Positions 1 to 64,000 of a stretch of 64,000 nucleotides of DNA are shown here, in pieces. Both the position numbers and the translations under genes were made by a program. The stretch lies in sequence record LC739535.1; one strand, given 5' to 3'. The notes below the pieces were generated by a model. That model was not told where the DNA came from. It was given only the letters and a program-made list of their open reading frames with translations, and did not search any database. This DNA comes from Escherichia phage phiWec186. Numbering within the stretch: the stretch's first letter is position 1; each line of letters opens with the position of its first letter.

Positions 1-680
1 ATTTAAGTGTCGCAGGGTACAGCATAGTTTCTATTGGTGCTTGGGAGTGTTCTAAGACGAGAATAGAGTTTAGTTGTGAGAATGGACACACGAAGAACAG
101 AACCCTGGCTCAAGCAAAGGTAGTAGAACCTTGTAAACAGTGTCTTGAAGAAGGCTGTACAAAACACAAACAAGATGAGGCAGAGGCAAAAATTATGAAG
201 ATAATAGAAGATAAATGTTTACCTTATGTATTTGTAGGGTGGGATACTTCTTACAAGAATGTAACTTCAAAATTCAACCTCATCTGTTCGGATCACGGTT
301 TAAAAACAATAAGATACGCTTGTTTCCTAAATGGTCATTTTTGTAACGAGTGTTCTGGTAGAAATTGCCTAAGTCTTTATTTATTAGGAGTTTATGATAG
401 AGACTTGTTGGTAGGTTTAAAATTTGGCATCTCTCAGAGTCCAGTAAGAAGGGTTCAACAGTTAAATAAAAGGAACTTATTTAAATGTAAAATACTACAG
501 ATTTGGACTTTTACATCACATGATCAAGCTGTACGGATGGAAACATTATTAAAGAACACATTGCGAACTGGAATATTTACTAAAAGAGAGATGAAAGATG
601 GTCATACAGAAACCACAGAAGTTACTAATTTAGAAACCATAATGGACCTTATGACCTCATCTCATGGATTGGTTAGTTAA
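1..680 (+). CDS. T5orf172-domain protein (GIY-YIG superfamily-like), 5' partial
   Basis: Frame is open from window start into ORF 195..680. Cys-rich N-terminal repeats and C-terminal KFGI...DGHTETT block shared with the paralog at 55452..56465. Confidence 0.55.
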   Translation, partial: LSVAGYSIVSIGAWECSKTRIEFSCENGHTKNRTLAQAKVVEPCKQCLEEGCTKHKQDEAEAKIMKIIEDKCLPYVFVGWDTSYKNVTSKFNLICSDHGLKTIRYACFLNGHFCNECSGRNCLSLYLLGVYDRDLLVGLKFGISQSPVRRVQQLNKRNLFKCKILQIWTFTSHDQAVRMETLLKNTLRTGIFTKREMKDGHTETTEVTNLETIMDLMTSSHGLVS

Positions 681-975
681 CAAAAACCTTAACATTTCCG
701 ATGTTCTTGCTGACTTCTTGTGAGAACATTGAAAGTACCTTGTCAAGCAGTTTTACTAATTCATTTGTAATTTGTTCCTCTGAACGAGAAGAAGTAAGTA
801 CCTTACTCTCACCAACGATGTGCATCACCTTGATAGGAGCATTCAGGATAACATTGTGCTTTTCATCTTCTTCGAAAGATGCTAACCACTTCTCATTATT
901 CCCGTGCAAAGCCACGATAACACCAAAACCGTTAATAGTTTGTGAAATGTTCTTAGTTGCTAATGTAATGTTCAT
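673..975 (-). CDS. hypothetical protein
   Basis: 100 aa ORF with SD-like GAGGTGA 4 nt before the ATG on the minus strand; convergent with the upstream gene. Confidence 0.45.
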   Translation of the reverse strand: MNITLATKNISQTINGFGVIVALHGNNEKWLASFEEDEKHNVILNAPIKVMHIVGESKVLTSSRSEEQITNELVKLLDKVLSMFSQEVSKNIGNVKVFVN

Positions 976-1034
976 TGTTCACCTCTCTTAATAATGTAGG
1001 GCTATTGTACACTAAAAATATTTCAGGTCAAGTG

Positions 1035-1062
1035 TTGACAAGCTTTTTGGTTCTGTTATGAT
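1035..1062 (+). promoter_or_regulatory. sigma70-like promoter TTGACA-N16-TATGAT
   Basis: TTGACA at 1035-1040 and TATGAT at 1057-1062, about 30 nt upstream of the 1093 start. Confidence 0.55.
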
Positions 1063-1092
1063 TAGCTCATACTAAATGAGAGGAGAAAACAA

Positions 1093-1530
1093 ATGCAAAA
1101 CATCAAACTGACTTGGACCGAAGCTAAAGAAGCAATGAAGGAAGGTAGACGTGTTAAACACGAGTATTTCTGTGGTGGGGAATGGTTTGAGATGCAATAT
1201 GGTGTTATTCTGGACGAACATGGTTATAATATGACTGATTGGTATCGTGACGAAGCTTGGCAGGATGATGGTTGGTCTGTGGTTGAGAAAGAAGGTAATG
1301 AGGAAGAAGGACTGTTGTCTAATGTAGAGCGCGAAATGCGGGAAACAAAGGTGCCCGAACTGGACTACCATCACCTGGAACTTCTTGTGGCAGCATCTTT
1401 CGCTACTGGAGATACAATGTGGCAAACTCCGGTGTCCCGTGTCGATAACCAAAATAAACCGTCTGCCCGTAATCACAAGCTTTACAAAGGTAAAGGTCAT
1501 AACAAACTGAAGAAAGGAAAGAAGAAATGA
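1093..1530 (+). CDS. DUF2829-like protein (possible Tad2-like)
   Basis: SD GAGAGGAG upstream. N-terminus LTWTEAKEAMKEGRRVKHEYF fits the DUF2829 pattern as I recall it; Lys-rich C-terminal tail. Confidence 0.4.
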   Translation: MQNIKLTWTEAKEAMKEGRRVKHEYFCGGEWFEMQYGVILDEHGYNMTDWYRDEAWQDDGWSVVEKEGNEEEGLLSNVEREMRETKVPELDYHHLELLVAASFATGDTMWQTPVSRVDNQNKPSARNHKLYKGKGHNKLKKGKKK

Positions 1531-1673
1531 TCTACAAAAACAAGTTCACTGGTTGTCTACGTAAGTTTGTCGATAAAAAAGGTTATGTTTCGCTTGACAA
1601 CGGGACTACATGGGTGCAGAATGGGACTTCAGAACAATTGATCAAGGCTCTGCCTTACTACGAGGAGGTTTAA
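1527..1673 (+). CDS. hypothetical small protein
   Basis: 48-codon ORF, ATGA start/stop overlap with upstream gene, SD AGGAAAG; fills the gap before 1674. Confidence 0.4.
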   Translation: MIYKNKFTGCLRKFVDKKGYVSLDNGTTWVQNGTSEQLIKALPYYEEV

Positions 1674-1997
1674 ATGTCCAACAATCTGTTTAGCGTGTCA
1701 ATCGCACCGCGTGTTAATATTCGCTGTCAGTTTGTTACCTTGCCAGGCGTGACACACATTACTTTAGAGTATGATCCTCGTTCACGAGAGAACCCAATTA
1801 CAGGCAAGATTGATTCAGCCTACGGCGACTTCCTAATGGATCACCAAGCGATCTTATGTTGTGTGCAACGCTTACAGGCAGGGTCTTTATACATCTTTAA
1901 GAAGTCTGTGTTCCAAGAGATTGCTCAAGCAGTTGAAAGCGGTATGGAGACTCTTAACGCTATGATTGAAGCAGCCAACAAGAAGGAGGTTTTATGA
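1674..1997 (+). CDS. hypothetical protein
   Basis: ORF with SD GAGGAGG upstream. Confidence 0.6.
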   Translation: MSNNLFSVSIAPRVNIRCQFVTLPGVTHITLEYDPRSRENPITGKIDSAYGDFLMDHQAILCCVQRLQAGSLYIFKKSVFQEIAQAVESGMETLNAMIEAANKKEVL

Positions 1998-2251
1998 CAC
2001 TCTATCACGTAACCACTGAAGGCGATACCGAAGGTCGTACTACAAAAGACTTAGGGTATGTTGAAGCAGATTCGCCTGAACATGCAATCAAGTATCTGCA
2101 CTCTATAGGGAAGTATGCAGGGTATAAATATGACATTCAAGAAGTTGAAGTCAACCCTGTACAAGTGGCAACACCTATGGTAGAGTTGCAGTATCTTAAA
2201 GCCAAGGTTACACCTGGGCCTTTGGGCGGTTATAAGGGAGAGGTAAAATGA
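1994..2251 (+). CDS. hypothetical protein
   Basis: ATGA overlap with upstream gene, same strand. Confidence 0.55.
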   Translation: MTLYHVTTEGDTEGRTTKDLGYVEADSPEHAIKYLHSIGKYAGYKYDIQEVEVNPVQVATPMVELQYLKAKVTPGPLGGYKGEVK

Positions 2252-2457
2252 GCGGTTGGATTAAGGTATCTGGCACCGAAGATGTTCCTGTAGGAGAGTG
2301 GCTTGTCATCATGGCAGACGGCAAGAAGGGCTTCTGTGAGGTGCACAAAGCCGCAAAAGGGACAATAGCAGTCATTAACCGTTTATTTTACTTTGACTGT
2401 GAACCTGTAATAGCGTATCATGCATTACCAACTTATGAAGAGGAGACTAACAAATGA
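2248..2457 (+). CDS. DUF551-like small protein
   Basis: MSGWIKVS...VIAYHALP pattern resembles DUF551 phage proteins; translationally coupled. Confidence 0.45.
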   Translation: MSGWIKVSGTEDVPVGEWLVIMADGKKGFCEVHKAAKGTIAVINRLFYFDCEPVIAYHALPTYEEETNK

Positions 2458-2750
2458 GCCTTACCACTATGCACAAAACACTGCTCAAACTATTTAACAA
2501 TCAACGTAATCTTTTGATCGAAGATTTCCGTAGCTTTAAACGTAACAAGGTCAATCGTGCCTACATGCCTCATTCAGCCTTTGATGCCACGTTAAAAGAG
2601 TTTCGTAACCGTATCTCTGAAATGGATGCTTACATCCGTGGCACAAAGCTTGCACGCACAGTAACTATCCAAACAGGATTGTTGCACTTTTATGATGGAA
2701 CTACCGGATCGATCTACAATCCAGACAGCATAGAGAATTATTTAAAATAG
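2454..2750 (+). CDS. hypothetical protein
   Basis: Coupled ORF, same strand. Confidence 0.5.
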   Translation: MSLTTMHKTLLKLFNNQRNLLIEDFRSFKRNKVNRAYMPHSAFDATLKEFRNRISEMDAYIRGTKLARTVTIQTGLLHFYDGTTGSIYNPDSIENYLK

Positions 2751-2952
2751 TTGTTGACTTTGATATACGAAGTATGCTACCCTACCCACGAAGTGCCGAG
2801 CGGGAGCGAGGTATAAGTGTTACCCTCCCGTTAGGGTAGAGGGTAGTAATTATAGTTTCTATCGTTAGATTGTTCGAAGAACAGAAACTTAGATCTTGTT
2901 CTTATCGTTAGATGATCGTAAGATCAAGAACATAATATAGAGGAGATAAAGA
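2751..2952. promoter_or_regulatory. structured intergenic region with inverted and direct repeats
   Basis: ctaccctaccc ... gggtagagggtag inverted repeat; tatcgttagat present twice; gttcgaagaac palindrome; TTGACT at 2755-2760. Confidence 0.4.
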
Positions 2953-3489
2953 ATGAAATTGTTAGACTATGCGATGGTTATGGATCTTAGTGTGCTTCGT
3001 GACGATGCTCAATACATGACACAGAACCAGGATGGCACCTTAAACCTGTATTCTGCCTATCCACGTAATCATGGTCCAGTTACAACTTACGGTTGGGGTG
3101 ATAGCAACTTCCTGGATTACTACCCAGCACCACGTAGCCTGGAAACTGCTGAAGATTGGTTCCACTCTATTATCAACTTGCAAGCAATCCGTGACTACCA
3201 AGAGAGTGGGTCAGATAGCAACCTGGCAAATACATTGGGAACGTTGAATACCATCTCTTACAAAGAGAAGCCGCCTAAGCTTTACTTCCTGCGGGATATT
3301 CCAGAAGGCACTTTCTTTGTCTATGGCGGTGCTGACGCTTCTGGTGAGCCTCCTATCTGGCAGAAAGTAGATGGCGGTTTAGCAGTTATGTTTGATACAG
3401 GGATCACTTCTCCGCAAGATACTTTCTCTCAAGATCGTGTGTGGAAAATCTTGAAAGCGCATCTGACTGTTAGCCCAATCCGAGAATAA
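2953..3489 (+). CDS. hypothetical protein
   Basis: 178 aa ORF, SD AGAGGAG upstream. Confidence 0.6.
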   Translation: MKLLDYAMVMDLSVLRDDAQYMTQNQDGTLNLYSAYPRNHGPVTTYGWGDSNFLDYYPAPRSLETAEDWFHSIINLQAIRDYQESGSDSNLANTLGTLNTISYKEKPPKLYFLRDIPEGTFFVYGGADASGEPPIWQKVDGGLAVMFDTGITSPQDTFSQDRVWKILKAHLTVSPIRE

Positions 3490-3509
3490 TCTTAATCTGC
3501 AAATAAGTC

Positions 3510-3538
3510 TTGATCACAAGGTTGTATTCTGATAGAAT
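3510..3538 (+). promoter_or_regulatory. sigma70-like promoter TTGATC-N17-TAGAAT
   Basis: Hexamers at 3510-3515 and 3533-3538 in the intergenic gap before 3568. Confidence 0.5.
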
Positions 3539-3567
3539 GCAATCTCACTAAACAAAAGGAGATTTAA

Positions 3568-3765
3568 ATGGCTACGAAGAAACAAAAAATGAAATGTCTG
3601 TCACTAACTCAACTGGGACACAGTGCAGGTTGTGTGACGATCGGTAAAACCTACTCCACCACTTTGAATAAAGAGAACAACAGCTTTACATTCAAAGATG
3701 ACAATGGTAACATGCAGGTGGGGATTTACCCTGAGTGTGCATTCGGTACTTGGGAAAAAGTTTAA
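3568..3765 (+). CDS. hypothetical protein
   Basis: SD AAAGGAG upstream. Confidence 0.55.
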   Translation: MATKKQKMKCLSLTQLGHSAGCVTIGKTYSTTLNKENNSFTFKDDNGNMQVGIYPECAFGTWEKV

Positions 3766-3784
3766 TTAACTGATCGGAGGGAGT

Positions 3785-3958
3785 ATGCAAGACAAGAAAA
3801 ACAATGTTCGTTATGCTTTGTACGGACGTATGGGCGTAGACTGCGAATGGAGACTTCTGTTACAGCGTATTCCCTCTTATCAAGAAGCTATGACGAAGCG
3901 AGAACATTATAAGAAGACGTGGAGACACGTTGTTTGCAAACATTACGAGGAGGCATAA
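3785..3958 (+). CDS. hypothetical small protein
   Basis: 57 aa ORF not in the track; SD GGAGGGAG; stop overlaps the next start. Confidence 0.45.
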   Translation: MQDKKNNVRYALYGRMGVDCEWRLLLQRIPSYQEAMTKREHYKKTWRHVVCKHYEEA

Positions 3959-4266
3959 TGAGCACATTATCAACAGCAGTCAAGTTCCACCAGGATTATG
4001 AAGAAGCTGTCAAAGATGCTGACAATCCTTCCTCGTTAGTGTTTGAGGATCGTACAGGTTTGAAGTGGGTTAAATCTTTCGATGAGATCTATTTCTGGTA
4101 TCCGCAGGGAGCCACAAGCAATAGTTCTCTGTATAGCTACGAACTGGAATACCGTGGCCCTGTAGATGAAGATGAAAACTTTATCATGTATTTCGTAAAT
4201 AATGGTTGCGGTGAAACGTTTAATGTTGTATTCTCTAAAGCAGATGAGTCTGACGAGGAGGTGTAA
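3958..4266 (+). CDS. hypothetical protein, tandem paralog A
   Basis: Start moved to the ATG at 3958 (SD GAGGAGG). Homologous to the next gene (ELEYRGP..FIMYFVNNGCGE vs ELEHRAP..FIMFCVSDGYGE). Confidence 0.55.
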   Translation: MSTLSTAVKFHQDYEEAVKDADNPSSLVFEDRTGLKWVKSFDEIYFWYPQGATSNSSLYSYELEYRGPVDEDENFIMYFVNNGCGETFNVVFSKADESDEEV

Positions 4267-4571
4267 TGCAGTACAATACGACTTTAAGTTTGGCAGTTGC
4301 AGCCCACATGCTGTACAATGATTCTGTGAAGGATGAGTTGTCGCCTGTGAGTTTAGCTTTCTATCTGATAGAAAGGGATTGGATGTTCTCTGGTGAGGAC
4401 GAAATCTACTACGTAAATTCGCGCGGTTTTATTGAAAGTTTTGAACTTGAACATCGCGCACCAACAGCAGAAGATGATCGTTTTATTATGTTCTGTGTAA
4501 GTGATGGTTACGGAGAGGTATATGATGTAGTATTCTTCAAAAACCGACAGAAGATTGAAGAGGAATTCTAA
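4266..4571 (+). CDS. hypothetical protein, tandem paralog B
   Basis: SD GAGGAGG; sequence similarity to 3958..4266. Confidence 0.55.
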   Translation: MQYNTTLSLAVAAHMLYNDSVKDELSPVSLAFYLIERDWMFSGEDEIYYVNSRGFIESFELEHRAPTAEDDRFIMFCVSDGYGEVYDVVFFKNRQKIEEEF

Positions 4572-4934
4572 ATGAAAAAGCTACTTTGTGTCCTGATGTT
4601 GATGATTGCCACCAATGCTACAGCCGCCCGTGACGGTTTCAAGATTGGGGTGGAAGGTAGCCAATTCTTCACTTGGTACGGTGGTGAAGCTGTCTACCAG
4701 GTGGATGATAAAAAGTATAACTGTAAGTTTGATCGTATAGATCGTGGAGTAGATAATTGGGGCGACGCTTATAAAGCAACAGGTTTTTATTGCACCAAAG
4801 AAATCTACATTACGGTCAAAGAACCACAAGACAACAGAAAGGTGTTGTTTATTGTGATAAACCCTGCTAAATTTGAAGAACGTAAAGCTTACTATGCAGA
4901 TATGTTCATTGAATACAAAAAGGAGGAAAAATGA
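4572..4934 (+). CDS. secreted protein with N-terminal signal peptide
   Basis: MKKLLCVLMLMIATNATA-ARD signal-peptide-like N-terminus; SD GAGGA. Confidence 0.55.
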   Translation: MKKLLCVLMLMIATNATAARDGFKIGVEGSQFFTWYGGEAVYQVDDKKYNCKFDRIDRGVDNWGDAYKATGFYCTKEIYITVKEPQDNRKVLFIVINPAKFEERKAYYADMFIEYKKEEK

Positions 4935-5293
4935 GAGAAACAATCGTAGATGTTGTTATTAATGGACAACGTTATGTACCTGTTATAGAGAAAGCTGAAC
5001 CAGACGCTTTAGATGTTGTCTTTGAAGATGATGATCTTGGCACTGTTACTGTACGTGAATATTTCAGACGACTACTCTCTACACTTTGGGAAGAAGAAGA
5101 CAGTTTTAGTGGAAAACGACCTTTTGGTAACTCTTGCTGGCAGTTCGATTTGATTATCGGTTTGATCGATGCTGGCTACCTGGAGGGTAAAGTTTATCGT
5201 GACGAAGATGGAGGTATAGAAGATACCGACTATGATCGTGAAGAAGCAGATAAACTCATTCAAGGTCTAATTTCACGTATGTGTTTGGGGTAA
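4931..5293 (+). CDS. hypothetical protein
   Basis: SD AAGGAGGA; coupled. Confidence 0.55.
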   Translation: MRETIVDVVINGQRYVPVIEKAEPDALDVVFEDDDLGTVTVREYFRRLLSTLWEEEDSFSGKRPFGNSCWQFDLIIGLIDAGYLEGKVYRDEDGGIEDTDYDREEADKLIQGLISRMCLG

Positions 5294-5294
5294 T

Positions 5295-5663
5295 ATGAAA
5301 GTCTTGAACTTCTACCATTTAGGTAAAGTTGTTCCCGACACTGCAATATACATTGGACGCGCGATGCCCCACTTCGGGTTGAAAGCGTCAAAGTTTGCCA
5401 ACCCGTTCAAACTGAAAGAGGATGAACCAAGAGGTGCTACCATTCAAAGATACAAAGAGTGGTTGTGGGATCAGATCCGTTCTGGTAAGATAACTCTTGA
5501 AGATTTGTTGGAGTTGGAAGGTAAAGATGTAGTCTGCTTTTGCTCGCCCCAGAAATGTCATGGAGATGTGCTCGTTGCAGCCGTGGCATGGGCGCGAAGG
5601 GAATACGATAGACGTAATCCACCGTTTACGGATGGGTATTGGAACTGGGAGGAAAATCTATGA
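5295..5663 (+). CDS. conserved phage protein (DUF4326-like motif)
   Basis: AIYIGR...ANPF...VVCFCSPQKCHGDVL pattern. Confidence 0.4.
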   Translation: MKVLNFYHLGKVVPDTAIYIGRAMPHFGLKASKFANPFKLKEDEPRGATIQRYKEWLWDQIRSGKITLEDLLELEGKDVVCFCSPQKCHGDVLVAAVAWARREYDRRNPPFTDGYWNWEENL

Positions 5664-6013
5664 AGAATATTATTGCGGTGGATGTATTTGGTGCAAGCGT
5701 CTTGCAAGACAAGCAAGCTATGCTGTACCACTATGAAGAAGATAAGCTTACGTACATTTATGTCGGGTCAGAAAAGTATCGTATCTTTGATTTGGCTTTG
5801 TTGAAAGAGGGTGATCTCCCTTTAACAGAGAAGCTATATGGCTTCAAATTCAGACGAGATGTAAAGCTTGATGGGAAGATTGCAGTGATTCAAGTTGACG
5901 CGTATTATATCATTACCTTTGTCACCCCTGTGTTCAGCGATCTGAACGGAGAAGGTGCTATTAATGATGTGATCGTCCTGAAAGTAGGTAATGCATTGCA
6001 CGATGTGAAATAA
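5660..6013 (+). CDS. hypothetical protein
   Basis: ATGA overlap, SD GGGAGGAA; start moved from 5639. Confidence 0.5.
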   Translation: MKNIIAVDVFGASVLQDKQAMLYHYEEDKLTYIYVGSEKYRIFDLALLKEGDLPLTEKLYGFKFRRDVKLDGKIAVIQVDAYYIITFVTPVFSDLNGEGAINDVIVLKVGNALHDVK

Positions 6014-6024
6014 CAGGAGGTAGT

Positions 6025-6534
6025 ATGTTCTTTGACGTAGATTCCTTATTCGTTGCCACTGCTGGACAATCTGCGGTTAACGCAGAGTTTGAAGAAAGGG
6101 AGGCGTGGATTGATGCTCATAACTATGATCCTACAAACCTAAACTGGTGCTGTATGGATATCAAAGGTATGAGCAGGGATAGTGCGTTTAGGGCATACTA
6201 CGCTGTATATACTCTTGACAATCTTTATCAGTATTTTGTATTCCGTAATATGATTGTCAACCTTAATCTTGCTGGGAGACTAAAGAACAAAAAAGAGTTT
6301 ACTTTAGGGCACTACATACCGTTCAAAAAAGGTGGTGAACATTTTCCTTCCAACTGGACAGTGCAAATAAGAGTTGAAAATAACAACGCAGGTGATACAA
6401 TACCAAAAGTCAAAACAAAATGGTCATGGGAGAAACAGGAACGTTATATACGTTCCCATCTCCCACCAAACCTGAGAGAGCCGTATGCGAGTCGGGCCTT
6501 TCATTTAATGAATATTGTCAAGAGTTTTTACTAA
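6025..6534 (+). CDS. hypothetical protein
   Basis: SD AGGAGG upstream. Confidence 0.55.
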   Translation: MFFDVDSLFVATAGQSAVNAEFEEREAWIDAHNYDPTNLNWCCMDIKGMSRDSAFRAYYAVYTLDNLYQYFVFRNMIVNLNLAGRLKNKKEFTLGHYIPFKKGGEHFPSNWTVQIRVENNNAGDTIPKVKTKWSWEKQERYIRSHLPPNLREPYASRAFHLMNIVKSFY

Positions 6535-6544
6535 GGAGGATTTA

Positions 6545-8146
6545 GTGTCTAATACTTTGAGTTTCACTCCAACCGAAGAGCAATTTGCTATTGAGCGTGC
6601 TTTCGGGGAAAACCGTTTTGTAACTATTCAAGCAAAATCTGGTTCGGGGAAAACATCTACTCTATACATGTTGGCAAATGGCACAGACAAGAGCATCCTG
6701 TACCTGGCATTCAATAAGAGCATGGCGGAAGAGGCGCGTCGCAAGATGCCGCACAATGTAGAGTGTCGAACTCTGCACTCAATCTGCTATCAGAAGCTTC
6801 CACAAAACTTACGTCACAAACTCTCGCGTCCTGAAGGGAAGTATGTGAATGTGGCGGGAACAGGTAGCGAAATTGCCAAGAAGTTTAAGATCCAAAACCT
6901 TATTGATAAAAACGGAAAGACTTTGGTCACTCGTGCTATGATCGGTTTAATGGTTAAACAAACTTTGGCTAAATATGAGTTTTCAGATGATGAGCATATC
7001 TCTTTGAAACACTTCCCTAAAATGCACATCTCTGATCTGAAACGTAAGAATGTGAATGAGAATAAGCTGATCGCAGAAGTCGTTAAATATGCAAAACAAT
7101 TGTGGCGTGAGCGTATTGATCCTAACTCGGAAACGATCATGACTCATGACACCTATGTGAAACTGTTCGAACTATCGGGCGAAGATTTAGGGTATGATAT
7201 CATCTTTGGTGATGAGTTCCAGGATGTTAACCCTGCATTCCTGTCTATCCTACGTAACGCAGAAAAGGCCAGTCGTATTGTGGTTGTAGGCGATGAGTTC
7301 CAGAGTATTTATCAGTTCCGAGGTAGTCAGAACATGATGAAAGAGACGGCTCAATATGGTGTAGAATTACCATTGACAGCATGTTTCCGTTTTGGTCCTA
7401 AAGTGGCAGACATTGCTAATGCGATCCTTAGCGATAAAACTCCACTGGCCCATCCACTGGTAGGGAAAGGGTATAACACGGTGACAGGTAGCTTCCACTC
7501 GGATATAGTGGACTTCTCCAAACCGTACACAATCATCTTCCGTAAAAACCTGACGTTGCTTATGGATGCAATGGATCGTATTGCGAACGGAGAAGATATC
7601 AATATTAACGTTGACACCAAAGATTTTATTGCTATGGTGGACAGTGTGAATGCGTTGCGTCGAGGAGATATTGACAAAGTGAAGCATGAAACCGTTCTAC
7701 CGTATGCAGACTGGCAGGAGTTTGTGGATTGTGCGGAATCAGATCCAGACGCTAAACGTCTACTGAATATTGTTGTTTCAGGTAAGGCTAACAACATTGC
7801 GTACACACTCCGTATGCACCGTAACTCACCTACAGCAAAGGTGACACTGACCACAGCACACAAATCGAAAGGTTTGGAATGGGACCAAGTTATTGTTGCA
7901 AATGACTTCCCTTCGAACTATGATAAGAAGACACGCGAGTGGGTAGGGCTGGAAGAATCTGAACGTAACCTTCTATATGTTGCTCACACACGTTGTATTA
8001 AATGTTTGCAGTGGAATGAGACAGTGCATGAGATCTTAACCATGCAGCAATTAGGAGGAGACACATCTCCTAAAATGACGGAAGAAGATGAGATGGTTGC
8101 AGCATTGGCTCGTAAGATCAAGCAGATTCGATGCGAGGAGTATTAA
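6545..8146 (+). CDS. UvrD/Rep-family (SF1) DNA helicase
   Basis: Walker A AKSGSGKTST, motif II FGDEFQD, motif III VVVGDEFQSIYQFRGS. GTG start at 6545 after AGGAGG preferred over the track TTG. Confidence 0.8.
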   Translation: MSNTLSFTPTEEQFAIERAFGENRFVTIQAKSGSGKTSTLYMLANGTDKSILYLAFNKSMAEEARRKMPHNVECRTLHSICYQKLPQNLRHKLSRPEGKYVNVAGTGSEIAKKFKIQNLIDKNGKTLVTRAMIGLMVKQTLAKYEFSDDEHISLKHFPKMHISDLKRKNVNENKLIAEVVKYAKQLWRERIDPNSETIMTHDTYVKLFELSGEDLGYDIIFGDEFQDVNPAFLSILRNAEKASRIVVVGDEFQSIYQFRGSQNMMKETAQYGVELPLTACFRFGPKVADIANAILSDKTPLAHPLVGKGYNTVTGSFHSDIVDFSKPYTIIFRKNLTLLMDAMDRIANGEDININVDTKDFIAMVDSVNALRRGDIDKVKHETVLPYADWQEFVDCAESDPDAKRLLNIVVSGKANNIAYTLRMHRNSPTAKVTLTTAHKSKGLEWDQVIVANDFPSNYDKKTREWVGLEESERNLLYVAHTRCIKCLQWNETVHEILTMQQLGGDTSPKMTEEDEMVAALARKIKQIRCEEY

Positions 8147-8147
8147 T

Positions 8148-8399
8148 ATGGCGGGTTATCATTTAATAGATATTGAGAAACAACCTTACGGCAGTATTGA
8201 AAAGATTCAGGAAGAAGTTTATGAACTTTTTGATGCTGTCGAACAGGATTGCAAAGTTATGCAATTGGTTGAATTGTCTGATATTGTGGGTGCTGTTGAA
8301 GGTGTGCTGGAGACACAGTTTCCTGGGATGACGTTGCAAGATTTGATCACCATGTCAGACATTACCAAACGTGCTTTCCGCACAGGAGGAAGATCATGA
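8148..8399 (+). CDS. MazG/HisE-like nucleotide pyrophosphohydrolase (putative)
   Basis: Small all-alpha protein with EEVYELFDAVEQD...ELSDIVGAVEGVL pattern; ATG at 8148. Confidence 0.4.
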   Translation: MAGYHLIDIEKQPYGSIEKIQEEVYELFDAVEQDCKVMQLVELSDIVGAVEGVLETQFPGMTLQDLITMSDITKRAFRTGGRS

Positions 8400-8959
8400 A
8401 TGGGGAAGTCATTGCCAATGCGATCCACTATTACGGACGCTATGCACAAATGATTCAAGTACCTTACCTGGTAGATGCAGATATTCTTGCATACACACTA
8501 CCAGAAGGTAAAGAGGATCGCCCTTTGGGGCATCCTAATGGGAGATTCTATGTTGCCAGCGCAGAACAATCCTTCCTCCAGATGGAGAAAGATGGTTTTG
8601 AGTTTGTAGCAGAGCATCCTTATATGGCATTGACACCATGTTACCGCACAGAAGATGTTCTTGATGAAAGTCATTTTAACATCTTTCTGAAACTGGAACT
8701 AATTGAGTTTTATCCGAAACATGGGCCTATAGCATATGCAAAGGATATGTGTAATTTTCTTTGGACCTATTATAGTCTGGAAACACGTATAGTAAAAACT
8801 GAAATAGGGTTTGACGTGGAAGACAAATATGGGTTAGAATTAGGATCATTCGGGATGAAGAATTCTCCGAAAGGTCATCCGTACATGTATGCCACAGGCA
8901 TAGCAGAACCACGAGCATCTATTGCTCTTAACCACAGAGAGGGGTTTATTTATGAATAA
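8396..8959 (+). CDS. hypothetical protein
   Basis: 187 aa coupled ORF; weak class-II-ligase-like YRTED motif only. Confidence 0.5.
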   Translation: MNGEVIANAIHYYGRYAQMIQVPYLVDADILAYTLPEGKEDRPLGHPNGRFYVASAEQSFLQMEKDGFEFVAEHPYMALTPCYRTEDVLDESHFNIFLKLELIEFYPKHGPIAYAKDMCNFLWTYYSLETRIVKTEIGFDVEDKYGLELGSFGMKNSPKGHPYMYATGIAEPRASIALNHREGFIYE

Positions 8960-10451
8960 GTCGATGGAAGAATTAGTTAAATATTATGTCCACACAGAAG
9001 ACCTGACAGACGCAGAGTTTACCAAGATTTATGATCTGTGCGAACAGCTTCAACCTGGCCCGTGGAACAGTGAAGAAGACTTCCGTGCCGATGTTAATCA
9101 AGATACAGGGTTTTTGTTCTTCGATCCTGCTAATGGCATTGATGCCGTACACAACGAAGATTATATCCCAGCAGGTCTTTCTGTTACCACTACAGAGCAT
9201 TTCGTTGATCTGCTTTTGGAGACAGCTTGGTGTGATTCCAAACCAATCTACTACTGCATGAAGGATACGCTACGTATGGCAGCAAGTCGCCTGTATGACG
9301 GGAACTCTCGCTTATATACGGCTGTAGCCGAGCTTTATGGTAATGGTTGGACTGCCGATCAACTCCAAAAAGCTTGGGAAGAAGGGCGTGGTGGGCGTGA
9401 CGTTGTTATTTTCTCTGAAGTTTTAGGGGTGGATTCTATCGCTTATGAAAATATTCCACGCTTAGGGACAAAACCAGAAATCATTGATGGAGAAGAAATG
9501 TTAGATCTTATTTTAGCTAAAGTGGCAGGGCGATCTATTCACGAAGTGTGCGTATCTACCAGAAAGATCTCCACAAGTCAAATGGAATCTCTTTTAAAGA
9601 TTTTCACCCTGGTGACTGGTGAAGGGTATTGGAAAGATGCTGAACATTTTCTGATGTATAGTCGTGGTCTGTCTGAACACTACTCTTTCTATAGTTCTAA
9701 GTCGGGGATTGATGGTCACAACAGTCCACAAGGATTAGAAATAGGTGTTGACGAATTTATCAAACTGTTTTTGAAGCATTTAGGTATTGACAATACCGAG
9801 AAATCATTGGAAGATATCCTTGCTGACTTAACAAAAGAAGGAGAAGAAGTGGAAGAGAATACTTTTGAAGTTGAAGAATATGTGGAAGAATACCTTCCGA
9901 ACCCTGGGTTCCCTCCAGAGGGTAATCCTTATGTGAAGATCGTCTGCCGTAACGGGCAAACTTTCACAGGTCCAGCCGACGATATGGGTTGGAGGGTCGA
10001 TGAGAACCATCCCCATGATCTGGATATGGTGAAATATATGATTGTTCCGCGTGTAGCCAAAGTGGAGGCTGCTCCAGATGAGGTAGTTGCTCCGGTATAT
10101 GCACCGAAGCCACGTTATCGTAAGACGCGCCAAAAGCCTCCTGTAGGTAAGAAGCCAGTTGTGCGTATTCTCTACACTACACAACAAACGTACATGTTTA
10201 AGAATGTGGACAGTGTGCAGGTTACAGGTGAGAAAGTGTATATCCAGTATGCTCGTAATATTGCAGAAGGTATTGTTGAGTCTGTTGTTTCCGAGATCGA
10301 CAGCAATCTGCTTCTCGCAGTGGTGATTGAAGAGAATGGACACCGTGATAATTTCTTAGCTAACATCGACGGTTCTTGGGATTACCAAGGGCATGATGGT
10401 ACTGCCGTTAAAGGTGGTAAGCTGATGGGACGACAGTTCCTTTCTAAATAA
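8952..10451 (+). CDS. hypothetical protein
   Basis: About 500 aa ORF; ATG at 8952 after GAGAGGGG. Confidence 0.55.
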   Translation: MNKSMEELVKYYVHTEDLTDAEFTKIYDLCEQLQPGPWNSEEDFRADVNQDTGFLFFDPANGIDAVHNEDYIPAGLSVTTTEHFVDLLLETAWCDSKPIYYCMKDTLRMAASRLYDGNSRLYTAVAELYGNGWTADQLQKAWEEGRGGRDVVIFSEVLGVDSIAYENIPRLGTKPEIIDGEEMLDLILAKVAGRSIHEVCVSTRKISTSQMESLLKIFTLVTGEGYWKDAEHFLMYSRGLSEHYSFYSSKSGIDGHNSPQGLEIGVDEFIKLFLKHLGIDNTEKSLEDILADLTKEGEEVEENTFEVEEYVEEYLPNPGFPPEGNPYVKIVCRNGQTFTGPADDMGWRVDENHPHDLDMVKYMIVPRVAKVEAAPDEVVAPVYAPKPRYRKTRQKPPVGKKPVVRILYTTQQTYMFKNVDSVQVTGEKVYIQYARNIAEGIVESVVSEIDSNLLLAVVIEENGHRDNFLANIDGSWDYQGHDGTAVKGGKLMGRQFLSK

Positions 10452-10458
10452 TAAATAA

Positions 10459-10483
10459 GAAGGCGCTAAGTGCGCCTTTTTTG
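10459..10483 (+). terminator. rho-independent terminator
   Basis: gaaggcgc-taagt-gcgcctt hairpin followed by a T-run. Confidence 0.65.
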
Positions 10484-10496
10484 ATCCTGAACAAAG

Positions 10497-10521
10497 TCTT
10501 TCGATGGATAAATGGTAAAAT
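10497..10521 (+). promoter_or_regulatory. candidate extended -10 promoter upstream of nrdD
   Basis: TGgTAAAAT at 10513-10521; no good -35. Confidence 0.3.
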
Positions 10522-10552
10522 AGAATCTCAATCTATTAAATAAGGAACCCAC

Positions 10553-12367
10553 ATGCATAATTTATATCAGGACGTATTTTCTTTTTTGGATAAAACTTGT
10601 GACACATATACACGAGAGAACGCAAACAAACCCTCTCACCTCGTTAACACACATAGGGACTTACTGGCGGGGATTTTAAGTAAGCACATGGCAATGACTC
10701 AGATATTACCAAAGAACCTCGCAGAATGGCATACAGAAGGTTTTGGACATATCCATGATCTTGATTATCTGTTGTCTCCTCTTACGAATTGTTGTCTGGT
10801 AAACTACCAAGATATGCTGGAGAATGGCTTTAAAATCGGTGCTGCATATATTGAGAAACCTAAGTCCATTGGTGTAGCCACCACAGTGTTGACGCAAATC
10901 ATCCAGGCTGTTGCTTCAAGCCAGTATGGGGGACAAACTTGTGCTCATATTGATCAGGGGTTAAGTCAGTATGTTGAAGCTACCTACCTTAAGAATTTGA
11001 GAGAAACAGAACTACGTTACGGATACCCAGCCTGTAACGAAGCTTTAGCAGCAACAGATAAGGCTGTATATGATGCTATGCAGACATTGCTGTACCAGGT
11101 GAATACACTGATGAGCGTCAATGGACAATCTCCTTTCATCACTATCAGTATGGGATTAGATACAACAGTTTTTGGGAGAATGATCACTAAGAACTATCTT
11201 AAGGTACACAGTGAAGGGTTAGGGAAAGATCATGTCACACCTGTGTTCCCTAAAGTTGTGTTCTTCCTGGAGGAAGGTGTTAACATGGCAACTGAAGATC
11301 CTAATTACGATCTGAAAAAACAAGCTTTAGAGTGTTGTGCAGATCGAATCTATCCTGACTTCATTTCTGTGCCTCTTAACAAGGAAGTGACAGGCTCTAC
11401 GAAAGGAAATGTTACCAGTATGGGGTGCCGTTCGTTCCTGTCTTACTACACTACAGAACAGGGAGAGAAGTATGATGGACGTTTTAATTTAGGAGTTGTG
11501 TCAATAAACTTACCATTAATTGCAGCTAAAGCAAAAACAGAAGGATATTGTTTCTCTGACCTACTTGATGAACATATGCGTCTGGCTTACGATGCTCATA
11601 TGCTTCGGGTGGAACGCCTACGTCATACACGCGCATCAGAGAACCCTATCCTGTTTATGGAAGGGGCTTTAGCACGTCTCAATGCTGACGATGAGATTGG
11701 AGTTTTGTTTGAGGGTGGGTATGCTTCAATCAGTATTGGGTATGTAGGATTGTCCGAAGCTTTGGAGATCTTATACTCTGAAGAAGCGGATAAGAAAGAG
11801 ATGGGCAAAGCTATTCTGCAATACATGAAAGACACTTGTGCAGAGTTTAAAGAGTTGTCTAATCTGCCTTTCAGTTTGTATGGCACTCCTGCGGAATCCT
11901 TGTGCTACAAGTTTGCCACAGCTTTAAATAAAAATTATCCTAATCTGCATGTACGGGATTACCTGACCAACTCGTTCCATCAACCTGTTTGGGAGGTTAC
12001 AAATCCTTTTGAGAAGTGGGACTACGAAACAGGTTTTGCTCAAATCAGTAATGGCGGGAATATTAGTTATGTAGAAACTCCCAACCTGAAGAACAACTTG
12101 GAAGCTTTAGAAGCTTTGGTCGATTATGCTTATGAGCGCATCCATTACTTTGGCATCAATCAACCAGTGGATCAATGTTTCAAATGCAACTTTCATGGGG
12201 AGTTTAAAGCTACAGCAAAAGGTTTTGAATGCCCTTCGTGCGGGAATAATGAAGAAGAAACTATCTCCGTTATTCGTCGTGTTTCCGGTTATCTGTCTGC
12301 CCCTAACTCGCGCCCTTACAACAAAGGGAAAATGCAGGAAGTGTTACAAAGGGAGAAACATCTTTGA
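10553..12367 (+). CDS. nrdD: anaerobic ribonucleoside-triphosphate reductase (class III)
   Basis: C-terminal glycyl-radical motif RRVSGYLS and Zn-ribbon CFKCNF...CPSCGN; about 600 aa like phage NrdD lacking the ATP cone. Confidence 0.85.
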   Translation: MHNLYQDVFSFLDKTCDTYTRENANKPSHLVNTHRDLLAGILSKHMAMTQILPKNLAEWHTEGFGHIHDLDYLLSPLTNCCLVNYQDMLENGFKIGAAYIEKPKSIGVATTVLTQIIQAVASSQYGGQTCAHIDQGLSQYVEATYLKNLRETELRYGYPACNEALAATDKAVYDAMQTLLYQVNTLMSVNGQSPFITISMGLDTTVFGRMITKNYLKVHSEGLGKDHVTPVFPKVVFFLEEGVNMATEDPNYDLKKQALECCADRIYPDFISVPLNKEVTGSTKGNVTSMGCRSFLSYYTTEQGEKYDGRFNLGVVSINLPLIAAKAKTEGYCFSDLLDEHMRLAYDAHMLRVERLRHTRASENPILFMEGALARLNADDEIGVLFEGGYASISIGYVGLSEALEILYSEEADKKEMGKAILQYMKDTCAEFKELSNLPFSLYGTPAESLCYKFATALNKNYPNLHVRDYLTNSFHQPVWEVTNPFEKWDYETGFAQISNGGNISYVETPNLKNNLEALEALVDYAYERIHYFGINQPVDQCFKCNFHGEFKATAKGFECPSCGNNEEETISVIRRVSGYLSAPNSRPYNKGKMQEVLQREKHL

Positions 12368-12834
12368 ATTGTTCAGGCTATGAAGCAACAGACATGCTTA
12401 ACGGAGAAGGGGTGAGATGCTCTCTATGGGTCAGTGGATGTAGCCACGGATGCAGAGGATGTTTCAATCAGAAAGCCTGGTCATACTCTTACGGCGCAGC
12501 TTTCACAGAAGCAGATGTAGAACGTGTGTTAGCAGATTTGGCACGACCTTTCATTAAAGGTGTAACAATCTTAGGGGGAGAACCTTTAGACCCACAGAAT
12601 ATTGATGAAGTTTATAAGTTGATACTCCGAATCAAGGAAGTGTACGGGGAAGATAAGGATGTGATGGTGTATACAGGATATTTGTTTGAAGACATTCCTT
12701 CCCACATCAAGAATGTTGTGGATACAATCATGGATGGTAAATATGATTTAAATCAACCAACAGCAAAGCCATTCAGAGGTTCTGATAATCAGAGATTATG
12801 GAACAAGAAGAATGGTATTTGGCAAGCAGATTAA
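12364..12834 (+). CDS. nrdG: anaerobic RNR activating enzyme (radical SAM)
   Basis: NGEGVRCSLWVSGCSHGCRGC (CxxxCxxC); N-terminus aligns with E. coli NrdG if the TTG at 12364 is used. Confidence 0.8.
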   Translation: MNCSGYEATDMLNGEGVRCSLWVSGCSHGCRGCFNQKAWSYSYGAAFTEADVERVLADLARPFIKGVTILGGEPLDPQNIDEVYKLILRIKEVYGEDKDVMVYTGYLFEDIPSHIKNVVDTIMDGKYDLNQPTAKPFRGSDNQRLWNKKNGIWQAD

Positions 12835-12847
12835 TACAGGAGATAAT

Positions 12848-13039
12848 ATGGTTACGTATTTTGCAGTTAAAAACGAAGTAGGGACGGCTGGGAAGCTGAT
12901 TCTGGACAGCGATCGAGATACCCGTGAGGTTATTTGTACCCTGATTGATATTTTACAAAGAAAAGAGTTGCTTTCTGATCGGGACATTGCTAATCTATTG
13001 GATATCGGCGGTGACGAACTCGAACGACTGCCATTCTAA
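12848..13039 (+). CDS. hypothetical protein
   Basis: ATG at 12848 after AGGAGA. Confidence 0.45.
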   Translation: MVTYFAVKNEVGTAGKLILDSDRDTREVICTLIDILQRKELLSDRDIANLLDIGGDELERLPF

Positions 13040-13051
13040 AGGAGACTAACA

Positions 13052-13654
13052 ATGCAACAACTGATCGTTAATATGCCTCGCACTGGTAATGAAGTTTTTG
13101 GCTCACCAGTAGACAAAGTTTGGAAAGCACACTTTCATCTGACCTTAGCCGAGGTAAGTAGTAAAGAGCTTATGCGAGCAGCAAAGATTATCGGTGCAAA
13201 ATGCACAACTATCGATCTACATCGGGACACGCAATCACAGCGCGATCGTATGTTAACTAAGTATCAGGGTGGCATTGACACAGGCTTAATGTTGGAATGT
13301 GTGGCAAAGTTAAAAGCGGCTGGCTTCAAAGTGTTACGCTATAAACTGGAACAAATGTTCAAGGACGTAGAACACGTAATGCAGATGAACCTAAGCAAAG
13401 AACATTACGGAGAAGTACACATCAAGACTCCTGCCTCTATGCCGGAGATTGATACTGGCTTCTTCCGTATCTCTTCTAATGCCGAAGAGGTGGATTATCG
13501 TTTCTATAATGCCCGTCTGTATACCGAAGAAGATAAGTTGCAGTTCAAGAAAGCTTATGATATGCTTCTGGCAAATGATGTTGAAATAAAGGGCTACCAT
13601 GTAGAACAAGTGGTAGTAGACAGTAATCTTAACTTAGACGCATGGTGGGCTTAA
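13052..13654 (+). CDS. hypothetical protein
   Basis: SD AAGGAG upstream. Confidence 0.55.
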   Translation: MQQLIVNMPRTGNEVFGSPVDKVWKAHFHLTLAEVSSKELMRAAKIIGAKCTTIDLHRDTQSQRDRMLTKYQGGIDTGLMLECVAKLKAAGFKVLRYKLEQMFKDVEHVMQMNLSKEHYGEVHIKTPASMPEIDTGFFRISSNAEEVDYRFYNARLYTEEDKLQFKKAYDMLLANDVEIKGYHVEQVVVDSNLNLDAWWA

Positions 13655-13655
13655 T

Positions 13656-14312
13656 ATGACTATTAAACATATCTCTTTTGATGTATGGAACACACTGATC
13701 ACAGCAAACCCCAATTACGCAGATATGCGAGCGTGGACTATCGCAAAATACGGGGATATTACGGAAGTAGAAGCAAGAGCAGCTTACAAGAAGATCAAAA
13801 AGGAACTGGACAATGCCGCACTTCAGGGAACAGCCGAGTGTGCAGCATATGCCTGGGAAAGACTTGGTTACGAACTTGGGATAACACCTTTGAAGTCTGC
13901 AAAGCTTCGTTTCGAGTGTGAACAGTGGTTCCTTAAGTTTCCACCGCATGTGGCTGTGGATTTACCGATGCACTTGCTGTATCTTTCGGGGCGTTATGAT
14001 TTGAGCATCAAGAGTAATACCAACTTCATATCAGGAGATATCTTGCGACGTGCCTGTAAGTTTGAAGGTTGGAATTGTTTTGAGTTCACACATTTCTCGG
14101 ATGAAGCTTTACTTTGTAAACCAGATCCGCGATTCTTTGCTCGCACGATCACTTATTCTCCAATCCCTCTGGTAGGGCAGGAAGTGTTGCACGTAGGTGA
14201 TAGTGAAGAATATGATGGAAAATGTGTTGACGTAGGATTTAACTTCTGTCATATTAAGAACCCTAACGACTTGTTAGATAAACTTGCTAAAGGAGAACTT
14301 GTTAATGCGTAA
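13656..14312 (+). CDS. HAD-superfamily hydrolase (putative phosphatase)
   Basis: Motif I-like ISFDVWNTL and motif IV-like HVGDSEEYD. Confidence 0.5.
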   Translation: MTIKHISFDVWNTLITANPNYADMRAWTIAKYGDITEVEARAAYKKIKKELDNAALQGTAECAAYAWERLGYELGITPLKSAKLRFECEQWFLKFPPHVAVDLPMHLLYLSGRYDLSIKSNTNFISGDILRRACKFEGWNCFEFTHFSDEALLCKPDPRFFARTITYSPIPLVGQEVLHVGDSEEYDGKCVDVGFNFCHIKNPNDLLDKLAKGELVNA

Positions 14313-15132
14313 TCAAACTCAAATCTTTGCTCACAAATTCGATAGTCTGGAAACTGCTCGCTTTGATATTCGTGACTATTCCAAACTGAAGTTTGGCAGC
14401 AACCAGGCGGCTCGCCGTATGGGGCGAACGCTGGCAGTCTCTTTCTATGACTTGGTAGTCAAGAATATGCCGGAAGAAGAATTTGTGGTGATTCCTTCAC
14501 CTTACAACCATGTGCATAACGCAGCAACCATGATGACCAATCAGTTCATCAACTTCCTGAACCTGTTGCTGTTGAATCACAAGGGTAGCCGTGCAGTAGA
14601 ATTGGATACGATCCACCGCAAGGTGAGTTACATTAACGATTATGGTTTCCTGGACAAAGCGAGCCGTAAGAAACTGATTGATGGTGACACCTTCTATTGC
14701 AACAAAGATTTTTGGGGCAACAAGAAGCTGATCTTCATTGATGATGTGAACATCACGGGAACTCATGAAGACAAACTGATTGAGATCCTGGATGAAAATA
14801 AAGTTACGAATGATGTTTACTTCCTGTATTTTGCGAAGTATACTGGTAATCAAGCAGACACAGAGGCTAAACTGAACTTCAACCATATTAACACGACAGA
14901 TGCTTTTGTTAAGATGATCAATGAAGAATGTGATGCGCAGTGTCTTGTTCGTCCTATCAAGTATTTGATGGGACAAACACCGGAAGAGTTTAAAATCATT
15001 CTTTCCCGTTTGCCGCACCAATACGTAGAAGCACTGTTCTTTGGGTGTCTTGGGGAAGGTTATGATAAGATCGAGAAGTATTCTGAAAACTTCGTCTTCC
15101 TGAACCGTTACTTTAACCAGCATATCCTGTAA
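14305..15132 (+). CDS. phosphoribosyltransferase (PRT fold)
   Basis: PRPP-binding signature KKLIFIDDVNITGT; ATG at 14305 after AAGGAG. Confidence 0.55.
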   Translation: MRNQTQIFAHKFDSLETARFDIRDYSKLKFGSNQAARRMGRTLAVSFYDLVVKNMPEEEFVVIPSPYNHVHNAATMMTNQFINFLNLLLLNHKGSRAVELDTIHRKVSYINDYGFLDKASRKKLIDGDTFYCNKDFWGNKKLIFIDDVNITGTHEDKLIEILDENKVTNDVYFLYFAKYTGNQADTEAKLNFNHINTTDAFVKMINEECDAQCLVRPIKYLMGQTPEEFKIILSRLPHQYVEALFFGCLGEGYDKIEKYSENFVFLNRYFNQHIL

Positions 15133-15141
15133 GGAGGGAAA

Positions 15142-15624
15142 ATGTTGAAGGTTGTTACTGGGAATCTGATCGATGCCGCCAAGAATGGGAAAGTGAACGT
15201 TATAGCCCACTGTTGTAACTGTATGTGTAATATGGGTGCAGGGATTGCTCCGCAAATTAAACGAGCATTTCCTTATGCATATGCAGCCGACTTGGATACA
15301 GCGGCAGGTGATCAAAGCAAACTGGGTTCTTTTAGTTTAGGGGTGCCGGAGGAAGTGTCTGACCCACTGGTTTATAACCTGTACGGACAGTACCGTTACG
15401 GGTATAACGGTAAAGGTCGTCAGTTGGACTATGATGCCCTGTACGATGCTCTTGAGGCTATGGCAAAGGATCTCCACAAATGGGTGAACACATCTGCCAA
15501 ACATAAGATTGGTCTACCTATGATCGGAGCAGGGTTGGCAGGAGGTAATTGGGCTATCATTGAAGTGATGATTGAAGAAACTTTAGTAAAAACAGGTCAC
15601 GATGTGACTATTTATAAACTTTAA
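15142..15624 (+). CDS. macro-domain protein (ADP-ribose binding/processing)
   Basis: GNLIDAAKNGKVNVIAHCCNC..GAGIA and IGLPMIGAGLAGG resemble macro-domain motifs. Confidence 0.55.
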   Translation: MLKVVTGNLIDAAKNGKVNVIAHCCNCMCNMGAGIAPQIKRAFPYAYAADLDTAAGDQSKLGSFSLGVPEEVSDPLVYNLYGQYRYGYNGKGRQLDYDALYDALEAMAKDLHKWVNTSAKHKIGLPMIGAGLAGGNWAIIEVMIEETLVKTGHDVTIYKL

Positions 15625-15637
15625 GAGGAGAAATAAT

Positions 15638-15859
15638 ATGGGTGTTGTTGCAGGTGTTCTGGCAGTAGTTATCGTGTTTGTTCTGGCTTTCCTGATTAGT
15701 ATGATTCCAGCATGGCTTCTGCTGCTGGCTTATAACTACGTTGTTGAAATGATGGGTCACACAGATATCACTGTTCCTATCACCTTCTGGACTGTGGTGT
15801 GTGTGGCATTTATCATGGCTGTACTACGTGGGATCTTTTCCTCAAGTTCTTCAAAATAA
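15638..15859 (+). CDS. small membrane protein
   Basis: Two hydrophobic helices; SD AGAGGAG. Confidence 0.5.
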   Translation: MGVVAGVLAVVIVFVLAFLISMIPAWLLLLAYNYVVEMMGHTDITVPITFWTVVCVAFIMAVLRGIFSSSSSK

Positions 15860-15862
15860 GTG

Positions 15863-15890
15863 TTGACAAGGTTTTAGAATAGAGTAAGAT
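15863..15890 (+). promoter_or_regulatory. sigma70-like promoter TTGACA-N16-TAAGAT
   Basis: gtgTTGACAag context as at 1035 and 20909; followed by a gcgggga/tccccgc hairpin in the 5' UTR of the TerC gene. Confidence 0.5.
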
Positions 15891-15940
15891 GTATCACATG
15901 AGGCGGGGAGTGGTTCCCCGCAAAGAGAAAGGAGAAAATA

Positions 15941-16915
15941 ATGCAACTTGGTTTTCCAATCATTGATGTAGTGGTGTTGGTAGGTATTCTTGTTCTGTCG
16001 ATCTGTGTTGACTTTTTTGGTCATCGTGAAAACAAGGAGATCTCTTTCAAATCCGCTGTGGCTTGGTCAGTATTCTGGATTGGTGTGTCTTTAGCCTACT
16101 ACGGTTTTGTATACTTCCAGCACGGCGCAGCTTTTGCAAACTTATTCTTGAGTGGATATGTGTTAGAGAAGTCGCTCTCGGTAGATAACTTGGTAGTGTT
16201 TGTAGCAGTGTTCTCCAGTTTCGGGATTAAGAGCACACACTTACAACACAAAATTCTACTCTGGGGTATTGCAGGTGCGATTGTCTTCCGAGGTGTGTTT
16301 GTAGCAGCAGGGACTTATCTGCTAAGTTTGGGTTGGTTTGTTAATATCATCTTCGGTGCTGTTATCCTGTTCTGTGCTTTTAAAATGGTAATGGCTGGCG
16401 GTGATGATGAAGAAGTGGATTACTCTAAACATTGGGCGACACGCTTTGTACGTAAACTATTCCCAGTATCGGATCAGATGGATGGCGAGAAGTTCTTCAC
16501 AATTAAGAATGGTGTTCGTGTAGCAACTCCGGCTCTGGTTTGTGTGTTCGTGATGGAAATGGTGGATGTGATCTTTGCAGTAGACTCGGTTCCGGCTGTA
16601 ATTGCAGTGACACAAGAACCACTGCTTGTATTCTCTTCGATGCTCTGTGCAATCTTAGGCTTACGTGCTCTGTTCTTTGTTCTTAGTGTGGCCCTGAAGT
16701 ATCTGGTTCACCTGGAAAAAGCAGTTATCGCAGTCCTGGTGTTTGTTGGTGTGAAACTGATGTATCACCCGTTTGCAGAAACGCTGCACGCAAAAGTGAG
16801 CTTCCTGCCAGCGCATATTGACCCGACGATCAGCATGTATATCGTGCTTGGTACTCTGACCCTGGGCGTGATTGCAAGTTTCATCTTCCCTGAAAAAGAA
16901 GAAGCTACCGCTTAA
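15941..16915 (+). CDS. TerC-family integral membrane protein
   Basis: Multiple TM helices and the TerC-type signature GYVLEKSLSVDNLVVF. Confidence 0.75.
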   Translation: MQLGFPIIDVVVLVGILVLSICVDFFGHRENKEISFKSAVAWSVFWIGVSLAYYGFVYFQHGAAFANLFLSGYVLEKSLSVDNLVVFVAVFSSFGIKSTHLQHKILLWGIAGAIVFRGVFVAAGTYLLSLGWFVNIIFGAVILFCAFKMVMAGGDDEEVDYSKHWATRFVRKLFPVSDQMDGEKFFTIKNGVRVATPALVCVFVMEMVDVIFAVDSVPAVIAVTQEPLLVFSSMLCAILGLRALFFVLSVALKYLVHLEKAVIAVLVFVGVKLMYHPFAETLHAKVSFLPAHIDPTISMYIVLGTLTLGVIASFIFPEKEEATA

Positions 16916-16922
16916 TACCAAT

Positions 16923-16947
16923 GAACCTCCTTCGGGAGGTTTCTTAC
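16923..16947 (+). terminator. hairpin, possible weak terminator
   Basis: gaacctcc-ttcg-ggaggttc stem-loop, weak U-tract. Confidence 0.35.
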
Positions 16948-16963
16948 TAACATAGGAGGAATT

Positions 16964-17314
16964 ATGTCTGTATATTTTGACGATGTTCAGGAATATGTTT
17001 GGTGTCTTTCTGGCACAATCTCGGAAGTAGAAGCTGCGATTCAAGAGGTTTTTCCTTACGCTTATGTAGAAGTTAAACAGGCACCTCCTATGGATCTTCC
17101 CCCTAATGTGGAAGCTTGTTGTGGTTCCGGCGAGGGTACAGTCATCCCAGTTCTGCGTTACGAACTACAAGCAGCAAGTGCAAATGTCGATGATATTATT
17201 ACAGAAATTAAGGCGTATGGTTTCTGGACCTCTCCTTACGCTAAATGGGATAACTCTGACACTTGGGATTTATTCTTCTGGGATAATGAGACAGATGACG
17301 AGGTATTTCTGTAA
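16964..17314 (+). CDS. hypothetical protein
   Basis: SD AGGAGGA. Confidence 0.55.
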   Translation: MSVYFDDVQEYVWCLSGTISEVEAAIQEVFPYAYVEVKQAPPMDLPPNVEACCGSGEGTVIPVLRYELQAASANVDDIITEIKAYGFWTSPYAKWDNSDTWDLFFWDNETDDEVFL

Positions 17315-17556
17315 TGAAAGTTGTTTGGGTTGTGTTTGAAAATATTTGTTTTGCAATAGGTTTGTTCGTCATACTTTTTGTGTTGACAAACGTGATCAAT
17401 GGTAGTAAAGTATCCCTATACAAAGACGGGGAGCAGATTTACTGCTTCTCTGGAGATTTCAAACACACCTGTGTTAATATGCAGAAAGAAGAAACTCCAC
17501 ACCAGAAGTCAAGAGAAGATTTTGATTGGTGGTCACTACTTAATAACTTAAGATGA
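17314..17556 (+). CDS. small membrane protein
   Basis: TAATG overlap; one TM helix. Confidence 0.45.
   Translation: MKVVWVVFENICFAIGLFVILFVLTNVINGSKVSLYKDGEQIYCFSGDFKHTCVNMQKEETPHQKSREDFDWWSLLNNLR
17383..17411 (+). promoter_or_regulatory. candidate internal promoter TTGACA-N17-TAAAGT
   Basis: tgtgTTGACAaa context inside the 17314 ORF. Confidence 0.3.
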
Positions 17557-17565
17557 GGAGAAAAT

Positions 17566-18435
17566 ATGAAAAATATTCAGCCATTACCTGTAGTTGGGGA
17601 TTTGTATTTCTTATCTGGTACGGGTTATTCCCCAGAAGCATTAGAAGTTAACAAGAACGTCTTCCGAGTGAAAGAAATAAGAGAAGAATGTAATGAAATT
17701 GTTTTCGAAGGTATTACTAATGGAGTTCTTCAGTATGCAGAGATGCGTAGCTGCTTCCAGCAACCTTTCCGCCCGTTGGCAGACGAGTATAAGATTGCGG
17801 TAAATATTGATGATCTTAAAAAAGAACCAGGGTTCGAAGCGTTCTCTACTTTTATGGAAGATACGTATGTGGATGTAAAGAGATCTAACCTTTTCGCGGG
17901 GGATAATTTCCCTCACTTTGTGTCAGAGAAAAGTGATGGTTTTTCCGACTACGTGGATGCTGTAAACTATGATGTTTCTGAATTGACAGGAGAGCAGGAT
18001 TATCTTCTGCTGTCTCCTAAAGATTTCATGCGCGTAATGTATGCCGTAGCCGAACAGAAAAAGAAGAAAGAAAAGCTTGTAGCCAAAAAAGTTAAAAAGG
18101 TTAAAGGTAAACGTGCCAAAGGTGTTCCAGAACGTAAGCGCACCGTAAATAAGGCGACAGTCTTCTTTACCAGCGGTGAGCAATATACGATCAAAGGTTT
18201 TAAAGAAGTGGGTTACACTGCTGGCGGAAACCTTCTGTTCTTCACAGTTGCAGAAGAAGGAGAAACTTTTATCCGTTTTTCCAATATGTGGGAAATGTCT
18301 GTAGAAGATATTAAAAGTGTTGTTGTTTTAGGTGTACATAAGAGTTTCATTATTAATCAAATCTCTGATTTCAGTGCACACTTGACAGCACCAGATTTCG
18401 AAACTACCACAACAAGCTTTAACTTCAAGGTGTAA
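17566..18435 (+). CDS. hypothetical protein with Lys-rich segment
   Basis: SD GAGGAGAA; internal KKKKEKLVAKKVKKVKGKRAK stretch. Confidence 0.55.
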   Translation: MKNIQPLPVVGDLYFLSGTGYSPEALEVNKNVFRVKEIREECNEIVFEGITNGVLQYAEMRSCFQQPFRPLADEYKIAVNIDDLKKEPGFEAFSTFMEDTYVDVKRSNLFAGDNFPHFVSEKSDGFSDYVDAVNYDVSELTGEQDYLLLSPKDFMRVMYAVAEQKKKKEKLVAKKVKKVKGKRAKGVPERKRTVNKATVFFTSGEQYTIKGFKEVGYTAGGNLLFFTVAEEGETFIRFSNMWEMSVEDIKSVVVLGVHKSFIINQISDFSAHLTAPDFETTTTSFNFKV

Positions 18436-18438
18436 TGC

Positions 18439-19029
18439 ATGAATACCGAGAGAGATTTAAAACTCTTGTGGTGGGAAGTGATGCAGGAGATCAAGGAGGA
18501 TTTCCCTGTTTACTACAACATGCTACGTGAAGCTGGATATACGGCTTGCGTTAGGAACAAAGTGAATAACTCTTTCGGTTGGTGCAACTACCGAGAAAAG
18601 ATTGTTGTTGTGAATTGGCACTTGCATAAAAACTCCACAAGGGATATGATAGTGGACACAATGAAGCATGAGATTGCTCATGCGATCGACGGTTGTATGG
18701 GTAAGTTCAGTCGTCATGGACCACACTGGCAAAAGCTGGCAGCAGAGTTGGGAGCCAATCCTAAAGCTACTTCCAAAGAACCGTTAAACCATGAGTACAA
18801 ATATGTTCTTGTTTTGGTGGACAGATTTGCCACAAGATGTGTTAGAGGGTATAATCGTAAACCTAACCGTATGACTCCAGGGAAACAACCACATATTTGG
18901 TTGAAGAGTGATAAAGAGGGGACAGAAGGAAAAATATGGTTGTATAAATGGGAAGATTGGGTTAAAGTAGCTAAAGAATATGGTGTTTCACCTTACACAA
19001 GAGAAATAGAAGAGGAGAATGAAGAATGA
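18439..19029 (+). CDS. SprT-like zinc metallopeptidase (putative)
   Basis: HExxH motif MKHEIAHAIDG. Confidence 0.45.
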   Translation: MNTERDLKLLWWEVMQEIKEDFPVYYNMLREAGYTACVRNKVNNSFGWCNYREKIVVVNWHLHKNSTRDMIVDTMKHEIAHAIDGCMGKFSRHGPHWQKLAAELGANPKATSKEPLNHEYKYVLVLVDRFATRCVRGYNRKPNRMTPGKQPHIWLKSDKEGTEGKIWLYKWEDWVKVAKEYGVSPYTREIEEENEE

Positions 19030-20138
19030 CAAGTCCATTTTTGAAAGCGGCAACTGGTGGTCAAAAGAAATCTGAAACGAGTGTACTGACTGCTACTACA
19101 GATGCAAGCAAGTCCGTGTTCGCTCCGAGTGTCCTGGATGCAAGTCCAGTGTATGCTCCAGCAGCGCCAAAAGCTGTGCCTACCTTGCCAACAATGTCTC
19201 GTAAAGAGATTGAAGAAGTGGGTGCAGAAGCAGGTTTAACTCTCCGCACGCTGAATGCCGAAGTGTTAAAGCACCAACGTAGCAATCAAGGCGATGAAAT
19301 GAGCCAACGCCTTACCGCGCTGATTAAACAAGCCAAACAGCTTGATCCTGCTTCTATCAAGCAGAGCAAAGGTGTAGGCAAACTTATCAAGAAACTGATG
19401 GGTATGAAGGAAGATCTGTTCGGGGAATTCGATAATGTGAACAACCGTATCGAAGAACTCGTTAAGAATCTTCAGATGGATATTCGTAAAGAAGAAGATT
19501 CTCTGGTGTACCTGGAGAAGCTGCACCAGGCGATCGGACAGTACGCCGCAAGCCTGAATCGTGATATGGAATTACTCACAGCAGCTTATGAGCAAGAACT
19601 GGCTAACTTTGAAGCTACGCCAGAAGATGACGTAGAAGCCCGTCAACGCGTCCGTGACACGCTTGATCTTCTGGAGATACGTATTGCTGACTTGAAGGCA
19701 TTACGCTTGCTGTGCGTGCAAATGGGGCCGCGTGTATTGGGTATGCAGAAAGTATCTGCCAGCCTCATGCGTTCTGCTCGTAATATTGTGAACAATGTGA
19801 TTCCTGCTTACTCGGCAAACTTCTCGATGTATATTGAAAGTCTGCGCCAGAAGAAAGCAGCAGAAACACAGAACAACGTTCTGGACGAGTTCAACCTGGC
19901 AATCAAACTGGGTAGCGATCTTGCCACACAGAACCAGATCGAAGCAGCAGCACTGGCTAACCGCCAAGTGTTGGATATCGAAACTCTGCGTCACGATCAG
20001 GAGAACTTGGTTAAGATGTTGGAAGAAACTAACCGCATCAATACGGAAGCCCGTGCTGCCCGTGTTGATTACATCAATGAAGTTCAATCTCTCGAAGATG
20101 GGATGGTTGACGCTGTTAAGAAGGGGTTGGGTAAATGA
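19026..20138 (+). CDS. TelA-like (toxic anion resistance family) protein
   Basis: About 370 aa helical protein; segments resemble TelA/KlaB as I recall them; SD GAGGAG. Confidence 0.5.
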   Translation: MTSPFLKAATGGQKKSETSVLTATTDASKSVFAPSVLDASPVYAPAAPKAVPTLPTMSRKEIEEVGAEAGLTLRTLNAEVLKHQRSNQGDEMSQRLTALIKQAKQLDPASIKQSKGVGKLIKKLMGMKEDLFGEFDNVNNRIEELVKNLQMDIRKEEDSLVYLEKLHQAIGQYAASLNRDMELLTAAYEQELANFEATPEDDVEARQRVRDTLDLLEIRIADLKALRLLCVQMGPRVLGMQKVSASLMRSARNIVNNVIPAYSANFSMYIESLRQKKAAETQNNVLDEFNLAIKLGSDLATQNQIEAAALANRQVLDIETLRHDQENLVKMLEETNRINTEARAARVDYINEVQSLEDGMVDAVKKGLGK

Positions 20139-20341
20139 GAATCCGTGTATACATGCTTGACGAACAAGCTGGAGAAATAGGTGTTCGTTATGATGAAGAG
20201 AAACGCTTTGCCCCAATGACCCAGCTACAAACTCCAGATATTTTTGCAGCTTGTCGTGACGGATATATCTATGAAGGTTGTCGCAACTTTGGCAGATTTA
20301 AAGTTATTTCTGATGTGGAATTTAACGAGGAGGAAGAATGA
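20135..20341 (+). CDS. hypothetical protein
   Basis: ATGA-coupled. Confidence 0.5.
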   Translation: MRIRVYMLDEQAGEIGVRYDEEKRFAPMTQLQTPDIFAACRDGYIYEGCRNFGRFKVISDVEFNEEEE

Positions 20342-20508
20342 AAACATTGCGTGTGAACATCGAAACTACCTGGCGAGATTTCGAGGTTGTTGATATTGAG
20401 ATTGAAGACGATATGTCTCAAGAAGATATCGAAGATCTTGCAAAAGAAACATTTCAGGACTATTGTAATTACGGGTTCCATATTTTAGGGGAGGAAGAAG
20501 ATGTTTAA
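20338..20508 (+). CDS. hypothetical small acidic protein
   Basis: 56 aa ORF not in the track; SD GAGGAGGAAGA. Confidence 0.45.
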   Translation: MKTLRVNIETTWRDFEVVDIEIEDDMSQEDIEDLAKETFQDYCNYGFHILGEEEDV

Positions 20509-20899
20509 ACACACAAACGTAAACTTGAAATTAACAGTAACAGATCCGACTCTTTTCATCAATCTTACAAGCGGGGAAGTTTATGAAGTTATCACAGACG
20601 AGGATGGTTCTTGCTTCCTTAAAGGTTATTATCTCTGTGAATCTGATGAGTTGGTATCTATTATCACCTTGGGAGAATACGAAGAACCAGGCTTCCGTGT
20701 GGAGGTTGTTAAGAATCCCGATATTATCCAGTTGACTCGCCAAGAACTGATCACAATCATGGAAGACGCTTTTATTGATGGATGGAAGACTCAAAACTAT
20801 GATTGGAGTGGCCCAGAAGACTTCCTGCGTCTTCATAAAGAGTATGACGATTCCAGCGAAACTACTATTGCCATTGATAGTATTAAGGCTGGTGTGTAA
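20501..20899 (+). CDS. hypothetical protein
   Basis: SD GGGGAGGAAGA. Confidence 0.55.
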   Translation: MFKHTNVNLKLTVTDPTLFINLTSGEVYEVITDEDGSCFLKGYYLCESDELVSIITLGEYEEPGFRVEVVKNPDIIQLTRQELITIMEDAFIDGWKTQNYDWSGPEDFLRLHKEYDDSSETTIAIDSIKAGV

Positions 20900-20908
20900 T
20901 GAAAAGTG

Positions 20909-20937
20909 TTGACAACAATCTCCATAAGATGGATAAT
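20909..20937 (+). promoter_or_regulatory. sigma70-like promoter TTGACA-N17-GATAAT
   Basis: gtgTTGACAac context in the intergenic gap. Confidence 0.55.
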
Positions 20938-20968
20938 ACCTCCATCGAAAAAACGGGAGGAGATAAGA

Positions 20969-21241
20969 ATGTTTGATTTTAAAATAAAGGATTCAAAACC
21001 CCAAGATGTAGCAGTTCGTTTCGAAGAGTTGGGGATTGGTGAAACTTTCATGTATTATTCAGCATATGAAGAAAATGGTTTGGATACATTTGCAAACTTA
21101 GTATTCCTTAAAAGCGGCGGCGCGACTGCTGTTTGTTTGAATAGTTCATCAAGAGGGAGTGTCCATACCGTATCCCCAGATGTGCCGATGGTTGCAGTTC
21201 GTTTAGTAGTTACTGATATTACACTTACAGAGGAGAAATAA
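20969..21241 (+). CDS. hypothetical protein (paralog of 22263..22544)
   Basis: ATG at 20969 after GGGAGGAG; homologous to the 22263 product. Confidence 0.55.
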   Translation: MFDFKIKDSKPQDVAVRFEELGIGETFMYYSAYEENGLDTFANLVFLKSGGATAVCLNSSSRGSVHTVSPDVPMVAVRLVVTDITLTEEK

Positions 21242-21242
21242 T

Positions 21243-22043
21243 ATGTCCAATAAAATTAGCCTGAAGAAACGCCAAGACACCCTGACCATTTCACTGAAGA
21301 AAAAGAAAATTGTCAACGAAGATCAAAAGATCGTTCTGCGTGTTGCAAGCGCACTGGATATCTCCGGCAGCATGTCCAGCCTGTATCGTAACGGTACTGT
21401 AAGTGAGTTTGTTGGTAAGCTGCTTCCGTTTGGTATGCTGTTCGATGATAACGCGCAGATCGATATGTGGGCTTTCAACAATAGCTCTCGTGAAATCACT
21501 CCAGCAACTGCTGATGTGTATGATGATTACGTTGGTAAATGCATTAATGGTCGTGTAACAGTCCAGGGTGGCACAAGCTATGCACCTGTTATGCAGGATA
21601 TTTACGATTCCTACTTCGGTAGCACCACTAAATATGAAACTGTAGAAACCCCTGTAACCAAAGAAGTTCCTAAGAAAGGTTTCTTCAACCGTTTACTGGG
21701 TAAAACCGAAACTGTAGAAGCTATTGTAGAAAAAACTGTAGCCGTTGCTGTGCCTGGTGTAGACGTTACTCCGGCAGTTGTGTTCTTCCAGACAGATGGA
21801 GAGAACGATGATCCGAGCCGTGTACTCTCCGTACTGGAAAAGAACAAGGGTAAACCTATTTACTGGTTCATGGTGGGTGTTGGTAGTGCTCGTTTCTCTT
21901 TCCTGAAAGATTTGGCTGAAGCTTACGACAACGTAGCATTCATTGGTCTGAACGATCTTTCCTTGACAGACGAGCAGCTTTACGATAAACTCTTGTCTGA
22001 AGAGTTCGGTGAGTGGGTTGAAAAGGTTGGTGCTAAGAAATGA
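21243..22043 (+). CDS. von Willebrand factor A (vWA) domain protein, TerY-like
   Basis: MIDAS motif LDISGSM, then GGTSYAPV and VFFQTDGENDD; N-terminus shares the SxKISLKK...ISLKK start with the TerD gene. Confidence 0.65.
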   Translation: MSNKISLKKRQDTLTISLKKKKIVNEDQKIVLRVASALDISGSMSSLYRNGTVSEFVGKLLPFGMLFDDNAQIDMWAFNNSSREITPATADVYDDYVGKCINGRVTVQGGTSYAPVMQDIYDSYFGSTTKYETVETPVTKEVPKKGFFNRLLGKTETVEAIVEKTVAVAVPGVDVTPAVVFFQTDGENDDPSRVLSVLEKNKGKPIYWFMVGVGSARFSFLKDLAEAYDNVAFIGLNDLSLTDEQLYDKLLSEEFGEWVEKVGAKK

Positions 22044-22282
22044 TCGACACGCTGATCTCTCAAACGGTGTTGCAAGTGATGCGTGAGAGAGAAGCTTTCA
22101 TCATGAAGGGTCTTAAAGATTATTTTGGGACTCTTTCTTTGGAAGAACTCAAACTACGCGTTGAGATCCATGCGTATCCTTCTTATGAAGAATGGATTGA
22201 CAAAGCAAATAAAGCTGTTATAATGCGTATCAACAAACCAGAAATCACGACAGGAGGACAAGATGTTAAATTTCGCCATTAA
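22040..22282 (+). CDS. hypothetical protein
   Basis: ATGA-coupled ORF; weak SD. Confidence 0.4.
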   Translation: MIDTLISQTVLQVMREREAFIMKGLKDYFGTLSLEELKLRVEIHAYPSYEEWIDKANKAVIMRINKPEITTGGQDVKFRH

Positions 22283-22544
22283 GAAAGATAGCAAACCAAA
22301 GATTCAGACTTGTCGCATTGCAAATCTTACACATGGTGATTTGTTTGTTCTGAAAAGTGCCTACGACGAAGACGGTCTTGATCCAGAAGCAGTCGTCGTT
22401 TATATGGTGTTGCGGCGAGATGAAGACACCAAGCACCCATACAATGCGGTAGAGATGAATTACAATGCAATGTTGTGCTCAATACACTATACGGCAGAGT
22501 TGGTGCAGGTAGAGTTAACAGTTAACGAAATTAAACTTAAATAA
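22263..22544 (+). CDS. hypothetical protein (paralog of 20969..21241)
   Basis: SD AGGAGGA; sequence similarity to 20969..21241. Confidence 0.55.
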   Translation: MLNFAIKKDSKPKIQTCRIANLTHGDLFVLKSAYDEDGLDPEAVVVYMVLRRDEDTKHPYNAVEMNYNAMLCSIHYTAELVQVELTVNEIKLK

Positions 22545-22559
22545 TAGAGGAGACACATA

Positions 22560-23162
22560 ATGAGCGATAAAATTTCCCTGAAAAAAGGTTCCACCGAGAA
22601 GATTTCCCTGAAGAAAGTTGCTCCGGCACTGAAAGAACTGCGTCTGGAGTTCTCCTGGAAATCAAACTCTAAACTGGATCTGGATGTAAGCGCACTTGTA
22701 TGCCGACACAACGCCTCTGGCAACCCTGAAATGCTGTCTGCACGTCATCTGGTTTGTTATGCTAACAAGTTTGATCCAGAACGTTCTGTATTCGCAGGTG
22801 ATGATGTTCGTGACGGTACTGGTCAAATGGAACAAATCGATGTAACCTTGGCTAAGATCTCCGATAAAGCCGAAGAGATTGCTTTTGTCCTAACTATTGA
22901 TGATGAAACGGGTCAGAAACGTCTGGGTCACGCTACTGAAGGTATGCTGAAGATCTTTGATGCCGAGCGTAACGTTGAGATCCTGGACTTCGACTTCTTG
23001 GCTCCTGAAGTGGCTGGTAATACCATCTGCCACGTAGCTTCCCTGGTTCGTGAAGACGGTGAATGGAAACTGAAAGCTTACGGTGTTGGTAAAGCAGGTA
23101 TGGATATCTGTGATGTGGTTATGGCCTTCGGTGGTCAGAAAGAATGGTACGATTGCCCGTAA
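22560..23162 (+). CDS. TerD-domain protein
   Basis: TerD-like layout: N-terminal ISLKKG..ISLKK, DLDVSALV, GDDVRDGTG, FDFLAPE, C-terminal WKLKAYG. Confidence 0.7.
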   Translation: MSDKISLKKGSTEKISLKKVAPALKELRLEFSWKSNSKLDLDVSALVCRHNASGNPEMLSARHLVCYANKFDPERSVFAGDDVRDGTGQMEQIDVTLAKISDKAEEIAFVLTIDDETGQKRLGHATEGMLKIFDAERNVEILDFDFLAPEVAGNTICHVASLVREDGEWKLKAYGVGKAGMDICDVVMAFGGQKEWYDCP

Positions 23163-23199
23163 GATTTAACTGAAATGTTGTTGGGGGAGAAATCCCCCA

Positions 23200-23228
23200 T
23201 TGCAAAAACGCCTCTCATGTGTTATACT
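23200..23228 (+). promoter_or_regulatory. sigma70-like promoter TTGCAA-N17-TATACT
   Basis: Preceded by a ggggga-gaaa-tccccc hairpin. Confidence 0.5.
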
Positions 23229-23259
23229 GGTAGTTCATTCACCCAAAAGGAGGCAAAAT

Positions 23260-23781
23260 TTGCTGATAAAAAACTTTGTAACAGTTGCGTTACTATCCTT
23301 AACTGCTTTTACATTTACACCTGTCACGGCAACCGCCGAAGCTGCAAACGTAAAGACTGCTAAAGTAGTTCACAAATGTGCAAAGCAAGATACTAAAGAA
23401 AATCTCTTGGCTTGTGCAATTTACGCTGAAAGTCGTAATCAGGGTAAACGTGGGATGTATGCTGTAGGTAATGTAGTATTGAACAGGAAAGGTGATGATT
23501 ACTTCCCTGATAATATTAAAGATATTCTCTTCCAACGAGGACAATTCTCTTACAGGAAGAAGTTTAACGTTACCGAAGCAGAGCGATGGAAAGAAGCTAA
23601 AGCTATCGCAAAACGACTTATATACCTGGATACACACTTCCCTACACTTAGAGAAGCCCAGGACATGACAAAAGGTGCGACATTTTTTAAGAAAGTAAAA
23701 ACCCGTGCACACTGGACAAAAGATATGGTCTTAGTGTATCGTTATAAAGAACATCAGTTCTACCTACCGACAAGGAGCTAA
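23260..23781 (+). CDS. SleB/CwlJ-family cell-wall hydrolase with signal peptide (candidate endolysin)
   Basis: LACAIYAESRNQGKRGMYAVGNVVLNRKGDDYFPDNIKDILFQRGQFSY matches the cell-wall hydrolase family. TTG start at 23260 after AAGGAGG gives a signal peptide LIKNFVTVALLSLTAFTFTPVTATAEA. Confidence 0.6.
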   Translation: MLIKNFVTVALLSLTAFTFTPVTATAEAANVKTAKVVHKCAKQDTKENLLACAIYAESRNQGKRGMYAVGNVVLNRKGDDYFPDNIKDILFQRGQFSYRKKFNVTEAERWKEAKAIAKRLIYLDTHFPTLREAQDMTKGATFFKKVKTRAHWTKDMVLVYRYKEHQFYLPTRS

Positions 23782-23782
23782 T

Positions 23783-24067
23783 ATGCGAGAAGATAATACT
23801 GTTGTTGTTGCGAGCTATCTCGTTATCGGTTTAACCGAAGAAGATGTGTACTACATTCGTAAAGGTTTGGAAGCTTACGCTACCCTCTTCATGGAAGACG
23901 AAAGCGATGTTGATAAATATTCCGTGGAGTTGATCAACGACAGTATTTATCCTTGCATAGCTCTTAAAGTAGATGCTGTTCTGTGGGAGCGTTTTGCAAG
24001 AAGTCACGATGCTATTGAATCTTCAATGGTTATGACACAAAACAACATTTTGGGGGTGATTCACTAA
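23783..24067 (+). CDS. hypothetical protein
   Basis: SD AAGGAG. Confidence 0.55.
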   Translation: MREDNTVVVASYLVIGLTEEDVYYIRKGLEAYATLFMEDESDVDKYSVELINDSIYPCIALKVDAVLWERFARSHDAIESSMVMTQNNILGVIH

Positions 24068-24297
24068 TGGCAGATATCATTGAGGTAAACTTCCGTACTC
24101 GGAAGAAAGTAGAGAAATATACAATATTGAAAAGTGTTTGCGTTGTTTGTTTCAATAGTGTAATCTACGATTCAAGAAAGGGCGAAGACGGTAATGAGCC
24201 GTATATCGAACTGTCAAAGGGCAACGGTAGTTGCATTTGTAAAGCTTGTGCTGTTCAGATTAAGGGGGTTGTTGATGAAAACGAATGGGATAAATAA
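24067..24297 (+). CDS. hypothetical Cys-rich small protein
   Basis: CVVCF...CICKAC zinc-ribbon-like. Confidence 0.45.
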   Translation: MADIIEVNFRTRKKVEKYTILKSVCVVCFNSVIYDSRKGEDGNEPYIELSKGNGSCICKACAVQIKGVVDENEWDK

Positions 24298-24469
24298 TAC
24301 AGGGGAACTTTCTCTTGAGAACGTAACAAACGACAAACTGATTAAAATGCGAGATGTAGCTTTGGATCATCTCCAAGACTCCTTCAAGGAATATATGGAA
24401 GCACGGGATCGTGTGCTTGAGATTCGTCAAGCAATGGTTAAACGCGGAATGGTGGTGGATTCTAAATAA
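24275..24469 (+). CDS. hypothetical protein
   Basis: ATG at 24275 after AAGGGGG. Confidence 0.4.
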   Translation: MKTNGINNTGELSLENVTNDKLIKMRDVALDHLQDSFKEYMEARDRVLEIRQAMVKRGMVVDSK

Positions 24470-24478
24470 GGGGTCAGT

Positions 24479-25042
24479 ATGATTTATTATATTACCCCCT
24501 ATCTAAGTGGAGATATCGGCAAAGCAATTAACGATGCTATTGCCGTTCTTCACGAAGATAGTTGGGTCTGTTTACGTGATATCGATACCATGTTCTTACT
24601 GCCAGACCAACCTTCTATGTTGGAAGATTTGGTAGCAACCAATCCACCGTTTGATGTGATCGGTGCGTCTTGTAATCGTTTAGGTAGTGGTTATCAACTT
24701 CTCGGTGGAAAGATTGATGATGATCCTAACATTCTGAACCATATTTCTCATGCCAAAGTTGCTCGTGATTACTATGGTGATGAAATTGAAGAAGTCCCAC
24801 AAGGCACTCCCTTAGCAGGTTTCTTTCTATTGTTCAGGAAATCATTATGGAAGGAGATCCCTTTTGAAGAACGTACCATCCAGTTCGATATAATCTTCTC
24901 AAACACTTTACATGAACGAGGAAAAAGGTTAGGATTGATGCGTGGGATGTATCTCTTCCATATTTACCGTTTAGGTCAAAAAGATCCTCAACGGGCAATA
25001 TCACACCTTATGCATTGTCATGATCACCGGAAAACTATTTAG
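24479..25042 (+). CDS. putative glycosyltransferase (GT-A-like)
   Basis: N-terminal YYITPY...CLRDIDTMF arrangement; weak. Confidence 0.35.
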   Translation: MIYYITPYLSGDIGKAINDAIAVLHEDSWVCLRDIDTMFLLPDQPSMLEDLVATNPPFDVIGASCNRLGSGYQLLGGKIDDDPNILNHISHAKVARDYYGDEIEEVPQGTPLAGFFLLFRKSLWKEIPFEERTIQFDIIFSNTLHERGKRLGLMRGMYLFHIYRLGQKDPQRAISHLMHCHDHRKTI

Positions 25043-25050
25043 GGGGAAAG

Positions 25051-25734
25051 ATGGAAAATATTAAAATTGGGGTTGGCGTTATCACTGTAGGTGTTCGTCC
25101 ACTTAAAGATTACATGGTTGCACCTGGTGTAGACTTCAAAGTGTTTCACGATCCCGATCGTAAAGGTGTAGCTTATGCTCGCAACCAATTAATGAAACAG
25201 TTCTACGATGAAGGTTTTGACTACTGGTTCATTTTTGACGATGATTGCTATCCGGTTAAACGTGGCTGGGAAGAATACTTCGTTAACCAGGCTGTCGAGA
25301 ATGGTTGGGACTTCTTCGGTATGCCAGAATACTTCAAAGATACTGTGATAGGTTGTTCTGGAGAAGTAGTCTTCTGGGAATTGGCTATGTGTCAGTTTGC
25401 AATGTATTCTCGTGCAACTGTTGAGACGATGGGTTATTTCCGTCCTTATACACACGGATATGGTTTCGAAGATGCAGAATGGACTAATCGTCTGAAAGCT
25501 TCAGGTTTGAATAAAGGACTCCAGGGCGTACCTTGTCCGATGCGCATTATGGCGTACATTCACCCCGACGATGTTTTCGGTGATAACCCTTTACCTTTTG
25601 CTAATCTGACAAAAGAAGAGAAAGAATCAGCAATCGGGATCAATTGGGAAGAATACAAACTGTCTTTGGAGGATATTAATAATGGCAAAACACACATCTC
25701 TTTTGAAGAGGCTGAAGGATATGGCGTTAAATAA
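25051..25734 (+). CDS. putative glycosyltransferase (GT-A fold)
   Basis: WFIFDDDCYP acidic motif after a beta-strand-rich N-terminus. Confidence 0.45.
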   Translation: MENIKIGVGVITVGVRPLKDYMVAPGVDFKVFHDPDRKGVAYARNQLMKQFYDEGFDYWFIFDDDCYPVKRGWEEYFVNQAVENGWDFFGMPEYFKDTVIGCSGEVVFWELAMCQFAMYSRATVETMGYFRPYTHGYGFEDAEWTNRLKASGLNKGLQGVPCPMRIMAYIHPDDVFGDNPLPFANLTKEEKESAIGINWEEYKLSLEDINNGKTHISFEEAEGYGVK

Positions 25735-26668
25735 GAAACCAACCCTACTGTGTGACAACAAATTCAACAGTGGTTGTGATTACCATCGCATTGTCATGCC
25801 ATTTTCTAACACAGAGATCAAGCCACGTACTGATGTACTGGTCTTTAACCGCATCTTCTCGAAGGGTGCTGATGAAGTAGCCAAACTTAAGCGCCAAGGT
25901 GTTAAGATTGTTGTAGATTTGGATGATTTCTATCAATTGAATCCAGAACACTACCTGGCGCATCTGTACGCGCCAAACACCCGCACAATCGTGGAAATGG
26001 TTAAAATAGCAGATATTGTCATTGTCACAACCGAATACCTGGCGTACAAAGTTCGTCACTTAAACTCTAACGTTGTTGTGATCCGAAATGCTCTACCGTT
26101 TGATGATGGTCAATTCACTCTCTCGAATGATCGTACTTCGGGTACGCCTATCATTTGGGCTGGAGGTGCGAGTCATGAACCGGATTTACGTTTGCTTTCA
26201 AACACTTTTGATGATAGTTTATTGTCTATCGCAGGGTATGAAGCGAGCAGCACAGTGACAGGGCAAGAGTGGGTTAAGATCCGCCGTAGTTTGCCTAATG
26301 CGCAGTATAAACCTGCTGTAGATTCTTTGAATCATTATATGTCTGCATACGATGGTCATGCTATGGCTGTAGCTCCGTTAGTAGATAACGACTTCAACCA
26401 TTGCAAGAGCAACCTGAAAGTATTAGAAGCTGGTGCTAAAGGCATTCCAATCGTTTGTTCTAAGGTATTACCTTACTACAACCCGATCGATGCCCGTGCA
26501 GTAACCTTCGCAGATAGCAAAGCAGAGTGGCACTATGAAGTTGTAAAACTACTTCGTAATCCAAACTACCGCGAAGATCGTGGACTGTTCTTGGCTGAAC
26601 ATGTTCGTACTCACTACAACTTGAAGGATGCAAACGAATTGCGTCGTCAAGTGATCGAAAGTCTGTAG
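25721..26668 (+). CDS. putative glycosyltransferase (GT-B-like), tandem paralog 1
   Basis: Homologous to the next gene (CDYHR..., IWAGGASHEPDL, KSNLKVLEAGAKGIPIVCS); start could also be the ATG at 25682. Confidence 0.5.
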   Translation: MALNKKPTLLCDNKFNSGCDYHRIVMPFSNTEIKPRTDVLVFNRIFSKGADEVAKLKRQGVKIVVDLDDFYQLNPEHYLAHLYAPNTRTIVEMVKIADIVIVTTEYLAYKVRHLNSNVVVIRNALPFDDGQFTLSNDRTSGTPIIWAGGASHEPDLRLLSNTFDDSLLSIAGYEASSTVTGQEWVKIRRSLPNAQYKPAVDSLNHYMSAYDGHAMAVAPLVDNDFNHCKSNLKVLEAGAKGIPIVCSKVLPYYNPIDARAVTFADSKAEWHYEVVKLLRNPNYREDRGLFLAEHVRTHYNLKDANELRRQVIESL

Positions 26669-26674
26669 GTGTTT

Positions 26675-27619
26675 ATGGGACAAATTATTCTTGACAATCG
26701 TGGTGGAAAAGAATATAGTGTCTGTGATTATCACCGAGTAATGCTGCCTTACACAAGGCAGTTCTCGGCCCAACCGTCACAGAACGTATATGTCTTTAAC
26801 GGTGTCCCTACGAAAGGGAAACAAGGCTTCATAGCCCTTAAGAGCATGGGCTTTAAGATGGTAATGGATTTGGATGACTCTTTAAACATTCCCCAAGGCC
26901 ATATGCTGGAAGACATTTTTGATGCAGGTATTCGAGAAGACTTGCAATGGTTCCTCGAACGCAGTGATCTTGTAACGACAACAACCCCTGCTCTCCAGGT
27001 GGAATTGTCCCAGTACAATCCTAACGTGCATATTATCCCAAATGGTTTACCGTTTGACGAGGATCAGTTTACGTTAACTCGTGATCGCTACTCCAAGTCC
27101 CCTGTAGTTTGGGCTGGAAGTGAAACACACAAGCAAGACCTGGCTCTACTACCGAACTTCGGGAGTGACTTAACGATTTGCGGATTCCGCAGAGATAGTG
27201 AAGTGTTAAGTAGTCAGCAATGGACCGATATACGTGAAAAGGTGGCTCCAAGCTGCAAATATGAGGCTGTTAGACCATATGAGAGCTATATGGAATCTTA
27301 CGACGGTCATCAGATAATGCTTGCACCTCTAACAGATAACATGTTTAATAACGCTAAGAGTAACCTGAAGATTCTGGAAGCAGGTGCCAAGGGTTTACCT
27401 TTAGTGTGTTCTCCCCGTGAAAACTACTTCACCGAAGAGTTTAAAGATTTGTTGTTCTTTGCAGAAACAAAAAGCGAGTGGGAAGATATTGTTAATTACC
27501 TGATCCAGTGTCCTGATGTGGGTATTGAAAAGGGATTAGCTTTAGCTAAGTATGTTCGTAAGCATTACCATATTGATGTGCTGAATGAACGCCGTAGATT
27601 ATTATTTGAGGAGTTATAA
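26675..27619 (+). CDS. putative glycosyltransferase (GT-B-like), tandem paralog 2
   Basis: VCDYHR..., VWAGSETHKQDL, KSNLKILEAGAKGLPLVCS; GTG at 26669 is an alternative start. Confidence 0.5.
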   Translation: MGQIILDNRGGKEYSVCDYHRVMLPYTRQFSAQPSQNVYVFNGVPTKGKQGFIALKSMGFKMVMDLDDSLNIPQGHMLEDIFDAGIREDLQWFLERSDLVTTTTPALQVELSQYNPNVHIIPNGLPFDEDQFTLTRDRYSKSPVVWAGSETHKQDLALLPNFGSDLTICGFRRDSEVLSSQQWTDIREKVAPSCKYEAVRPYESYMESYDGHQIMLAPLTDNMFNNAKSNLKILEAGAKGLPLVCSPRENYFTEEFKDLLFFAETKSEWEDIVNYLIQCPDVGIEKGLALAKYVRKHYHIDVLNERRRLLFEEL

Positions 27620-27897
27620 TGCTGAATACTTTTGATTTTGAATACACTACGAAAAGTGGTTTTAATGTTGTGGTGGAGGTTGACTATTACTACGAAGAGC
27701 CTGATCCACACTCACGGGAAAGTGATTGGGATTACCACGGCGGGTTACTGATCGACGGTATCCGTTTCTATGCGGGTCTGGAACAGATTAATGCGGAAGA
27801 CATTAACGTCACCGTAACAGAAATCGCATACCAATTCAAAAAACATATGGAGGCATTAGAAGCCGAGTACATGATGGAAACTAACGAATCATTTTAA
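27619..27897 (+). CDS. hypothetical acidic protein
   Basis: SD GAGGAG. Confidence 0.5.
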   Translation: MLNTFDFEYTTKSGFNVVVEVDYYYEEPDPHSRESDWDYHGGLLIDGIRFYAGLEQINAEDINVTVTEIAYQFKKHMEALEAEYMMETNESF

Positions 27898-27906
27898 CAG
27901 GAGAGG

Positions 27907-28551
27907 ATGACCATGAGGTTAGTACAAGGTTGGGGGATTAATGATATAGGTAGTATCCCTAAAACAGGTTTTATCCGAGTAGCTTACAGGTGTTGGTCAA
28001 GAGTTTTAGAAAGATCTCACAGTAAAGCTTGGAAGAATAAGTATCCTACATACAAGGATGTAACATGTTGCGAAGACTGGAAATATTTTTCAGTATTCAT
28101 GGACTGGATGGAGACACAACCTTGGGAAGGAAACGATTTGGATAAGGATTTGTTAGGAGATGGTAGCTTATACTCCCCTCAAACTTGTGTTTTTATACCT
28201 CCTGAAATAAATAAAGCTTTAGCTGCAAATAAAAAACAAGGAGAATTCTTATCTGGAGTCTGGTTTCAAACAAAGTCTAAAACTATGGTTAATAGTTTAA
28301 AACGTCCTTGGGCTGTTAAAGCCCATAGACAGGGTAGTAAAAAACCTGTATATTTAGGAAACTATTATTCAGAACAAGAAGCCCATAATGTGTGGTTGAC
28401 TACACGCGCAGAGGATATGTTATGGTGGTGCGACCAATGGGAAAACAACGAGAAGTATAATAAATCTTGGAAACCTGTGTTTAAAGAAGCTTTTAATAAG
28501 AAAGCTGAAGCTTATAGAGGGAGGATAAAAAATGTCATACATTGTCACTAA
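27907..28551 (+). CDS. AP2-domain homing-endonuclease-like protein, paralog 1
   Basis: Conserved N-terminal block (RCWS...CCEDWKYF...LDKDLLGDGSLYSPQTCVF) plus C-terminal AP2-like GVWFQ...LGNYYSEQEAHNVW; paralog at 33022. Confidence 0.45.
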   Translation: MTMRLVQGWGINDIGSIPKTGFIRVAYRCWSRVLERSHSKAWKNKYPTYKDVTCCEDWKYFSVFMDWMETQPWEGNDLDKDLLGDGSLYSPQTCVFIPPEINKALAANKKQGEFLSGVWFQTKSKTMVNSLKRPWAVKAHRQGSKKPVYLGNYYSEQEAHNVWLTTRAEDMLWWCDQWENNEKYNKSWKPVFKEAFNKKAEAYRGRIKNVIHCH

Positions 28552-30313
28552 GTATGGTTTTGATGTAGATTTAAGCAAAGAGGGGCACACAGGGTGTCCC
28601 CGTTGTATGAAGAACGGAAAAGATAGATCGAAGAATAACTTGATGTGTTATGGGTTGGATTCTAACGATGAGCATAAAGGAGCAAAATGCTTCGCGTGTG
28701 AGTACACAATCCCCAGCGTTGAATGGTTACGAGAGAATGGTGAAGTTTTAGAAGAAGAGGAGGATATTGTGGGTTCGGAATTTAATAAAGAGATTCATCG
28801 TAAGATTGTAGAAGAAACAGGCACTAACCCACGAGGCTACCGTGGGATCAAGGAAGAATATTCTAAATTCTACGGTGTACGTTACCAGTACAAACAAGAA
28901 GAATCTGGTGTTGTTGTGGAACATACTTTGTATCCAACAACTATCGGTAAAGAACTGGTAGGTTTTAAGCGTCGTATCCACCCTAAAGACTTCTCCAAGC
29001 CCATTGGTCAAGTAGGTAAAGATGTAGATTTGTTTGGACAAGTTCGTTTCCTTGAGCGTTCCCACACCGTAATCATTACTGGTGGTGAACATGATGCCTT
29101 GGCAGCATATCAAATGTTGGCAGAAGGTCTTGACAGGAAATATGAATTACCAGCAGTAGTTAGTGGCACAACTGGTGAAACCAGTATGTACAAACAGGTA
29201 CAGGCACAGTACCCTTTCTTTGAGAAGTTCAAGAAGATCATCGTCTGCATGGATAATGATAAGGCAGGTAAAGAAGCTTTTGAGAACATTGTGAAGGTGT
29301 TGCCTCGTAATAAAGTTTACCTGATGAAGATGGAACTGAAAGATGCTAATGAATACCTGGTGCAAGATAAAGCAAAAGATTTTGTGAAAGCTTATTGGGG
29401 TGCAAAACTTTATACCCCAGCGGGTGTTTATGCTTCGAACGAACTTTATGAAGCTGCAATGGACTGTCTGGATGCACAAGTGATCACCCTCCCTCCGTTC
29501 ATGCGTACTGCTGCGAACATGTTGGGTGGTGGTCTGGTAGAAGAAGAGATCACAGTTATTCTGGCTAAAACGAGTATCGGTAAGACGTTGATGGTCAATG
29601 AGATCACCAAACACATTATCGTGGCTCATCCAGAACATGTGCTGGGTATTCTGTCTCTGGAGGCAACGTATAAGAAATACTCCCGTAACCTTCTTTCTTC
29701 GTTCCTGCATATTCCTTTGCATCGTAAGACTAAGGAAGAAAAGGCTGCGATCCTGGAAGAGAACAAGGAAGCTATCAATAACTTCTACGTTCGTGAAGAT
29801 GGTTCTCCTCGCTTCTTTGTTTGTGATGATCGTGGTGCAGACATTGATTCAATCAAGGAGAAAGTGCTGGAGATGATCATCTACTTCGGCATTACCATCC
29901 TGGTAATTGACCCATACTCGGATCTGTTGTCGGGGATGAGTGTTCAGGAACAAGAAGAGTTGGCAACGTGGTTGAAGCGCATCATGAAAGAATACGGCAT
30001 CACGATCATTGTAATCTCGCACGTTAAGAAAGCTGCCAACAATGGTAACGAACACTTAACAGAAGATGATGCAATGGGTAGTAGCTTCTTGGCTAAAGGC
30101 GCAGGTATTACACTGGCACTGGAACGAGATAAGGCTAACGATGACCCCGTACTTAGAAACACAACTTTTTGTTATATTCTCAAAAACCGAGAGTTTTCAG
30201 AAACTGGTCCGGCTGGGGAGTTTTATTACGATATTAAAACTGCCACGCTACACGACAAAGCACAGTATTTTGCTAACCCTGATAATGCAGGTGGTGCAGA
30301 AGGCGCGTATTGA
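28532..30313 (+). CDS. DNA primase/helicase (T7 gp4-like)
   Basis: N-terminal Zn finger CPRCM...CFACEY, TOPRIM-like IIVCMDNDKAGKEA, DnaB-type Walker A AKTSIGKT. Confidence 0.8.
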   Translation: MSYIVTKYGFDVDLSKEGHTGCPRCMKNGKDRSKNNLMCYGLDSNDEHKGAKCFACEYTIPSVEWLRENGEVLEEEEDIVGSEFNKEIHRKIVEETGTNPRGYRGIKEEYSKFYGVRYQYKQEESGVVVEHTLYPTTIGKELVGFKRRIHPKDFSKPIGQVGKDVDLFGQVRFLERSHTVIITGGEHDALAAYQMLAEGLDRKYELPAVVSGTTGETSMYKQVQAQYPFFEKFKKIIVCMDNDKAGKEAFENIVKVLPRNKVYLMKMELKDANEYLVQDKAKDFVKAYWGAKLYTPAGVYASNELYEAAMDCLDAQVITLPPFMRTAANMLGGGLVEEEITVILAKTSIGKTLMVNEITKHIIVAHPEHVLGILSLEATYKKYSRNLLSSFLHIPLHRKTKEEKAAILEENKEAINNFYVREDGSPRFFVCDDRGADIDSIKEKVLEMIIYFGITILVIDPYSDLLSGMSVQEQEELATWLKRIMKEYGITIIVISHVKKAANNGNEHLTEDDAMGSSFLAKGAGITLALERDKANDDPVLRNTTFCYILKNREFSETGPAGEFYYDIKTATLHDKAQYFANPDNAGGAEGAY

Positions 30314-30321
30314 TTCAGAAG

Positions 30322-30345
30322 GGGCGCAAGCCCCTCTTGACTTTT
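30322..30345 (+). terminator. hairpin, possible terminator
   Basis: aggggc-gcaa-gcccct then T-rich; overlaps a TTGACT. Confidence 0.35.
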
Positions 30346-30396
30346 GATTGAGGAATGTGATACCCTTCAGGTTGAGTTACATAATATGGAGGACTA

Positions 30397-32994
30397 ATGA
30401 GTAAGTTTACATGGGATATTGAAGCAACCGCATTACTGAACAATGACACAATTGATTACCTGGCAAGCCCTTATCGATTGAAAGACACTTTTGGTATGCA
30501 TTGTATTTGTCTGGAAAACCACGAAACAGGAGAGATCATTGCTTTTCACGATGGTCCTAAGTACATTTTCGATGGTCGTCCTTATGAAGAGTCTGACGGT
30601 AAGTACACTTATGTACTGAAGGAGTATGTGGCACAAGAATACACACACTTTCCTCTGTCAGATTTTCCAGATTTTGTCAACCATACAGGCAAGTTCGCAG
30701 ATAAGCCTGAATACCTCGTAGAAATGGCTGTAGCCCACAACGGCATCAACTATGACCACTTGGCAGTTAAGCTTTACTACGGGCTGAATTACAGCGTTAA
30801 ATACAATACTTGGGGTGATTCGAAAGTTAAGATTATTGATACCCTGATCCTTAGTAAAGTATTGAACCCTGATCGCAAGGTTGATGGTAAACCTGGGCAC
30901 AACTTGAATGCTCTTTCTAAAAAAGCTGGCGGTGATGTTAAGATTGATTTCCGTAAAGAGCTTCCAGAAGGAGAACGATTCAAGACTTTCGCAGCAGATA
31001 TGTTGTACTACTGTATCTACGACAACAAGGCAACTACAGCAGTATATTATTACCTCATGGAAGAATGGGGCGATTATAAGAAGTGGCAAGAGCCGTTCGA
31101 CTTGGAGCAACGTATTGCGGATATCATCACCCGTCAAGAACACCGTGGCTTTAAGTTCAACATGCAACAAGCTGAACAGAACCTGGAATTCTTGGACAAA
31201 GAAATGGAACGTCTACGTTTGTTGGTAGAGCCTATTCTTCCACCTAAGCCAGCGACTAAAGGTTATCTGAAAGATTTTATTCCGCCGAAACTTCAAATCA
31301 AGAAGAACGGTGAGCCAACAAACCATATCATCAGGTTTGCGGAGAAACATGGCGGTAGCCTTGAAGAACGTGAAGGTGATTGGTGGCTGCTTGTTTTAGA
31401 TAAAGAGTTTAAGTTACCGATCTCAAGTGAAGAACCTATTTGTGAACCTACCATTCCGTCTACGCTGAATGATACGACACACATTAAAAACTGGCTTGTA
31501 GGTTTAGGTTGGGTTCCGTCTGAATATAAAGACAAGGATTTGACGCTTAAATCTGGTTCGAAGATCAAGAAAGATCCTGACGACTTAGAGAAAGGTATTC
31601 TGTCTTATGTCAAACAGACCTTGGAAAGCAATTTCTGTAATGACCGTTGCGAACACTTACAAGCCGATGCTGAAACACTGGAGCTTAGAATCCGTGAACG
31701 TCTGGCTAAAGGGAAAGGTCGTGGTCTTAAAGTGCTGACCAACCCATGCTTCACGAAGGGGCAGGAGAAAGAGATTTGTCCTAATCTTGAAGCACTGGGC
31801 GAGAAGTTCCCGTATGCCACACAGATTGTGCAGTACCTGACGTACAAACATCGTCGAAACTCTATTTTGGGCGGTGGTGCAGATTGGGAAGACGATGAGG
31901 AAGATCAAGAATACGACAAAGGTTTCTTGGCAGCAGTTCGTGCCGATGGTCGTATAGCGACTCCAGCGGCTACATGTGACGCTGCAACATCTCGTATGAA
32001 GCATCGCTCTGTTGCTAACGTTCCTCGCGTTACATCGTTGTTTGGGTACGAAATGCGTAACTTGTTTGGGGTAGAAACACCGCGTTACTTCCAGATCGGT
32101 TATGACTTTGACTCCTTGGAAGCAAAGATTGAGTCGCATTATTGTTGGCGCTACGAACCGGAGCCTCATGAATACTGTAACGCTCTCTTGTTGGAGAAGC
32201 CTAACGATGTTCATACCATGATGGCAAGACGTATCACAGAAACTATTGGACGTAAGTTTGAACGTAGTCCAGCTAAATCTGTTAAATACGGGATTACATA
32301 TGGAGCACAGGCAGACAAAGTTGCTAAGACAATTGGTAGTGATAAGTACACAGGACAACTGGTATTTGATGCGTTCTGGGAAGCAGCTTTCCCGTTAGCA
32401 CAACTGAAAGAGAAGTTGAATGCTTTCTGGGTTAACACTGGCAAGCAGTATGTTCTCGGTATTGATGGACGTAAAGTTCCAACACGATCTGCACATGCAA
32501 TCTTAAACTCCTTGTTCCAAAGTGGCGGGGTTATCTGTGCCAAGCGTGCAATGGTAATCTATGACGATATGATTGAAGAGGAAGGTTTAGCTGTTGACTT
32601 CTTCGTAGATGACTGGAAGAATAAAGAGTTCGTTCAGCAAATGATTGCTTACCACGATGAAGCGCAGCTTGAAGTATCTCGTAACTTGGTGGAATTTAAA
32701 TGGTTCTCCAAAGAGTCTTTAGGTTGGGTTAAAGTGGATGACGAGAAAGAGCAGAAGAAAATAGATGCGGAATGTCTTGCAAAAGCTAATGAATGGAAGC
32801 ATAATAAAGAGAAAGAGACAGGGCAGATTTGGGCTAACGTTCACGAATCACCTAAAGGTGGTTGGTTTACCGCTTATAGTCGTGCCGGAGAACTTGCTTC
32901 TCTTGCTGTTATCAAAGCTGGGGAATATTACAAACTAAACGTTCAGCTTACCGCTGGATACGATGTTGGTAGTTCCTGGGCCAGTTGTCATTGA
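30397..32994 (+). CDS. DNA polymerase, family A (T7-type)
   Basis: Exo I WDIEATAL near the N-terminus, motif B RSPAKSVKYGITYGA, motif C IAYHDEAQ. Confidence 0.85.
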   Translation: MSKFTWDIEATALLNNDTIDYLASPYRLKDTFGMHCICLENHETGEIIAFHDGPKYIFDGRPYEESDGKYTYVLKEYVAQEYTHFPLSDFPDFVNHTGKFADKPEYLVEMAVAHNGINYDHLAVKLYYGLNYSVKYNTWGDSKVKIIDTLILSKVLNPDRKVDGKPGHNLNALSKKAGGDVKIDFRKELPEGERFKTFAADMLYYCIYDNKATTAVYYYLMEEWGDYKKWQEPFDLEQRIADIITRQEHRGFKFNMQQAEQNLEFLDKEMERLRLLVEPILPPKPATKGYLKDFIPPKLQIKKNGEPTNHIIRFAEKHGGSLEEREGDWWLLVLDKEFKLPISSEEPICEPTIPSTLNDTTHIKNWLVGLGWVPSEYKDKDLTLKSGSKIKKDPDDLEKGILSYVKQTLESNFCNDRCEHLQADAETLELRIRERLAKGKGRGLKVLTNPCFTKGQEKEICPNLEALGEKFPYATQIVQYLTYKHRRNSILGGGADWEDDEEDQEYDKGFLAAVRADGRIATPAATCDAATSRMKHRSVANVPRVTSLFGYEMRNLFGVETPRYFQIGYDFDSLEAKIESHYCWRYEPEPHEYCNALLLEKPNDVHTMMARRITETIGRKFERSPAKSVKYGITYGAQADKVAKTIGSDKYTGQLVFDAFWEAAFPLAQLKEKLNAFWVNTGKQYVLGIDGRKVPTRSAHAILNSLFQSGGVICAKRAMVIYDDMIEEEGLAVDFFVDDWKNKEFVQQMIAYHDEAQLEVSRNLVEFKWFSKESLGWVKVDDEKEQKKIDAECLAKANEWKHNKEKETGQIWANVHESPKGGWFTAYSRAGELASLAVIKAGEYYKLNVQLTAGYDVGSSWASCH

Positions 32995-33021
32995 CATTTA
33001 CTTGATTTTAAAGGAGTTTTT

Positions 33022-33618
33022 ATGCTTACTGTATATGGTGAAGGTATTAATGATCTGGAGGGTGAGAGCACTCTACCTGGTAGTAAGAAACTGACTCCTC
33101 ATTATATGAAATGGATGGCTATGTTGGGGAGGTGTTACTCCCCTTGCCAACAAGAACGTGATCCTTGTTATCATGGGGTGCTGGTCTGTGAAGAATGGAA
33201 GCTGTTTTCCAACTTCTATGCTTGGTTAAAAACTTGGGAAGAGTGGGAGAAATTAGAATTAGACAAGGATATTATTGGAGGGGGAGTTTACTCCCCTAAC
33301 ACCTGCCTTTTAGTAACAGGAGATCTTAACAAGTTCTTAGCTTATAGAGTGAGTAAAAGATCTCATGGAACTATGGTAGGTTTACATTACGAAAAAGATC
33401 GTAAGAAGTATAAAGCCAATATTAAAACAGGCTCACGCATGGTAACACTTGGACGTTTTGATACTGAACTTGAGGCGCATCTTTGTTGGTTGAAAGCTAA
33501 AGCAGAACAACTTACAAAGTTTTTTGAAACAGAAGACAAAAGAGTTGTTCCACATCTTAAAGCATTGTATAATGATATGCTTGAACATATTGAACAACGT
33601 AAGGAGTGGACACGATAG
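33022..33618 (+). CDS. AP2-domain homing-endonuclease-like protein, paralog 2
   Basis: LGRCYS...VCEEWKLF...LDKDIIGGGVYSPNTCLLV plus AP2-like GLHYEK...LGRFDTELEAHLCW. Confidence 0.45.
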   Translation: MLTVYGEGINDLEGESTLPGSKKLTPHYMKWMAMLGRCYSPCQQERDPCYHGVLVCEEWKLFSNFYAWLKTWEEWEKLELDKDIIGGGVYSPNTCLLVTGDLNKFLAYRVSKRSHGTMVGLHYEKDRKKYKANIKTGSRMVTLGRFDTELEAHLCWLKAKAEQLTKFFETEDKRVVPHLKALYNDMLEHIEQRKEWTR

Positions 33619-33626
33619 GAGGGTAT

Positions 33627-33821
33627 ATGCGTTACGATTTAGATTACTTTGGTATGCCTTACCTACCCGATGAGTTCGCAGATGAGGCGGAAGATCGTGA
33701 GTGGGATGATGGGGATATCCGTTGTTGGTCTTGTGGTAAAGACATGTCTTACGAACAACACATGCACAACGATGGCTTCTGTCCGCACTGTCAGAATGAA
33801 ATAGATTTAGAGGAGGACTAA
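33627..33821 (+). CDS. small zinc-ribbon protein
   Basis: CWSCG...CPHCQ; ATG at 33627 after AGGAGGG. Confidence 0.45.
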   Translation: MRYDLDYFGMPYLPDEFADEAEDREWDDGDIRCWSCGKDMSYEQHMHNDGFCPHCQNEIDLEED

Positions 33822-33823
33822 TA

Positions 33824-33991
33824 ATGACTTCCGGTATTATGATCTGTTATAAGATCGTTCGTATTGTTGGGGATGAAGTTACTACTCGCCACTTTATGAT
33901 TGAAAATCATGCTGATGAGGTGTATAATGATTGGCTGGAACAAGGCGGATACGACTTCGTATCTAAAGAAACTTTCCACTTAGAAGTATAA
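33824..33991 (+). CDS. hypothetical small protein
   Basis: 55 aa ORF not in the track; SD GAGGAGGA. Confidence 0.4.
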   Translation: MTSGIMICYKIVRIVGDEVTTRHFMIENHADEVYNDWLEQGGYDFVSKETFHLEV

Positions 33992-34000
33992 GGAGAAGAA

Positions 34001-34219
34001 ATGCGTAAATTAGTGAGTTTTAATGTTTCAATTCTGATTGATGAACAAAATGAAGATGTTATTAAAGGTCTTGCAAATAAGATTGAAGGTGGAATGACGG
34101 AAGCAGAAGTATGGGAAGAATGTGCTCGACTTTATGAAGCAGGTGTTCTTGAAGTCTTGGAAGATGAGATTAATATGGATGATGTTGTTAAAGTAACTGT
34201 GGAGCGTATCAATGACTAA
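34001..34219 (+). CDS. hypothetical protein
   Basis: SD AAGGAGAAG. Confidence 0.5.
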   Translation: MRKLVSFNVSILIDEQNEDVIKGLANKIEGGMTEAEVWEECARLYEAGVLEVLEDEINMDDVVKVTVERIND

Positions 34220-34817
34220 ATCAAGCCAGATTACCCTTGCCCGTGAGATCCTTACTGTTCTTAAGATTGCTGATCCTCGTTCAATCCTGGCAGGTGGCGC
34301 GGTCCGTGATTGGTACATGCTGGACATTGCAGGGCGAGATCTGGACTTCTATACATCATTCCAGCCACACCGAAACATAGATCAGGTGATTACGTTTATC
34401 AAAGAGAATCTTAAAGGCACCAATGTAACCGTGTTAGGTCAGGAGGAAATGGGTGACAACTATGAGTCTATGATCGGACTGAAACATGTGTTTGAGTTTA
34501 TCCGTGATGATCAGGTTTGCAATCTCATGATCATGGAACCATGCTACATGAGCAACATCCTGAAAAACTTTGATCTTTCTGTTTGCAAAGCTTCGTTTGA
34601 TGGTGTAGAATATTACTTCGATCCTGACTTCCTGGTAACAGATGCAACAAATATTTGCTTCGTGCATAAGGATGTTAAAGTGGATGCGAAACACGTCCGT
34701 AAGATCGCGGATCGCTTCCCGCACATGCGTTTTGTACGTGACTTGGATGTGCAGCGTCGCACGCAAGATAAGGCTCTACCAAAGTTCGAAGATACTGATG
34801 AAGATATTCCTTGGTAA
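34212..34817 (+). CDS. Pol-beta-superfamily nucleotidyltransferase (CCA-adding / poly(A) polymerase head-domain-like)
   Basis: GGAVRD and RDLDFY motifs (LAGGAVRDWYMLDIAGRDLDFY). Confidence 0.6.
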   Translation: MTKSSQITLAREILTVLKIADPRSILAGGAVRDWYMLDIAGRDLDFYTSFQPHRNIDQVITFIKENLKGTNVTVLGQEEMGDNYESMIGLKHVFEFIRDDQVCNLMIMEPCYMSNILKNFDLSVCKASFDGVEYYFDPDFLVTDATNICFVHKDVKVDAKHVRKIADRFPHMRFVRDLDVQRRTQDKALPKFEDTDEDIPW

Positions 34818-34861
34818 TAAAGCTTGACTTTCACTAATCTTTTATGATAGGATGACAATCA

Positions 34862-35257
34862 ATGACTGAACGTTCAAAAGTAAGTGTTGAAACTGAATAC
34901 AGCGAATACCTGAACAGTTTGATACTTGTTGAAAAAGATGTAATAGGTCTGGATAACTCGTTCTTCTTTCAAATCCTGATAGGTAAGGGTGGACACCGAA
35001 AGTTATTCTCTCGCGTGGAAGACTCTGACCTATCCGAAACTGAAATAACGGTTAAAGAACTTATTAGCCTACAGGATAACATCCGAAAAGTTATTGACAC
35101 AGCCGGGAACGCTGTTACAATAAAACTCGACATGCATTCTGTGCAATTTGTTCATTTTCCGAATGGAGAAATTGGAGTTGGAATAGGTAAAGGTAAGTAC
35201 CTTTTAGAAAAAGAAAACGCAGAGCTTCTTCGTGAGTTCTGTGCAAAAACAATGTGA
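34862..35257 (+). CDS. hypothetical protein
   Basis: 131 aa ORF; weak SD. Confidence 0.45.
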   Translation: MTERSKVSVETEYSEYLNSLILVEKDVIGLDNSFFFQILIGKGGHRKLFSRVEDSDLSETEITVKELISLQDNIRKVIDTAGNAVTIKLDMHSVQFVHFPNGEIGVGIGKGKYLLEKENAELLREFCAKTM

Positions 35258-35274
35258 ATATAGAGGAGATAATA

Positions 35275-36183
35275 ATGTCCGTAATTAATACTGAAACTGA
35301 TCGTAAAGGCAAAACTGTAACTTATGCAACTGGTGTTGTAGACTACGTTAAACTGGATAAATTCGCAGAGCCTAAAACCTTCCAATGGGATGGTAAGTCG
35401 ATTGTTTCTACTCACCGTGCTTCACTCGTTCTGAAAGAAAAGGGTGCCAAGCAGGATGCAAAAGGGACGTGGATTAGCCTGGGTGATATTGAACTGAAAG
35501 AAGGTTACGAAAATCTTCAGGTTAAAGATGGTGATACTTGGATCACTATCGAAAAAGGTGTTGAAGTTAGTATTGATATCGACAAAGTTGATACCAAAGG
35601 CGACAAAACTTACTACAATACCAAGAAATCTCGTATCACTGTTCTTTCTACTGAAGGTGTTCAGAAGAAAGAAAATAAATCTGGTGGGACTGGCGTTTCA
35701 GGTAATACTGGAAACAAACAATCCTTCAAAAAACGTGATACCGTAGGTCTTGAGACTGGTCATGCAGTTAACGGAGCTTTGGAACTGATTCGTAATGGTG
35801 TGAAAGGTGAAGCGTTTGATATTGCAGGTGTGGTTCAGTCTGCTACTGTGACTCTGAAAGCTGAAGTGGCTAAAGAGCGTGGCGTAGATATCAGTGATTA
35901 TGATCTGGGGGCTTCTGTTGGTCACGCTGTTCTGAATGCCTGTAAAGATCATTCCGGTAAGACTGTTTCGGTAGAAGATTTGATTGAAACTGCTCGTGAA
36001 GTTCTGGCACTTTCTGACAAGGTAGCTAATGCCATTCGTGGCGCAGCAGAACAACCTAAGAAAGAAGAAGCCAAGAAAGAGCCTAAGAAGGAAGAACCGA
36101 AGCAGGAGCCTAAACAAGAACCTGCTCCTCAACAAAATCCAGAAGAACCTCCAATGGACTTCGATGATGATATTCCATTCTGA
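35275..36183 (+). CDS. ssDNA-binding-like protein with E. coli SSB-type C-terminal tip
   Basis: Ends in PPMDFDDDIPF after a Pro/Glu/Lys-rich linker; ATG at 35275 after AGAGGAG. Confidence 0.55.
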   Translation: MSVINTETDRKGKTVTYATGVVDYVKLDKFAEPKTFQWDGKSIVSTHRASLVLKEKGAKQDAKGTWISLGDIELKEGYENLQVKDGDTWITIEKGVEVSIDIDKVDTKGDKTYYNTKKSRITVLSTEGVQKKENKSGGTGVSGNTGNKQSFKKRDTVGLETGHAVNGALELIRNGVKGEAFDIAGVVQSATVTLKAEVAKERGVDISDYDLGASVGHAVLNACKDHSGKTVSVEDLIETAREVLALSDKVANAIRGAAEQPKKEEAKKEPKKEEPKQEPKQEPAPQQNPEEPPMDFDDDIPF

Positions 36184-36211
36184 TCTTATTGATTTATAAA
36201 GAGTTTTTATA

Positions 36212-36247
36212 AAAGAAAAGGGAACCTTTGCGGGTTCCCTTTTTTAT
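36212..36247. terminator. bidirectional rho-independent terminator at the strand switch
   Basis: A-run, gggaacc/ggttccc hairpin, T-run; lies between convergent genes. Confidence 0.7.
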
Positions 36248-38922
36248 TAGTCGTAATATTTCAAACCTGTAATAAACTTCGATCCCCAATCCGCACTTGC
36301 GGCGGTGAACGTCAACATCCAAGTTGTAGCTGTACCAGTGAAGACCTCTCGTTGCACAGTACCATCAGTGTGGTAAATGTCCACGCCAGTATGTCCATTC
36401 TTAGGAATAGTGAAGGTAACAGCACTGGTAGTGTCTCGTGCATAAGAACAAACAAATGGTGTCCCCGCCCAGACTGGATTTGTCAAATCACCCATCTCAA
36501 GTTGTGGAACCCAAGCAATAAGACCTGCCGTACCATCTCCTGCGAAAGTGTCTGATCCACTTGCATTCAAAGCTATAATCTCATAGGTTATAGATGCTTG
36601 TTTGGCAACTGTCACTTTGTGTAGAATTACACGATACCAACCATTCCCCATATCGATTATGTTTGCATCTGCACCTGTAAATGTTCCAGCTACAAGATCA
36701 TAAGTCCCTTCGTTAATCTCATCTCCTGAAGTCAATTTGAGTTTCACTTTAGTGATCCCGTCTGGCTTCAAGAATACGGATGCCGCCCAGTGCTTACCTG
36801 CTGTAATATCAGAAGCTGTATTCACTGCTGATAAAATATGTTGTCCTGAAGTTGTAGAAGGTGTTAACTTGTAAGTGTTAGCCGTAGTTCCAATCGGAGA
36901 GTTGATTGTTGATGCTGTGACTGTCAAGTTCGTCTTCAACCACGGGGAAGCTGTTGTCAAGTTATTGTTGATAAAGATATGTGTACGGTTGGCTGCTACA
37001 ACACGTCTACCTTGTGGAGTTGTACCAACATATTCTAAAGGTGCTACGGGAGCAGAACTCTCTGTAGGTACAAGGATATCTCCAGAAGTCCTGGCATAAC
37101 GGTTACTCCTGTTGACCTTTACATCCACCGGAATAGTTTCTTGCGTCAAATCATAGTCCATCACAATCACCACAGCATTCACTGCGAGATAAGAACTATC
37201 TTCGGCAGTTACCACGCCTTGATAAGTTGCTCTACAACCAATACGACAATCTCCATCAGTAACCGCTGTAATAACGCCTGTAACGGGGTCAACTGTTGCT
37301 ACTGTAGGGTCGTTAGAGAAATACTCAACAACCATACCAGGGAGGTTTTCTGCCCCTGCTGGGGTTATTTCTGCCACCAATGTTTGCGTTGTCCCTTCAT
37401 CCATAGCTGAAAGACTTGGAGTATACACTTCCAACGTTGAAGCATAACCTCCAGAGCTATCTGATAAAGTTGTTCCTGCTGCATTCAGTGCTGTCATCCC
37501 CGCATCAAAACCACCTTCAGCCACAAACGTCATCAAACCAGAAGCAGATATTGTCATGTACGCTGGGGCAGATGTTGTGTAAGCTTCATTGAAGATTTTG
37601 GCTCCTGAAGGACTTACTGAATAGGTTAACTGTTTGCTCCCACCAACAATACAAATACCTAAAGAATCTGTAGTTAAACTGGTAGCCAACTCTGATCCTA
37701 AGATCGAATCTTGTGAAATAGGTGCGAACTTGTTAGAATTCAACGTCCCATTAAACAGAGGATTGGTCTTACCATCAACAGTAACACCAGAGTAAAACAG
37801 ATTACCATCGTAGACAAAGAAAGTTGCATGGTAGCCTAACTGGTTAGTCACATCCAGATTCTGACTGTGGACACTTGTTAGTTTGCTCATGTCCCAACTC
37901 GGAACACCTTCGGGCTTAAGAGGCTTCTCAACAACCAAAGGATCTGTTGCCAGAGATGCGTAACCAACACCTAAGTTTCCTGTGTAGTTTTTACCTACAG
38001 CCCACAAACTGTTATTAATACTTAAGAAGAAAGCGTGGCGACTCATTGGGAAACTCCATGCAGAGAAACCGCCAGAGAAGTTGCTTACTTTCGTATAAGT
38101 TGTCGCAGTGTTAGAACGTGCATACAAATAATTCGTTGTTCCAGTACCGCCAGAGGTATCTCCAATTACCAATGTCTGGGAAACTGTGTTAACGTAATCT
38201 TTCACATAAACTGTTTCGGTAGAAGATATAGTCGCAGTAACGAAAGCTGTTGTTGTACTGTTGTTACCTGCCATACCTTTGCTTGCACCGCAAACACGTA
38301 ATGAACCAACGTTGTTAAGGTAAGAACATTGGTTGTATCCTGCATCAAATGCTAAAGCAACAGAAGTTATTTGACGTGGACTTGGGATTTGGTTAGTATT
38401 ACTTGAACCAAGGCTCCCCACTGTGTTTTGTCCTGAACCATAAAGCACTCCATTGTTCATGAGCCACAAGGTATTATTATAACCCCCTTTAACCTCTTTC
38501 AGGTTGGCTAAGGTTATGATTGAGGTAATAGACGATGGGAAGCTGGTCCACGTAGTCATGCAAACATCAGCGCCGCCAGCGGCTGTAGATCCAACAAGAC
38601 CTGCTAACAAGCCAGCATACTGCCAACCACCACTTTGAAGCTTGATAACGAAGCAACGATCTGCCGGAAATATATCTTCTGCTGTTGTTGATGCCAAATG
38701 GAAGGTAGAGTATTTTGCTGTACGTGTGCCGTCAGCAATCTCTCCGAACACATTATCCCCTTGAGTGAATAAACGCCCATCGTTCAAGAGGAGAGCTAAA
38801 CTGGTTTTAGAGTTGCCAGAAGCGTCTGGGTAATCTAAAGTTATTACTTTCTTGATTATTCCTGCTGGAAGTGGAACTACACCTGTGCTGGTCATAATCA
38901 TCATTACTGGAATTGGAAACAT
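36247..38922 (-). CDS. tail fiber / adhesin-like protein
   Basis: 891 aa Ser/Thr/Gly-rich beta protein with an Ig-like segment; SD GGAGGA; location in the fiber cluster. Confidence 0.5.
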   Translation of the reverse strand: MFPIPVMMIMTSTGVVPLPAGIIKKVITLDYPDASGNSKTSLALLLNDGRLFTQGDNVFGEIADGTRTAKYSTFHLASTTAEDIFPADRCFVIKLQSGGWQYAGLLAGLVGSTAAGGADVCMTTWTSFPSSITSIITLANLKEVKGGYNNTLWLMNNGVLYGSGQNTVGSLGSSNTNQIPSPRQITSVALAFDAGYNQCSYLNNVGSLRVCGASKGMAGNNSTTTAFVTATISSTETVYVKDYVNTVSQTLVIGDTSGGTGTTNYLYARSNTATTYTKVSNFSGGFSAWSFPMSRHAFFLSINNSLWAVGKNYTGNLGVGYASLATDPLVVEKPLKPEGVPSWDMSKLTSVHSQNLDVTNQLGYHATFFVYDGNLFYSGVTVDGKTNPLFNGTLNSNKFAPISQDSILGSELATSLTTDSLGICIVGGSKQLTYSVSPSGAKIFNEAYTTSAPAYMTISASGLMTFVAEGGFDAGMTALNAAGTTLSDSSGGYASTLEVYTPSLSAMDEGTTQTLVAEITPAGAENLPGMVVEYFSNDPTVATVDPVTGVITAVTDGDCRIGCRATYQGVVTAEDSSYLAVNAVVIVMDYDLTQETIPVDVKVNRSNRYARTSGDILVPTESSAPVAPLEYVGTTPQGRRVVAANRTHIFINNNLTTASPWLKTNLTVTASTINSPIGTTANTYKLTPSTTSGQHILSAVNTASDITAGKHWAASVFLKPDGITKVKLKLTSGDEINEGTYDLVAGTFTGADANIIDMGNGWYRVILHKVTVAKQASITYEIIALNASGSDTFAGDGTAGLIAWVPQLEMGDLTNPVWAGTPFVCSYARDTTSAVTFTIPKNGHTGVDIYHTDGTVQREVFTGTATTWMLTFTAASADWGSKFITGLKYYD

Positions 38923-38936
38923 TTTTATCCTCCATA

Positions 38937-38960
38937 AAAGAAAAGCCCCTTGCGGGGCTT
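38937..38960 (-). terminator. rho-independent terminator (minus strand)
   Basis: gcccc-ttgc-ggggc hairpin with T-run on the minus strand. Confidence 0.6.
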
Positions 38961-38963
38961 CTA

Positions 38964-41009
38964 TTATCGTGTTACAACAACCATGTCCACGATATTACCC
39001 GCACCTGGATACGTCAACTGTAGAATTGTCACAGCACTTGCTGCTGTTGCTACATCCGTATCGTTCAGTGCTCCGTAAGACGCATCCAGCGTCACGGTGT
39101 GTCCCGTTGTATCTTGCAGAAGGTAAATCATTGCAGAGAAAGCTTTCGGTTTTGTAGCTCCTGTAACTCCAGGCCATGCCCCGATCGTCAATGCATCTGT
39201 AACGTTGACCACGTACATATTGGTCGCCCCAGAAGGAGTCCAAGAAGTACCTGAACTTGCTACGGTAGTAGTTTCAAGTTCAAGATAACCTGCTGTTACT
39301 TTTGTAGGCGTTATTGCCTCTGTAGGATCGCCAGCCGAGATTTCAATCCAATCACCATCAGAACGCCCGTAGGTCAAACCATCTTCAGGAGCTTCAGGAA
39401 TGCTTGGAAGTGTACCAACTTGCGTCCAAACAGTAGCAGCGGTTTTCTTAAAGACAGCCCCTGTTGCAGTGTTGAAAGCGTAGTCGTTAATAACACCTTC
39501 GGCATTGGTTGGGTTGGTTGCAGCTACAAACCATTGCGCCCCGTCCTTACCATCTGTTCCATTAGTCCCTGGTGTACCGTTAGTTCCGTTTGTCCCGTTA
39601 GTACCTGCTGGACCTGGATCACCCTTATCCCCTTTGTCACCTTTATCGCCTTTTATGCTACCCATGTCAACAAAAGAGGCGGTGTTCGTATCTTTGTCGT
39701 AAGTGTAAATATAAAGGTTACTGGTGTCTTCTGTCAGATAAGCATCGCCATAGTTGTTGTACGTTGGCAGCGCAGAACCGTTTGGTACATGACCTTTGGC
39801 AGTGATAGATGTTCCACCAAGGCTTCCTACGTTCATCCAGTCTGTAGCGCCTTCTACCCAAACATACAAGTTGTTGTTGATAATATATGCATCACCAACT
39901 TCCCCTGTTGCTGGGAGTTCAGATTCATTAGAGAGAACGTCTAAGATTTCCAAGCCAGAGCCTGTTGCCCCAACTGGACCTTGCGGACCTATTTCACCCT
40001 GATCGCCCTGTTCACCTTGAATCCCTTGGTCGCCTTTCTCACCTTTGATCGCTGCGATAAAATCTACTTCCGTCCCTGTGTTACCAATATCTAACCAAGA
40101 TTGGTAAGCTGACTTCCCTTCGTCACCATCTGTCCCATCAAGACCATCAGTACCTGCTTCACCCTGCGGACCTTGTGGGCCTACAATGTTACCCATGTTA
40201 ACCCAGTCTTCACCATTGGAGACATAAAGATATCCACCAATAGAGTAAGCTTGGCTTACGTTATTTGGGTTAGCTGCTGGTAGGTTAGCAGTAGAGTCAA
40301 GATCCCCACGGTAATCAAAACCGTTCGCATTAAGACCTGCTGCCCCTTGTGGACCTTGAGGACCAACGTCTCCTCGATCTCCTTTCAGAGATGCCAAGTA
40401 GTCGTAAATTGTACCAGTATTACCTACTGACAACCACACTTGGTACGCTGACTTCCCTTCTGGACCCAAAGAAGAAATCATTTTCCAAGTTGCGCCGTCC
40501 CAAGCGTAAATGGCATCTCCGACAATCCAACCGTCCCCTAAAGCATTACCTGTTGTAGGTAATTGGTTGATGTTGTTCAAAGATCCTTTGATATTTAATT
40601 GTGCGCCAGTGTCACCTTTAAGAGACGCTAACCATTGTTGTTCTGTGCCTACGAAACCATTATCCAGAGCAATCTGGTAGGCTGATTTCCCAGCTTCAGG
40701 GATTTGAGTAGAGATGTTATTGATCTCTTGCTGCATTATTGCAAAACGGGCATTAATTACTGCGATATCATCAGCAGTACCTACGCTCTCCCATCCAGTG
40801 GAGTTAATACCACCTGTGCTTGCCGGAGTAGAGTTCTCAGGAACAACTTTCGGAAAAGCACCTTTCCATTTATAATAGTTACCGTCATCATCTAAAAGCA
40901 GAACTTCACGGGCATTACGTAAAGTAAATCCCGCTGCAAAGCTTCGACGTTTACGGTACGTAGCTTCGACCATATCTGCAATCGAGCTATTCGGTCTTGT
41001 TAAAAGCAT
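38964..41009 (-). CDS. collagen-like repeat tail fiber protein
   Basis: Several G-X-Y triplet runs (GDKGDKGDKGDPGPAGTNGTNGTNGTPG, GPQGPQGEAGTDGLDGTDG, GEKGDQGIQGEQGDQGEIGPQGPVG). Confidence 0.65.
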   Translation of the reverse strand: MLLTRPNSSIADMVEATYRKRRSFAAGFTLRNAREVLLLDDDGNYYKWKGAFPKVVPENSTPASTGGINSTGWESVGTADDIAVINARFAIMQQEINNISTQIPEAGKSAYQIALDNGFVGTEQQWLASLKGDTGAQLNIKGSLNNINQLPTTGNALGDGWIVGDAIYAWDGATWKMISSLGPEGKSAYQVWLSVGNTGTIYDYLASLKGDRGDVGPQGPQGAAGLNANGFDYRGDLDSTANLPAANPNNVSQAYSIGGYLYVSNGEDWVNMGNIVGPQGPQGEAGTDGLDGTDGDEGKSAYQSWLDIGNTGTEVDFIAAIKGEKGDQGIQGEQGDQGEIGPQGPVGATGSGLEILDVLSNESELPATGEVGDAYIINNNLYVWVEGATDWMNVGSLGGTSITAKGHVPNGSALPTYNNYGDAYLTEDTSNLYIYTYDKDTNTASFVDMGSIKGDKGDKGDKGDPGPAGTNGTNGTNGTPGTNGTDGKDGAQWFVAATNPTNAEGVINDYAFNTATGAVFKKTAATVWTQVGTLPSIPEAPEDGLTYGRSDGDWIEISAGDPTEAITPTKVTAGYLELETTTVASSGTSWTPSGATNMYVVNVTDALTIGAWPGVTGATKPKAFSAMIYLLQDTTGHTVTLDASYGALNDTDVATAASAVTILQLTYPGAGNIVDMVVVTR

Positions 41010-41049
41010 TTATTTACTCCTGATTAATCATTCGTTTATCGTTGGGAGT

Positions 41050-41073
41050 TAAAAAGGGGGACAAGCCCCCTTT
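41050..41073 (-). terminator. rho-independent terminator (minus strand)
   Basis: ggggg-acaag-ccccc hairpin flanked by an A-run on the plus strand. Confidence 0.55.
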
Positions 41074-41076
41074 CAC

Positions 41077-44000
41077 TTATGTCGTCGGAGTATCAATCAC
41101 CGGAGTAGGACGAATTACCGCAGTGTTACCAACCGCAACGTTGCTTGCGCTATTAGGAATAGTTGTGATACGTACTCCTGCTGCTGTCGCTGTTTGGATA
41201 GGATCTGCGATATCCACCTTCACTGGGTTGGTCCAAGTATCGTTATCCTGATAAGGGGCACGAGTGATTACTGTGTCCAAATCAGATCCACCTGGACCTG
41301 CACCTGCGATACGGATACGTGTACCTGCTGACAGTGGGTAATGATATAACCAAGAAGCATTTGTCGCTGTACCGTTAGGTGTCAGGTTCTGCACAATCGA
41401 TTTATCACCAACATTTGTCGCTCGGATACCGAAGGCTGGAATGTCTGGAATGTACGCACCACTTGTTGTTACAAGGAAGAACGTATTGTCTGCTTTAACG
41501 ATAATATCCCCTTTATCGAATTCTTTCCCAGTTGGGAAGTGCATCCCGTCAATGTTGCGACCTGGGATTGCTTCGATGTAGTAAGATTTACCAGTAGAGC
41601 CTACCAGAGCACCAATACCACCTGCGATGTTCGTATACATGTTCGCTTCAACGTTACAGTTGATACGATGAATATCCGAGTAACGGCAACGACTCCATTG
41701 AGGACGTCCAGTTACCATTGTGTTTCCATTCGGATAGCAGTTTACGTTCACCATTTCCAGAACTGACTTCTCTCTACGGAAGAATCCATCGTAGAAAGTA
41801 CCTGGACCAGATTCCGGTTGACCTACACACTCGAAAGAGTTACAAGTGATGTTAGCCATTGACAACCAAGAAGCGATACCAAACAATTGCAGAGCGTTAC
41901 AACGGATGTTATCGAAGCTAACGCGGTTCTCAAAACCTGGACCCGCTGATACACCTGCGAAGACACGTCCTGTAGCTGTATGTACGTTACGTACCGAGTA
42001 ATTGAAGCAAGGGTTTGATGGGCGACCCTGTGCAGGAACAACAGGTTTACCATCCTCGCCTAAAACTGCGTTCGTACCCCATTCCAGATAGATCATACGG
42101 ATTGCACTTGGCAACGTATTGTCGTCTGTAATAGGCTCACCATAAACACCATCGATCGTGAAATCTTTACAGCCGTACATTACAACAGCGCCTGTTGCAA
42201 GCCCTGTACCAACAGAAACTGTCTGGTCAGGATCACCGTGGATGTTCTGGATAGAAATGTTACGACCAACTTCTACGTGAACAATCTGGCGGCAACGTTT
42301 CGCAAATACGTTACGGATTGTAATGTTCTTACAATACTGCGTATCTGGAATGTCATAACCGTATGGACCTTTACCTGCTACACCGATACCGATACCCCAG
42401 TTAGAAAGAGGAATTGGTGCGTTCGTTCCGTCGATGTGAGACAAGTAGATGTTCTCAATAACACAACCTTCATCGTAGTGCTTGTTGATTACGTTCAGTT
42501 CGATTGCATCGCCCTGCATATCCATAAACGTCAAGTTACGGAAGACACCGCGACTAACTGGTTCGCCAGTACCTTGTTGAAGGATACCGTAAAGTCCGTT
42601 TTTAAATGTACAGTTGTCAATCTCAAAAGTACCTGGAATTGGGTTGCCCTGGAATACCAAGCTACCAACCTGTCCTGGACGAGGTGCACCATCCCACAAG
42701 CAGTCATAGATACGCACATCGCCACCCCAATACATTACACGGGAGTTGCGGAAAGTCGTACCTTCCACTTTACAGTTCTGTAGACGGTAGTCACGTTGTC
42801 CACGGAAGACACCACCAAGGAGGGTGATCCCAGTAATATCAAAAGAACTTGTAGTGAAGGTCATATCACAACCATAAGCATTCAGGATCTTGCTCTTGGT
42901 TGCTGCTGTTGCCACGAGAGCCGCTTGGAAAGCTGCTTCTTGAGTAGCGTACACTGCACTGTTTGCAAACTCGGACAGGTAAACAACATCAAACAGATCG
43001 TCAAACTTACCACCGTGTGGAGTTAACAGACCTTCTGTGTTTGTCAGTACCCAAGCATTTGGACCTACGCCACCAGAGGAGGCAAGGGTGTCACTCGCAG
43101 AGAGAGTTTTTGGCAAAGTGCCAGCCCAACGGTAACGACCTGCACCCATACCAATAGTCTGGTGTTTAAGGGTCAGGGTAATTTCATTACCGAAACTGGT
43201 AGGCAGATGTACATATTGCTGACGTTCAACTGCTAATGCTGCCAAGTCAACAGTACCAGAAGAGTGGGTAAGAACACCAGTATCTGATAAGCTAACAAAT
43301 GTCCCAGTTAAACCAGGTGGCAGGGTGTAAGCTATTTGGTTAGTGGCATCATACAGGGCTTTCAGACCTATTAAAGCTTGTCCTGATTTTGCGTAAGCCA
43401 CTTCATAATTCAGGAAACCATATTTACGAGCGATTGTCTGAAGAGGAACAGCGTTCATATCTTCGGTCAATGTTTCAGTAGTTGTTTCCAGGTTAGAAAT
43501 TCGGTTTTCGAGGTTAGGATCGTTTTCTGCGCTTGCTACAATCTTACCGATGTAAGCAAACAACTGATTAGGTAATCCGGTTGCAGGATCATGTCCAAGT
43601 GGTTCGGACAAGATGATCTGACTGTTCTCAATACGGAATGCATCACCCACAATCTGGATAACGCCGTTGATAGTCACAATAGCACTATCGAACACGTAAG
43701 GAGGACTGATTACTTTTTCATAACCTGTTGCAGAGGTATACAACCAAGGAATAACTTCACTTGGGAGTTGTTCAGTCTGCATTCCCCACAGCACCCAGTT
43801 ATTGTCCCCGACTGGAGTCCCTTGCATTGGGATAGGGTTCACCAGTGTTGCTGCTGGAGCGTAGTAGTATCCACTCAAGATTCCGTTCTGATAAAAACGG
43901 AGTTGGTTGAATACTGTTTCATTAGTCCCTTGCGCCCAGGCAATAGGACTTTTGAAGTAAAAGTTATCAACCAAAGCCTTACGTAAAGTCGGAATCAATC

Positions 44001-44127
44001 CTGATTCCGTATCAATACTTTCTGTTGCGCTTCCGTTGATGATATCGTGTATCTGGTTAGAAGAAAAGATTACCAGATCTACGCCCTGTTCCAGGGACGT
44101 AGCGGGATATGTTGGGAATAGTGTCAT
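41077..44127 (-). CDS. tail spike protein with beta-helix (pectate-lyase-like) domain, candidate depolymerase
   Basis: 1016 aa; periodic beta-helix-type repeats rich in N/G/V/I (NCTFKNGLYGI..., NITIRNVFAK..., NISIQNIHGD...). Confidence 0.55.
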   Translation of the reverse strand: MTLFPTYPATSLEQGVDLVIFSSNQIHDIINGSATESIDTESGLIPTLRKALVDNFYFKSPIAWAQGTNETVFNQLRFYQNGILSGYYYAPAATLVNPIPMQGTPVGDNNWVLWGMQTEQLPSEVIPWLYTSATGYEKVISPPYVFDSAIVTINGVIQIVGDAFRIENSQIILSEPLGHDPATGLPNQLFAYIGKIVASAENDPNLENRISNLETTTETLTEDMNAVPLQTIARKYGFLNYEVAYAKSGQALIGLKALYDATNQIAYTLPPGLTGTFVSLSDTGVLTHSSGTVDLAALAVERQQYVHLPTSFGNEITLTLKHQTIGMGAGRYRWAGTLPKTLSASDTLASSGGVGPNAWVLTNTEGLLTPHGGKFDDLFDVVYLSEFANSAVYATQEAAFQAALVATAATKSKILNAYGCDMTFTTSSFDITGITLLGGVFRGQRDYRLQNCKVEGTTFRNSRVMYWGGDVRIYDCLWDGAPRPGQVGSLVFQGNPIPGTFEIDNCTFKNGLYGILQQGTGEPVSRGVFRNLTFMDMQGDAIELNVINKHYDEGCVIENIYLSHIDGTNAPIPLSNWGIGIGVAGKGPYGYDIPDTQYCKNITIRNVFAKRCRQIVHVEVGRNISIQNIHGDPDQTVSVGTGLATGAVVMYGCKDFTIDGVYGEPITDDNTLPSAIRMIYLEWGTNAVLGEDGKPVVPAQGRPSNPCFNYSVRNVHTATGRVFAGVSAGPGFENRVSFDNIRCNALQLFGIASWLSMANITCNSFECVGQPESGPGTFYDGFFRREKSVLEMVNVNCYPNGNTMVTGRPQWSRCRYSDIHRINCNVEANMYTNIAGGIGALVGSTGKSYYIEAIPGRNIDGMHFPTGKEFDKGDIIVKADNTFFLVTTSGAYIPDIPAFGIRATNVGDKSIVQNLTPNGTATNASWLYHYPLSAGTRIRIAGAGPGGSDLDTVITRAPYQDNDTWTNPVKVDIADPIQTATAAGVRITTIPNSASNVAVGNTAVIRPTPVIDTPTT

Positions 44128-44133
44128 TTATAA

Positions 44134-44469
44134 TTAACCCTTACTCTGTGTACGTTTAGTAATATCCTCTAACATCATCTGGATCGTTGCATTCTTGAGG
44201 TCCATGATTTTTTCAATCTTCTGCTCAAGAGTAGTATTGTTCGCCAGTAATGTAGAGTTAATCTGATTCAGCATTTGAGTAAGTTCAGCTTTCGTTGCGT
44301 AAGTGGATTCGACGAAAACAAGTTTCTTTTCCAACTCACGGGCCTTGTCTTCGACCTTCTCCAAATCAACACCAAACTTATCTATTTTTTGTTTAAACAG
44401 GAACCAGATTAAACCGATTAGAGGGATGATTGCGTCCTTAGCAAGACCCCAGACTTCTTGAAATTCCAT
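44134..44469 (-). CDS. membrane-anchored coiled-coil protein
   Basis: N-terminal TM helix IIPLIGLIWFLF followed by a charged helical region. Confidence 0.45.
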   Translation of the reverse strand: MEFQEVWGLAKDAIIPLIGLIWFLFKQKIDKFGVDLEKVEDKARELEKKLVFVESTYATKAELTQMLNQINSTLLANNTTLEQKIEKIMDLKNATIQMMLEDITKRTQSKG

Positions 44470-44480
44470 ATTTGCATCCC

Positions 44481-45026
44481 TTATTTTGTTGGTAAGGTAG
44501 GCCAGTTAACCTCGTAAGGATATCCCTCTTGAACAGGAACACGGTTCAATTCCACAACATAAACCTGGAGTTGCTTCAGTTCCGCAAGTTCTTCGGGTGT
44601 CGCTATCTCAAGGTCTTTTGCATATTGCAAAGGAGTGATAAGGGCAACGGCTGCTTCTTGCTTATTCTTTATTTCAGCAGAAACCTTGACAATCATTTGT
44701 TCACGACTGTACTCTTTATCTTTCAGTGTAAGAGTTTCTAAGTCTAAAACCTTGTCACGGATATCTTCGAAACTTGTAATCTCAAAATCAACTTGTGCAA
44801 GAGACATGTTTTCGGGACACAACAGAGTAGGATCTGTGTTCCAAAAAACTATACGGTTCTGATCGTCAAACACAACTTTCATTTTGTCGTTTTTTAACAG
44901 ACCATCGCGTAATTCATACCAATCAAAACCCTGGTCGCAAAGTAGGAACAAAATGTTCTCTACTTCTACGAGTTCTCTTAGGGCGGGATCTTCTGGGATA
45001 TACTTCTTAAAATTAGTGTAGAGCAT
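44481..45026 (-). CDS. tail fiber assembly protein (Tfa-like)
   Basis: C-terminal ATPEELAELKQLQVYVVELNRVPVQEGYPYEVNWPTLP resembles Tfa chaperones; sits immediately after the fiber gene. Confidence 0.65.
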   Translation of the reverse strand: MLYTNFKKYIPEDPALRELVEVENILFLLCDQGFDWYELRDGLLKNDKMKVVFDDQNRIVFWNTDPTLLCPENMSLAQVDFEITSFEDIRDKVLDLETLTLKDKEYSREQMIVKVSAEIKNKQEAAVALITPLQYAKDLEIATPEELAELKQLQVYVVELNRVPVQEGYPYEVNWPTLPTK

Positions 45027-46088
45027 TTAGCCTCCAATATCGTACCAGTTTCCGTTCACGTTTCGCTGGAGACGTTTGAAGTAAACACCACCAATGTTAT
45101 CCGCAGAACTACGGCCTGTTTCCTGAACAATAATACCAGAAAGAACATAGCCGGAAGAACAAACGTATGTCCAAGACACTTCGTTACCTGGTGGGTAATA
45201 TACGCCTTGGCTGGTATAACGTATGTCACGAACAAAGTTACCATTCGCATAGTTATAGTTGTTACTGATCTGGTTTTGCAAGTTACTGTTCACGCTGTCA
45301 ATACGTGAGTTTAAGTTGTTGTTAACGTTGTTCAGGTTGTTTTGAACAGAGTTAATATTCGTTTGCAAGGTGTTCTGTAAAGAGCTTAAACGCGAGTTCA
45401 AGTAATCTAAACGAACCAGAGCATTGCCGTTCCCAGTATCTTGTCCACTATTAGATCGTGGATTATCAATCAGAACATAACCGCCATCATACAAACGTAC
45501 TGCACAGGATACGTTACCATTGGTAGGGTTCCTGCGATATATGTAAAGGTGTCCTCCGTTATTATATTCGGAAGAGATTTCACCGTTAGTTTGACCTGCA
45601 AAGTTTTTAAAGAAGATAGTAGCAGGATCTGAAGTAGATGTACCATTTACATAAATATCTCCACCATAGATAGCACCGCCGCCATCGCGTTTAACCAACA
45701 CGTTAGGGGTTACTGTCGTGCTTGTTGCATCTGTGATGTTTGAAGATAAGTGGTTGTGGCTATTATCTACAACTTGAATAGAAAGTGTTACTGCTGCATT
45801 CCCGTTCCAGGTTACTTCACCTGTTGCATCCCCTGACATTGTTATTTTAGTACCAACCAGAGGAAGATACGTATTTGGTAATGTTGGAAGAAACTCGTCA
45901 ACCAGATAACGAATCCATAATCCGTTATTGTTGAGTACCCAATTCATTTCTTCACAGGTCATGATTTGACCGTAATCCATACCCACGGTACGAATAATTT
46001 CTTTAGGTCGAATCTTGTTTAAGTTTTGTGTTCCTGGGAGGGTAACTGTTTCTACAGCCCAATCAGGATAGTATATTGGCTTCGCCAT
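45027..46088 (-). CDS. tail fiber protein
   Basis: 353 aa; N/S/Q-rich repeats, Gly-rich beta region; followed by Tfa. Confidence 0.55.
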   Translation of the reverse strand: MAKPIYYPDWAVETVTLPGTQNLNKIRPKEIIRTVGMDYGQIMTCEEMNWVLNNNGLWIRYLVDEFLPTLPNTYLPLVGTKITMSGDATGEVTWNGNAAVTLSIQVVDNSHNHLSSNITDATSTTVTPNVLVKRDGGGAIYGGDIYVNGTSTSDPATIFFKNFAGQTNGEISSEYNNGGHLYIYRRNPTNGNVSCAVRLYDGGYVLIDNPRSNSGQDTGNGNALVRLDYLNSRLSSLQNTLQTNINSVQNNLNNVNNNLNSRIDSVNSNLQNQISNNYNYANGNFVRDIRYTSQGVYYPPGNEVSWTYVCSSGYVLSGIIVQETGRSSADNIGGVYFKRLQRNVNGNWYDIGG

Positions 46089-46097
46089 TGGAACTCC

Positions 46098-46727
46098 TTA
46101 ATCGATTTGTTTCAGAAGCATACACATGCGTCCAGTTTCATCCCCTGTGGATTCCAAGTACAAGGAACCCAAACCACCAATACCATGAGGATCTTTGGTA
46201 GCGTAATAAGAGGTGAATCCAAAAGCTGATCCGGCTTTAGCTCCCAGTCGGTAGTTGCTTATAATTGGGAACACACTTAAAAGTTGCTCAAGAGCTTGAT
46301 CAGACTGAAGACACAAGTTATAAAAGAACACATCAAAGGATTTATTCAATCCCACATATGTGTTAATTGTATCTCGTTTTGTACCTGTGAAACGGGCGAA
46401 GATATCAATAATGTCCCCACGAGTCCCCGAAGAGGCAACACGATAAGCCCTGATTTTTAAAATTGTGCGGTACTCTTCATCATCAGAACCATTTCGTTCA
46501 ATACCCATCTCTTCACCAAGGAGATCAAGATAATCTCCCGTGGCTGTAGATATTAAACGGTGTTTAGCAAGATAGATCATTGCCTGATCTATCTTTTGCT
46601 TTTCACTTGATACGATGTAGAGGAGCTTGACAATGTTAGGGGAAGATTTAAAATCTTCAATCAACAGATCTTTAACGTCTTCATTGATATTCTCCCAAGT
46701 CGTTACATGGTCAACACTCACTGCCAT
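46098..46727 (-). CDS. baseplate protein (gpI-like position)
   Basis: Position between the J-like gene and the fiber, as in P2/Mu baseplate operons. Confidence 0.4.
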   Translation of the reverse strand: MAVSVDHVTTWENINEDVKDLLIEDFKSSPNIVKLLYIVSSEKQKIDQAMIYLAKHRLISTATGDYLDLLGEEMGIERNGSDDEEYRTILKIRAYRVASSGTRGDIIDIFARFTGTKRDTINTYVGLNKSFDVFFYNLCLQSDQALEQLLSVFPIISNYRLGAKAGSAFGFTSYYATKDPHGIGGLGSLYLESTGDETGRMCMLLKQID

Positions 46728-46729
46728 TT

Positions 46730-48217
46730 TTAGACTCCATACTCGTAGGAAATGTTATCAAGGTCGAAAGACGGGACAATATTGTAGGCAGGAACAATGT
46801 TCCCTTCTGTATATTTACTGTCGTCTTCATTATTAAGTTTAACATAAACACGGAGAGAAGTCAAGCGCCCAAAAGCAAGTGCTGCATAAATAACGCCTTT
46901 AATCTGGTCGTTAGTTACAGAAGAACCCAATTCGAAGTAGGCTTGCAGGTTATCCAGTGCTTTAACAATGTTTTCTTTCTCTGTTCCACTTAACGTTGTA
47001 CCATTGATTGTCTGGTATACAAGTTTCAAGGAGTACGTTGCAGTAGCACCAGGAGAGAAGCGGATAATCTCTTGTCCACCGTCTTCCGTCATGACAGTAA
47101 TGTTAGTTGTGCCATACGTCAAGGTATTGATTGGTTTAGTGTCGTAAATCACTTTAGCGACTTCTTCGGCACTCCCACCGTACACGATTGTCTGGAAACT
47201 CATTGCAGGTGCATGTTCCTGATCGTGGATTGTCGGGTTGTCGTAAATCTTAACCTTAGTTACGCCATCAGTTTGCAACAAGGCTTTAACGATAGCTGCG
47301 CGTGTACCTGCGTTTGCTTCATCAAGGTTATCGTTGAAACGTGAGCGGAACTCTGCGTCTGTCTCTACATCTCGTCCTGAAGAGAAAGCATAGAAGTTAC
47401 CAGAATCAAGGTAGCCTGTGAAGGTTGAAGAGATTCCCGAAATGGATTCCACACCTACCGGATTGTACCCTGCTTCCGCCCCTACCACCGGAATTTCACT
47501 CCACTTCATCCCAACAGGGACAGAAGCGTAGAATTTTATTGGTGTTACCAAACCAACAGGTTCTGCATCTCCCGCTGCTGCGAAGCCAACATAAACGTTA
47601 CTTGCGTCTGTGTGGATTAAACCCTGATCCGTAGTGGAGAGGTTGTCTCGAATAAAGTTTGCAAGATCTGTAATGAATGTCGAAGACGCTGGAGAGAGTA
47701 CACGACTGTTCAGACCACCATCATTTGCACTTTGTGCGTAGAAAGTTATGTTAGCCACACCTGTAGCTGTTGCATTCGCACGCGAGATTTGATATGCTGC
47801 GATCTTAGCATTCAACATGGTAGGTGCGCTGACATAATAGTTCATGTCGTTGTCTGCATTAAAATACGTATCTGTACCAAGTTCAAAAGTCCAAGGGGCT
47901 TTGTTGTTGCTTTTCACATAAGCAAAACCTGAACCAGGTGCAGCGGCTGAACGGTAGAAACCACGTTTGGAGAAGATCTCATCAAGGTAGATACCTTCGG
48001 CACCATCCAGTGTCTGGGTATTATAAACCCCTTGCATTCCTTCCCATAAGGTGTAGTCGGTATAAGCAATAATACGGAACAACTGCCCGAAGACAGTATC
48101 CTCCGAAGTCGCTGCATCAGCACCAAAGGTGTTCTTAAGTGCAGTCATGTAGTTGTTAAGTACATCGTCGAATGTCGGGATTACAAATCCCGCATCGGTT
48201 AAACCATATTCATCCAT
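46730..48217 (-). CDS. baseplate J-like protein
   Basis: 495 aa; C-terminal ETDAEFRSRF...GTRAAIVKALLQTDGVTKVKI resembles the baseplate J family; gene order. Confidence 0.5.
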   Translation of the reverse strand: MDEYGLTDAGFVIPTFDDVLNNYMTALKNTFGADAATSEDTVFGQLFRIIAYTDYTLWEGMQGVYNTQTLDGAEGIYLDEIFSKRGFYRSAAAPGSGFAYVKSNNKAPWTFELGTDTYFNADNDMNYYVSAPTMLNAKIAAYQISRANATATGVANITFYAQSANDGGLNSRVLSPASSTFITDLANFIRDNLSTTDQGLIHTDASNVYVGFAAAGDAEPVGLVTPIKFYASVPVGMKWSEIPVVGAEAGYNPVGVESISGISSTFTGYLDSGNFYAFSSGRDVETDAEFRSRFNDNLDEANAGTRAAIVKALLQTDGVTKVKIYDNPTIHDQEHAPAMSFQTIVYGGSAEEVAKVIYDTKPINTLTYGTTNITVMTEDGGQEIIRFSPGATATYSLKLVYQTINGTTLSGTEKENIVKALDNLQAYFELGSSVTNDQIKGVIYAALAFGRLTSLRVYVKLNNEDDSKYTEGNIVPAYNIVPSFDLDNISYEYGV

Positions 48218-48474
48218 TACTCATCCTCTTTGTTGTGTTCAGGGGTGGAAGACCTACCCCAACGCAGGTCTATTAGATTTTTCATTAGTCGTGAGGGAGT
48301 GACCATAAAAACAAAAGCCCAGCCCATCCATTCAGGAATTTCTTTTTCTATTCCTAAAAAGATGAACATGCCTGTCATTGTCATCATACCTACGGCGTTC
48401 CATACTTTAGTGGAACTTACCCCGTTCCCAGGGTAAGTGCAGAACATGCCACGTAAAAATTTTTTAATGCTCAT
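48217..48474 (-). CDS. hypothetical small hydrophobic protein
   Basis: 85 aa with a hydrophobic core. Confidence 0.4.
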   Translation of the reverse strand: MSIKKFLRGMFCTYPGNGVSSTKVWNAVGMMTMTGMFIFLGIEKEIPEWMGWAFVFMVTPSRLMKNLIDLRWGRSSTPEHNKEDE

Positions 48475-48475
48475 A

Positions 48476-51307
48476 TTATGGCCTCAAATCAATACCGATG
48501 TTTGGTAAGCTGGATTGTGCATTGCTTCGACGATACAAAGCGTACAGACCAAAGCCACGGAGGATTTCTCCAGAGTGGAAACCAAACGCCGGAGCGTTAT
48601 CATTTGCAGAATCAGGGTTAGAACTCCAAGAACCGTTCATTACATGGTTAGGACCAGCAACAACATAATTCTCTTGCAGGAGGTCAAAGCAACGATCCGC
48701 TACGATGGAAATATTAGGGATCTGGTTTTCCAGATTAGCCAACCCGATATAACAACAACCTGCCAAGAACAACGCAGACATGTGTGATGTAAAGTCCCAC
48801 GTAGGAGCCGAGACTGTGCCATCAGGCATGAAGATTGTAGGGGTACGCCCTTCGTTGTTGTCTTGGAACCACTTCAGATAGTTCACCCAGTTCTTAGTTA
48901 CTGTCATGAGTTTGGCTGGAATAGGTTCACCACGAGCTTGCAGTTCATGCAAACAACGAGCACCACAATAGAATGCACGAGCTTCATATCCGTCCCAAGC
49001 TTTTTCATTCCAGTGTTTCATTGTGAACTGGTTCTTTTCCCCGTACTTCAATGCATCCCAACGATCCCATACAAAGGCTTGAGCCATTGGTCCAGGCATA
49101 ACCGGATCAAATGTTTCATAGAACCACATTTGAGAGTCATAAAGGAAGTTGATACTTTCTGTTAAGCGTGTATACTCAATATTCTCACCAGCAAAGCAAT
49201 ACAATACTGGGTACTGATATCCAGGGTAGGGCAGTCCACGCCAACCATCAAAGAGCGCCGTATTAGGATCGCTAATGTTGGAGAATGGAATAATACCTGG
49301 TGTGTAATGGAGGCTATTCAGTTTGTAGTCAACAATTACGCAGTCGCCAAGTTTCGCGCTGTATGGATTTTGTGCTTGCAAAGAGATGCGGAAATACATT
49401 GTGTAATCATCACCATTTGCAGAAGAATACCGAGTAGGCACTTCATTCACACAATACCAATCAAACTGTGCGTTAACACCATTAACAGGATCAGTGTCCA
49501 GCCCAATGTTGATTTGGTCGAGAGCACTAATGTCGATAGTTGCAGGTTTAGGATCTGTTTCTGGGTGATTCGGTTGCCAAGAGCTTAACTGGAAACTTGC
49601 CGCAGTTATTGTCTTAGTTACCCAAGTCCCACCAGTTTTCTCCAACATAGCCCACCATCTCCATCCGTCTTTATCCGTCAATGTGATATTGAAATCATCA
49701 TTGTAAGTACGGTAAGATAAAGATTGGAGTGGTGCTACTTCTTCATCCAGTAGCCAGAAGCCAATAGAGATTCCACCGTCAGTATCCATAACCGCAGTGC
49801 AAATCTGATCGCTAATGTTGGCAGGTAAAATATTCGTCGTATACTGGAAGTTTACCACAGTATTGTCACCCCAGTCAATAACATTTCGCGGATCAGCAAC
49901 AATATACTGTCCACCGCCTGGAGGTGTCGAACGAATAAAACTGGATAATGGAATATCCATTGATTGGATAGAGGTTGTCGCTGTCGGAATACCGCAACGA
50001 TAATCTACCAAATCGTCATTCGTTTTTGTCTTACTCAAAGACAATTCAGGACGGAAGATAACAGGGACACCCGCATCATCCACACCTGCAAACTCTACAC
50101 GCAATTTGGAATTATTATCCACACGGAACCAAATAGCTTGTTGCTCCATTGTCGTCTGTGCAGCCACCTTCTGACGAATGGTAATGTACCCTTGAGCATC
50201 ACGACCAAAATCAGCCGTAGATCCTGATGGATAGTAATAATCATAACTAATACCATCTGTGAACGGAATACTTGCCAATGTGGATTTACGGAAGAACTTG
50301 TCGAAACGGTCGATATCAGAGTAATCAATACAAACCATCAAAGAAGACTTCCACGCCAGACGATACTTTTCTTCTCCGGTGATCTTGTACATCATGTAAC
50401 AAGCATCGCACCACCAAGTTTCAGCATCGGAAGCATTATCTGCAAACGAAATATCAATCGGAACGTTTACAGGGCGGTTATGCCACATTTCGTTACGTCC
50501 GATCAGATAACCACCTTTGTCTACAGGGTTGCATGTTGCGTAGTTGAACTTATAGTTTCCAGTGACTGTCTTATTTTTCAGTTGAACCGTACCATACTCG
50601 GAAAGAGAGTGTCCAGTAGAAAGAATGTTTCCGTCCCAGTCTACTTTACGTCCCAGACGATCAATAATCCAATCCACATCCCACTGACTGCCCTTAACAT
50701 CCCAATCTGTTGATCCGTCTGCTTTGGTGCCATACACTGTAGCGTTTACAGAGTTCCATCCCAGATTACCGTTGAAAGCAAACCAAGCTTTATCCAGGTA
50801 TTCTCCCCAATGCGGAGCGCCTTTAGGAATCACTGTACGTCCGTTGGTCCAAGTCATCACGCTTCCTTTAAAGCCGCCGTGAGTTGGATACCCATCGTCT
50901 GTCAGAGGGTAGTGAGCCAAACGAGGCTCCTTTCCGTTGATGATCCAGTTAGGACGATATTTTGCCGGAGGATTAGGGATTGGCTGACCACCAAAAAAGT
51001 GGTCAATGTAAGCTTGCCAGTAAGTTTTAGCCAGGTCAAGATACTTAACATCGCCAGTCCCCAAATAAGCATAAGCACACCCCAGAACTAAAACAGATTG
51101 ACCTTCTGTGGTCGCATCTCCGTTGGGCTGTCCTTCCTGTCCAGTCCAGTTGATGAAGTGTCGGTTGTTTGCAAGAACATGCTCTGGGTTGATAAGGTAG
51201 TGCTGTACCGTTGGATCGATTGTCAAACCTGTGCTTCTTTCCATGAACTGGACATGACCATCAATCAGTTGGAAAGCATTATCAATATTGTGCTTAATTT
51301 GAGACAT
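48476..51307 (-). CDS. large baseplate/tail-associated structural protein
   Basis: 943 aa, Trp/Tyr-rich, inside the baseplate gene block. Confidence 0.45.
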   Translation of the reverse strand: MSQIKHNIDNAFQLIDGHVQFMERSTGLTIDPTVQHYLINPEHVLANNRHFINWTGQEGQPNGDATTEGQSVLVLGCAYAYLGTGDVKYLDLAKTYWQAYIDHFFGGQPIPNPPAKYRPNWIINGKEPRLAHYPLTDDGYPTHGGFKGSVMTWTNGRTVIPKGAPHWGEYLDKAWFAFNGNLGWNSVNATVYGTKADGSTDWDVKGSQWDVDWIIDRLGRKVDWDGNILSTGHSLSEYGTVQLKNKTVTGNYKFNYATCNPVDKGGYLIGRNEMWHNRPVNVPIDISFADNASDAETWWCDACYMMYKITGEEKYRLAWKSSLMVCIDYSDIDRFDKFFRKSTLASIPFTDGISYDYYYPSGSTADFGRDAQGYITIRQKVAAQTTMEQQAIWFRVDNNSKLRVEFAGVDDAGVPVIFRPELSLSKTKTNDDLVDYRCGIPTATTSIQSMDIPLSSFIRSTPPGGGQYIVADPRNVIDWGDNTVVNFQYTTNILPANISDQICTAVMDTDGGISIGFWLLDEEVAPLQSLSYRTYNDDFNITLTDKDGWRWWAMLEKTGGTWVTKTITAASFQLSSWQPNHPETDPKPATIDISALDQINIGLDTDPVNGVNAQFDWYCVNEVPTRYSSANGDDYTMYFRISLQAQNPYSAKLGDCVIVDYKLNSLHYTPGIIPFSNISDPNTALFDGWRGLPYPGYQYPVLYCFAGENIEYTRLTESINFLYDSQMWFYETFDPVMPGPMAQAFVWDRWDALKYGEKNQFTMKHWNEKAWDGYEARAFYCGARCLHELQARGEPIPAKLMTVTKNWVNYLKWFQDNNEGRTPTIFMPDGTVSAPTWDFTSHMSALFLAGCCYIGLANLENQIPNISIVADRCFDLLQENYVVAGPNHVMNGSWSSNPDSANDNAPAFGFHSGEILRGFGLYALYRRSNAQSSLPNIGIDLRP

Positions 51308-51780
51308 TAGATCACTCCCGCCATCACCATACTTCCAATCCAGGAAGCACCGTTGTCTAAACTGATAAATTCAAAAGTATCGATCGCACCTTGACGATAA
51401 CTCAAAACAGGTGCACGCCCAAAACTCCACTTAACCGACGCTGGCCATACCACTTTATTCGCCCCACTACCCTGACGCAAAGCCAGACTAAAGTTTAAAA
51501 CTGTTGCTGTGGTAACGGGAATGTTTGTAAAGCTGATCGTACAAGTAGCAGAAGAGAGGGTAGCATAAAAATACTCTGCTGATCCCACATCTAAAGCTAA
51601 GGTACTGGTGGCGGTGCCACGGGTACTTAAACGGTTACGAGTAACCCCAGCACCATTCAAAAGAACACGAAGGGACGTTTTCTTAGTTATCCCTGCCTGA
51701 TCCGTTACAAAGAAATCTGTATCTGAAACAGACGTGGTTTGAACCAAATCTGTAACTTTGATAGTTGTTAAATCTGCCAT
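51307..51780 (-). CDS. hypothetical structural protein
   Basis: 157 aa; coupled within the baseplate block. Confidence 0.4.
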   Translation of the reverse strand: MADLTTIKVTDLVQTTSVSDTDFFVTDQAGITKKTSLRVLLNGAGVTRNRLSTRGTATSTLALDVGSAEYFYATLSSATCTISFTNIPVTTATVLNFSLALRQGSGANKVVWPASVKWSFGRAPVLSYRQGAIDTFEFISLDNGASWIGSMVMAGVI

Positions 51781-51781
51781 C

Positions 51782-52402
51782 TTATACTCCTGTCATAGCC
51801 GTAAGGCCGAAGTTATTACTTGTTGAAAGAACTGAACCAGAATCGCTAACCATCATGCGTTCAACAGCAGTTTCCGTCGCCCACTCATTCCACCAAGTAG
51901 AATATGTATTTTCAGGCAGACCAACAAAGTTAATGAAGCGGTACAGACGGTTAGAAGATTCAACAATGGTATATGCTTCACAAGTGATTGCTGCATTATC
52001 ATCGCCAGCTTCTGGGTAAATAAATTCTTCAGAAGGTTGGGTGTTGAAACTTGTTGTTACTGTGTCTGCGCCTACTGTGACAACAACATCCATATTATAA
52101 TAGCGTTGGTCACGATCGTAATAAGATTTGTAAGAATTGATTGTGTCAATATAAATGTTCTTGGCAATCTCTGCCAGGAAGATTCGGTCCACAATATCTT
52201 TCTTTCGTGCTACACCGATAATCTCTTGCAGGTAAGGAACACCGAACGTGGTGTTAAGGAACCATTCCCCACGATATGTTTTGAGGGTGATCCCTAATGT
52301 CTGCGCTGCAATCTCGGTACGAGTGGTTGTCAAAACAAGATCCCCATCATCCATGATGAGGTCGTTGTCTGATCCCAATTTTAAATCATATGGGATACCC
52401 AT
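51782..52402 (-). CDS. baseplate wedge protein (gpW/gp25-like, putative)
   Basis: Segment TRTEIAAQTLGITLKTYRGEWFLNTTFGVPYL resembles the GPW/gp25 family; follows the spike gene. Confidence 0.4.
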   Translation of the reverse strand: MGIPYDLKLGSDNDLIMDDGDLVLTTTRTEIAAQTLGITLKTYRGEWFLNTTFGVPYLQEIIGVARKKDIVDRIFLAEIAKNIYIDTINSYKSYYDRDQRYYNMDVVVTVGADTVTTSFNTQPSEEFIYPEAGDDNAAITCEAYTIVESSNRLYRFINFVGLPENTYSTWWNEWATETAVERMMVSDSGSVLSTSNNFGLTAMTGV

Positions 52403-52404
52403 TA

Positions 52405-53139
52405 TTATGCTCCTGAAGGTTTCAAGGATTCCGCACTTGAGCTTCCGCTCTGAATGTTGCGAACCGTATGGGTGTGGGTATGGAAGCCAATACCATTACC
52501 GTCTGTCATCAATCCGTTCTGATCAATCTGTAGTCCGTTAATGTTTGCAGACGTGCCTTTGAAAGTCATGACACCACCTGTCAAATCCAGGGTGCCGGAA
52601 CCGTCTGTCATTGTTATTCCAGAAGGAGTAATATCAATCTTCATTCCTTGACTATTCCATATCGATATAGTGCCAGAAGGATCGAAAGATGCATACGTGT
52701 TTTTGTTATTTGAAATAACTACCTTCTCGGAATCTACTGCTTCTGTTGAATCGGTGCCTGTGGAAATCTTAGGAATAAAGCAAATCGGATATAAACCGCA
52801 AGGCTGCATTAATGTAGTCGTTGTGGCTGCTTCTCCAGAAGTTTGCATTGCATTCGAAGGATCTCGTTCAGAGAAAATAACAACACCAATATCACCGGAT
52901 TTAATAGGGAAGGAGATACGCCCTGTACCTCCTCCATTAACCATAAAAGGAACATCGTGGAAGGTTGGATAGTCGATAGAATCTTCTTCTGATCGCGTAT
53001 TCTTCACAATGGATTCCAGTGTCAGTGTTTTTGCACCGTAATTAACACCTGTAACTCGCACTGGTAATGAGGTATGCACCTCTGCCAGTTGTTCTGTCAT
53101 CATGCCACGCATTGCTGTGACAAAGTTCAAAGCATCCAT
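52405..53139 (-). CDS. baseplate central spike protein (gpV/gp5-like)
   Basis: Gly-rich beta-helical C-terminus ending in GFHTHTHTV (His-x-His apex-type motif); position before the wedge gene. Confidence 0.5.
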   Translation of the reverse strand: MDALNFVTAMRGMMTEQLAEVHTSLPVRVTGVNYGAKTLTLESIVKNTRSEEDSIDYPTFHDVPFMVNGGGTGRISFPIKSGDIGVVIFSERDPSNAMQTSGEAATTTTLMQPCGLYPICFIPKISTGTDSTEAVDSEKVVISNNKNTYASFDPSGTISIWNSQGMKIDITPSGITMTDGSGTLDLTGGVMTFKGTSANINGLQIDQNGLMTDGNGIGFHTHTHTVRNIQSGSSSAESLKPSGA

Positions 53140-54152
53140 TATTTACCTTCCTTCGTCATGATCGCAGATACAGATACGCACTCAACCTCGGTAATCCACT
53201 CACTACCTTCCTTGTCTCCATGATGCGATACCGACACCACTTTAAATGGTCCATCGTAATCACGACTCTTCAGCCAGATAGTTTTTTCAGGTAAGATTGC
53301 ACCATTCATTTGACATTTGAACTTCACACCGTCTGTAGGTTTCTTGGCTTTCTTAGAAGCTTTAGTCACCTTCTTGGCAGGTTTGATATCGTTGTGGAAT
53401 GGTTCTGGGCTTCCTATCAACCCTGTTTCAGGACTGATGTAGGCGCTTCTTGCGTTGGACATTTGTGAACGAGGTGTAACATAAACAGACCCATCTTGAA
53501 TAGACACGTTATGATCAATACTCTTACAAATGTGTTCCAGGTAGTGTGAAGTATTTCCACACATCGCTGTCGCAGAAGAAAGGGTCTGATCATTGTCGAT
53601 ATGAATGTTACCTTCTGTTGTCCCAAGATCCTTAACAAGATCTGCAACAACACGTCTTACTTTCGTCCCTTTAGGGTAGCTACGACTGGTACGGGCTTCA
53701 GAGATGTTGATACCTCCGTCCAGACAATGGAGAACAGTTTTACGATCGACACTATCGAACGTATCACTTACCCACTGAATTGTACCCTTGAAAATCATAA
53801 CCAATTCTTGCCCTTCGTATCCAACTGCTAAAGCTACTGCCAGGTTGTTACGAATGCCTCGGTTGATGTAGTTTACTGTGTCATCCGACAGGTTGTAAAC
53901 AGTAATCTCCGCTTGGTTAGGATCTTTGTTATTATCTTTCTTGATATTGAAAGTAATTTGATGATGTTCAAGTAGATACAAATTAGAAGAAGATTTTGTA
54001 GTGCTTCCCAATTTAGTATCCAAATCTACTGTTGATTTAAAGGATGAGTTGCTTGTCCTTTTCTGCACGGTATTCGTTGCCGTACCAATCAACAGTTTAT
54101 ATGCCCTGTTCAGATTGGGAACAGGGGCTTTTGTATATTCTCTTTCTGCCAT
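53139..54152 (-). CDS. baseplate hub-like protein (putative)
   Basis: 337 aa between tape measure and spike; SD AAGGGGAG. Confidence 0.35.
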   Translation of the reverse strand: MAEREYTKAPVPNLNRAYKLLIGTATNTVQKRTSNSSFKSTVDLDTKLGSTTKSSSNLYLLEHHQITFNIKKDNNKDPNQAEITVYNLSDDTVNYINRGIRNNLAVALAVGYEGQELVMIFKGTIQWVSDTFDSVDRKTVLHCLDGGINISEARTSRSYPKGTKVRRVVADLVKDLGTTEGNIHIDNDQTLSSATAMCGNTSHYLEHICKSIDHNVSIQDGSVYVTPRSQMSNARSAYISPETGLIGSPEPFHNDIKPAKKVTKASKKAKKPTDGVKFKCQMNGAILPEKTIWLKSRDYDGPFKVVSVSHHGDKEGSEWITEVECVSVSAIMTKEGK

Positions 54153-54170
54153 ACAATCTCCCCTTAACTA

Positions 54171-54584
54171 TTAAGCTTGGTTCGATAGATTATCTATGTA
54201 AACCAAAACAAAACGTTTTTCAATTCCTGTAGTTGTGTAACCAGGACGACCGTTAATCTTTACCGTATCGATCATGTAAAGCTGTCCATCGGGAACACCT
54301 TCGAGATACTTGTACGGCTTCAGCAGGTCAAGTCCGTTGGTTATCTTAAACGTTACGCTCGGTTCGTCTCCTGATAAACCTATAAGGCACTGCCAAGCTT
54401 CATCACGAGTGTTCCAACGTAAACGTATATCGTAATCTACACCATCCAATGTTACAGTGTAGGTTTGGTCTGGATATTCTTCTGTCTTCAAATACCAGGC
54501 AAAGTAATCAGAACGGTCTTCCAAGAAGACAGCCTTATATCCAGAGTTTGTTGTGCTTCGTGTTGCTTTAGAATAAGTTGCCAC
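54171..54584 (-). CDS. tail protein (hypothetical)
   Basis: GTG start after GGAGGG. Confidence 0.4.
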   Translation of the reverse strand: MATYSKATRSTTNSGYKAVFLEDRSDYFAWYLKTEEYPDQTYTVTLDGVDYDIRLRWNTRDEAWQCLIGLSGDEPSVTFKITNGLDLLKPYKYLEGVPDGQLYMIDTVKINGRPGYTTTGIEKRFVLVYIDNLSNQA

Positions 54585-54586
54585 GA

Positions 54587-55294
54587 TTACCCTCCGTTAT
54601 TCGACGGTGTATTAGTATCTCTTGCAGCATTTTGGTTAATTGGGTTAGTGACTTTAGCACCACCAGTTGGAGCCTTGCTCTTAACCTCGCCACCAGTAGA
54701 TTTGTTCGGGGCAGTCTTCACAGCTATCGCGTTAGTTGTTGCAGTGCTGACCAAACGAATCTGCTCCAATTCCAGGTTGAACTGCATAGCGAATTCTGAA
54801 CGATATTCGTAAGTGTAACCTTTCAGGATCACGTTCTCGAAAGTACGGTGTTCTGTTAATAGAACTATCGGTTGACGAGCATCAAAAATCTGATCAAGGT
54901 ACTCGATTGCTTGGGAAATACGTGTTCCATTAACCCCTGCACTGTAAAGCTGATCACGCATCAAACGTACAGGCGTTTCTGTAATAACACCTGTCAATTT
55001 AAAAGTGTTGTTGTTTATTTTGACGTTATCACTCACTGTACTGCCGGATTCAACAGGGAAGCTTGTGATATCTGCTGAACGAGTTACTCCAACTTCCGGT
55101 GCGGAGTCGAAAGTAATCGCCATAAAGTTTTGTATGTATTGATCACTTGAGCTATTGTAAACACTGGCTAAGATACAAAAACCGTTATCACCTTTCACCG
55201 TGGAGGCGGAGTTATTCGTATTTTGTGTTGAGTTCACCTCTTGCTCGGATTTGTAGACGGCTCTTACCGACTGTTGTGGAGTCATTGCTGCCAT
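54587..55294 (-). CDS. tail protein (hypothetical)
   Basis: ATG at 55294 after GAGG; the track start at 55321 is TTG. Confidence 0.4.
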   Translation of the reverse strand: MAAMTPQQSVRAVYKSEQEVNSTQNTNNSASTVKGDNGFCILASVYNSSSDQYIQNFMAITFDSAPEVGVTRSADITSFPVESGSTVSDNVKINNNTFKLTGVITETPVRLMRDQLYSAGVNGTRISQAIEYLDQIFDARQPIVLLTEHRTFENVILKGYTYEYRSEFAMQFNLELEQIRLVSTATTNAIAVKTAPNKSTGGEVKSKAPTGGAKVTNPINQNAARDTNTPSNNGG

Positions 55295-55397
55295 GATAAC
55301 CTCATAGTAATGGTAATGCAAAGAGGAAGATGCAAGATCTTCCCATATTGATTATGATACCACAAATGTCGTCGTTATGTCAATGTAAAAATAATTC

Positions 55398-55426
55398 TTG
55401 ACTACCATGATCCGCCTTGCTACACT
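55398..55426 (+). promoter_or_regulatory. sigma70-like promoter TTGACT-N17-TACACT
   Basis: Immediately upstream of the + strand T5orf172 gene inside the minus-strand tail module. Confidence 0.45.
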
Positions 55427-55451
55427 GTATTTATTAACTAAGGAGGAAATT

Positions 55452-56465
55452 ATGGGCGTGATTAAAGGTTGGGACATTCAGAAGAAAGAATGTGAAGAAG
55501 TGGCAAGACCAGGTATTACTGTTCTTGGATTTGTTGAACCGTGGAATGGTGCACATACCAAACTGATGCTGAAATGTGAGAAGCATGGGGAATGGAATAC
55601 AACCTCCATCAACAACTTCAAAAAGAATGGTTCTGGTTGTAATGGTTGTAGAGCGGATATATGTGGTGCAAGAGCAGAAGGGAATAGCTTTGCAAGTAAA
55701 AATGCTATCTCAGATGAGCAACACATTAAGGATTTCTTGGCTACCGGATTGTTTGCAGAGGGGACAACCTTCGTCAATACAGGTGTGAAAACAAAAGGTA
55801 ATCACAACTGCGTGTGGAAAGTAAGTTGCCCTGTTTGTGCTGTGGATGTATATTCTCAAGCTGGTTTATGTGATGGTAGTTTTGAAGGTCTGACTACACA
55901 CCTTAAGGCTGGAAAGGTTCCTTGTCGTTGCTCTCCACGTCATTGCTATTCTAAAGACCAATGGTTGTTTAGATTTCAGTTAATGTGTGAAGAAAAAGGT
56001 TATACTTTCATCAAGGCCATCTACGAAGGGGAAGCATACTCTCATGGAGATGTTGAGTATGCTTGTCCAGAACACGGCTCACAACGCATGACTGTGAAGA
56101 ACCTCATGTCAGGTAAAGGTTGTCCAGAGTGTGCCAATAAAACACAACAGTTCTGTTATATCAATGAAGTGTATGATGAAGATAATAATCTCTGCGCTCT
56201 TAAATTTGGAATTGCCAATGATGCTGAACGTAGGATCAAAGGTCAGAACTCGAAGAATGCTTTCACAATGCAACAGAAAGCTGTCTACTTCTTTGATGAT
56301 ATCAAGTCGTGTCGAGCAGCAGAAAGGAAGTGTTTGAAGATGTTGAAGTGCGGTGTTGTGAATAAATTTCAATTGCAGGATGGACACACAGAAACAACCC
56401 ATCTGGACAATTACGAAATTATTGAGGCTATTTACGAAAGTTTTGGAGGGGTGTTACAGAAATGA
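55452..56465 (+). CDS. T5orf172-domain protein (homing-endonuclease-like)
   Basis: Cys-rich N-terminal repeats and C-terminal LKFGIANDAERRIKGQ...DGHTETT block, paralogous to 1..680; SD AAGGAGGAA. Confidence 0.6.
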   Translation: MGVIKGWDIQKKECEEVARPGITVLGFVEPWNGAHTKLMLKCEKHGEWNTTSINNFKKNGSGCNGCRADICGARAEGNSFASKNAISDEQHIKDFLATGLFAEGTTFVNTGVKTKGNHNCVWKVSCPVCAVDVYSQAGLCDGSFEGLTTHLKAGKVPCRCSPRHCYSKDQWLFRFQLMCEEKGYTFIKAIYEGEAYSHGDVEYACPEHGSQRMTVKNLMSGKGCPECANKTQQFCYINEVYDEDNNLCALKFGIANDAERRIKGQNSKNAFTMQQKAVYFFDDIKSCRAAERKCLKMLKCGVVNKFQLQDGHTETTHLDNYEIIEAIYESFGGVLQK

Positions 56466-56467
56466 AA

Positions 56468-56490
56468 AAAGGGGCCGAAGCCCCTTTCTT
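56468..56490. terminator. bidirectional terminator
   Basis: aaaaaggggc-cgaa-gccccttt hairpin flanked by A- and T-runs between convergent genes. Confidence 0.6.
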
Positions 56491-58444
56491 AGTTACCACC
56501 AGATTGTCCACTTAAAGTAGCTAAAGTTAAACGGTTGAAAACATTGTTACCACTGTTCTGAATACGAGCATCCAACATATTACCAAACTCCGAAGACGGG
56601 TTGATTGTTACGTTGATCAGATCACTCGGAATAGCAATCGTGTTTTCTACAATAGGTTGGTTACGAGCCAGATTAACGTTTGGCGTATAAGCTGTTTCAC
56701 GCAAATTCTCTAAAGGATTCCCGAAACCGAAAGCATGTGTTCGAGTTTCTTCTCCTCGGAACATTCTTCCAACGTCTTGAGTATCAATTCCAGTCCACTT
56801 ATAAAGGAAGTCGGCTACTGGGTTGGTATCTCCTGATTGTGTTGCGGCGTACAATTTGTCCGGTATAGTTTTATTAGGATCAGAATCCGGTCCGAAGATA
56901 GATGGTAAGTTTGTCACTAACCATTTATTAATATCTTCCGTGATACCGATAATCTCTGTACCAAACTTAGCAACATTCAGTGTGGCATTTGCAAACTCCA
57001 CCCCAAGATTCTTGGCAAAATTGTCCAAAGATTTAACGTTATCTAACCAAGATTCGTCTTTAGGTATTGCACTCATAAATCCTTCCAGGAAATAGTTCTG
57101 CATCCCTTGACCAACCAAACCTATTGTTGCAGTTAAACGTGTGTACTGTTTAGAAGCTTCCATTTGCTCATTAGTCAATGCAGCACCAGTACGTTGAAGC
57201 ATACGGAGGGTTTCTTGGAAGCCTTCTCCGTTCTTGCTAAACATACGTTGGTAATGCATGAGGTCATCTCCAAGGTTCTCAAGAAGACGACCAATCTGTG
57301 CCGAGTTCATGCCGCGACGCTCACCTTCATTCACAGTTGCCTGGATGAAAGCTAACGGATCGTTCTGCATGTGCTTAATTTGCGAAGGGTTCCAGCCGAA
57401 CATGTTCATGATATCGTTGATACCGTTGTCCCCGCCACGCCATTTTCCTTTCTTCTCGTCCCATTCAGAAGCCATCATCGAGTTACCTAAACGTTCACGA
57501 ACGTCTTTAAGGTTATCGATTGACTTGATAATGTTTGCCGAGTCAACACCGTTCTGTTCACCCCAAGCAGTCATTGTCATAATGGCGTTGGCGTTTGCCT
57601 GAACGTTCTCTGCACCACGACCTACAAACTTGATACGATCATTAGCATTTTGCAAAGTGTTCCCTACAACAGAGCCACCTGCAAATAACCCTGCACCGAT
57701 CATAGAAGAAACCATCATACGAGGGTTAAGACCTAAAGCACCATCTCGCATTTGGGAATACTTACGTTCCTTATCTCGACGTTGTTGTGCCAATTCTCGT
57801 TTATGGTTACGTTCAATATCGCGCAACTCTTTATCACGCATACGTTGACGTTGCTTGGCTTCTGCTTCCAGTTCTCGACGAATCCTACGGCGACCACGAA
57901 CCTCATCCTCAATATCTTTCGTTTTTTCTCTGTGGGATTTACGAAGGTTATCAAGCTGATGGGCCAGAGTTTGGTTCATACGTTGAAGAGTGATATCTCC
58001 ACGTTTGTATGATTCTACAGAGGCATCCATGATTTGTTTTGCTTGGCGTTGTGCATCTATGGAAGCTTTGGTATATTGCATACCACGCTTCTCAAAATTC
58101 TCCATGCGGAGGTTGCCTAAATCGTTACGACGAGCTTGGAGTTCTGCTGCGCGTTCTTCTGGTGTTTTCTTACCTGGTTTCGTTGGACGACCAGGACCGG
58201 AGGTAGTTCCACCACCTTTTGGAGCAGAAGGGGGAGCAGGGCGAGCAGGGAAAGTCTGCGCTTTACGCATTTCTCTTTCGATCTCTTTCATCTGCTGCCT
58301 AAATTTACTCATGTTTAAGGTAGGTTGGATTTTTTCAGCGAACCTTTTAATACTTTCGACAGAATCTTTGGCCTCTTTGAGACTGTTCTTGTCCACCTTA
58401 AATGTGACTACGTTACTGATTTTTGAGGCATTAATATCTAACAA
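56489..58444 (-). CDS. tail tape measure protein
   Basis: 651 aa, long charged coiled-coil regions plus Gly-rich hydrophobic segment MIGAGLFAGGSVVG; sits between chaperones and baseplate genes. Confidence 0.6.
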   Translation of the reverse strand: MLDINASKISNVVTFKVDKNSLKEAKDSVESIKRFAEKIQPTLNMSKFRQQMKEIEREMRKAQTFPARPAPPSAPKGGGTTSGPGRPTKPGKKTPEERAAELQARRNDLGNLRMENFEKRGMQYTKASIDAQRQAKQIMDASVESYKRGDITLQRMNQTLAHQLDNLRKSHREKTKDIEDEVRGRRRIRRELEAEAKQRQRMRDKELRDIERNHKRELAQQRRDKERKYSQMRDGALGLNPRMMVSSMIGAGLFAGGSVVGNTLQNANDRIKFVGRGAENVQANANAIMTMTAWGEQNGVDSANIIKSIDNLKDVRERLGNSMMASEWDEKKGKWRGGDNGINDIMNMFGWNPSQIKHMQNDPLAFIQATVNEGERRGMNSAQIGRLLENLGDDLMHYQRMFSKNGEGFQETLRMLQRTGAALTNEQMEASKQYTRLTATIGLVGQGMQNYFLEGFMSAIPKDESWLDNVKSLDNFAKNLGVEFANATLNVAKFGTEIIGITEDINKWLVTNLPSIFGPDSDPNKTIPDKLYAATQSGDTNPVADFLYKWTGIDTQDVGRMFRGEETRTHAFGFGNPLENLRETAYTPNVNLARNQPIVENTIAIPSDLINVTINPSSEFGNMLDARIQNSGNNVFNRLTLATLSGQSGGN

Positions 58445-58458
58445 AGTATTTCCTCCTG

Positions 58459-58707
58459 TTAGTGTATCATTTTCTTAAACATGTCTTGCATTTGAGAAGC
58501 GTTCTCTTGTTGCTTTCTCTTTATTGAAGTGTCTTTGCTGTACAGAGCTTCGATATAATCCTCATAGGTGAGGTACTCGTACATTCCTAACAGATAATCC
58601 ACCCCGTATTGATCCAGGGTGGAGCGTGTTTCCGAGGTATTCTTCACAACCTTGCAGAGAATGATCTCATACCACTTCAACGTAAGAGTCTTCTCTGCGG
58701 TTTCCAT
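58459..58707 (-). CDS. tail assembly chaperone, frameshift-extension ORF
   Basis: No SD before its ATG; lies in the -1 frame relative to the upstream chaperone. Confidence 0.45.
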   Translation of the reverse strand: METAEKTLTLKWYEIILCKVVKNTSETRSTLDQYGVDYLLGMYEYLTYEDYIEALYSKDTSIKRKQQENASQMQDMFKKMIH

Positions 58708-58727
58708 CGCGTGACGAATGGCTGGAC

Positions 58728-59210
58728 TTAGTTCGTTGCCAGATCCTGAACCGCTTGGAACTGGGTCAACAGTTTTCCGAAACCTCGTTTGAAAAAAGGG
58801 CCATAGTTCACCTCAAGAACTTTTGCTGTCAAGTCGAGGACAAGTTCTGGGTGAGCAAAGAAGAGTTCATCGAAGTTATCAGATACATTATGTCCTGCTT
58901 CGGTATATACTTCGTCTAAGATCTTACGGAGGAACACGGTAAGGTTCTTCTCTTCAAGACCAGAGAACAATTGAATAAGTGCCATTGCAATACGAGATTC
59001 CAGATCTTCATCAGCCGACATAAGGGCGGTATTGTACATGGTCATAGGTACAGCTAAAACGCTACCGAGTTCTGGAATACGTTCGAAGACCTTTGAAGGA
59101 CTCCACTTCAGAATACGGAAGGTTACGAAACGGGTTTCATCCAAGTAAATTTTTACGATTTCTTCTGGACGTGCATATTGTTTGATAGTATCGTCTTGTT
59201 GTTCTGACAT
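58728..59210 (-). CDS. tail assembly chaperone
   Basis: 160 aa acidic protein between tube and tape measure; SD AGAGAGGA; slippery T_TTT_TTC near its 3' end. Confidence 0.55.
   Translation of the reverse strand: MSEQQDDTIKQYARPEEIVKIYLDETRFVTFRILKWSPSKVFERIPELGSVLAVPMTMYNTALMSADEDLESRIAMALIQLFSGLEEKNLTVFLRKILDEVYTEAGHNVSDNFDELFFAHPELVLDLTAKVLEVNYGPFFKRGFGKLLTQFQAVQDLATN
58791..58797 (-). promoter_or_regulatory. candidate -1 programmed ribosomal frameshift site (T_TTT_TTC)
   Basis: Minus-strand heptamer TTTTTTC in the zero frame of the chaperone gene; the -1 frame is open into ORF 58459..58707. Confidence 0.45.
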
Positions 59211-59230
59211 AGTTTCCTCTCTTTTTAGTT

Positions 59231-59256
59231 AAATAAAAAGGGCATTTCTGCCCTTT
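59231..59256 (-). terminator. rho-independent terminator (minus strand)
   Basis: agggca-tttc-tgccct hairpin with T-run on the minus strand after the tube gene. Confidence 0.55.
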
Positions 59257-59261
59257 CGTTA

Positions 59262-59741
59262 TTATTGAATGGTCAGTGCAGAGATAGAGTTAAGAACACT
59301 CATACCTACACCAACTTCATTACGTAACAGGCTTGCATCTTTCAGACCGATAACCCATTGGTTCTCTGTAATCATTTCGCCCATGGTGTCTTCAGGTTGA
59401 GACTGAATCCAACCAATGGTGCTAATGTAATAGCCACGAGGATCTTCCAGATAAACGCTGAATGCTACTTGACGAGTAGAATACATTGTTTGAGCATAAG
59501 TTGCAAGAACTTCGTTCGCTGGAGATGTACGTTGCAGAGAAATAGTCATGGTGCCGAGACGGTTGCGGCTAAGAGCCAGAGAAACATCGCCATCAGTACC
59601 AGCATATGGGTTAATAATATCGTTGGCTTTTGCGATTACAATTTTAGTGTCGGTTGCAAAACCCCACGGCTCCCATCCACCCAGGGACAGAACGATTTGG
59701 GAAGGATCATAGGCCATTACGCCAGTAAGCATTTTATCCAA
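59262..59741 (-). CDS. tail tube protein
   Basis: 159 aa directly after the sheath gene; TTG start with SD AGGAG. Confidence 0.55.
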   Translation of the reverse strand: MDKMLTGVMAYDPSQIVLSLGGWEPWGFATDTKIVIAKANDIINPYAGTDGDVSLALSRNRLGTMTISLQRTSPANEVLATYAQTMYSTRQVAFSVYLEDPRGYYISTIGWIQSQPEDTMGEMITENQWVIGLKDASLLRNEVGVGMSVLNSISALTIQ

Positions 59742-59787
59742 TTTGGATCTCCTTTAGGGATAAGGCGAGGTTGCCCCCGCCAAATTA

Positions 59788-61161
59788 TTAGTTTGCAGTA
59801 CGGTTGGTCAGGACGTGAACCTGAACCTTAACGTAATGGAAGAATCCTGCGTAAACGTATTCAATCTTCATGCCGTCAACCAGACGCTGATTAATCTGCG
59901 AATCAGTCATGTCAGCACGAGAAGGAAGGTAAACGATAGGCTTCAGGTCAACACGCAGTCCAGTTTCTTCTGAAACAACCACTTCGTTAGAAATAGAACC
60001 GTTCAGAATACCAACTTGGATCGGGTTAGCCAGAACCGCTTGTTTAATCAGAGCCAGACCATTGGAAGTAGCACGAACACCACCACCCAACATTGACTGC
60101 TGTTTGAACAGAGTGAACAGAGATTCTTCGGTACGAGCTTTGAACCACAGAGCGTGAACTACGTAGTCAGCAAAGAAACCGTTAACCATCAGACCATCGC
60201 GGTAGAACAGAGTTGCGTGTTCTTTACGGTAGATGTTACCATTCTGTTGAACAATGTTATTTTCCGCAGTCTGACCAAGCTTCTCGATTTCAACTCCAAC
60301 CAGAGTTTTACCGTGTAGAGTGGTAGTACCAGGCTGTGCAGAGCAGATAGAACCAACTACGGCAGCTTCTGGGAATACAGAGTCCGCGTCGCTCATCCAC
60401 AAGGCGAAACAGGTGTTGACGTAACCGAGGTCATTCAAACGCTCAAGAACGTTGTCTTCGGCTTTAGTAGTGATACCAACGTCTGAACTGGAGAAGAAGT
60501 ATACTTTATCATTCTCTTCTACCCAAGCAGCTACATCAAGAATATCTTCAACAGCGTGGGAGTCAGACAGAACCCAGAACCAGCTACTATCGATATCGTG
60601 CAGAGCGGCGATATCTTCGGTAATGCCGTTAGCGTAGACGGTTTCTTTAGCGAAGCCGTTTGCATCCAGAGAAGCGTATTTGCCTACAACTGGAGAAACA
60701 GTGATCACAGCACCATCGTTAGCAACGGTAAACAGACCACCATAAACTACGTCTGCATTGATCATTTCTGTCAGACCAACAACGATTTCTTGTGCTGTTG
60801 CAGTGTCGTCAGCAATGAATTTGAAATCTTTCTTGTTCTTGCCTTCTTTGATAGTGACAACATATGTTGCACTGTCTTCAACTGCTGGGGTCAGGGTAAA
60901 GTTTGTTACTTCACGCTTACCAACAATCACTTGACTTGGTGCGAATAATCCGTTAAACAGTTTAACTGCCATGATATAGGCTGGATCATTAACACCGTAA
61001 CCCGCTTCCAGAAGTGCGTCAGAAGAGGTGTAATATTCAATCGCGTTACCAGTGACAGTCTGACCAGTAAGGATCAGGGGAATGTCAAACTGGGTTTCAC
61101 GGATTGATGTAGCTCCGTACAGTAAAGTTACGGTTGCTACCTTTTCACGAAAAGTTGCCAT
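59788..61161 (-). CDS. tail sheath protein
   Basis: 457 aa, directly before the tube gene; SD AGGAG. Confidence 0.6.
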   Translation of the reverse strand: MATFREKVATVTLLYGATSIRETQFDIPLILTGQTVTGNAIEYYTSSDALLEAGYGVNDPAYIMAVKLFNGLFAPSQVIVGKREVTNFTLTPAVEDSATYVVTIKEGKNKKDFKFIADDTATAQEIVVGLTEMINADVVYGGLFTVANDGAVITVSPVVGKYASLDANGFAKETVYANGITEDIAALHDIDSSWFWVLSDSHAVEDILDVAAWVEENDKVYFFSSSDVGITTKAEDNVLERLNDLGYVNTCFALWMSDADSVFPEAAVVGSICSAQPGTTTLHGKTLVGVEIEKLGQTAENNIVQQNGNIYRKEHATLFYRDGLMVNGFFADYVVHALWFKARTEESLFTLFKQQSMLGGGVRATSNGLALIKQAVLANPIQVGILNGSISNEVVVSEETGLRVDLKPIVYLPSRADMTDSQINQRLVDGMKIEYVYAGFFHYVKVQVHVLTNRTAN

Positions 61162-61194
61162 TTATGCTCCTGTTAGAAACTTATTCCAATGAAT

Positions 61195-61893
61195 TTATTC
61201 GTTGGGGTTGTTAAATAATGATCCATCATCAGTTACTGGTGAGTATTCGCCATTAACCTCATGAACTACGTAAATTCTATCCAGAGTTAAATCCAGAGGT
61301 GTGGGATCATTGTAGCTATCTCTGAATGATCGAATATGCATGTTGACAGCCTCTATAGGGGTTGTCATAATATCCTCAATACTCATACGAGTGTTGAAGG
61401 TCATAATCATACGCGCTCTAACTTCAGTCTTATCTCCATCCAGAACTGTGTTTGCCTGTGTGATATTTGTTGCTGACAGGAAACCCATCCCTTTGGAATA
61501 GAGATGCTTGTATTTTAATTCCTCTGCACCACGTAGAGCAGCCAGAACATAGCTCAACAGAGTAGTAGGTCTTCCACGGAAAGCCATGAGTTCAATCTCA
61601 TAGGTATTGTCCATCTCGTAGGAAAACATGTCTTGCTCTATTTTGCCTCGGTAAGACCACCCACCAGAATCACTGGAGGTGATAATACGTAGTGCCAGGT
61701 ATGGATTGGTAGGTTGGACGAACGGTTTGTCCATCACGTAAATTGGCAATCCAGTTAATTCTTGAAGGAAACTACCTATATTAAGATAGATAGCGTTCTC
61801 ATACGCTTCGATTTGTTCGTAGATATTAGCCAAAGTTTCCTCCCTCTTGATCGTAATCCCATGTATTGTTTTGATCGTCCAATATGGCGACAC
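61195..61893 (-). CDS. virion protein (neck/tail completion, hypothetical)
   Basis: 232 aa; start uncertain (GTG at 61893, no clear SD). Confidence 0.4.
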   Translation of the reverse strand: MSPYWTIKTIHGITIKREETLANIYEQIEAYENAIYLNIGSFLQELTGLPIYVMDKPFVQPTNPYLALRIITSSDSGGWSYRGKIEQDMFSYEMDNTYEIELMAFRGRPTTLLSYVLAALRGAEELKYKHLYSKGMGFLSATNITQANTVLDGDKTEVRARMIMTFNTRMSIEDIMTTPIEAVNMHIRSFRDSYNDPTPLDLTLDRIYVVHEVNGEYSPVTDDGSLFNNPNE

Positions 61894-62275
61894 AATGATG
61901 ATGGGTTAGGAAAGTAGTTCGAGTCCAATCTTTAAGGGAGTACACAGAATACCACTGACCATCAATCAAGATTTGGTCGGATAGTTGAGAGGTTCCTTGT
62001 TGGATGCCTCGCATTTCTGTTTTAGTCCAGAAACTATATTGCGCCTTTGATCTGTACCCTTCAGGCAGTGCTTTTAGAGTTTTTCCAGAGATTGGTTGCA
62101 GACTTGCAGCCGCTATCTCAAACTCTTCATATTCTACGGTACTACCCATATTGGCGATAACAGAACCTACAGCTTCTTTGTAGACACGTCTACGCCCTTG
62201 ATATGAGGTAAGATCAAGGAGAGTGAATTGATCAAGTAACACCTGTATCTCCTTTTTAGTATACATCAAAAACAA
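61826..62275 (-). CDS. virion protein (hypothetical)
   Basis: 149 aa in the head-tail joining region. Confidence 0.4.
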   Translation of the reverse strand: MFLMYTKKEIQVLLDQFTLLDLTSYQGRRRVYKEAVGSVIANMGSTVEYEEFEIAAASLQPISGKTLKALPEGYRSKAQYSFWTKTEMRGIQQGTSQLSDQILIDGQWYSVYSLKDWTRTTFLTHHHCVAILDDQNNTWDYDQEGGNFG

Positions 62276-62287
62276 AATTTATGCAAG

Positions 62288-62776
62288 TTATTTTTTAGAC
62301 TTGCCTTTTGTGATCTTCGAGTCTATCTCGTTAATCATGTGCCCTGTGTCAATCAACGTGTGTGTAGAATAATTCCCTCTATCACGACGAATCTTAATTG
62401 TCACCGGAGAAAGTGCTCTATATCGTTGGGAAGCTATTGCTCTTGCTATTCCTTCACGAGAAGCTTTCGCTATCGGCTCAAAAACTCCGAGTCCTTTATT
62501 TCGCATCAAGTATTGAACAAAAACATTCGGTAATAGCTTGGCTATCTCTTTACTGGAAATCACAGCACCGTCAGTCATAAACGGACGGGCTGGAATATTA
62601 TTTGTTTCGTTACCATATTGCTGGATAGCAGCTATCGCCGGAATAGTGAGATCTGATTCAGGGTGTCTCTTGTTTTCAAGGAAACCAGCTTCAATTTCCA
62701 CATTCTCTAATACCATCATCTTTTTAATGATTGTATCCCAGTCTGTGTCTGTGCCTGGCAAGATCTCACTTTTCAT
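62288..62776 (-). CDS. head-tail joining / tail completion protein (HK97 gp10-like or virion morphogenesis family, putative)
   Basis: NNIPARPFMTDGA motif resembles phage virion morphogenesis proteins. Confidence 0.4.
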   Translation of the reverse strand: MKSEILPGTDTDWDTIIKKMMVLENVEIEAGFLENKRHPESDLTIPAIAAIQQYGNETNNIPARPFMTDGAVISSKEIAKLLPNVFVQYLMRNKGLGVFEPIAKASREGIARAIASQRYRALSPVTIKIRRDRGNYSTHTLIDTGHMINEIDSKITKGKSKK

Positions 62777-63324
62777 TATTTGTCCCTACGATAATATGAT
62801 ACAGGTCCGTAGTTTCGCAGATAGTTTACGTTACGTGTTTTACGATCTACACTGGCAACATTACCTAAACCATTCACAGAGTTAGGATCGCTGTTGACAC
62901 GATCGATTTCACGAGCATCTACACCACCAATCAGAACACGACTTGTTGCACCACGTCCAGCGGTACATCCTGGAATAACCATTAAGCCGTTCAGGTAGTT
63001 GTTGTAGATATCTTCCCAAGGAGATTTGTATTCTACTTGACCGTTACTAAACTTAACTTCTACTTCCACTTCGCCCATCTTTTCACGGCGGGACATTGCA
63101 CCACCACTTTGACTGTTGTTATTTAAAACATCAGTGTTCCACAGGTATTCAAGAACAGAAATTAAACTGTTCCACAGAACAGCACACTTATTAGAGTCGG
63201 CGTTACCAATAATATCGATCCACGTCTGGATAATCTGAATCAACACTGCGTCTGGCAAAGTTTCTTGAGACGGATTATAAACAAGGATTCGAACCATTGG
63301 TGCCAATTCAGTAGCAATCAGCAT
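62776..63324 (-). CDS. head-tail connector-region protein (hypothetical)
   Basis: 182 aa coupled ORF. Confidence 0.4.
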   Translation of the reverse strand: MLIATELAPMVRILVYNPSQETLPDAVLIQIIQTWIDIIGNADSNKCAVLWNSLISVLEYLWNTDVLNNNSQSGGAMSRREKMGEVEVEVKFSNGQVEYKSPWEDIYNNYLNGLMVIPGCTAGRGATSRVLIGGVDAREIDRVNSDPNSVNGLGNVASVDRKTRNVNYLRNYGPVSYYRRDK

Positions 63325-63333
63325 AACTTCTCC

Positions 63334-63678
63334 TTACTTTTTACGGAGTGATCGTTTCTTGGCTGGTGAATCTACTGCTTCAACTTTCAGAACTTCCTGC
63401 TCAACTTCAATCTCTTTGTAGTCTTCGAAGCTGACAAGGAAATACCCCATATGCTCTTCACTACTAAACGGATGAACCAACAGACCAGTTTCTTCACGCA
63501 GACGTTGTAAGAAATGAATAAAATTACCACCTAAAGCAACACGACCATCTTTCAGATAGAAAGACATTGGAGGTGCTTGGGTGAGAGTCTTCTCTGCATC
63601 CAGATTGCTCACGAGCTTAGAGAAGTCCTGAATCATTTCGTGGTAGCTGAAGTAACGTTTTAATTGTGGGTTTGACAT
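63334..63678 (-). CDS. hypothetical virion protein
   Basis: SD GAGGAG before the ATG. Confidence 0.45.
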   Translation of the reverse strand: MSNPQLKRYFSYHEMIQDFSKLVSNLDAEKTLTQAPPMSFYLKDGRVALGGNFIHFLQRLREETGLLVHPFSSEEHMGYFLVSFEDYKEIEVEQEVLKVEAVDSPAKKRSLRKK

Positions 63679-63711
63679 AATAATCTCCTCGGTATATAGT
63701 GTTCATATAAC

Positions 63712-63748
63712 AAAAAAGGCTCGCCCATCACGGACGAGCCTCTTTTAG
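63712..63748 (-). terminator. rho-independent terminator (minus strand)
   Basis: aggctcg...cgagcct hairpin with T-run on the minus strand, just after the partial upstream gene. Confidence 0.55.
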
Positions 63749-63760
63749 AACAGAGTTCTA

Positions 63761-64000
63761 TTAAGCAGTGGTCAGACGAACGATCAGTTCTGGGCGAACG
63801 TTAACTGCCAGAAGAGAGAATTCAGACTGAAGACTTACAGTACGGTGCTCACTGATCATGAACGTGTACAGTTCACGAGCAACAGTGTTAGCCAGTTCTG
63901 GAGTATCAGCAGGAGCGTAGTGCGCCTGGAACATATCCGCGATACCCATAGGCAGAACATATGCTTCACCAGCAGGGATGTTACCGTGAATATCTTCGAT
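63761..64000 (-). CDS. head/capsid-like protein, C-terminal fragment (5' end outside window)
   Basis: Frame is open to the window edge; strong terminator follows; position upstream of the neck genes. Confidence 0.35.
   Translation of the reverse strand: MEDIHGNIPAGEAYVLPMGIADMFQAHYAPADTPELANTVARELYTFMISEHRTVSLQSEFSLLAVNVRPELIVRLTTA

Follow-up and report, generated by a model that had tools for sequence, protein, structure and literature searches.

The 64,000-nucleotide stretch of Escherichia phage phiWec186 DNA analysed here (sequence record LC739535.1, hereafter the window) encodes at 23260-23781 a small, putatively secreted cell-wall hydrolase of the SleB/CwlJ type, a genuine and conserved gene that had been annotated before this analysis. 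We favour, with confidence slightly better than even, the reading that its product is a Sec-exported periplasmic murein hydrolase made at low dose, a second, holin-independent and accessory muralytic enzyme rather than the principal endolysin of the phage. The gene, its start, its domain and fold, the conserved glutamate, the signal-peptide pattern and the presence of other lysis genes were all computed directly. The accessory role is the most likely one because a canonical lysozyme and spanin set is encoded elsewhere.

In the proposed sequence of events, a conserved promoter of host type (sigma-70-like) would drive, with a timing that we infer, a transcription unit that opens with the hydrolase gene. 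The small precursor would be exported by the host Sec system and most likely cut by signal peptidase I after Ala24 or Ala28, which would release a basic periplasmic enzyme of ∼17 kDa with a SleB/CwlJ fold. By analogy with the lytic transglycosylase SleB, from which its specificity is presumed, the enzyme would use Glu57 to cut the glycan strands of peptidoglycan, and may weaken or remodel the sacculus as an accessory to a canonical lysis set elsewhere, consisting of a soluble T4-type lysozyme and a two-component spanin. The elements of the locus are as follows.

23183-23198, plus strand: G/C hairpin GGGGG-AGAAAT-CCCCC, 21 nt past the TerD stop codon and abutting the -35 hexamer.
23200-23228, plus strand: putative sigma-70-like promoter with extended -10 (TTGCAA at 23200-23205, 17-nt spacer, TG at 23220-23221, TATACT at 23223-23228).
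23247-23253, plus strand: Shine-Dalgarno sequence AAGGAGG, 6 nt upstream of the TTG at 23260, with AGGAGG invariant in six relatives.
23260-23781, plus strand: coding sequence of the putatively secreted SleB/CwlJ-type cell-wall hydrolase (173 aa, TTG start; PF07486, PHROG 938).
23260-23343, plus strand: predicted type-I signal peptide, residues 1-24 or 1-28.
23362-23769, plus strand: SleB-type catalytic domain, approximately residues 35-170 (AF2 pLDDT above 90, Foldseek match to SleB).
23377-23415, plus strand: Cys40 (23377-23379) and Cys52 (23413-23415), a pair just before the active-site Glu.
23428-23430, plus strand: GAA codon of Glu57, the predicted catalytic glutamate (AIYAESRN aligned with SleB AVYGESRG).

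Over window positions 22500-24500 (2,001 bases compared), phages phiWec179 and phiWec181 (Stephanstirmvirinae, Phapecoctavirus) are 100% identical to the window, phiWec188, phiWec190 and the 'Pseudomonas' phage PsgM04F are 97% identical, and many other Phapecoctavirus genomes are ∼78% identical; by this sequence comparison the window is Phapecoctavirus DNA. At the hydrolase locus, PsgM04F and several 'Campylobacter phage' entries (records OR584014, MG065689 and others) share 77-97% identity with E. coli Phapecoctavirus or rV5-like genomes, and their host labels are possibly unreliable. The GenBank protein BDU12260.1 of phiWec179 maps exactly onto window 23260-23781 with a TTG start, and the homologous TTG is annotated as the start in five further records (Mt1B1_P17 RefSeq, PsgM04F, ALITA, KP2025 and tuntematon), where the product is named 'endolysin', 'putative cell wall hydrolase' or 'hypothetical protein'.

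The TTG at 23260 opens a 173-codon frame 6 nt past AAGGAGG. No in-frame ATG occurs before codon 66 (23455), and since this codon lies beyond the conserved Glu57, an ATG start would delete the active site and was rejected. The longest open reading frame, from a TTG at 23200, was likewise rejected, since it crosses the conserved promoter and its frame is broken by upstream indels in relatives. In an intergenic alignment of six phages from three lineages, AGGAGG, the TTG start and the -35 hexamer TTGCAA are invariant, while the -10 element keeps the form TAnAnT (TATACT, TACAAT, TAGAAT). The promoter, Shine-Dalgarno sequence, TTG and hairpin are conserved in Phapecoctavirus, Justusliebigvirus and a Klebsiella phage, and the GGAG-N6-TTG arrangement also occurs in PVP-SE1. 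That a weak TTG is conserved behind a strong Shine-Dalgarno sequence suggests selection for making little of an enzyme that is potentially toxic. A murein hydrolase exported in active form before the end of infection would carry a risk of premature lysis, and some control would be required, a point against the favoured reading.

The promoter-like site at 23200-23228 scored a modest 9/12 plus TG in the scan. The number of promoter-like sites in the region was not above that in shuffles, and a wider scan also matched the antisense strand of structural genes; it is because the site is conserved and intergenic, and not because of the scan, that we assign it a putative promoter function. The hairpin at 23183-23198 folds at -15.3 kcal/mol (z=-2.7). 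Equivalent hairpins with changed stem lengths and loops are found in Mt1B1_P17, ALITA and KP2025, and the folds across the window and its relatives range from -14 to -19 kcal/mol with z between -2.2 and -3.2. No T-run follows the hairpin in the window, and KP2025 has TTTTCTT; the hairpin probably serves the upstream gene (TerD) as a weak terminator or RNA-end element. A preliminary description of this DNA, made from the sequence alone, had proposed the TTG start 6 nt after AAGGAGG as well as a dedicated promoter and an upstream hairpin, and these proposals hold, the TTG being conserved in six relatives and the promoter and hairpin in relatives too. Its start coordinate of 23184 falls inside the hairpin and not at a codon, the coding sequence starting at 23260, and the annotated ATG start that it mentioned is found in none of the six GenBank/RefSeq records inspected, all of which use TTG.

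The 173-residue protein matches the Pfam family Hydrolase_2 (PF07486) over profile positions 2-100 of 100 with 62.6 bits, where the cutoff is 27 (E=5.7e-17), and, at E=5e-20, PHROG 938, a family labelled 'endolysin'. With 31 homologues as input, AF2 gave a model with a mean pLDDT of 84, rising above 90 over residues 35-170. Foldseek aligns this model with the SleB structures 4f55 and 4fet (TM 0.70-0.77, rmsd 2.4-2.9 Å) and returns no other PDB match with E below 1 besides SleB chains; the same two structures are the only PDB sequence matches found with HMMER. Among viral models in BFVD there are 42 matches at E<=1e-3, and all the named ones are cell-wall enzymes, mostly 'SleB' or 'cell wall hydrolase'. 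The HMMER alignment places E57 opposite the Glu of YGESRGE in 4f55 and 4fet, and this residue is one of six invariant columns among the 31 homologues, whose identity extends down to ∼21%. The catalytic Glu is essential if SleB is to act as a lytic transglycosylase (PMC12331253), and we infer from the alignment that E57 is its equivalent. Cys40 and Cys52 are invariant in 19 close homologues, and the same C-x11-C spacing is found in PVP-SE1 gp243; the two residues could possibly form a periplasmic disulfide. The predicted mature protein has 145-149 residues, a mass of ∼17 kDa and a pI of ∼9.9.

The catalytic domain of Bacillus SleB (4f55, 4fet; PF07486) thus shares with the phage protein its fold and its active-site motif with an aligned conserved Glu, and by this analogy the phage enzyme is expected to act as a lytic transglycosylase that cuts glycan strands. 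The resemblance does not extend further: the two are only 22-23% identical, and the phage protein lacks the N-terminal peptidoglycan-binding domain of SleB, carries its own signal peptide and serves in a host without a spore cortex or a muramic-delta-lactam substrate. Its score against the SleB equivalog model TIGR02869 is 42.2 bits, against a cutoff of 236.5, and it has no PG_binding_1 match. Orthology to the spore enzyme SleB was rejected on account of this low score and the absence of the peptidoglycan-binding domain.

The N-terminus was assessed by a rule-based check of n-, h- and c-region criteria. It comprises an n-region MLIKN, an h-region FVTVALLSLTAFTF and a c-region TPVTA-TAEA-ANVK, in which the hyphens mark two candidate signal-peptidase sites. 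The pattern of a type-I Sec signal peptide is complete, with a positive n-region, a hydrophobic core of 14-15 residues, a Pro at the h/c boundary and small residues at -3/-1. The Kyte-Doolittle maximum over 12 residues is 2.2, at residue 6, and the AF2 pLDDT is below 50 over residues 1-31. The protein has no lipobox, and a lipoprotein reading was rejected. Across 29 homologues (39-98% identity) the c-region sequence varies, but the positive n-region, hydrophobic core, boundary Pro or Gly and small -3/-1 residues persist. The same pattern recurs with unrelated sequence in PVP-SE1 gp243 (KIKAIILATACAFSLTTTPVLA followed by KEN, site PVLA-KEN) and in gp156 of the T5-like phage HdH2 (MKAALLLVAALTFSFSSQA followed by SH, site SQA-SH).

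An uncleaved signal-anchor-release (SAR) domain, which would keep the enzyme inactive and anchored in the inner membrane until depolarisation releases it, is improbable in our estimate. Such an anchor would suit the hydrophobic core, which is ∼47% Ala, Ser or Thr and unusually conserved in close relatives (L12, L14, T15, T18, F19 and P21 are invariant), as well as the two invariant Cys near the active site and the Pseudomonas homologues of PS24 and phiMK, whose hydrophobic N-terminus has no obvious cleavage site. However, the membrane segment of the window protein contains no Cys, no pinholin partner lies nearby, and all close homologues, as well as the proteins of PVP-SE1 and the T5-like phages, have candidate signal-peptidase sites with small -3/-1 residues after a helix-breaking Pro. 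Because distant homologues keep the pattern despite their unrelated sequences, a cleaved type-I signal peptide is favoured over a SAR anchor.

The SleB-like protein is found in 1,168 phage records (tblastn), including rV5-like and T5-like phages and the Pseudomonas phage genera Pakpunavirus and Nankokuvirus, and in the genomes inspected its gene sits among replication and accessory genes, outside lysis cassettes. Homologues with a signal peptide occur in PVP-SE1 and in T5-like phages. The T5-like 'cell wall hydrolase SleB' (HdH2 gp156, AKFV33) consists of one Hydrolase_2 domain behind a classical signal peptide and is ∼36% identical to the window protein, differing in its ATG start, its length of 149 aa, its Cys positions and its location near tRNA genes. 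T5-like phages have their own well-known lysis cassette with an L-alanoyl-D-glutamate peptidase, to which the SleB-like protein is accessory.

The SleB-like proteins of the Vequintavirinae (PVP-SE1 gp243, rV5 SleB, Pectobacterium phage CB7_83 and Cronobacter phage CR3_087) are 39-43% identical to the window protein over the domain. They coexist with a separate endolysin, and their genomic neighbourhood differs from that in the window. PVP-SE1 gp243 shares with the window protein the signal peptide, the C-x11-C pair and the GGAG-N6-TTG start. The annotated start of gp243 is probably four codons early, GGAG-N6-TTG AAA ATA AAA fitting a start like that of the window gene; ahead of it stands a terminator hairpin with a T-run. 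[quoted passage not shown] In Certrevirus a holin candidate with two transmembrane domains (TMDs) overlaps the SleB-like gene (PMC7344957), and this is absent beside the gene in the window.

The other muralytic enzyme of the phage group is a T4-type lysozyme, a 167-residue stand-alone protein (Phage_lysozyme, PF00959, E=2e-11) encoded directly upstream of phoH in PsgM04F (record coordinates 92695-93198) and 100% identical in phiWec179 (45980-46480) and phiWec181 (3548-4048). It has the intact Glu-Asp-Thr triad motifs VDEG, YPDT and WTVGIGH, with the C-terminal sequence WYSQTPNRAERV. It has no hydrophobic N-terminus or transmembrane segment and is soluble. The protein is labelled 'hypothetical protein' in phiWec179, phiWec181, phiWec188, phiWec190 and PsgM04F, 'lysozyme' in many relatives and 'baseplate hub + tail lysozyme' in some other records. 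In the Pharokka annotation of PsgM04F the SleB-like gene is the sole 'endolysin' listed.

PsgM04F also encodes a spanin pair upstream of the terminase gene, consisting of a one-TMD i-spanin and a lipoprotein o-spanin (lipobox MMTGC) whose reading frame overlaps it, in agreement with the phi92/phAPEC8 spanin family that has been listed previously (PMC6139136). The o-spanin is apparently mis-annotated: its full reading frame (122269-122610), which starts MRKQIMQKLLLGLCLASALMMTGC, overlaps the i-spanin, and only the C-terminal part (122428-122610) is annotated, as a hypothetical protein. No homologue of the T4-type lysozyme or of the spanins was found inside the window (tblastn).

None of the five small open reading frames flanking the hydrolase gene contains a TMD, nor does any beside the homologues in PVP-SE1 and HdH2. 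A crude whole-genome TMD scan of PsgM04F gave no assignable holin, the small candidates with two TMDs (e.g. 109881-110069, 110079-110267 and 25767-25988) lying amid many spurious reading frames. Because no holin was identified in the phage group, the holin-dependent route of the T4-type lysozyme is itself presumed.

The place of this lysozyme next to phoH is the same as that of PVP-SE1 gp146, an experimentally characterised endolysin (PMC3352856). Homology between the two was rejected (BLASTP E=2.5), only the phoH-adjacent position being shared, and any replacement at this site would be non-orthologous because the two proteins are unrelated in sequence. Among records at 60% identity or more, ∼131 contain the SleB-like gene and ∼132 the T4-type lysozyme, and both appear to be core genes. 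Their position cannot separate their roles because both sit among early/middle-type genes.

Several features invite the view that the SleB-like gene encodes the true endolysin, which would be exported through Sec with a cleaved signal peptide as in Lys44 and restrained until the membrane is depolarised, leaving another or a redundant role to the T4-type lysozyme. The protein combines a signal-peptide pattern with a muralytic fold, its gene belongs to the core set of the subfamily, the genome has yielded no recognised holin, and the toxicity of CB7_83 and the implication of CR3_087 in lysis (PMC7344957) point the same way. The 'endolysin' label in PHROG 938 and RefSeq also counts against an accessory reading. 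We nevertheless regard this view as unlikely. The same genomes contain a conserved, intact and soluble T4-type lysozyme, and the SleB-like protein, although it has the muralytic catalytic domain of an endolysin, is hence not the only or principal non-virion muralytic enzyme; its gene is linked to neither a holin nor a spanin, and in a T5-like phage it lies near tRNA genes. Homologues also occur alongside the gp146 endolysin of PVP-SE1 (PMC3352856). In T5-like phages they accompany the L-alanoyl-D-glutamate peptidase known from T5.

Precedents for muralytic enzymes exported by Sec independently of a holin are Lys44 of the Oenococcus phage fOg44 and the SAR endolysins P1 Lyz and R21 of phage 21. 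Each of these, however, is the only endolysin of its phage, belongs to another fold and is encoded in a lysis cassette with a holin or pinholin. The phage group studied here differs in having a separate canonical lysozyme and no cassette at the SleB-like gene.

These results bear on the central proposal of the preliminary description, a SleB-like hydrolase with an N-terminal signal peptide serving as a candidate endolysin. Its identification of the hydrolase is borne out by the PF07486 match (E=5.7e-17) and the SleB fold, the signal peptide fits the rule-based type-I pattern kept in homologues, and no membrane or holin-like protein adjoins the gene, in line with its remark that no holin is evident nearby. 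Of the proposed 'SAR-like or secreted' lysin, the secreted form with a cleaved signal peptide is retained as a prediction and the SAR-like form is less likely. The endolysin proposal stands as regards the muralytic domain; it does not stand as regards a lack of canonical lysis genes, given the T4-type lysozyme and the PsgM04F spanins elsewhere. A canonical endolysin and holin pair elsewhere, with the SleB-like gene dispensable for lysis, was one of the findings that the preliminary description had set against its own proposal, and this condition is in large part borne out: the T4-type lysozyme is present in phiWec179 and phiWec181, although no holin was found. The endolysin reading is weakened accordingly.

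Upstream of the hydrolase gene lies a phage-borne Ter-like cluster that spans window 19026-23162, with TerC placed further upstream in GenBank. The members identified in the window are listed below.

19026-20138: TelA (PF05816), in the Ter-like cluster upstream of the hydrolase.
21243-22043: vWA-TerF-like protein (PF10138), in the Ter-like cluster.
22560-23162: TerD (PF02342), immediately upstream of the hydrolase.

Justusliebigvirus and a Klebsiella phage keep the same order of the Ter cluster and the hydrolase gene. At 22197-22224, inside the reading frame 22040-22282 and just ahead of the overlapping reading frame 22263-22544, there is a perfect match to the sigma-70 consensus (TTGACA-16-TATAAT, with TG upstream). 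Downstream, four consecutive glycosyltransferase-like genes (24479-27619) belong to the same apparent transcription unit as the hydrolase; one reading frame in this stretch (25051-25734) has weak Glycos_transf_2 and TET-associated glycosyltransferase matches, both below threshold. The small genes downstream of the hydrolase have no Pfam match, and PHROGs assigned them to families of unknown function only; one of them (24067-24297) encodes a small Cys-rich protein (CVVC...CICKAC), a possible zinc ribbon (PHROG 15360, function unknown).

This setting raises the alternative of a periplasmic enzyme that remodels the envelope during infection and has no part in lysis, for example in making room in the sacculus, murein recycling, superinfection exclusion or joint action with the Ter-like and glycosyltransferase genes. 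The host-type promoter, the location among early/middle-type genes and the conserved weak start codon are consistent with such a function, as are the coexisting full canonical lysis set and the order vWA, TerD, hydrolase, small genes and glycosyltransferases, which is conserved in the Stephanstirmvirinae. Yet in PVP-SE1 and the T5-like phages the gene is not linked to Ter and glycosyltransferase genes, and no partner gene is common to all lineages; we consider a function wholly outside lysis decidedly unlikely, and retain the accessory muralytic enzyme as the preferred reading.

Parts of this picture are already known, namely that there are two lytic proteins in Phapecoctavirus, and that a Vequintavirinae homologue has a signal peptide and is toxic. 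Phapecoctavirus has been stated to encode 'two lytic proteins' (PF00959 and PF07486; PMC10793346), and two 'endolysins' have been described in rV5-like phages (PMC12210895). Elsewhere the Hydrolase_2 protein was called the only endolysin of a Phapecoctavirus (PMC10282059), a statement contradicted by the T4-type lysozyme in the same genomes.

The label 'endolysin' given to the SleB-like gene by automated pipelines, and by one paper as the 'only endolysin', has thus to be set against the T4-type lysozyme in the same genomes and the spanins in a close relative. This changes the description of lysis in coliphages that are therapeutic candidates, and the choice of enzyme for enzybiotic work. Explaining why phages with a canonical lysis set also retain a secreted murein hydrolase would advance the biology of lysis to a modest but genuine extent. 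We suggest, tentatively and as a possibility we hold in some doubt, that the phAPEC8-, rV5- and T5-like phages share a distinct class of Sec-secreted, signal-peptidase-processed SleB-type hydrolases, whose weak TTG start is conserved in the two myovirus lineages and which work alongside and independently of the holin-endolysin-spanin pathway. If so, these enzymes might prime or remodel the sacculus earlier in infection, and would constitute a second, unrecognised layer of envelope manipulation rather than classical endolysins.

What the first reader, a model, noticed from the sequence alone, without database searches (positions are those of the whole stretch)
24479..27619. Cluster of four putative glycosyltransferases including a tandem duplicated pair
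Four consecutive genes show glycosyltransferase-like features: one with a DDD acidic motif typical of GT-A enzymes and two clearly paralogous genes about 320 aa long with a conserved C-terminal KSNLK(V/I)LEAGAKG(I/L)P(I/L)VCS block. In a virulent phage such clusters usually glycosylate modified DNA bases or, less often, virion or host surface glycans. No hydroxymethylase is visible in this window, so the substrate is unknown.
Basis: inference. Interest (0 to 1): 0.6.

Follow-up and report, generated by a model that had tools for sequence, protein, structure and literature searches.

The report
Phage four-glycosyltransferase glycan-building gene cluster
A virulent E. coli phage carries four adjacent sugar-transferring enzymes plus its own rhamnose-making genes. 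They most likely build a short sugar chain on something other than DNA, but the target is still unknown.

Summary
Window 24479-27619 (+) encodes four consecutive soluble glycosyltransferases: GT1 (GT-A fold, DxD), GT2 (GT-A-like, DDD), and a tandem GT-B pair, GT3/GT4 (41% identity, E = 2e-76).

The window is 100% identical to Escherichia phages phiWec179 and phiWec181 (Stephanstirmvirinae). The cluster sits in the same place in Phapecoctavirus and Justusliebigvirus records, where it is already annotated as glycosyltransferases.

The same genome encodes RmlBACD (dTDP-L-rhamnose). Distant relatives carry an RmlB-like dehydratase inside the cluster.

DNA glycosylation is disfavoured:
- No ThyA/gp42-fold hydroxymethylase was detected, and no TET or C5-methyltransferase domain in the candidates scanned.
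- There is no detectable relation to T4 beta-glucosyltransferase.
- The enzymes are acidic.
- phi92-like relatives with the same cluster are reported as exceptionally restriction-sensitive.

Outside this lineage, the GT2 + GT-B core pair lies in prophage and siphovirus packaging/head gene blocks, with sugar-tailoring enzymes nearby. Cellular homologues are often fused into giant multi-GT proteins.

My best reading is a sequential glycan-assembly cassette acting on a non-DNA acceptor. I rate virion protein at about 0.4 and host envelope glycan at about 0.3. The acceptor is not established.

The parts
24479..25042 (+). GT1: 187-aa soluble minimal GT-A-fold glycosyltransferase. Invariant D34-x-D36-T37, N66-R67 and H161-x-Y-R164.
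   Evidence: No Pfam or NCBIfam hit. Matches phrog_14179 at 1e-102. AF2 pLDDT 92.6. Foldseek against PDB finds GT-A enzymes, best Listeria RmlT (a teichoic-acid rhamnosyltransferase) at 5e-4, then K4CP, LH3, GalNAc-T2 and SpsA-dTDP. Motifs from alignment A2.
25051..25734 (+). GT2: 227-aa GT-A-like glycosyltransferase carrying the DDD motif. Invariant R44, D64, D65, Y137-G138-x-E140-D141. It is one half of the conserved GT-A + GT-B core pair.
   Evidence: Sub-threshold Pfam hits to GT2, TAGT and Glyco_transf_7C. Matches phrog_2456 at 6e-74. Across the family, TAGT matches 15 of 18 members, GT2 12 of 18 and 7C 11 of 18. A Pseudomonas prophage orthologue matches at hhalign E = 7e-63. Its fold was not modelled here.
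25721..26668 (+). GT3: 315-aa compact GT-B (GT4-like) glycosyltransferase, a paralogue of GT4, with a basic N-terminal (acceptor) domain. An alternative upstream start lies at 25682.
   Evidence: 41% identical to GT4. Matches phrog_7162 at 4e-138. Member of family alignment A1. N-domain pI 8.5.
26675..27619 (+). GT4: 314-aa compact GT-B (GT4-like) glycosyltransferase with an acidic N-terminal domain. An alternative GTG start lies at 26669.
   Evidence: AF2 pLDDT 93.5, pTM 0.91. Foldseek against PDB finds MshA, GlgM, GtfC, BshA and PglA at E about 1e-9. The family profile against PDB finds TreT at 6e-6. Pfam Glyco_trans_1_2 scores 26.7 bits against a 25-bit cut-off.
27619..27897 (+). orf92: small acidic protein (pI 4.1, motif SDWDYxGG) that always follows the last GT-B gene in the myovirus lineage. 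Its function is unknown and its membership of the system is uncertain.
   Evidence: Matches phrog_4240 at 7e-31. Conserved in EmilieFrey, Klebsiella phi1_175008, L009 and L014, but not in the siphovirus and prophage contexts.

Best explanation
The four genes form a phage-encoded glycan-assembly cassette. Four soluble cytoplasmic Leloir glycosyltransferases (two GT-A, two GT-B) appear to be co-transcribed with the primase-helicase gene. I propose they act one after another to build a short oligosaccharide, or a repeat, from host UDP-sugars and from dTDP-L-rhamnose made by the phage's own RmlBACD operon, which lies elsewhere in the genome.

GT2 plus one GT-B is the conserved core. GT3 and GT4 keep the same nucleotide-sugar-binding C-domain but have diverged acceptor N-domains, so they probably add similar sugars at successive positions.

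The acceptor is not DNA. My best guess is one or more phage virion proteins, such as fibre or other surface components, giving a glycan coat like that of glycosylated actinobacteriophages and chloroviruses.

Shown: the enzyme folds and motifs, the paralogy, the presence of Rml genes, the lack of detected base-hydroxylating enzymes, and the gene contexts.
Inferred: rhamnose as donor, sequential action, and the identity of the acceptor.
For: - Folds and motifs.
- phiWec179 encodes rmlB/A/C/D at record positions 42284-45559. The distributions of RmlD and GT4 in the phage collection look nearly the same (157 and 144 records, Escherichia 106 in each).
- In distant relatives L009 and L014, an RmlB-like dTDP-glucose 4,6-dehydratase lies inside the GT cluster.
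- No credible terminator occurs until after the primase-helicase gene, and the cluster's GC content matches the genome.
- Outside the myovirus lineage every context examined is a phage or prophage. The GT2 + GT-B pair, or the GT-B alone, sits in or beside the packaging/head block. In L005 it is immediately upstream of terS, terL, portal and capsid. In Pseudomonas prophages the order is Big_2 Ig-like protein, GT2 orthologue, GT-B, metallopeptidase, terS, terL, portal, tightly packed and with the same GC3 as the neighbours. In a Flavihumibacter prophage it lies between a 528-aa ORF and the portal gene, next to a TylF-like sugar O-methyltransferase. In a Chitinophaga prophage an acetyltransferase and TerL are nearby. 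In L008 a GT1 homologue sits with three more GT-A genes and an FkbM methyltransferase, near a portal gene.
- Several structural neighbours glycosylate proteins: GtfC/Gtf3 and SdgB for GT4, and GalNAc-T2, LH3 and COLGALT1 for GT1.
- Evidence against DNA as acceptor.
Against: - No glycan has been seen on any Stephanstirmvirinae virion. The 3-3.9 A cryo-EM study of phi92, which carries the orthologous cluster, models the capsid, cement, sheath, tube and baseplate proteins and does not mention glycans. Fibres II and III were not resolved there.
- In this phage the cluster lies in the replication module, not the structural module.
- The structural neighbours are equally consistent with lipid-linked or small-molecule acceptors (PglA, WaaG, RmlT, MshA, BshA, TreT).
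- Rhamnose as donor rests only on gene co-occurrence within one vertically related subfamily and on neighbourhood in two contigs.
- The prophage contexts could instead reflect lysogenic-conversion genes.
Confidence: 0.4

Rival explanations
1. Host envelope glycan remodelling. The soluble GTs work at the cytoplasmic face of the inner membrane on undecaprenyl-pyrophosphate-linked intermediates (ECA lipid I/II, O-units) or on lipid A-core. They add rhamnose-containing sugars and so alter, cap or deplete the surface glycans these phages use as receptors. That could give superinfection exclusion or stop progeny being trapped on debris.
For: - RmlBACD plus four soluble GTs looks like an O-unit assembly line.
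- Structural neighbours include PglA, WaaG, PimA/PimB', TarM, RmlT, K4CP and KfiA, which act on lipid- or polymer-linked acceptors.
- Cellular and metagenomic homologues of the GT-B are often fused to GT2 and methyltransferase domains in proteins of 1200-3600 aa, as in polysaccharide synthases.
- The GT3-type acceptor domain is basic (pI 8.5-9.5), which fits an anionic or membrane-bound acceptor.
- Cluster composition differs between E. coli phages (four GTs) and Klebsiella phages (two GTs).
- Apparent co-transcription with replication genes would allow time for export.
- These phages depend on ECA/NGR and the LPS core as receptors.
Against: - No initiating phosphoglycosyltransferase, flippase, polymerase or ligase was recognised in the regions whose annotation was inspected.
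- None of the four proteins has a membrane segment.
- I know of no experimental precedent for a virulent phage doing this.
- In prophages the pair is packed inside the late operon with neighbour-like composition, unlike a typical autonomously expressed conversion gene.
Confidence: 0.3
2. DNA base glycosylation. The GTs rhamnosylate or otherwise glycosylate a modified base in phage DNA to evade nucleases, as in T-even phages or the TET-associated pathways.
For: - The cluster lies beside primase-helicase and DNA polymerase, as T4 b-gt and gene 42 lie beside genes 41 and 43.
- TAGT is the Pfam family most consistently matched, though weakly, by GT2-family members (15 of 18, best 3.4e-5). GT2 also has the R...DDD...ED pattern described for DNA GT-As.
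- Known DNA GT-Bs also resemble MshA and BshA.
- Olsen et al. proposed rhamnosylation of hydroxymethylated nucleotides for these phages.
Against: - No ThyA/gp42-fold enzyme was detected in the genome, and no TET/JBP or C5-methyltransferase domain in the candidates scanned.
- The TAGT score of 18.5 bits is below the 27.5-bit cut-off and covers only 38 residues around the DxD motif.
- hhalign against T4 beta-GT gives 4% probability.
- The GTs are acidic, whereas T4 beta-GT has pI 9.05.
- phi92-like phages with the same cluster are exceptionally sensitive to restriction-modification systems.
- DNA hypermodification genes are usually clustered with their base-modifying enzymes.
Confidence: 0.08
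3. Small-molecule or host-protein glycosylation. The enzymes make a soluble glycoside or disaccharide, for example decorating a nucleoside-like product of the neighbouring Ter/PRTase/HAD/Macro genes, or they glycosylate a host protein as a takeover step.
For: - The best PDB matches of the GT-B are small-molecule enzymes: MshA, GlgM, BshA, TreT and sucrose-phosphate synthase.
- The BASEL annotators called the orthologues 'putative disaccharide synthase'.
- The synteny TelA, TerF, TerD, SleB ... GT cluster is kept across distant lineages, and PRTase_3 lies about 2 kb upstream of the cluster in L009.
Against: - Four GTs is many for a small glycoside.
- The Ter-like genes and the GTs are separated and rearranged between lineages, and the GT pair occurs without any Ter genes in siphovirus and prophage contexts.
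- The Foldseek ranking among GT4-like enzymes does not discriminate between acceptor types (E within one order of magnitude, TM 0.55-0.65).
Confidence: 0.15

Closest known systems
Actinobacteriophage virion glycosylation loci (e.g. mycobacteriophage Che8; Freeman et al. 2023, recalled from memory and from citing papers)
   Same: Phage-encoded soluble GTs, often accompanied by sugar methyltransferases, that do not act on DNA. Relatives of this cluster sit beside O-methyltransferases and head/packaging genes.
   Different: Homology to those GTs was not tested. No glycosylated virion protein is known in this lineage. The host is Gram-negative, and this phage supplies its own dTDP-rhamnose pathway.
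T4 alpha/beta-glucosyltransferases and TET-associated glycosyltransferases (TAGT, PF20691)
   Same: Virulent-phage GTs located near replication genes. GT2 shares the R...DDD...ED pattern and weak local similarity with TAGT.
   Different: No hydroxymethylase or TET partner was detected, Pfam scores are below threshold, there is no relation to beta-GT, the proteins are acidic, and relatives are restriction-sensitive.
Bacterial GT4-family retaining glycosyltransferases (MshA, BshA, PglA, GtfC/Gtf3, WaaG) and the CgeB-like Glyco_trans_1_2 family
   Same: Two-Rossmann GT-B fold. The C-domain motif K-S-x-L-K-x-L-E corresponds to the phosphate- and ribose-binding part of the EX7E region.
   Different: The proteins are unusually compact (about 315 aa). 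The first Glu of EX7E is replaced by Ala or Cys. Identity is only 11-16%. Only GT4 reaches a Pfam gathering score.
Rhamnose-based glycan systems that pair RmlABCD with GT-A and GT-B enzymes (O-antigen units, Listeria RmlT teichoic-acid rhamnosylation, Bacillus spore-crust Sps/Cge genes)
   Same: A complete RmlBACD operon in the same genome. GT1's best structural match is RmlT, and the SpsA-dTDP complex is also matched. The GT-B hits the CgeB-type Pfam family.
   Different: The donor was not tested. No lipid-carrier initiation or export genes were recognised in the phage. The genes are split between two genome regions.
Prophage serotype-conversion systems (GtrABC; TarP)
   Same: Phage-borne GTs that change surface glycans. 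Homologues of the GT2 + GT-B pair occur in prophages.
   Different: No GtrA/GtrB-type or membrane GT-C proteins and no transmembrane segments. This phage is virulent. In prophages the pair lies inside the late operon.

Membership tests
GT-A fold glycosyltransferases (GT2-like) | Single Rossmann-like alpha/beta/alpha GT-A fold | tested here: met
   GT1: AF2 pLDDT 92.6. Foldseek against PDB gives probability 1.0 to GT-A enzymes (RmlT 5e-4, K4CP, GalNAc-T2, SpsA), TMq 0.45-0.53. GT2 was not modelled; its assignment rests on profile hits.
GT-A fold glycosyltransferases (GT2-like) | DxD metal and nucleotide-sugar binding motif | tested here: met
   In GT1, D34-x-D36 is invariant across 20 sequences. 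In GT2, D63-D64-D65 is present, with D64 and D65 invariant across 18 sequences.
GT-A fold glycosyltransferases (GT2-like) | Pfam Glycos_transf_2 gathering score (23.3 bits) | tested here: not met
   GT2 scores 19.5 bits and GT1 has no hit. Of 18 GT2-family members, 12 match at E <= 0.1, best 1.9e-11.
GT-B fold, GT4-like / Glyco_trans_1_2 | Two Rossmann domains with an inter-domain cleft | tested here: met
   GT4 AF2 pLDDT 93.5, pTM 0.91. Foldseek finds MshA, GlgM, GtfC, BshA and PglA at E = 3e-9 to 2e-8, TMq about 0.6.
GT-B fold, GT4-like / Glyco_trans_1_2 | Pfam gathering score (Glyco_trans_1_2, 25 bits) | tested here: inconclusive
   GT4 scores 26.7 bits (passes) and GT3 20.8 bits (fails).
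GT-B fold, GT4-like / Glyco_trans_1_2 | EX7E motif in the C-domain | tested here: inconclusive
   The second Glu (E235) and K228/S229 are invariant. The position of the first Glu is Ala in GT4 and Cys in GT3. Judged against the motif as I recall it.
T4-type DNA glucosylation system | Homology to T4 beta-glucosyltransferase | tested here: not met
   hhalign of family A1 against T4 b-gt gives probability 4%. tblastn with b-gt against the genome gives best E = 2.1. T4 alpha-GT was not tested.
T4-type DNA glucosylation system | A ThyA-fold dCMP/dUMP hydroxymethylase in the same genome | tested here: not met
   tblastn with E. coli ThyA and T4 gp42 against about 99.5% of the phiWec179 genome gives best E > 2. 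Only a ThyX-type gene is annotated in relatives. tblastn could miss a very divergent homologue.
T4-type DNA glucosylation system | Hypermodified DNA that resists restriction | not testable with these tools
   Literature only: phi92-like phages Bas60-62, which carry the orthologous cluster, are described as 'exceptionally susceptible' to RM systems.
TET-associated glycosyltransferase (TAGT) pathways | Pfam PF20691 gathering score (27.5 bits) | tested here: not met
   GT2 scores 18.5 bits over residues 36-73 only. Of 18 family members, 15 match weakly, best 3.4e-5.
TET-associated glycosyltransferase (TAGT) pathways | Partner 5mYOX/TET dioxygenase and C5-methyltransferase | tested here: not met
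   No such Pfam domain in 20 candidate ORFs, including those annotated 'Dcm' or 'methyltransferase'. Not every ORF of the genome was scanned.
Actinophage-type virion glycosylation | Glycans attached to capsid or tail proteins | not testable with these tools
   The phi92 cryo-EM study at 3-3.9 A reports none on the modelled major proteins; the fibres were unresolved.
Actinophage-type virion glycosylation | Homology to the characterised mycobacteriophage GTs | not tested
   Those sequences were not at hand. An Arthrobacter phage GT appears only at rank 35 in the BFVD search.
Gtr-type serotype conversion | GtrA flippase, GtrB bactoprenol GT and a membrane GT-C | tested here: not met
   All four proteins lack hydrophobic segments (maximum 19-residue Kyte-Doolittle mean 0.64-1.42).
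dTDP-L-rhamnose-dependent glycan systems | RmlA, RmlB, RmlC and RmlD available to the system | tested here: met
   phiWec179 record 42284-45559 is annotated rffG (RmlB), RmlA, rfbC and rfbD. An RmlB-like gene lies inside the cluster in L009 and L014. Actual donor use was not tested.

The most novel reading that the evidence does not exclude
A virulent phage runs its own O-unit-like assembly line, RmlBACD plus four soluble GTs, on host undecaprenyl-linked or LPS/ECA acceptors. During lytic infection it would rewrite, cap or deplete the very glycans it uses as receptors. That would be phage-driven receptor masking without lysogeny.
Probability: 0.25. Interest if true: 0.75.

Novelty: new variant of a known kind. 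Interest (0 to 1): 0.5.

Why it matters
Stephanstirmvirinae (phAPEC8-like and phi92-like phages) are broad-host-range coliphages often proposed for therapy. Two earlier papers noted their rhamnose and glycosylation genes and left them unexplained.

If the product is a virion glycan, it would be, to my knowledge, the first virion glycosylation system in phages of Gram-negative bacteria. That bears on antibody recognition and clearance of therapeutic phages.

If the product is a host-envelope glycan, it would show receptor remodelling by a strictly lytic phage.

Either way, phages carrying the same cluster plate on E. coli K-12 (BASEL Bas60-62, and the Phapecoctavirus isolates nieznany and ukendt). 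Deletion mutants combined with glycoproteomics, LPS/ECA profiling or nucleoside MS would therefore settle the question quickly.

The GT2 + GT-B pair is also a mobile two-gene module found in unrelated prophages. The GT-B family is very large (more than 5000 cluster representatives at E <= 1e-30) yet mostly falls below Pfam thresholds.

Tried and rejected
- Single-sequence searches of GT4 and GT2 against PDB found only noise. The GT1 and GT2 family profiles against PDB also gave nothing significant.
- NCBIfam has no model for any of the four proteins.
- The afdb50 fold library was not available. BFVD was used instead and did not discriminate between acceptor types. One unnamed 351-aa UniParc entry at rank 21 could be a T-even beta-GT but could not be identified.
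- Freeman et al. 2023 and Schwarzer et al. 2012 are not held, so statements about them rest on memory or on citing papers.
- A paper reporting no glycoprotein staining in E. coli myovirus JEP7 could not be used, because the phage's taxonomy is not given.
- The papers on phiWec179, on the O177 phages, on the completed BASEL collection, on the Durham collection and on 5-hydroxycytosine say nothing about this cluster.
- orf92 as a universal partner of the GT pair is rejected: it is absent from the siphovirus and prophage contexts.
- The idea that the cluster is a recently acquired moron is rejected: its GC and GC3 match the genome.
- A functional link to the upstream Ter-like module was considered but not supported beyond conserved backbone synteny.


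Full report
WHAT IS THERE

Window 24479-27619 holds four tightly packed ORFs on the + strand: GT1 24479-25042 (187 aa), GT2 25051-25734 (227 aa), GT3 25721-26668 (315 aa, with an alternative start at 25682) and GT4 26675-27619 (314 aa, with an alternative GTG at 26669). A 4-kb stretch around them (window 24000-28000) is 100% identical to Escherichia phages phiWec179 and phiWec181, 94.7% identical to 'Pseudomonas phage' PsgM04F, and about 75% identical to some 49 Phapecoctavirus-type records. GenBank files phiWec179 under Stephanstirmvirinae; Phapecoctavirus, and its describers propose a separate genus. Alignment with homologues supports the shorter starts for GT3 and GT4.

ARE THEY GLYCOSYLTRANSFERASES?

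All four match phage 'glycosyltransferase' PHROGs very strongly, at 1e-102, 6e-74, 4e-138 and 4e-135. Curated libraries barely see them. Only GT4 passes a Pfam gathering score (Glyco_trans_1_2, 26.7 against 25 bits). GT3 and GT2 give sub-threshold hits and GT1 gives none. NCBIfam gives nothing.

Structure prediction settles two of them. The GT4 model (pLDDT 93.5, pTM 0.91) is a compact GT-B fold. Its closest solved structures are GT4-family enzymes: MshA, GlgM, GtfC/Gtf3, BshA and PglA at E about 1e-9 and TM about 0.6. The GT1 model (pLDDT 92.6) is a minimal GT-A fold. Its best match is the Listeria teichoic-acid rhamnosyltransferase RmlT, followed by K4CP, LH3, GalNAc-T2 and the SpsA-dTDP complex.

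The family alignments show the expected catalytic signatures. GT1 has an invariant D34-x-D36. GT2 has R44 ... D63-D64-D65 ... Y137-G-x-E140-D141. The GT-B pair has Y-H-R21, D67-D68, H152 and F224-N ... K228-S-x-L-K-x-L-E235. GT2 was not modelled. Its GT-A assignment rests on those motifs and on Pfam GT2, TAGT and 7C hits spread across 18 family members.

THE DUPLICATED PAIR

GT3 and GT4 are 41% identical over 303 residues (E = 2e-76). Both Phapecoctavirus and Justusliebigvirus records carry two copies, which suggests the duplication predates the split of those genera. Some relatives have a single copy.

The paralogues are most alike around the nucleotide-sugar motif and least alike in the N-terminal (acceptor) domain. 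That domain is basic in the GT3 type (pI 8.5-9.5) and acidic in the GT4 type. This pattern fits a shared or similar donor and different acceptors.

Natural GT3/GT4 chimeras with two different crossover points exist in public data.

A SUGAR SUPPLY

phiWec179 itself encodes RmlB, RmlA, RmlC and RmlD at record positions 42284-45559, outside this window. Olsen et al. noted the same operon for phapecoctaviruses and phi92-like phages.

In the phage collection the RmlD and GT4 homologue sets look nearly the same: 157 and 144 records, with Escherichia 106 in each. These are the tools' summary counts, not a record-by-record intersection. Because this is one vertically related subfamily, I give more weight to two distant myovirus contigs, L009 and L014. 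There an RmlB-like dTDP-glucose 4,6-dehydratase (TIGR01181, 1e-47 and 2e-56, both below the equivalog cut-off) lies inside the GT cluster.

Rhamnose or another dTDP-6-deoxyhexose as donor is therefore a reasonable inference, but it was not tested.

IS THE ACCEPTOR DNA?

The position beside primase-helicase and DNA polymerase recalls T4, where b-gt and gene 42 lie between genes 41 and 43. GT2-family members also weakly match the TET-associated GT family. The requirements for DNA glycosylation are nevertheless not met:
- tblastn with E. coli ThyA and T4 gp42 finds nothing in about 99.5% of the phiWec179 genome (best E > 2).
- Twenty candidate ORFs, including those annotated 'Dcm' or 'methyltransferase' in relatives, have no TET/JBP or C5-methyltransferase domain.
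- The TAGT hit scores 18.5 bits over 38 residues around the DxD motif, against a 27.5-bit cut-off.
- The GT-B profile is unrelated to T4 beta-GT (hhalign probability 4%).
- The four proteins have pI 4.7-7.2, against 9.05 for T4 beta-GT.
- BASEL phages Bas60-62 carry the same four-gene cluster in the same place and are described as 'exceptionally susceptible' to restriction-modification systems despite their 'putative dTDP glycosylation machinery'.
- Pyle et al. note that DNA-hypermodification genes are usually clustered with their base-modifying enzymes. They also show that resemblance to MshA and BshA does not exclude DNA GTs, so I do not use fold similarity as an argument here.

I put DNA glycosylation at about 0.08.

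CONTEXT ELSEWHERE

The three families are narrow in the word-indexed search, with 33, 34 and 17 clusters, nearly all unnamed, from metagenome or sequencing-run assemblies, and several on contigs of about 150 kb.

In the myovirus lineage the backbone TelA, vWA-TerF, TerD, SleB ... GT cluster, small ORF, primase-helicase, PolA is conserved, with two to four GTs.

Outside that lineage the contexts are as follows:
- A 36-kb siphovirus-like contig (L005) has a GT2-like gene and a GT-B gene as the first genes of the operon that continues into terS, terL, portal, protease and capsid.
- All the closest 'bacterial' homologues examined are in prophages. In four Pseudomonas genomes the order is Big_2 Ig-like protein, GT2 orthologue (hhalign E = 7e-63), GT-B, phage metallopeptidase, terS-like DUF2280, TerL, portal. 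The genes are tightly packed and the GC3 matches the neighbours.
- A Flavihumibacter prophage has the GT-B between a 528-aa ORF and the portal gene, next to a TylF-like sugar O-methyltransferase.
- A Chitinophaga prophage has it near a hexapeptide acetyltransferase and TerL.
- A GT1 homologue sits with three more GT-A genes and an FkbM methyltransferase near a portal gene.

An exhaustive profile search shows the GT-B family is very large (5184 representatives at E <= 1e-30). Many members are proteins of 1200-3600 aa that fuse it to GT2 and methyltransferase domains. That is what one sees in glycan-polymerising enzymes.

MECHANISM AND ITS LIMITS

In this window the cluster has the genome's composition. 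No credible terminator occurs before the one after the primase-helicase gene, and promoter-like sites are no more frequent than chance. It therefore looks co-transcribed with the replication genes.

I conclude, with about 0.75 confidence, that this is a sequential glycan-assembly cassette acting on a non-DNA acceptor.

Which acceptor is not settled. I lean to virion proteins (about 0.4) for three reasons: the packaging/head contexts, the accompanying sugar-tailoring enzymes, and the viral precedents (actinophages, chloroviruses, mimiviruses; from general knowledge). Against this, the 3-3.9 A cryo-EM study of phi92 does not mention glycans on the capsid, cement, sheath, tube or baseplate proteins it models, though fibres II and III were unresolved.

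Remodelling of host Und-PP-linked, LPS or ECA glycans is nearly as likely (about 0.3). A small-molecule or host-protein acceptor remains possible (about 0.15).

NOVELTY

The genes are already annotated as glycosylation enzymes in public records, for example 'glycosyltransferase' in RefSeq and PHROG-based annotations and 'putative disaccharide synthase' in BASEL records. Two papers have remarked on the rhamnose pathway or putative dTDP glycosylation machinery of these phages. No paper found here establishes a function.

The system does not meet the defining features of the T4, TAGT or Gtr systems. Membership of the actinophage virion-glycosylation kind could not be tested. I rate it a new variant of a known kind, of moderate interest, and readily testable in phages that plate on E. 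coli K-12.

Noticed in passing
window 13656-23162 (+): A Ter-like module: HAD hydrolase (13656-14312), PRTase_3 ComF-like (14284-15132), Macro domain (15142-15624), TerC (15941-16915), SprT-like (18439-19029), TelA (19026-20138), vWA-TerF-like (21243-22043) and TerD (22560-23162). A SleB-type endolysin follows at 23200-23781. The synteny TelA, TerF, TerD, SleB ... GT cluster, primase is kept in distant myovirus contigs L009, L014, L074 and L075.
   Followed up: partly
proteins P0011, P0013 and P0020 (homologues of window 25721-27619); OZ035799.1 Justusliebigvirus alia: Natural GT3/GT4 chimeras. P0011 and P0013 have a GT3-type N-domain (residues 1-120) joined to GT4-type sequence. P0020 switches near residue 240. 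The 'alia' genome has only one GT-B match. These are either real recombinants between the tandem paralogues or assembly collapses.
   Followed up: partly
window 27907-28551 (+): An HNH endonuclease gene (phrog_953, 1e-51) lies between orf92 and the primase-helicase gene and overlaps its start at 28532. PsgM04F and nieznany lack it at this position, and the megablast match to PsgM04F stops just before it. This looks like a homing-endonuclease insertion polymorphism.
   Followed up: partly
window 27619-27897 (+): orf92 is a small acidic protein (pI 4.1) with a conserved SDWDYxGG motif (phrog_4240). It always follows the last GT-B gene in the myovirus lineage but is absent from the siphovirus and prophage contexts. 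Its function is unknown.
   Followed up: partly
window ~53451-64000 compared with LC739533.1 1-10550: The window runs across the end and start of the phiWec179 GenBank record: L010 position 1 maps to window 53451. It therefore comes from a differently permuted record (phiWec181 fits) or spans the terminal repeat.
   Followed up: partly
OR584014.1 (PsgM04F); MG065639, MG065689, MG065650, MG065645 ('Campylobacter phage' A150, A110a, B15, A145): Records labelled as Pseudomonas or Campylobacter phages are 94.7% identical to this coliphage or carry Stephanstirmvirinae-type GT and Rml genes in genomes of about 146-151 kb. The host labels look doubtful.
   Followed up: no
L020 6645-9560 (Pseudomonas sp. 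App30 prophage); the same layout in L019, L021 and L022: In Pseudomonas prophages the GT2 + GT-B pair is flanked by a 208-aa Big_2 Ig-like domain protein upstream and a phage metallopeptidase downstream, just before terS, terL and portal. The Ig-like protein is a candidate acceptor or virion surface protein.
   Followed up: partly
L003 5366-8418 (nieznany); window about 8922-12834: The anaerobic ribonucleotide reductase large subunit is annotated in two pieces with an intervening ORF in nieznany. The window has two large ORFs (509 and 604 aa) in the equivalent region, so a split or intron/intein-containing nrdD is possible.
   Followed up: no

Follow-up and report, generated by a model that had tools for sequence, protein, structure and literature searches.

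The genes for a primase/helicase and a family-A DNA polymerase are bracketed in the window (the whole stretch of DNA analysed, 64,000 nucleotides) by two paralogous genes (33% identity, E = 3e-28), hereafter HEG-A and HEG-B, which are probably free-standing homing endonuclease genes of the IPA-HNH class. The original prediction had noticed the pair, as well as an N-terminal LDKD block and a C-terminal AP2 segment common to both genes, and the domain alignment of HEG-A with HEG-B bears this out. Homing endonuclease genes flanking replication genes are an ordinary element, already described in other phages; in the case of HEG-A and HEG-B, the traces of movement are unusually clear.

Both proteins match phrog_953 (E = 1e-51 for HEG-A and 1e-69 for HEG-B) and ICP1 gp59 (27261-28076 in its own genome), with BLASTP E-values of 2e-13 for HEG-A and 8e-21 for HEG-B, the latter match having 40% identity over 111 amino acids, including CEEW and LDKDII. 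According to Barth, Dunham & Seed 2023 (PMC10448857), ICP1 gp59, gp115-116, and gp209 are the founding members of the IPA-HNH class, which combines an atypical HNH-like N-terminal domain with a C-terminal AP2 domain and of which 29% lie near DNA polymerase genes. This homology supports the initial reading of the two genes as homing endonuclease genes. Rheinheimera Barbaviruses and Pseudomonas KIL phages, lineages also named in that study, were recovered by tblastn, and HEG-A and HEG-B are the only family members within the window. They resemble gp59 in their N-terminal domain, which Pfam HNH_3 does not detect, in their C-terminal AP2 domain, and in being free-standing genes; gp59 also occupies the position of HEG-B, directly 3' of an rV5-type DNA polymerase gene, and HEG-A and HEG-B likewise lie at a boundary of sequence mosaicism (cf. 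the title of PMC10448857). They differ from it by their new host lineage, the phiWec179-type Stephanstirmvirinae, whose record annotates every gene as "hypothetical protein", and by their length, gp59 having 272 amino acids with an N-terminal extension. We call them free-standing because no Rfam family, and hence no intron RNA, was matched in the region 27000-35000. Promoter-like sites did not exceed chance expectation (11 found, 14.3 expected). In the literature, DNA cleavage is reported for no IPA-HNH member, the sole paper using the term being bioinformatic.

Table 1. Coordinates of HEG-A, HEG-B, their parts, and the neighbouring replication genes
Feature	Position	Strand	Evidence
RBS AGGAGAGG	27899..27906	+	Junction alignment with HEG-A-lacking relatives
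HEG-A, probable IPA-HNH/AP2 homing endonuclease gene, 212 aa	27913..28551	+	ORF; phrog_953; gp59 homology; absent from relatives
HEG-A N-terminal nuclease-like domain	27913..28233	+	Aligned to HEG-B; local HMM E = 2.8e-38
HEG-A AP2-like DNA-binding segment	28255..28419	+	Aligns to HEG-B AP2 segment
Replacement RBS GAGGGAGG for primase/helicase	28517..28524	+	Inside HEG-A 3' end
Primase/helicase gene, putative HEG-A target	28532..30313	+	Pfam Toprim_2 and DnaB_C; phrog_239, E = 5e-162
Recoded, putatively co-converted primase 5' tract	28532..28651	+	Mismatch cluster versus PsgM04F
Family-A DNA polymerase gene	30397..32994	+	Pfam DNA_pol_A; phrog_17, E = 3.5e-109
HEG-B insertion unit: leader, RBS AAGGAG (33011-33016), and ORF	32995..33614	+	blastn breakpoints; junction alignments
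HEG-B, probable IPA-HNH/AP2 homing endonuclease gene, 198 aa	33022..33618	+	ORF; phrog_953; gp59 homology
HEG-B N-terminal nuclease-like domain	33022..33351	+	Beta-beta-alpha unit at residues 78-107
HEG-B AP2 DNA-binding domain	33373..33525	+	Three beta strands and helix, residues about 118-168

The bounds first proposed for HEG-B stand, whereas those of HEG-A required refinement at the 5' end. An upstream ATG at 27907 would yield a protein of 214 amino acids, but the start is most likely the ATG at 27913, because the RBS lies 6 nt from 27913 but abuts 27907, because the Met encoded at 27913 falls opposite M1 of HEG-B in the alignment, and because independent gene calls give 212 amino acids, among them those of four metagenome contigs that carry HEG-A at 99% identity. 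In HEG-A-lacking relatives, the empty site reads TTTTAACAGGAGAGGATT followed by GTG, the primase start, in the junction alignment, and the RBS now captured by HEG-A drives the primase/helicase gene. In the HEG-A genome, the replacement RBS lies 7 nt before a new primase ATG at 28532, and the last 20 nt of HEG-A overlap the start of the primase gene, including its start codon, which is GTG in all HEG-A-lacking relatives. This placement between the RBS and the start codon of the primase gene, with its 20-nt overlap, has no counterpart noted in the available text of PMC10448857. The nearest other relative of HEG-A (43% amino acid identity), which shares this position but no nucleotide similarity, likewise extends into the beginning of a primase/helicase homologue; it lies on an unrelated contig whose primase is only 38% identical.

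Comparison with genomes lacking the insertions, which the original prediction had proposed as a check, gave base-precise empty junctions at both loci. The closest relatives (phiWec188/190, PsgM04F, and phAPEC8) lack both HEG-A and HEG-B, and each gene is a clean indel of about 620 nt relative to genomes 93–96% identical. The empty sites of phiWec188, PsgM04F, and phAPEC8 are free of remnants, with a 12-nt stop-to-start spacer at the HEG-A site and an intact terminator hairpin at the HEG-B site. Conservation as core genes with no presence/absence polymorphism, which had been named as evidence against mobility, was not found: among about 128 related phage records, 39 carry HEG-B and 2 carry HEG-A, the latter gene being limited to a single sub-lineage within a genus that otherwise lacks it. 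Other relatives bear other selfish elements at neighbouring sites.

The 5' end of the primase gene differs sharply from the rest of the gene. Among 81 mismatches with PsgM04F, 36 fall within nt 1–120 (hypergeometric P = 4e-21) and are followed by 515 identical bases, the next mismatch being at nt 636; identity is 73% over nt 1–135 versus 100% over nt 136–600. Of the codon changes within the 40 codons of the tract, 21 are synonymous and 7 are not. This stretch resembles a tract of co-conversion or target immunity, and the pattern suggests that the target of HEG-A in alleles lacking the gene probably lies within the first ~120 nt of primase. Searches for a donor of the tract or for further copies of HEG-A returned only phiWec179/181 from the phage collection, and viral contigs contained no exact match and one distant relative only; no donor was found.

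HEG-B sits directly after the polymerase stop codon, and its insertion unit stands in place of a 24-nt terminator hairpin found in HEG-B-lacking relatives (GGGGCTTCGGCCCC after the polymerase stop in phiWec188/PsgM04F), the empty site reading TGA-TGGTATGGGGCTTCGGCCCCTTTA-TAGGAGG in junction alignments. EF1-1, alia, and KP2025 carry HEG-B orthologs directly 3' of their polymerase genes, and the copy of phage alia, which belongs to another genus, shares 86.9% nucleotide identity with HEG-B; in the same pair, the flanking primase and polymerase genes are 66.5% and 73.1% identical, and the nucleotidyltransferase genes 49.7%. Between genera, the dS of HEG-B is 0.55 while that of flanking genes is saturated. 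Its dN/dS of 0.08–0.27 indicates purifying selection, which, along with the intactness of both ORFs, argues that the function of HEG-A and HEG-B has been maintained. Phage phi92 retains only a decayed HEG-B remnant at the same site. We found no substitution cluster in the flanks of HEG-B, and the polymerase 3' end shows zero fixed differences between HEG-B-carrying and HEG-B-lacking genomes; any target proposed for HEG-B is therefore a guess.

Of the two domain families for which HMM searches had been suggested, AP2 was recovered and HNH was not. In the two proteins themselves, Pfam gave a sub-threshold AP2 match only and no HNH-family match at E ≤ 1, and an NCBIfam scan returned nothing. AP2 (PF00847) was matched in several HEG-A homologs, and the three-stranded antiparallel sheet packed on one helix that is typical of AP2/ERF was found together with a profile match. 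Sequence and profile searches against PDB chains returned AP2 domains only, and the matches obtained with the N-terminal domain alone (deoxycytidine kinase and ferritin, E > 0.1) were discarded as noise. A tblastn match of the AP2 segment at 52160-52249 (E = 0.029), in a region whose baseplate genes lie on the opposite strand, was dismissed as it corresponds to no plausible ORF. No HNH-family match was detected by Pfam among 41 family members at E ≤ 0.01, nor did any Pfam model match the N-terminal domain of HEG-A, HEG-B, gp59, or these 41 members. Aligning the N-terminal profile with a bona fide HNH_3 profile, built from homologs of ICP1 gp80, gave an hhalign probability of 0.35%; given this negative result, obtained with shallow profiles, the HNH link that Barth et al. 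draw from HHsearch was not reproduced here. At the position of the canonical catalytic His, 147 of 153 domain instances have Lys and none has His, and all 136 motif-matched homologs have Lys. We thus reject a strict "HNH" label, as the catalytic His is absent and neither Pfam nor hhalign links the domain to HNH_3.

The near-invariant set of the N-terminal domain is D-K-D...Y-S-P..C...N, which corresponds to D77-K78-D79, Y87, C92, and N100 in HEG-A (212-residue numbering) and includes D81-K82-D83 (33262-33270), Y90 (33289-33291), and N103 (33328-33330) in HEG-B. In whole-chain fold searches, the AP2 domain and helical noise made up most of the matches and no nuclease appeared, but a search with a separate model of residues 1–112 led to PacI (PDB 3m7k / 3ldy), so that the lack of a nuclease fold, which would have spoken against the original prediction, was not observed in the predicted model. 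PacI, a member of His-Me finger group 20 (Jablonska et al. 2017), is devoid of the His, which is replaced by a loop Tyr between strands, and binds metal with one Asp and one Asn (PMC5714182, PMC4081073). In HEG-B, Y90 is located in the loop that joins the two strands and, like D81/D83 and N103, is near-invariant; Y90, D81, and N103 were equated with PacI residues by secondary-structure position only. PacI shares 18% identity with the N-terminal domain, with no sequence-level match, and differs in several respects: its two Cys4 zinc sites per subunit are not conserved in HEG-A and HEG-B, C56 and C95 being the only conserved Cys of the family and forming no Cys4 pattern; it works as a dimeric restriction enzyme that recognises an 8-bp palindrome; and it has no AP2 domain. 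For the Lys that is near-invariant at the "His" position, a counterpart in PacI could not be documented. The canonical HNH_3/I-HmuI-type HNH-AP2 enzymes (PF13392; Magnani et al. 2004, via PMC5714182 and PMC10448857) share with HEG-A and HEG-B a design, that is a small nuclease domain followed by AP2, and a lifestyle, and the 21-residue spacing between K82 and N103 of HEG-B equals that between H88 and N109 of ICP1 gp80 in the HNH_3 alignment. Nevertheless, they have a His where the HEG-A/HEG-B family has a Lys, and this family has a helical stretch ahead of the beta-beta-alpha unit (Y..W..M..RC / CEEW..F.NF..W) in place of the NUMOD4-type beta structure. The N-terminal domain family is very large (~37,000 cluster representatives at 50% identity), and neither a Pfam model nor biochemistry exists for it. 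We tentatively propose, though with somewhat less than even confidence, that it may form a second lineage of His-less beta-beta-alpha-metal nucleases of the PacI type, with Y90 and/or K82 activating the nucleophile.

These observations are best explained by the following scenario. Each protein, of about 200 residues, would consist of an N-terminal domain ending in a beta-beta-alpha-metal unit and of an AP2 domain conferring sequence-specific DNA binding. During coinfection with a relative lacking the gene, the enzyme would bind through AP2 and cut the naive allele near the insertion point, and repair of the break by recombination with the carrier genome would copy in the gene and adjoining sequence. 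For HEG-A, the mostly synonymous recoding of primase nt 1–~120 would mark the stretch copied by co-conversion and would protect the allele from cutting; the gene would have taken the primase RBS and would supply a new RBS and ATG from its own 3' end. For HEG-B, the insertion took the place of the GC-rich terminator hairpin behind the polymerase gene, and the putative target, either this hairpin or the adjoining polymerase 3' end, would have been destroyed on insertion. Catalysis would be PacI-like, with an Asp (D81 or D83) and an Asn (N103) holding one metal ion and Y90, the loop Tyr, perhaps together with K82, substituting for the missing His. Phage T4 SegG and MobE offer a parallel for HEG-A, as they are also free-standing between essential genes, with an asymmetric donor tract and a cleavage site inferred in the neighbour. 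They belong to other nuclease families (GIY-YIG and Mob-type HNH), and cleavage and co-conversion were shown experimentally in T4 (cited in PMC10448857), whereas for HEG-A and HEG-B they are inferred from comparative sequence.

It is unlikely, in our view, that the two proteins are nuclease-dead DNA binders descended from homing endonucleases, which would regulate transcription or replication at the replication operon or repress host or competitor genes in the manner of the AP2-containing CasPR or CapR-type proteins, their patchy distribution then coming from the turnover of accessory genes and not from homing. No homolog retains the catalytic His and no nuclease match exists at the sequence level, His-Me finger proteins that lost catalysis and kept DNA binding are known, such as Smad MH1 (PMC5714182), purely repressing phage AP2-domain proteins have been demonstrated (CasPRs, preprint 10.64898/2026.02.23.707548), and purifying selection suits any maintained function. 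However, the near-invariance of the complete PacI-type set (Asp, Asn, and loop Tyr) and of the Lys across the ~37,000 representatives is not expected of a pure DNA binder. The sharp, mostly synonymous 120-nt recoded tract beside HEG-A is what co-conversion during break repair or target immunity would predict and is unexplained by regulation, HEG-B has diverged less between genera than the essential genes beside it, and the empty, occupied, and decayed states at one site make up the classic cycle of a selfish element.

Another possibility, to which we give a low probability, is that the nucleases are active and serve mainly in competition between phages or between phages and satellites, by marker exclusion or by degrading the replication genes of a coinfecting relative or satellite, self-propagation being a side effect. 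Both genes adjoin essential replication genes conserved among competitors, SegG-type marker exclusion in T4 and anti-satellite nucleases derived from homing endonucleases in ICP1 provide precedents (cited in PMC10448857), and other selfish elements occupy neighbouring sites in other relatives. The six phiWec phages, including the Justusliebigvirus phiWec187, were grown on one host strain, and phiWec187 and phiWec179/181 come from the same pig-farm wastewater (PMC12695924). Such a role is hard to tell from homing by sequence data alone, but the footprints (insertion at the target, co-conversion tract, and horizontal spread of the gene) are those of self-propagation, and we saw no satellite or defence context around either gene. 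It seems very improbable, finally, that HEG-A and HEG-B are immobile, ancestral accessory genes of the replication module, vertically inherited and repeatedly lost. HEG-B-like genes do follow the polymerase gene even in the distant lineages of ICP1 and KP2025, an HEG-A-like gene precedes the divergent primase in the unrelated contig, and the loss in phi92 occurred through an internal deletion; yet the empty sites of the closest relatives bear no remnant, HEG-A is confined to its sub-lineage, and a dS of 0.55 for HEG-B, far below the saturated dS of the flanks, is incompatible with codivergence.

At the level of annotation, two "hypothetical proteins" of phiWec179/181 can thus be named as IPA-HNH/AP2 homing endonucleases, with a corrected start for HEG-A. 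The presence of the primase RBS and start codon inside the 3' end of HEG-A may make its imprecise loss lethal to the phage. The locus constitutes a natural experiment, because carrier and non-carrier genomes are otherwise 93–100% identical around the sites, and, if our reading is true, the pair formed by phiWec179 and phiWec188/PsgM04F would narrow the recognition and cleavage site of HEG-A to a 120-nt stretch of primase. The sharply bounded tract, the evidence of transfer between genera, and the remnant provide substrates and predictions for a very abundant family of His-less nucleases. Homing endonuclease genes would also explain the mosaic replication module in a proposed new genus of Stephanstirmvirinae, and they illustrate how selfish nuclease genes may shuffle pieces of essential replication genes among coliphages that are therapeutic candidates.

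The DNA of phiWec179 and phiWec181 is 100% identical to the whole 64-kb window; both are myoviruses akin to phAPEC8 and phi92, and a new genus has been proposed for them within the subfamily Stephanstirmvirinae. In their records all genes are annotated as "hypothetical protein", and the paper describing the two phages makes no mention of endonucleases (PMC12695924). HEG-A and HEG-B, two open reading frames of the replication region, had been described in the original prediction as paralogous AP2-type genes beside the primase-helicase and DNA polymerase genes. This was confirmed, their products being 33% identical over 175 aa (E=3e-28), with no third family copy within the 64-kb window. The true start of HEG-A is most likely ATG 27913, because the RBS AGGAGAGG ends at 27906, Met 27913 and Met1 of HEG-B fall together in the alignment, and the product has 212 aa in independent gene calls.

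Coordinates of the two endonuclease-like genes and their replication neighbors in the window
Feature	Coordinates	Strand	Remarks
HEG-A	27907..28551	+	between 92-aa gene and primase/helicase gene
Primase/helicase gene	28532..30313	+	Toprim+DnaB
Family-A DNA polymerase gene	30397..32994	+	upstream neighbor of HEG-B
HEG-B	33022..33618	+	between DNA polymerase gene and small zinc-ribbon gene

The mechanical ORF list starts the zinc-ribbon gene (phrog_25582; 33606-33821) at GTG 33606, overlapping HEG-B; homologues and the RBS TAGGAGG, of which the HEG-B stop codon TAG is part, indicate ATG 33627 as its real start. Upstream of HEG-A, two adjacent and visibly alike glycosyltransferase-like ORFs (25682-26668, 328 aa; 26669-27619, 316 aa) share the motifs CDYHR.., DLDD, VIW/VVWAGG and KSNLK.LEAGAKG.P.VCS, and look like a tandem duplication. 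Near 36 kb (~36000-36250), where the + strand replication module meets − strand tail genes, GC skew flips sign, a change that marks the switch in transcription direction.

The IPA-HNH homing endonuclease genes were defined from Vibrio phage ICP1, with gp59, gp115-116 and gp209 as founding members (Barth, Dunham & Seed 2023; PMC10448857). They combine an atypical N-terminal HNH-like domain, invisible to Pfam HNH_3, with a C-terminal AP2 domain; Rheinheimera Barbaviruses and Pseudomonas Flaumdraviruses have them in abundance, and in 29% of cases they lie near DNA polymerase genes. ICP1 gp59, whose own gene directly follows an rV5-type polymerase gene, is directly homologous to HEG-B (E=8e-21) and HEG-A (E=2e-13), and our tblastn returned the same phage lineages that the paper names. 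This makes HEG-A and HEG-B new members of the class.

Both proteins match phrog_953, "HNH endonuclease" (HEG-A, E=1e-51; HEG-B, E=1e-69); a sub-threshold AP2 match in HEG-B is the sole Pfam signal for the two, NCBIfam gave zero matches for either, and hhalign found no relation to a genuine HNH_3 profile, so that the two are not HNH proteins in the strict sense. At E<=1e-3 the N-terminal family numbers 37,100 cluster representatives. Among 153 domain instances from representatives sharing <50% identity, five positions (HEG-B numbering) are near-invariant: D81 (146), K82 (147), D83 (148), Y90 (150) and N103 (146); none of 157 closer homologues has a His at the K82 position. PacI is a known beta-beta-alpha-metal nuclease without a catalytic His, in which one Asp and one Asn hold the metal ion and an inter-strand loop Tyr substitutes for His (PMC5714182, PMC4081073). 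The same kind of set, Asp, Asn and loop Tyr, occurs in the HEG family, from which we infer a PacI-like mechanism, with putative catalytic roles for Y90, K82, D81 and N103. In the wider family, some proteins carry two or three tandem N-terminal D-K-D/Y/N domains (a 571-aa member, for instance, has three matched stretches; the set includes P0278, P0279 and P0281), and others fuse this domain to DUF723/DUF4379 zinc-ribbon modules or an MqsA-like HTH.

Comparison with relatives lacking the genes located both insertion sites, which are empty in phiWec188 and PsgM04F. At the HEG-A site, the alignment to phiWec188/190 (93% identical) and PsgM04F (96%) breaks off at 27908 and resumes at 28533, with ~622 nt of the window facing 2 nt in these phages; the left flank diverges at background level only. 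Where HEG-A is absent, primase begins with a GTG directly after its RBS, TTTTAACAGGAGAGGATT|GTG. In the window this RBS now serves HEG-A, whose 3′ end holds a new primase RBS, GAGGGAGG (28517-28524), and an ATG start, the two genes overlapping by 20 nt. Compared with PsgM04F, the primase gene has 81 mismatches, 36 of them within nt 1-120, after which there is none until nt 636 (hypergeometric P=4e-21), identity being 73% at nt 1-135 versus 100% at nt 136-600. Codon changes in the first 40 codons are 21 synonymous and 7 non-synonymous, and phages without HEG-A show unusually high conservation here (86-99%). Such a footprint is what would be expected of a co-conversion tract and/or a recoded, immune target. 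HEG-A was found only in phiWec179/181 and four near-identical metagenome contigs. Its nearest other relative (43% aa), on an unrelated contig, likewise extends into the start of a gene for a primase/helicase homologue (38% aa identity), which suggests a sub-lineage specialized for primase 5′ ends.

At the HEG-B site, 620 nt (32995-33614) stand where phiWec188, PsgM04F and phAPEC8 have a terminator hairpin of 24 nt, GGGGCTTCGGCCCC with Ts after it. EF1-1 has an orthologue with identical junctions, and alia (Justusliebigvirus) and Klebsiella phage KP2025 have orthologues directly after the polymerase gene. Only 39 of ~128 related records contain one, presence being polymorphic in both genera. 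Between the window and alia, nucleotide identity is 86.9% for HEG-B versus 73.1% for the polymerase, 66.5% for the primase and 49.7% for the nucleotidyltransferase, and dS is 0.55 for HEG-B while the flanking genes are saturated; the HEG-B copies therefore go back to a common ancestor far more recent than that of the genomes, which indicates horizontal transfer. Ratios of dN/dS of 0.08-0.27 show continued maintenance of the protein. In phi92, the spacer between polymerase and nucleotidyltransferase (sequence L015, 1895-2031) holds a 137-nt decayed remnant, its interior lost, that matches HEG-B at 27/27 nt across the leader and ATG and at 13/13 nt of the 3′ junction; this one site is known in a naive, an occupied and a decayed state. 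A similar match in two pieces (27% coverage) came from phage outra. No substitution cluster flanks HEG-B. AP2 domains tend toward GC-rich motifs (PMC10448857), and the target may perhaps, as a guess, be the GC-rich hairpin destroyed on insertion.

The replication module of these phages is a hotspot for selfish elements. PsgM04F carries, between primase and polymerase, a T5orf172+DUF723 endonuclease gene absent from the window (sequence L001, 4695-5588). Adjoining its site is a second primase mismatch cluster (window 30130-30313, nt ~1600-1782), where the last 182 nt of the gene differ from PsgM04F at 31 positions; this may be another HEG-associated recombination boundary. The EF1-1 polymerase is interrupted at ESHY|CWRYEP by an intein of 245 aa (CVPMD...ITITGN|C; LAGLIDADG-like motif FLEGFLIADGY; sequence L003, 7866-8599), and that of KP2025 by a group I intron in this very position (sequence L008, 3704-4065; RF00028, 61.6 bits, E=3.9e-15). 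In the window this site (~32143-32145) is uninterrupted; one metagenome contig with HEG-A at 99% identity encodes a polymerase product of 1189 aa. Because the polymerase gene as a whole is uninterrupted, Rfam gave no match in the HEG/replication region (27000-35000) and promoter-like sites in the HEG region show no excess over chance, both HEGs are free-standing genes, probably transcribed together with those for replication. Over the replication module this E. coli phage shares 96% identity with PsgM04F (OR584014), whose recorded host is Pseudomonas coronafaciens, and several records named "Campylobacter phage" match E. coli Justusliebigviruses at 98% identity; these host labels look doubtful.

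The main alternative, that HEG-A and HEG-B are nuclease-dead DNA-binding derivatives, is made less likely by two findings: the catalytic-type residues are invariant, and the primase has a tract that resembles co-conversion. Homology to gp59 and the comparative footprints of invasion, which are unusually clear, support the predicted reading as two free-standing IPA-HNH/AP2 homing endonuclease genes with predicted nuclease activity. The locus offers a ready-made substrate pair with which a very abundant family of nucleases without the canonical His could be tested biochemically for the first time.

Follow-up and report, generated by a model that had tools for sequence, protein, structure and literature searches.

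What is a phage protein of some 200 residues, carrying the catalytic motifs of CCA-adding enzymes, doing among the genes of a DNA replication module? The question is raised by a gene in the window, that is, the whole 64,000-nt stretch of DNA analyzed here. With 100% identity, the window is found in phiWec179 and phiWec181, two Escherichia phages (Phapecoctavirus, Stephanstirmvirinae), and in phiWec181 it corresponds to bases 58521-122520. A sequence-only reading had assigned the gene product to a stand-alone head domain of the CCA-adding enzyme/poly(A) polymerase type, and had suggested that it could repair tRNA 3' ends damaged by host anticodon or acceptor-stem nucleases or tail other RNAs.

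Here, we evaluate both parts of this proposal on the basis of profile, structure and gene-neighborhood comparisons. The structural part is found to hold. The tRNA part, on the other hand, lacks the features that would be expected for it, and we will argue, tentatively, for an enzyme tethered to the replisome or to the SSB interactome.

The family of the protein, henceforth called NTase, was defined with HMMER, by exhaustively searching 1.84 billion representatives with a profile of its orthologues. Neighborhoods were analyzed in 80 IMG/VR loci containing family members, for which ORFs were called, the enzymes were grouped at 70% identity into 47 lineages, and the neighbors were clustered within 7 genes and 6 kb. 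For checks on the whole phage, a reconstructed genome of 154,550 bp was used.

The Gene and Its Records

The open reading frame is present exactly as proposed. The NTase gene occupies 34212..34817 on the + strand (stop codon included) and encodes 201 residues, with GGAVRD at residues 28-33 and RDLDFY at residues 42-47. The ATG start has a GGAG 7 nt upstream, and the frame shares an 8-nt overlap with the preceding small ORF. In the 44-nt gap between the stop codon and the next gene there is a promoter-like site (34824..34853, +), consisting of TTGACT and, after 18 nt, TAGGAT with a TG extension; across the region such sites are no more common than in shuffled sequences.

It should be pointed out that the gene, its motif and the label 'tRNA nucleotidyltransferase/poly(A) polymerase' are already public. 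In the records of phiWec179 and phiWec181 the gene is annotated as 'hypothetical protein', and the orthologues of phAPEC8, ESCO5 and nieznany are labeled 'putative tRNA nucleotidyl transferase / poly(A) polymerase' or 'nucleotidyltransferase'. A search of the literature in a searchable library gave no paper that assigns a characterized function to the family. A 98%-identical homologue (P0001) carries the precomputed Pfam label PF26128.2, which hmmscan with the copy of Pfam used here did not recover, even at E ≤ 10.

Catalytic Core and Fold

We consider the catalytic core first. Motif A, AGGAVRDWYMLDIAGRDLDFY (residues 27-47; 34290..34352, +), contains AGGAVRD at residues 27-33 followed by D43-L-D45 and matches motif A of the solved CCA enzymes. 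No other segment aligns by sequence to PF01743 or to these enzymes. In two alignments, of 139 and of 114 relatives, G28, G29 and the metal-binding residues D43 and D45 are invariant, A27, A30, R32, D33 and W34 are at least 90% conserved, and the family consensus reads AGGAPRDW...DLDFY. A check for missing catalytic aspartates, suggested together with the original assignment, thus finds the DxD carboxylates intact. In the 139-sequence alignment, Y84 and K164 are near-invariant, the latter position being K in 134 sequences and R in 5. Q6 and A10 (123/139 each) fall just below 90% there and exceed 90% in the separate alignment of 114.

The candidate for the third catalytic carboxylate is E95 (34494..34496, +), located on a β-strand (residues 90-98) of the predicted model. 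It is invariant among close homologues, and among the 139 distant relatives the position is E or D in 96 and N in 20. E95 is likely to be the counterpart of the class II catalytic Glu. K164 (34701..34703, +) belongs to a helix of the model (residues 160-168) and possibly contacts the triphosphate.

The predicted model displays the α-β-α-β-α-β core of the Pol-β superfamily, in which strand 2 contributes two carboxylates and a neighboring strand the third, and its three-dimensional fold is that of the head domain. The folded part stops near residue 176 and gives way to a disordered tail. The protein is acidic, with a pI of 5.1 and a net charge of −4 on the core. The assignment to a class II CCA/poly(A) polymerase-type head that stands alone in about 200 residues is thus borne out by the fold, and we conclude that NTase either descends from the class II head domain, as found in CCA-adding enzymes and poly(A) polymerases, or shares a common ancestry with it. 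That G28, G29, D43 and D45 are invariant and R32, D33, W34, Y84 and K164 near-invariant at a mean column identity of about 18% argues for a working active site. We therefore infer that NTase is a catalytically competent minimal nucleotidyltransferase.

Relation to CCA-Adding Enzymes

A head-domain fold does not by itself make a CCA-adding enzyme, and the profiles that define these enzymes are not satisfied here. With 15 bits, the PF01743 score stays below the cut-off (23 bits), and of the 126 profile positions the match covers only 3-34, corresponding to motif A. For the NCBIfam CCA equivalogs the scores are even further from the thresholds, 13.3 compared to 438.8 bits for TIGR02692 and 12.2 compared to 290 bits for NF009814. 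The phage profile phrog_10174 ('nucleotidyltransferase'), in turn, is matched with E = 2.7e-45 over residues 1-127, and phrog_1614 with E = 1.1e-8 over residues 9-173. When the PDB was searched with the single sequence (phmmer), nothing relevant was obtained, and BLAST with E. coli Cca against the phage genome did not pick up NTase.

In the class II enzymes, motif B (RRD) reads the ribose 2'-OH, while motif D (EDxxR) is the protein template that selects CTP or ATP. Because the family profile reached motif A alone, both in the search against the PDB and in that against Cca, motifs B to E cannot be aligned rigorously, and a pairwise alignment with E. coli Cca was used together with the conservation in the family. 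This alignment, which is colinear but weak, places LKRRDLTINALAQD...IIDP...GEDPLRVLRVARF of Cca opposite LKNFDLSVCKASFD...YFDP...KDVKVDAKHVRKIADRF of NTase. A relic of motif B, NFDLSVCKASFD (residues 119-130; 34566..34601, +), is found opposite RRDLTINALAQD in the same local alignment, with N-F-D where Cca has R-R-D. In the 139-sequence family alignment, the residues at the motif B position include D (39 cases), P (31) and S (27), with no conserved Arg; the consensus here is F-x-x-S-I-C, followed by the helix that bears H/Y161 and K164. Motif D has no conserved counterpart anywhere in the family profile, the segment of NTase opposite to it being D-V-K-V-D in a weak alignment of uncertain equivalence.

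The tRNA-binding parts are missing as well, as NTase has 201 residues compared to about 370-450 for the CCA enzymes, leaving no room for neck, body and tail. By these defining features, the protein is a class II-type head and not a CCA-adding enzyme.

We have also considered nucleotidyltransferases of toxin-antitoxin and defense systems (MenT, AbiEii, MNT). Neither a match to a defense profile nor a toxin-antitoxin pair was found, and PADLOC gave 0 matches for NTase.

Family and Distribution

The profile search returned 433 clusters at E ≤ 1e-3, with 107 at E ≤ 1e-10. The best 150 representatives have a median length of 201 residues; 136 of them fall between 160 and 260 residues and 2 have at least 350. 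A length of about 200 residues is thus typical of the family, which means that the small size is its normal state and not the result of a truncation. The N-terminal extensions of the longer members (P0136, P0103, P0111 and others) contain no Pfam domain and hence give no clue from domain fusion. ORF223 of Vibrio phage ICP1_2012_A (locus L005, 4956..5375) ends after about 139 residues, just beyond the motif-B-like segment; it represents an even smaller version of the protein, unless the gene is truncated or split.

The family is apparently restricted to phages, or nearly so. It is present in 193 GenBank phage records, in which the identity is about 60% for Phapecoctavirus and about 35% for Justusliebigvirus and which also include many phages of Vibrio, and in the 80 IMG/VR loci, and a motif scan of 185,579 species genomes gave 9 loci, all on MAG contigs, several of which are phage-sized. 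The structure matches in BFVD include phage proteins of 167-225 residues, some of them from Autographiviridae.

Replisome Neighborhood

In the window, the genes are arranged in the order primase-helicase, polymerase, HNH endonuclease, three small ORFs, NTase, a 131-residue protein and a 309-residue protein with an SSB-type tail. The primase-helicase (28532..30313, +; 593 aa) is of the gp4 type, with a zinc ribbon (cysteines 22, 25, 53 and 56), a Toprim domain and a DnaB-like part (Pfam Toprim_2 and DnaB_C). It is followed by a family-A, T7-type DNA polymerase (30397..32994, +; 865 aa; PF00476, E = 4.6e-14), which in phage PHB05 is called 'T7-like phage DNA polymerase'. Directly before these replication genes there are three consecutive glycosyltransferase-like ORFs (25051..27619, +), one of which has a weak match to a TET-associated glycosyltransferase; genes of a dTDP-rhamnose pathway (rfbA/C/D and a partial dehydratase) are found in phiWec181 away from these ORFs (locus L098, 1..3127).

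The HNH endonuclease (33022..33618, +; PHROG 953, E = 1.3e-69) lies between the polymerase and the block of small ORFs and NTase. This stretch is not covered by the matches in PsgM04F, phiWec188 and phiWec190, which have query position 616 as their start. As several relatives lack the gene here, it probably represents a mobile homing-endonuclease insertion that stands outside the system. Downstream of NTase, the 131-residue protein (34862..35257, +) matches PHROG 16560 (E = 1.4e-54), which has no assigned function, and has no sequence match in Pfam or the PDB. It is conserved at offset +1 from NTase in 5 lineages, and the 309-residue protein (35254..36183, +) is kept at offset +2 in Stephanstirmvirinae loci.

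This arrangement is not peculiar to the window, as the family is embedded in T7-type replication modules with gp4-like primase-helicase, family-A polymerase and flap endonuclease. A family-A DNA polymerase is found within 6 kb of NTase in 28 of the 47 lineages, compared to 10.4 expected for random placement at the observed contig sizes, and 0 of 200,000 simulations reached 28 lineages; for contigs of at least 80 kb the corresponding numbers are 12 of 21 and 2.8 (P ~5e-6). These figures have to be read with the caveats that synteny can be inherited, that phage genomes are modular, and that the lineages are not phylogenetically independent. The other neighbors among the 47 lineages include the gp4-type primase-helicase (25), a flap endonuclease (FEN; 9) and HNH endonucleases (14). 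It should also be borne in mind that gene neighborhood in phages mirrors timing classes too, and that anti-host genes are interspersed in T7-type replication regions.

One option considered was that NTase compensates for a primase without a zinc ribbon. This was rejected for the present phage, as the gp4-like protein of the window has Cys22, Cys25, Cys53 and Cys56, and about 8 of 29 related helicases seem to be ribbon-less. The latter, among the distinct gp4-like primase-helicases that accompany family members, start at the Toprim-proximal region (loci L032, L040, L043, L049, L050, L054, L074 and L079); they may lack the ZBD in the manner of T7 gp4B and Twinkle, or be split genes.

C-Terminal Tip

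We next consider the tail that follows the folded core. It consists of a linker (residues 177-195; 34740..34796, +) and a hexapeptide tip, DEDIPW (residues 196-201; 34797..34814, +). The linker is modeled with low confidence (pLDDT < 50 for residues 178-195) and varies in length and sequence among the orthologues, while the flanks are conserved. The tip resembles DDDIPF, the docking hexapeptide of the SSB C-terminus, SSB-Ct (PMC5872125). A disordered linker leading to an acidic hexapeptide that ends with Pro and an aromatic residue is what characterizes the carriers of SSB-Ct, and NTase has this arrangement. The orthologues of 56-98% identity all have a DDIPW-type end (one has DSFPW), with P200 and W201 invariant and D197, D198 and I199 at least 90% conserved.

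In the whole reconstructed phage genome, a DxDIP[FW] end is found in two ORFs only, NTase and the 309-residue protein. The last 12 residues of the latter, EPPMDFDDDIPF, are those of E. coli SSB, as confirmed from the K-12 genome. Three further ORFs of the phage combine an acidic tail with a terminal aromatic residue, among them NrdB, for which an acidic docking tail is known. A putative ORF of 75 residues (12812..13039, +) that ends with ...GGDELERLPF also belongs to these five.

The 309-residue protein is annotated as SSB in some relatives. Its body has no sequence match in Pfam or the PDB, and the SSB PHROGs are matched via the tail alone; it could be an SSB of a non-canonical kind, by which the phage connects to the SSB interactome of the host. 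In phage PHB05 (Justusliebigvirus), the SSB-tailed protein, gp149 (locus L002, 6053..7000), has DFDDDIPF followed by 15 extra residues (APIGLQYGRNFLHCF), which could reflect a read-through in sequencing or annotation, or a masked tip.

Across the family the picture is mixed. Of 147 full-length representatives, 28 have an aromatic end, and 15 of these have at least two acidic residues in the last 8 positions; 7 end with P[FWY], including 5 with IP[FWY]. In the IMG/VR set, the last residue of NTase is aromatic in 15 of the 47 lineages, compared to 12% of the other ORFs. F or Y is the last residue of many gp4-like helicases encoded in these loci, where SSB-like proteins end with DDDIPF, DDVPW or EDTPW. 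T7 itself has C-terminal docking tails on gp2.5 and gp4. Most family members are tip-less, and a Justusliebigvirus homologue of 35% identity, for example, ends with NEEFKI. The function of the core can thus not depend on the tip, which should be viewed as a lineage-specific address label and not as belonging to the core mechanism. NTase is most likely docked by it onto proteins that read SSB tips, either the phage polymerase or replisome or the SSB-interacting proteins of the host. A tip of the SSB type suggests a connection with the machinery of replication and ssDNA, and not with tRNA.

Mechanistic Proposals

On the basis of these results, the reading that we tentatively prefer is that of a nucleotidyltransferase tethered to the replisome or to the SSB interactome. 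According to this proposal, the parts by which a CCA-adding enzyme binds tRNA (body and tail) and reads ribose and base (motifs B and D) would either have been lost from the family or never have been present, and the Phapecoctavirus enzyme would have gained a disordered linker and DEDIPW, a near copy of the SSB tip. Docked through this tip, NTase would use an NTP or dNTP as the donor for nucleotidyl transfer onto a 3'-OH offered by the partner, with no tRNA being measured. With the RRD motif lost, the usual check of the ribose is absent, which makes the use of a dNTP conceivable. The acidity of NTase fits with the need for a partner; on the other hand, it is unusual for a protein that handles nucleic-acid ends on its own and thereby counts against the proposal. 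Two other observations also count against it, namely that the nearest solved structures act on 3' ends of tRNA or RNA and not of DNA, and that the SSB-like tip is lineage-specific.

The original suggestion of repair of host or phage tRNA 3' ends damaged in infection, or of RNA tailing, perhaps with the aid of an RNA-binding partner, has to be weighed against this. It draws on the fact that the best structural relatives are all tRNA CCA-, CC- or A-adding enzymes or poly(A) polymerase. In addition, one of the 10 tRNA genes of the phage, that of tRNA-Tyr(GTA) (phiWec181 132309..132392; locus L007, 10310..10393; − strand), is without an encoded 3' CCA. Furthermore, no full-length Cca homologue is present in the reconstructed genome, by which the possibility that NTase is redundant beside a genuine phage Cca could be rejected.

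Full-length Cca homologues do exist in phages, with 415 residues of which the first 230 are 40-56% identical to E. coli Cca; 475 phage records have one, among them records from the sister subfamily Vequintavirinae. Vequintavirinae are absent from the 193 records that match the mini NTase, and the two enzymes may thus have a complementary distribution. This leaves some room for a tRNA role, but the gene contexts differ nonetheless: the Cca gene of PVP-SE1 (gp159) is remote from the replisome genes and has NrdD, PhoH, ClpP and a Trna.2-like gene as neighbors.

Several observations argue against the tRNA repair. The other 9 of the phage tRNA genes, all 10 of which lie outside the window, already encode CCA, and the host has its own Cca. 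NTase lacks the neck, body and tail for binding a tRNA, motifs B and D are not conserved, the scores are below threshold (15 compared to 23 bits for Pfam and 13 compared to 439 bits for NCBIfam), and the protein is acidic. In addition, the family adjoins replisome genes and not genes for tRNA or RNA repair, and an SSB-type tip has no obvious role in such a reaction. None of the tests carried out here supported this part of the sequence-only reading, and we consider it unlikely.

A function in host takeover or anti-defense, in which NTase would inactivate a protein or a small molecule by AMPylation or NMPylation, is in our view similarly improbable. In this case, the tip would recruit NTase either to the host partners of the SSB tail, namely exonucleases, helicases and restart proteins, or to a different target. 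There are precedents for inactivating nucleotidylation, by MntA on HepT and by the ANT enzymes on antibiotics.

A more specific scenario is that the family acts as a primer-end nucleotidyltransferase of T7-type replisomes, which, docked on the polymerase or the SSB interactome, would build, extend or restore C/A 3' ends on short RNA primers or on tRNA primers, from which the phage polymerase could then start lagging-strand or origin synthesis. The T7 primase makes pppACCA and pppACCC primers, and the ACCA 3' end of a tRNA can reportedly prime T7 DNA synthesis, so that a CCA-type core in T7-type modules might act on primer ends. We regard this scenario as very unlikely as it stands.

Finally, a non-enzymatic decoy, in which the tip competes with SSB for its partners and the NTase fold is a mere scaffold, would agree with the strict conservation of the tip among the Phapecoctavirus orthologues and with the replacement of E95 by N in 20 of the 139 distant relatives, but is highly improbable in view of the invariant and near-invariant active-site residues and the lack of the tip in most family members.

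The preferred reading of a tethered enzyme would, if correct, have some general consequences. Hundreds of virulent phage lineages would possess a stripped CCA-type core that serves DNA replication and not tRNA, NTase would be an unrecognized accessory enzyme of T7-type replisomes, and a docking peptide copied from SSB would have re-addressed an enzyme. Should the primer-end scenario apply, it would amount to a new accessory activity of the replisome and to a second life for the catalytic core of CCA-adding enzymes. If instead the tRNA reading were true, no tRNA-end transferase smaller than NTase would be known, and NTase would be a candidate for counteracting tRNA-targeting defenses. The database label 'tRNA nucleotidyltransferase/poly(A) polymerase' over-states the current knowledge under either reading, and the 433-cluster family constitutes a well-defined target for biochemistry.

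Comparison with Known Systems

That NTase fails the CCA tests, that its large and apparently phage-restricted family is tied to T7-type replisome genes, and that the Phapecoctavirus version has an SSB-type tip, seems to be unreported so far. The closest relatives among the solved structures are the class II CCA enzymes and poly(A) polymerase I (PF01743; 1miv, 3aql, 4wby, 3h37 and 3wfo; E. coli Cca). These have 370-450 residues compared to the 201 of NTase, which is without their body, tail and HD domain and without a conserved RRD or EDxxR. The full-length Cca proteins of phages (Salmonella PVP-SE1 gp159 and Klebsiella phage Iguana; about 415 aa) are, like NTase, phage-borne Pol-β enzymes of the class II lineage, but they are located in auxiliary regions, whereas the NTase family is found in the replisome module.

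The structure with PDB code 2la3 (Streptococcus pneumoniae NP_344798.1; 191 aa), described as 'CCA-adding enzyme head domain', is of bacterial origin, and no SSB-like tip was found in it. No sequence relation to NTase could be detected, the entry being absent from the family-profile search of the PDB at E ≤ 1. The short phage proteins of PHROG 10174 and 1614 (for example in Pseudomonas phage LKD16, phiNV3, Pectobacterium PP2, Caulobacter Cd1 and Vibrio ICP1, ORF223), labeled 'nucleotidyltransferase / poly A polymerase head domain', have a size and fold like those of NTase and are uncharacterized. A Foldseek search of BFVD gives TM values of 0.5-0.8 for short phage nucleotidyltransferases, the Autographiviridae proteins being more distant with TM ~0.55. 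The DDIPW tip is confined to Phapecoctavirus and a few scattered clusters, and in this respect these enzymes differ from the other short phage nucleotidyltransferases.

As to the tip itself, the closest known systems are the docking tails of E. coli SSB (SSB-Ct) and of T7 gp2.5 and gp4, which are likewise acidic with an aromatic end. DEDIPW of NTase and DDDIPF of SSB are identical at 4 of 6 positions, the other two being the E/D and W/F exchanges, and SSB-like proteins with DVPW or DTPW ends occur in related loci. While the tip of SSB is attached to an OB-fold that binds ssDNA, that of NTase is carried by a nucleotidyltransferase fold, which it would presumably dock to the same kind of partners.
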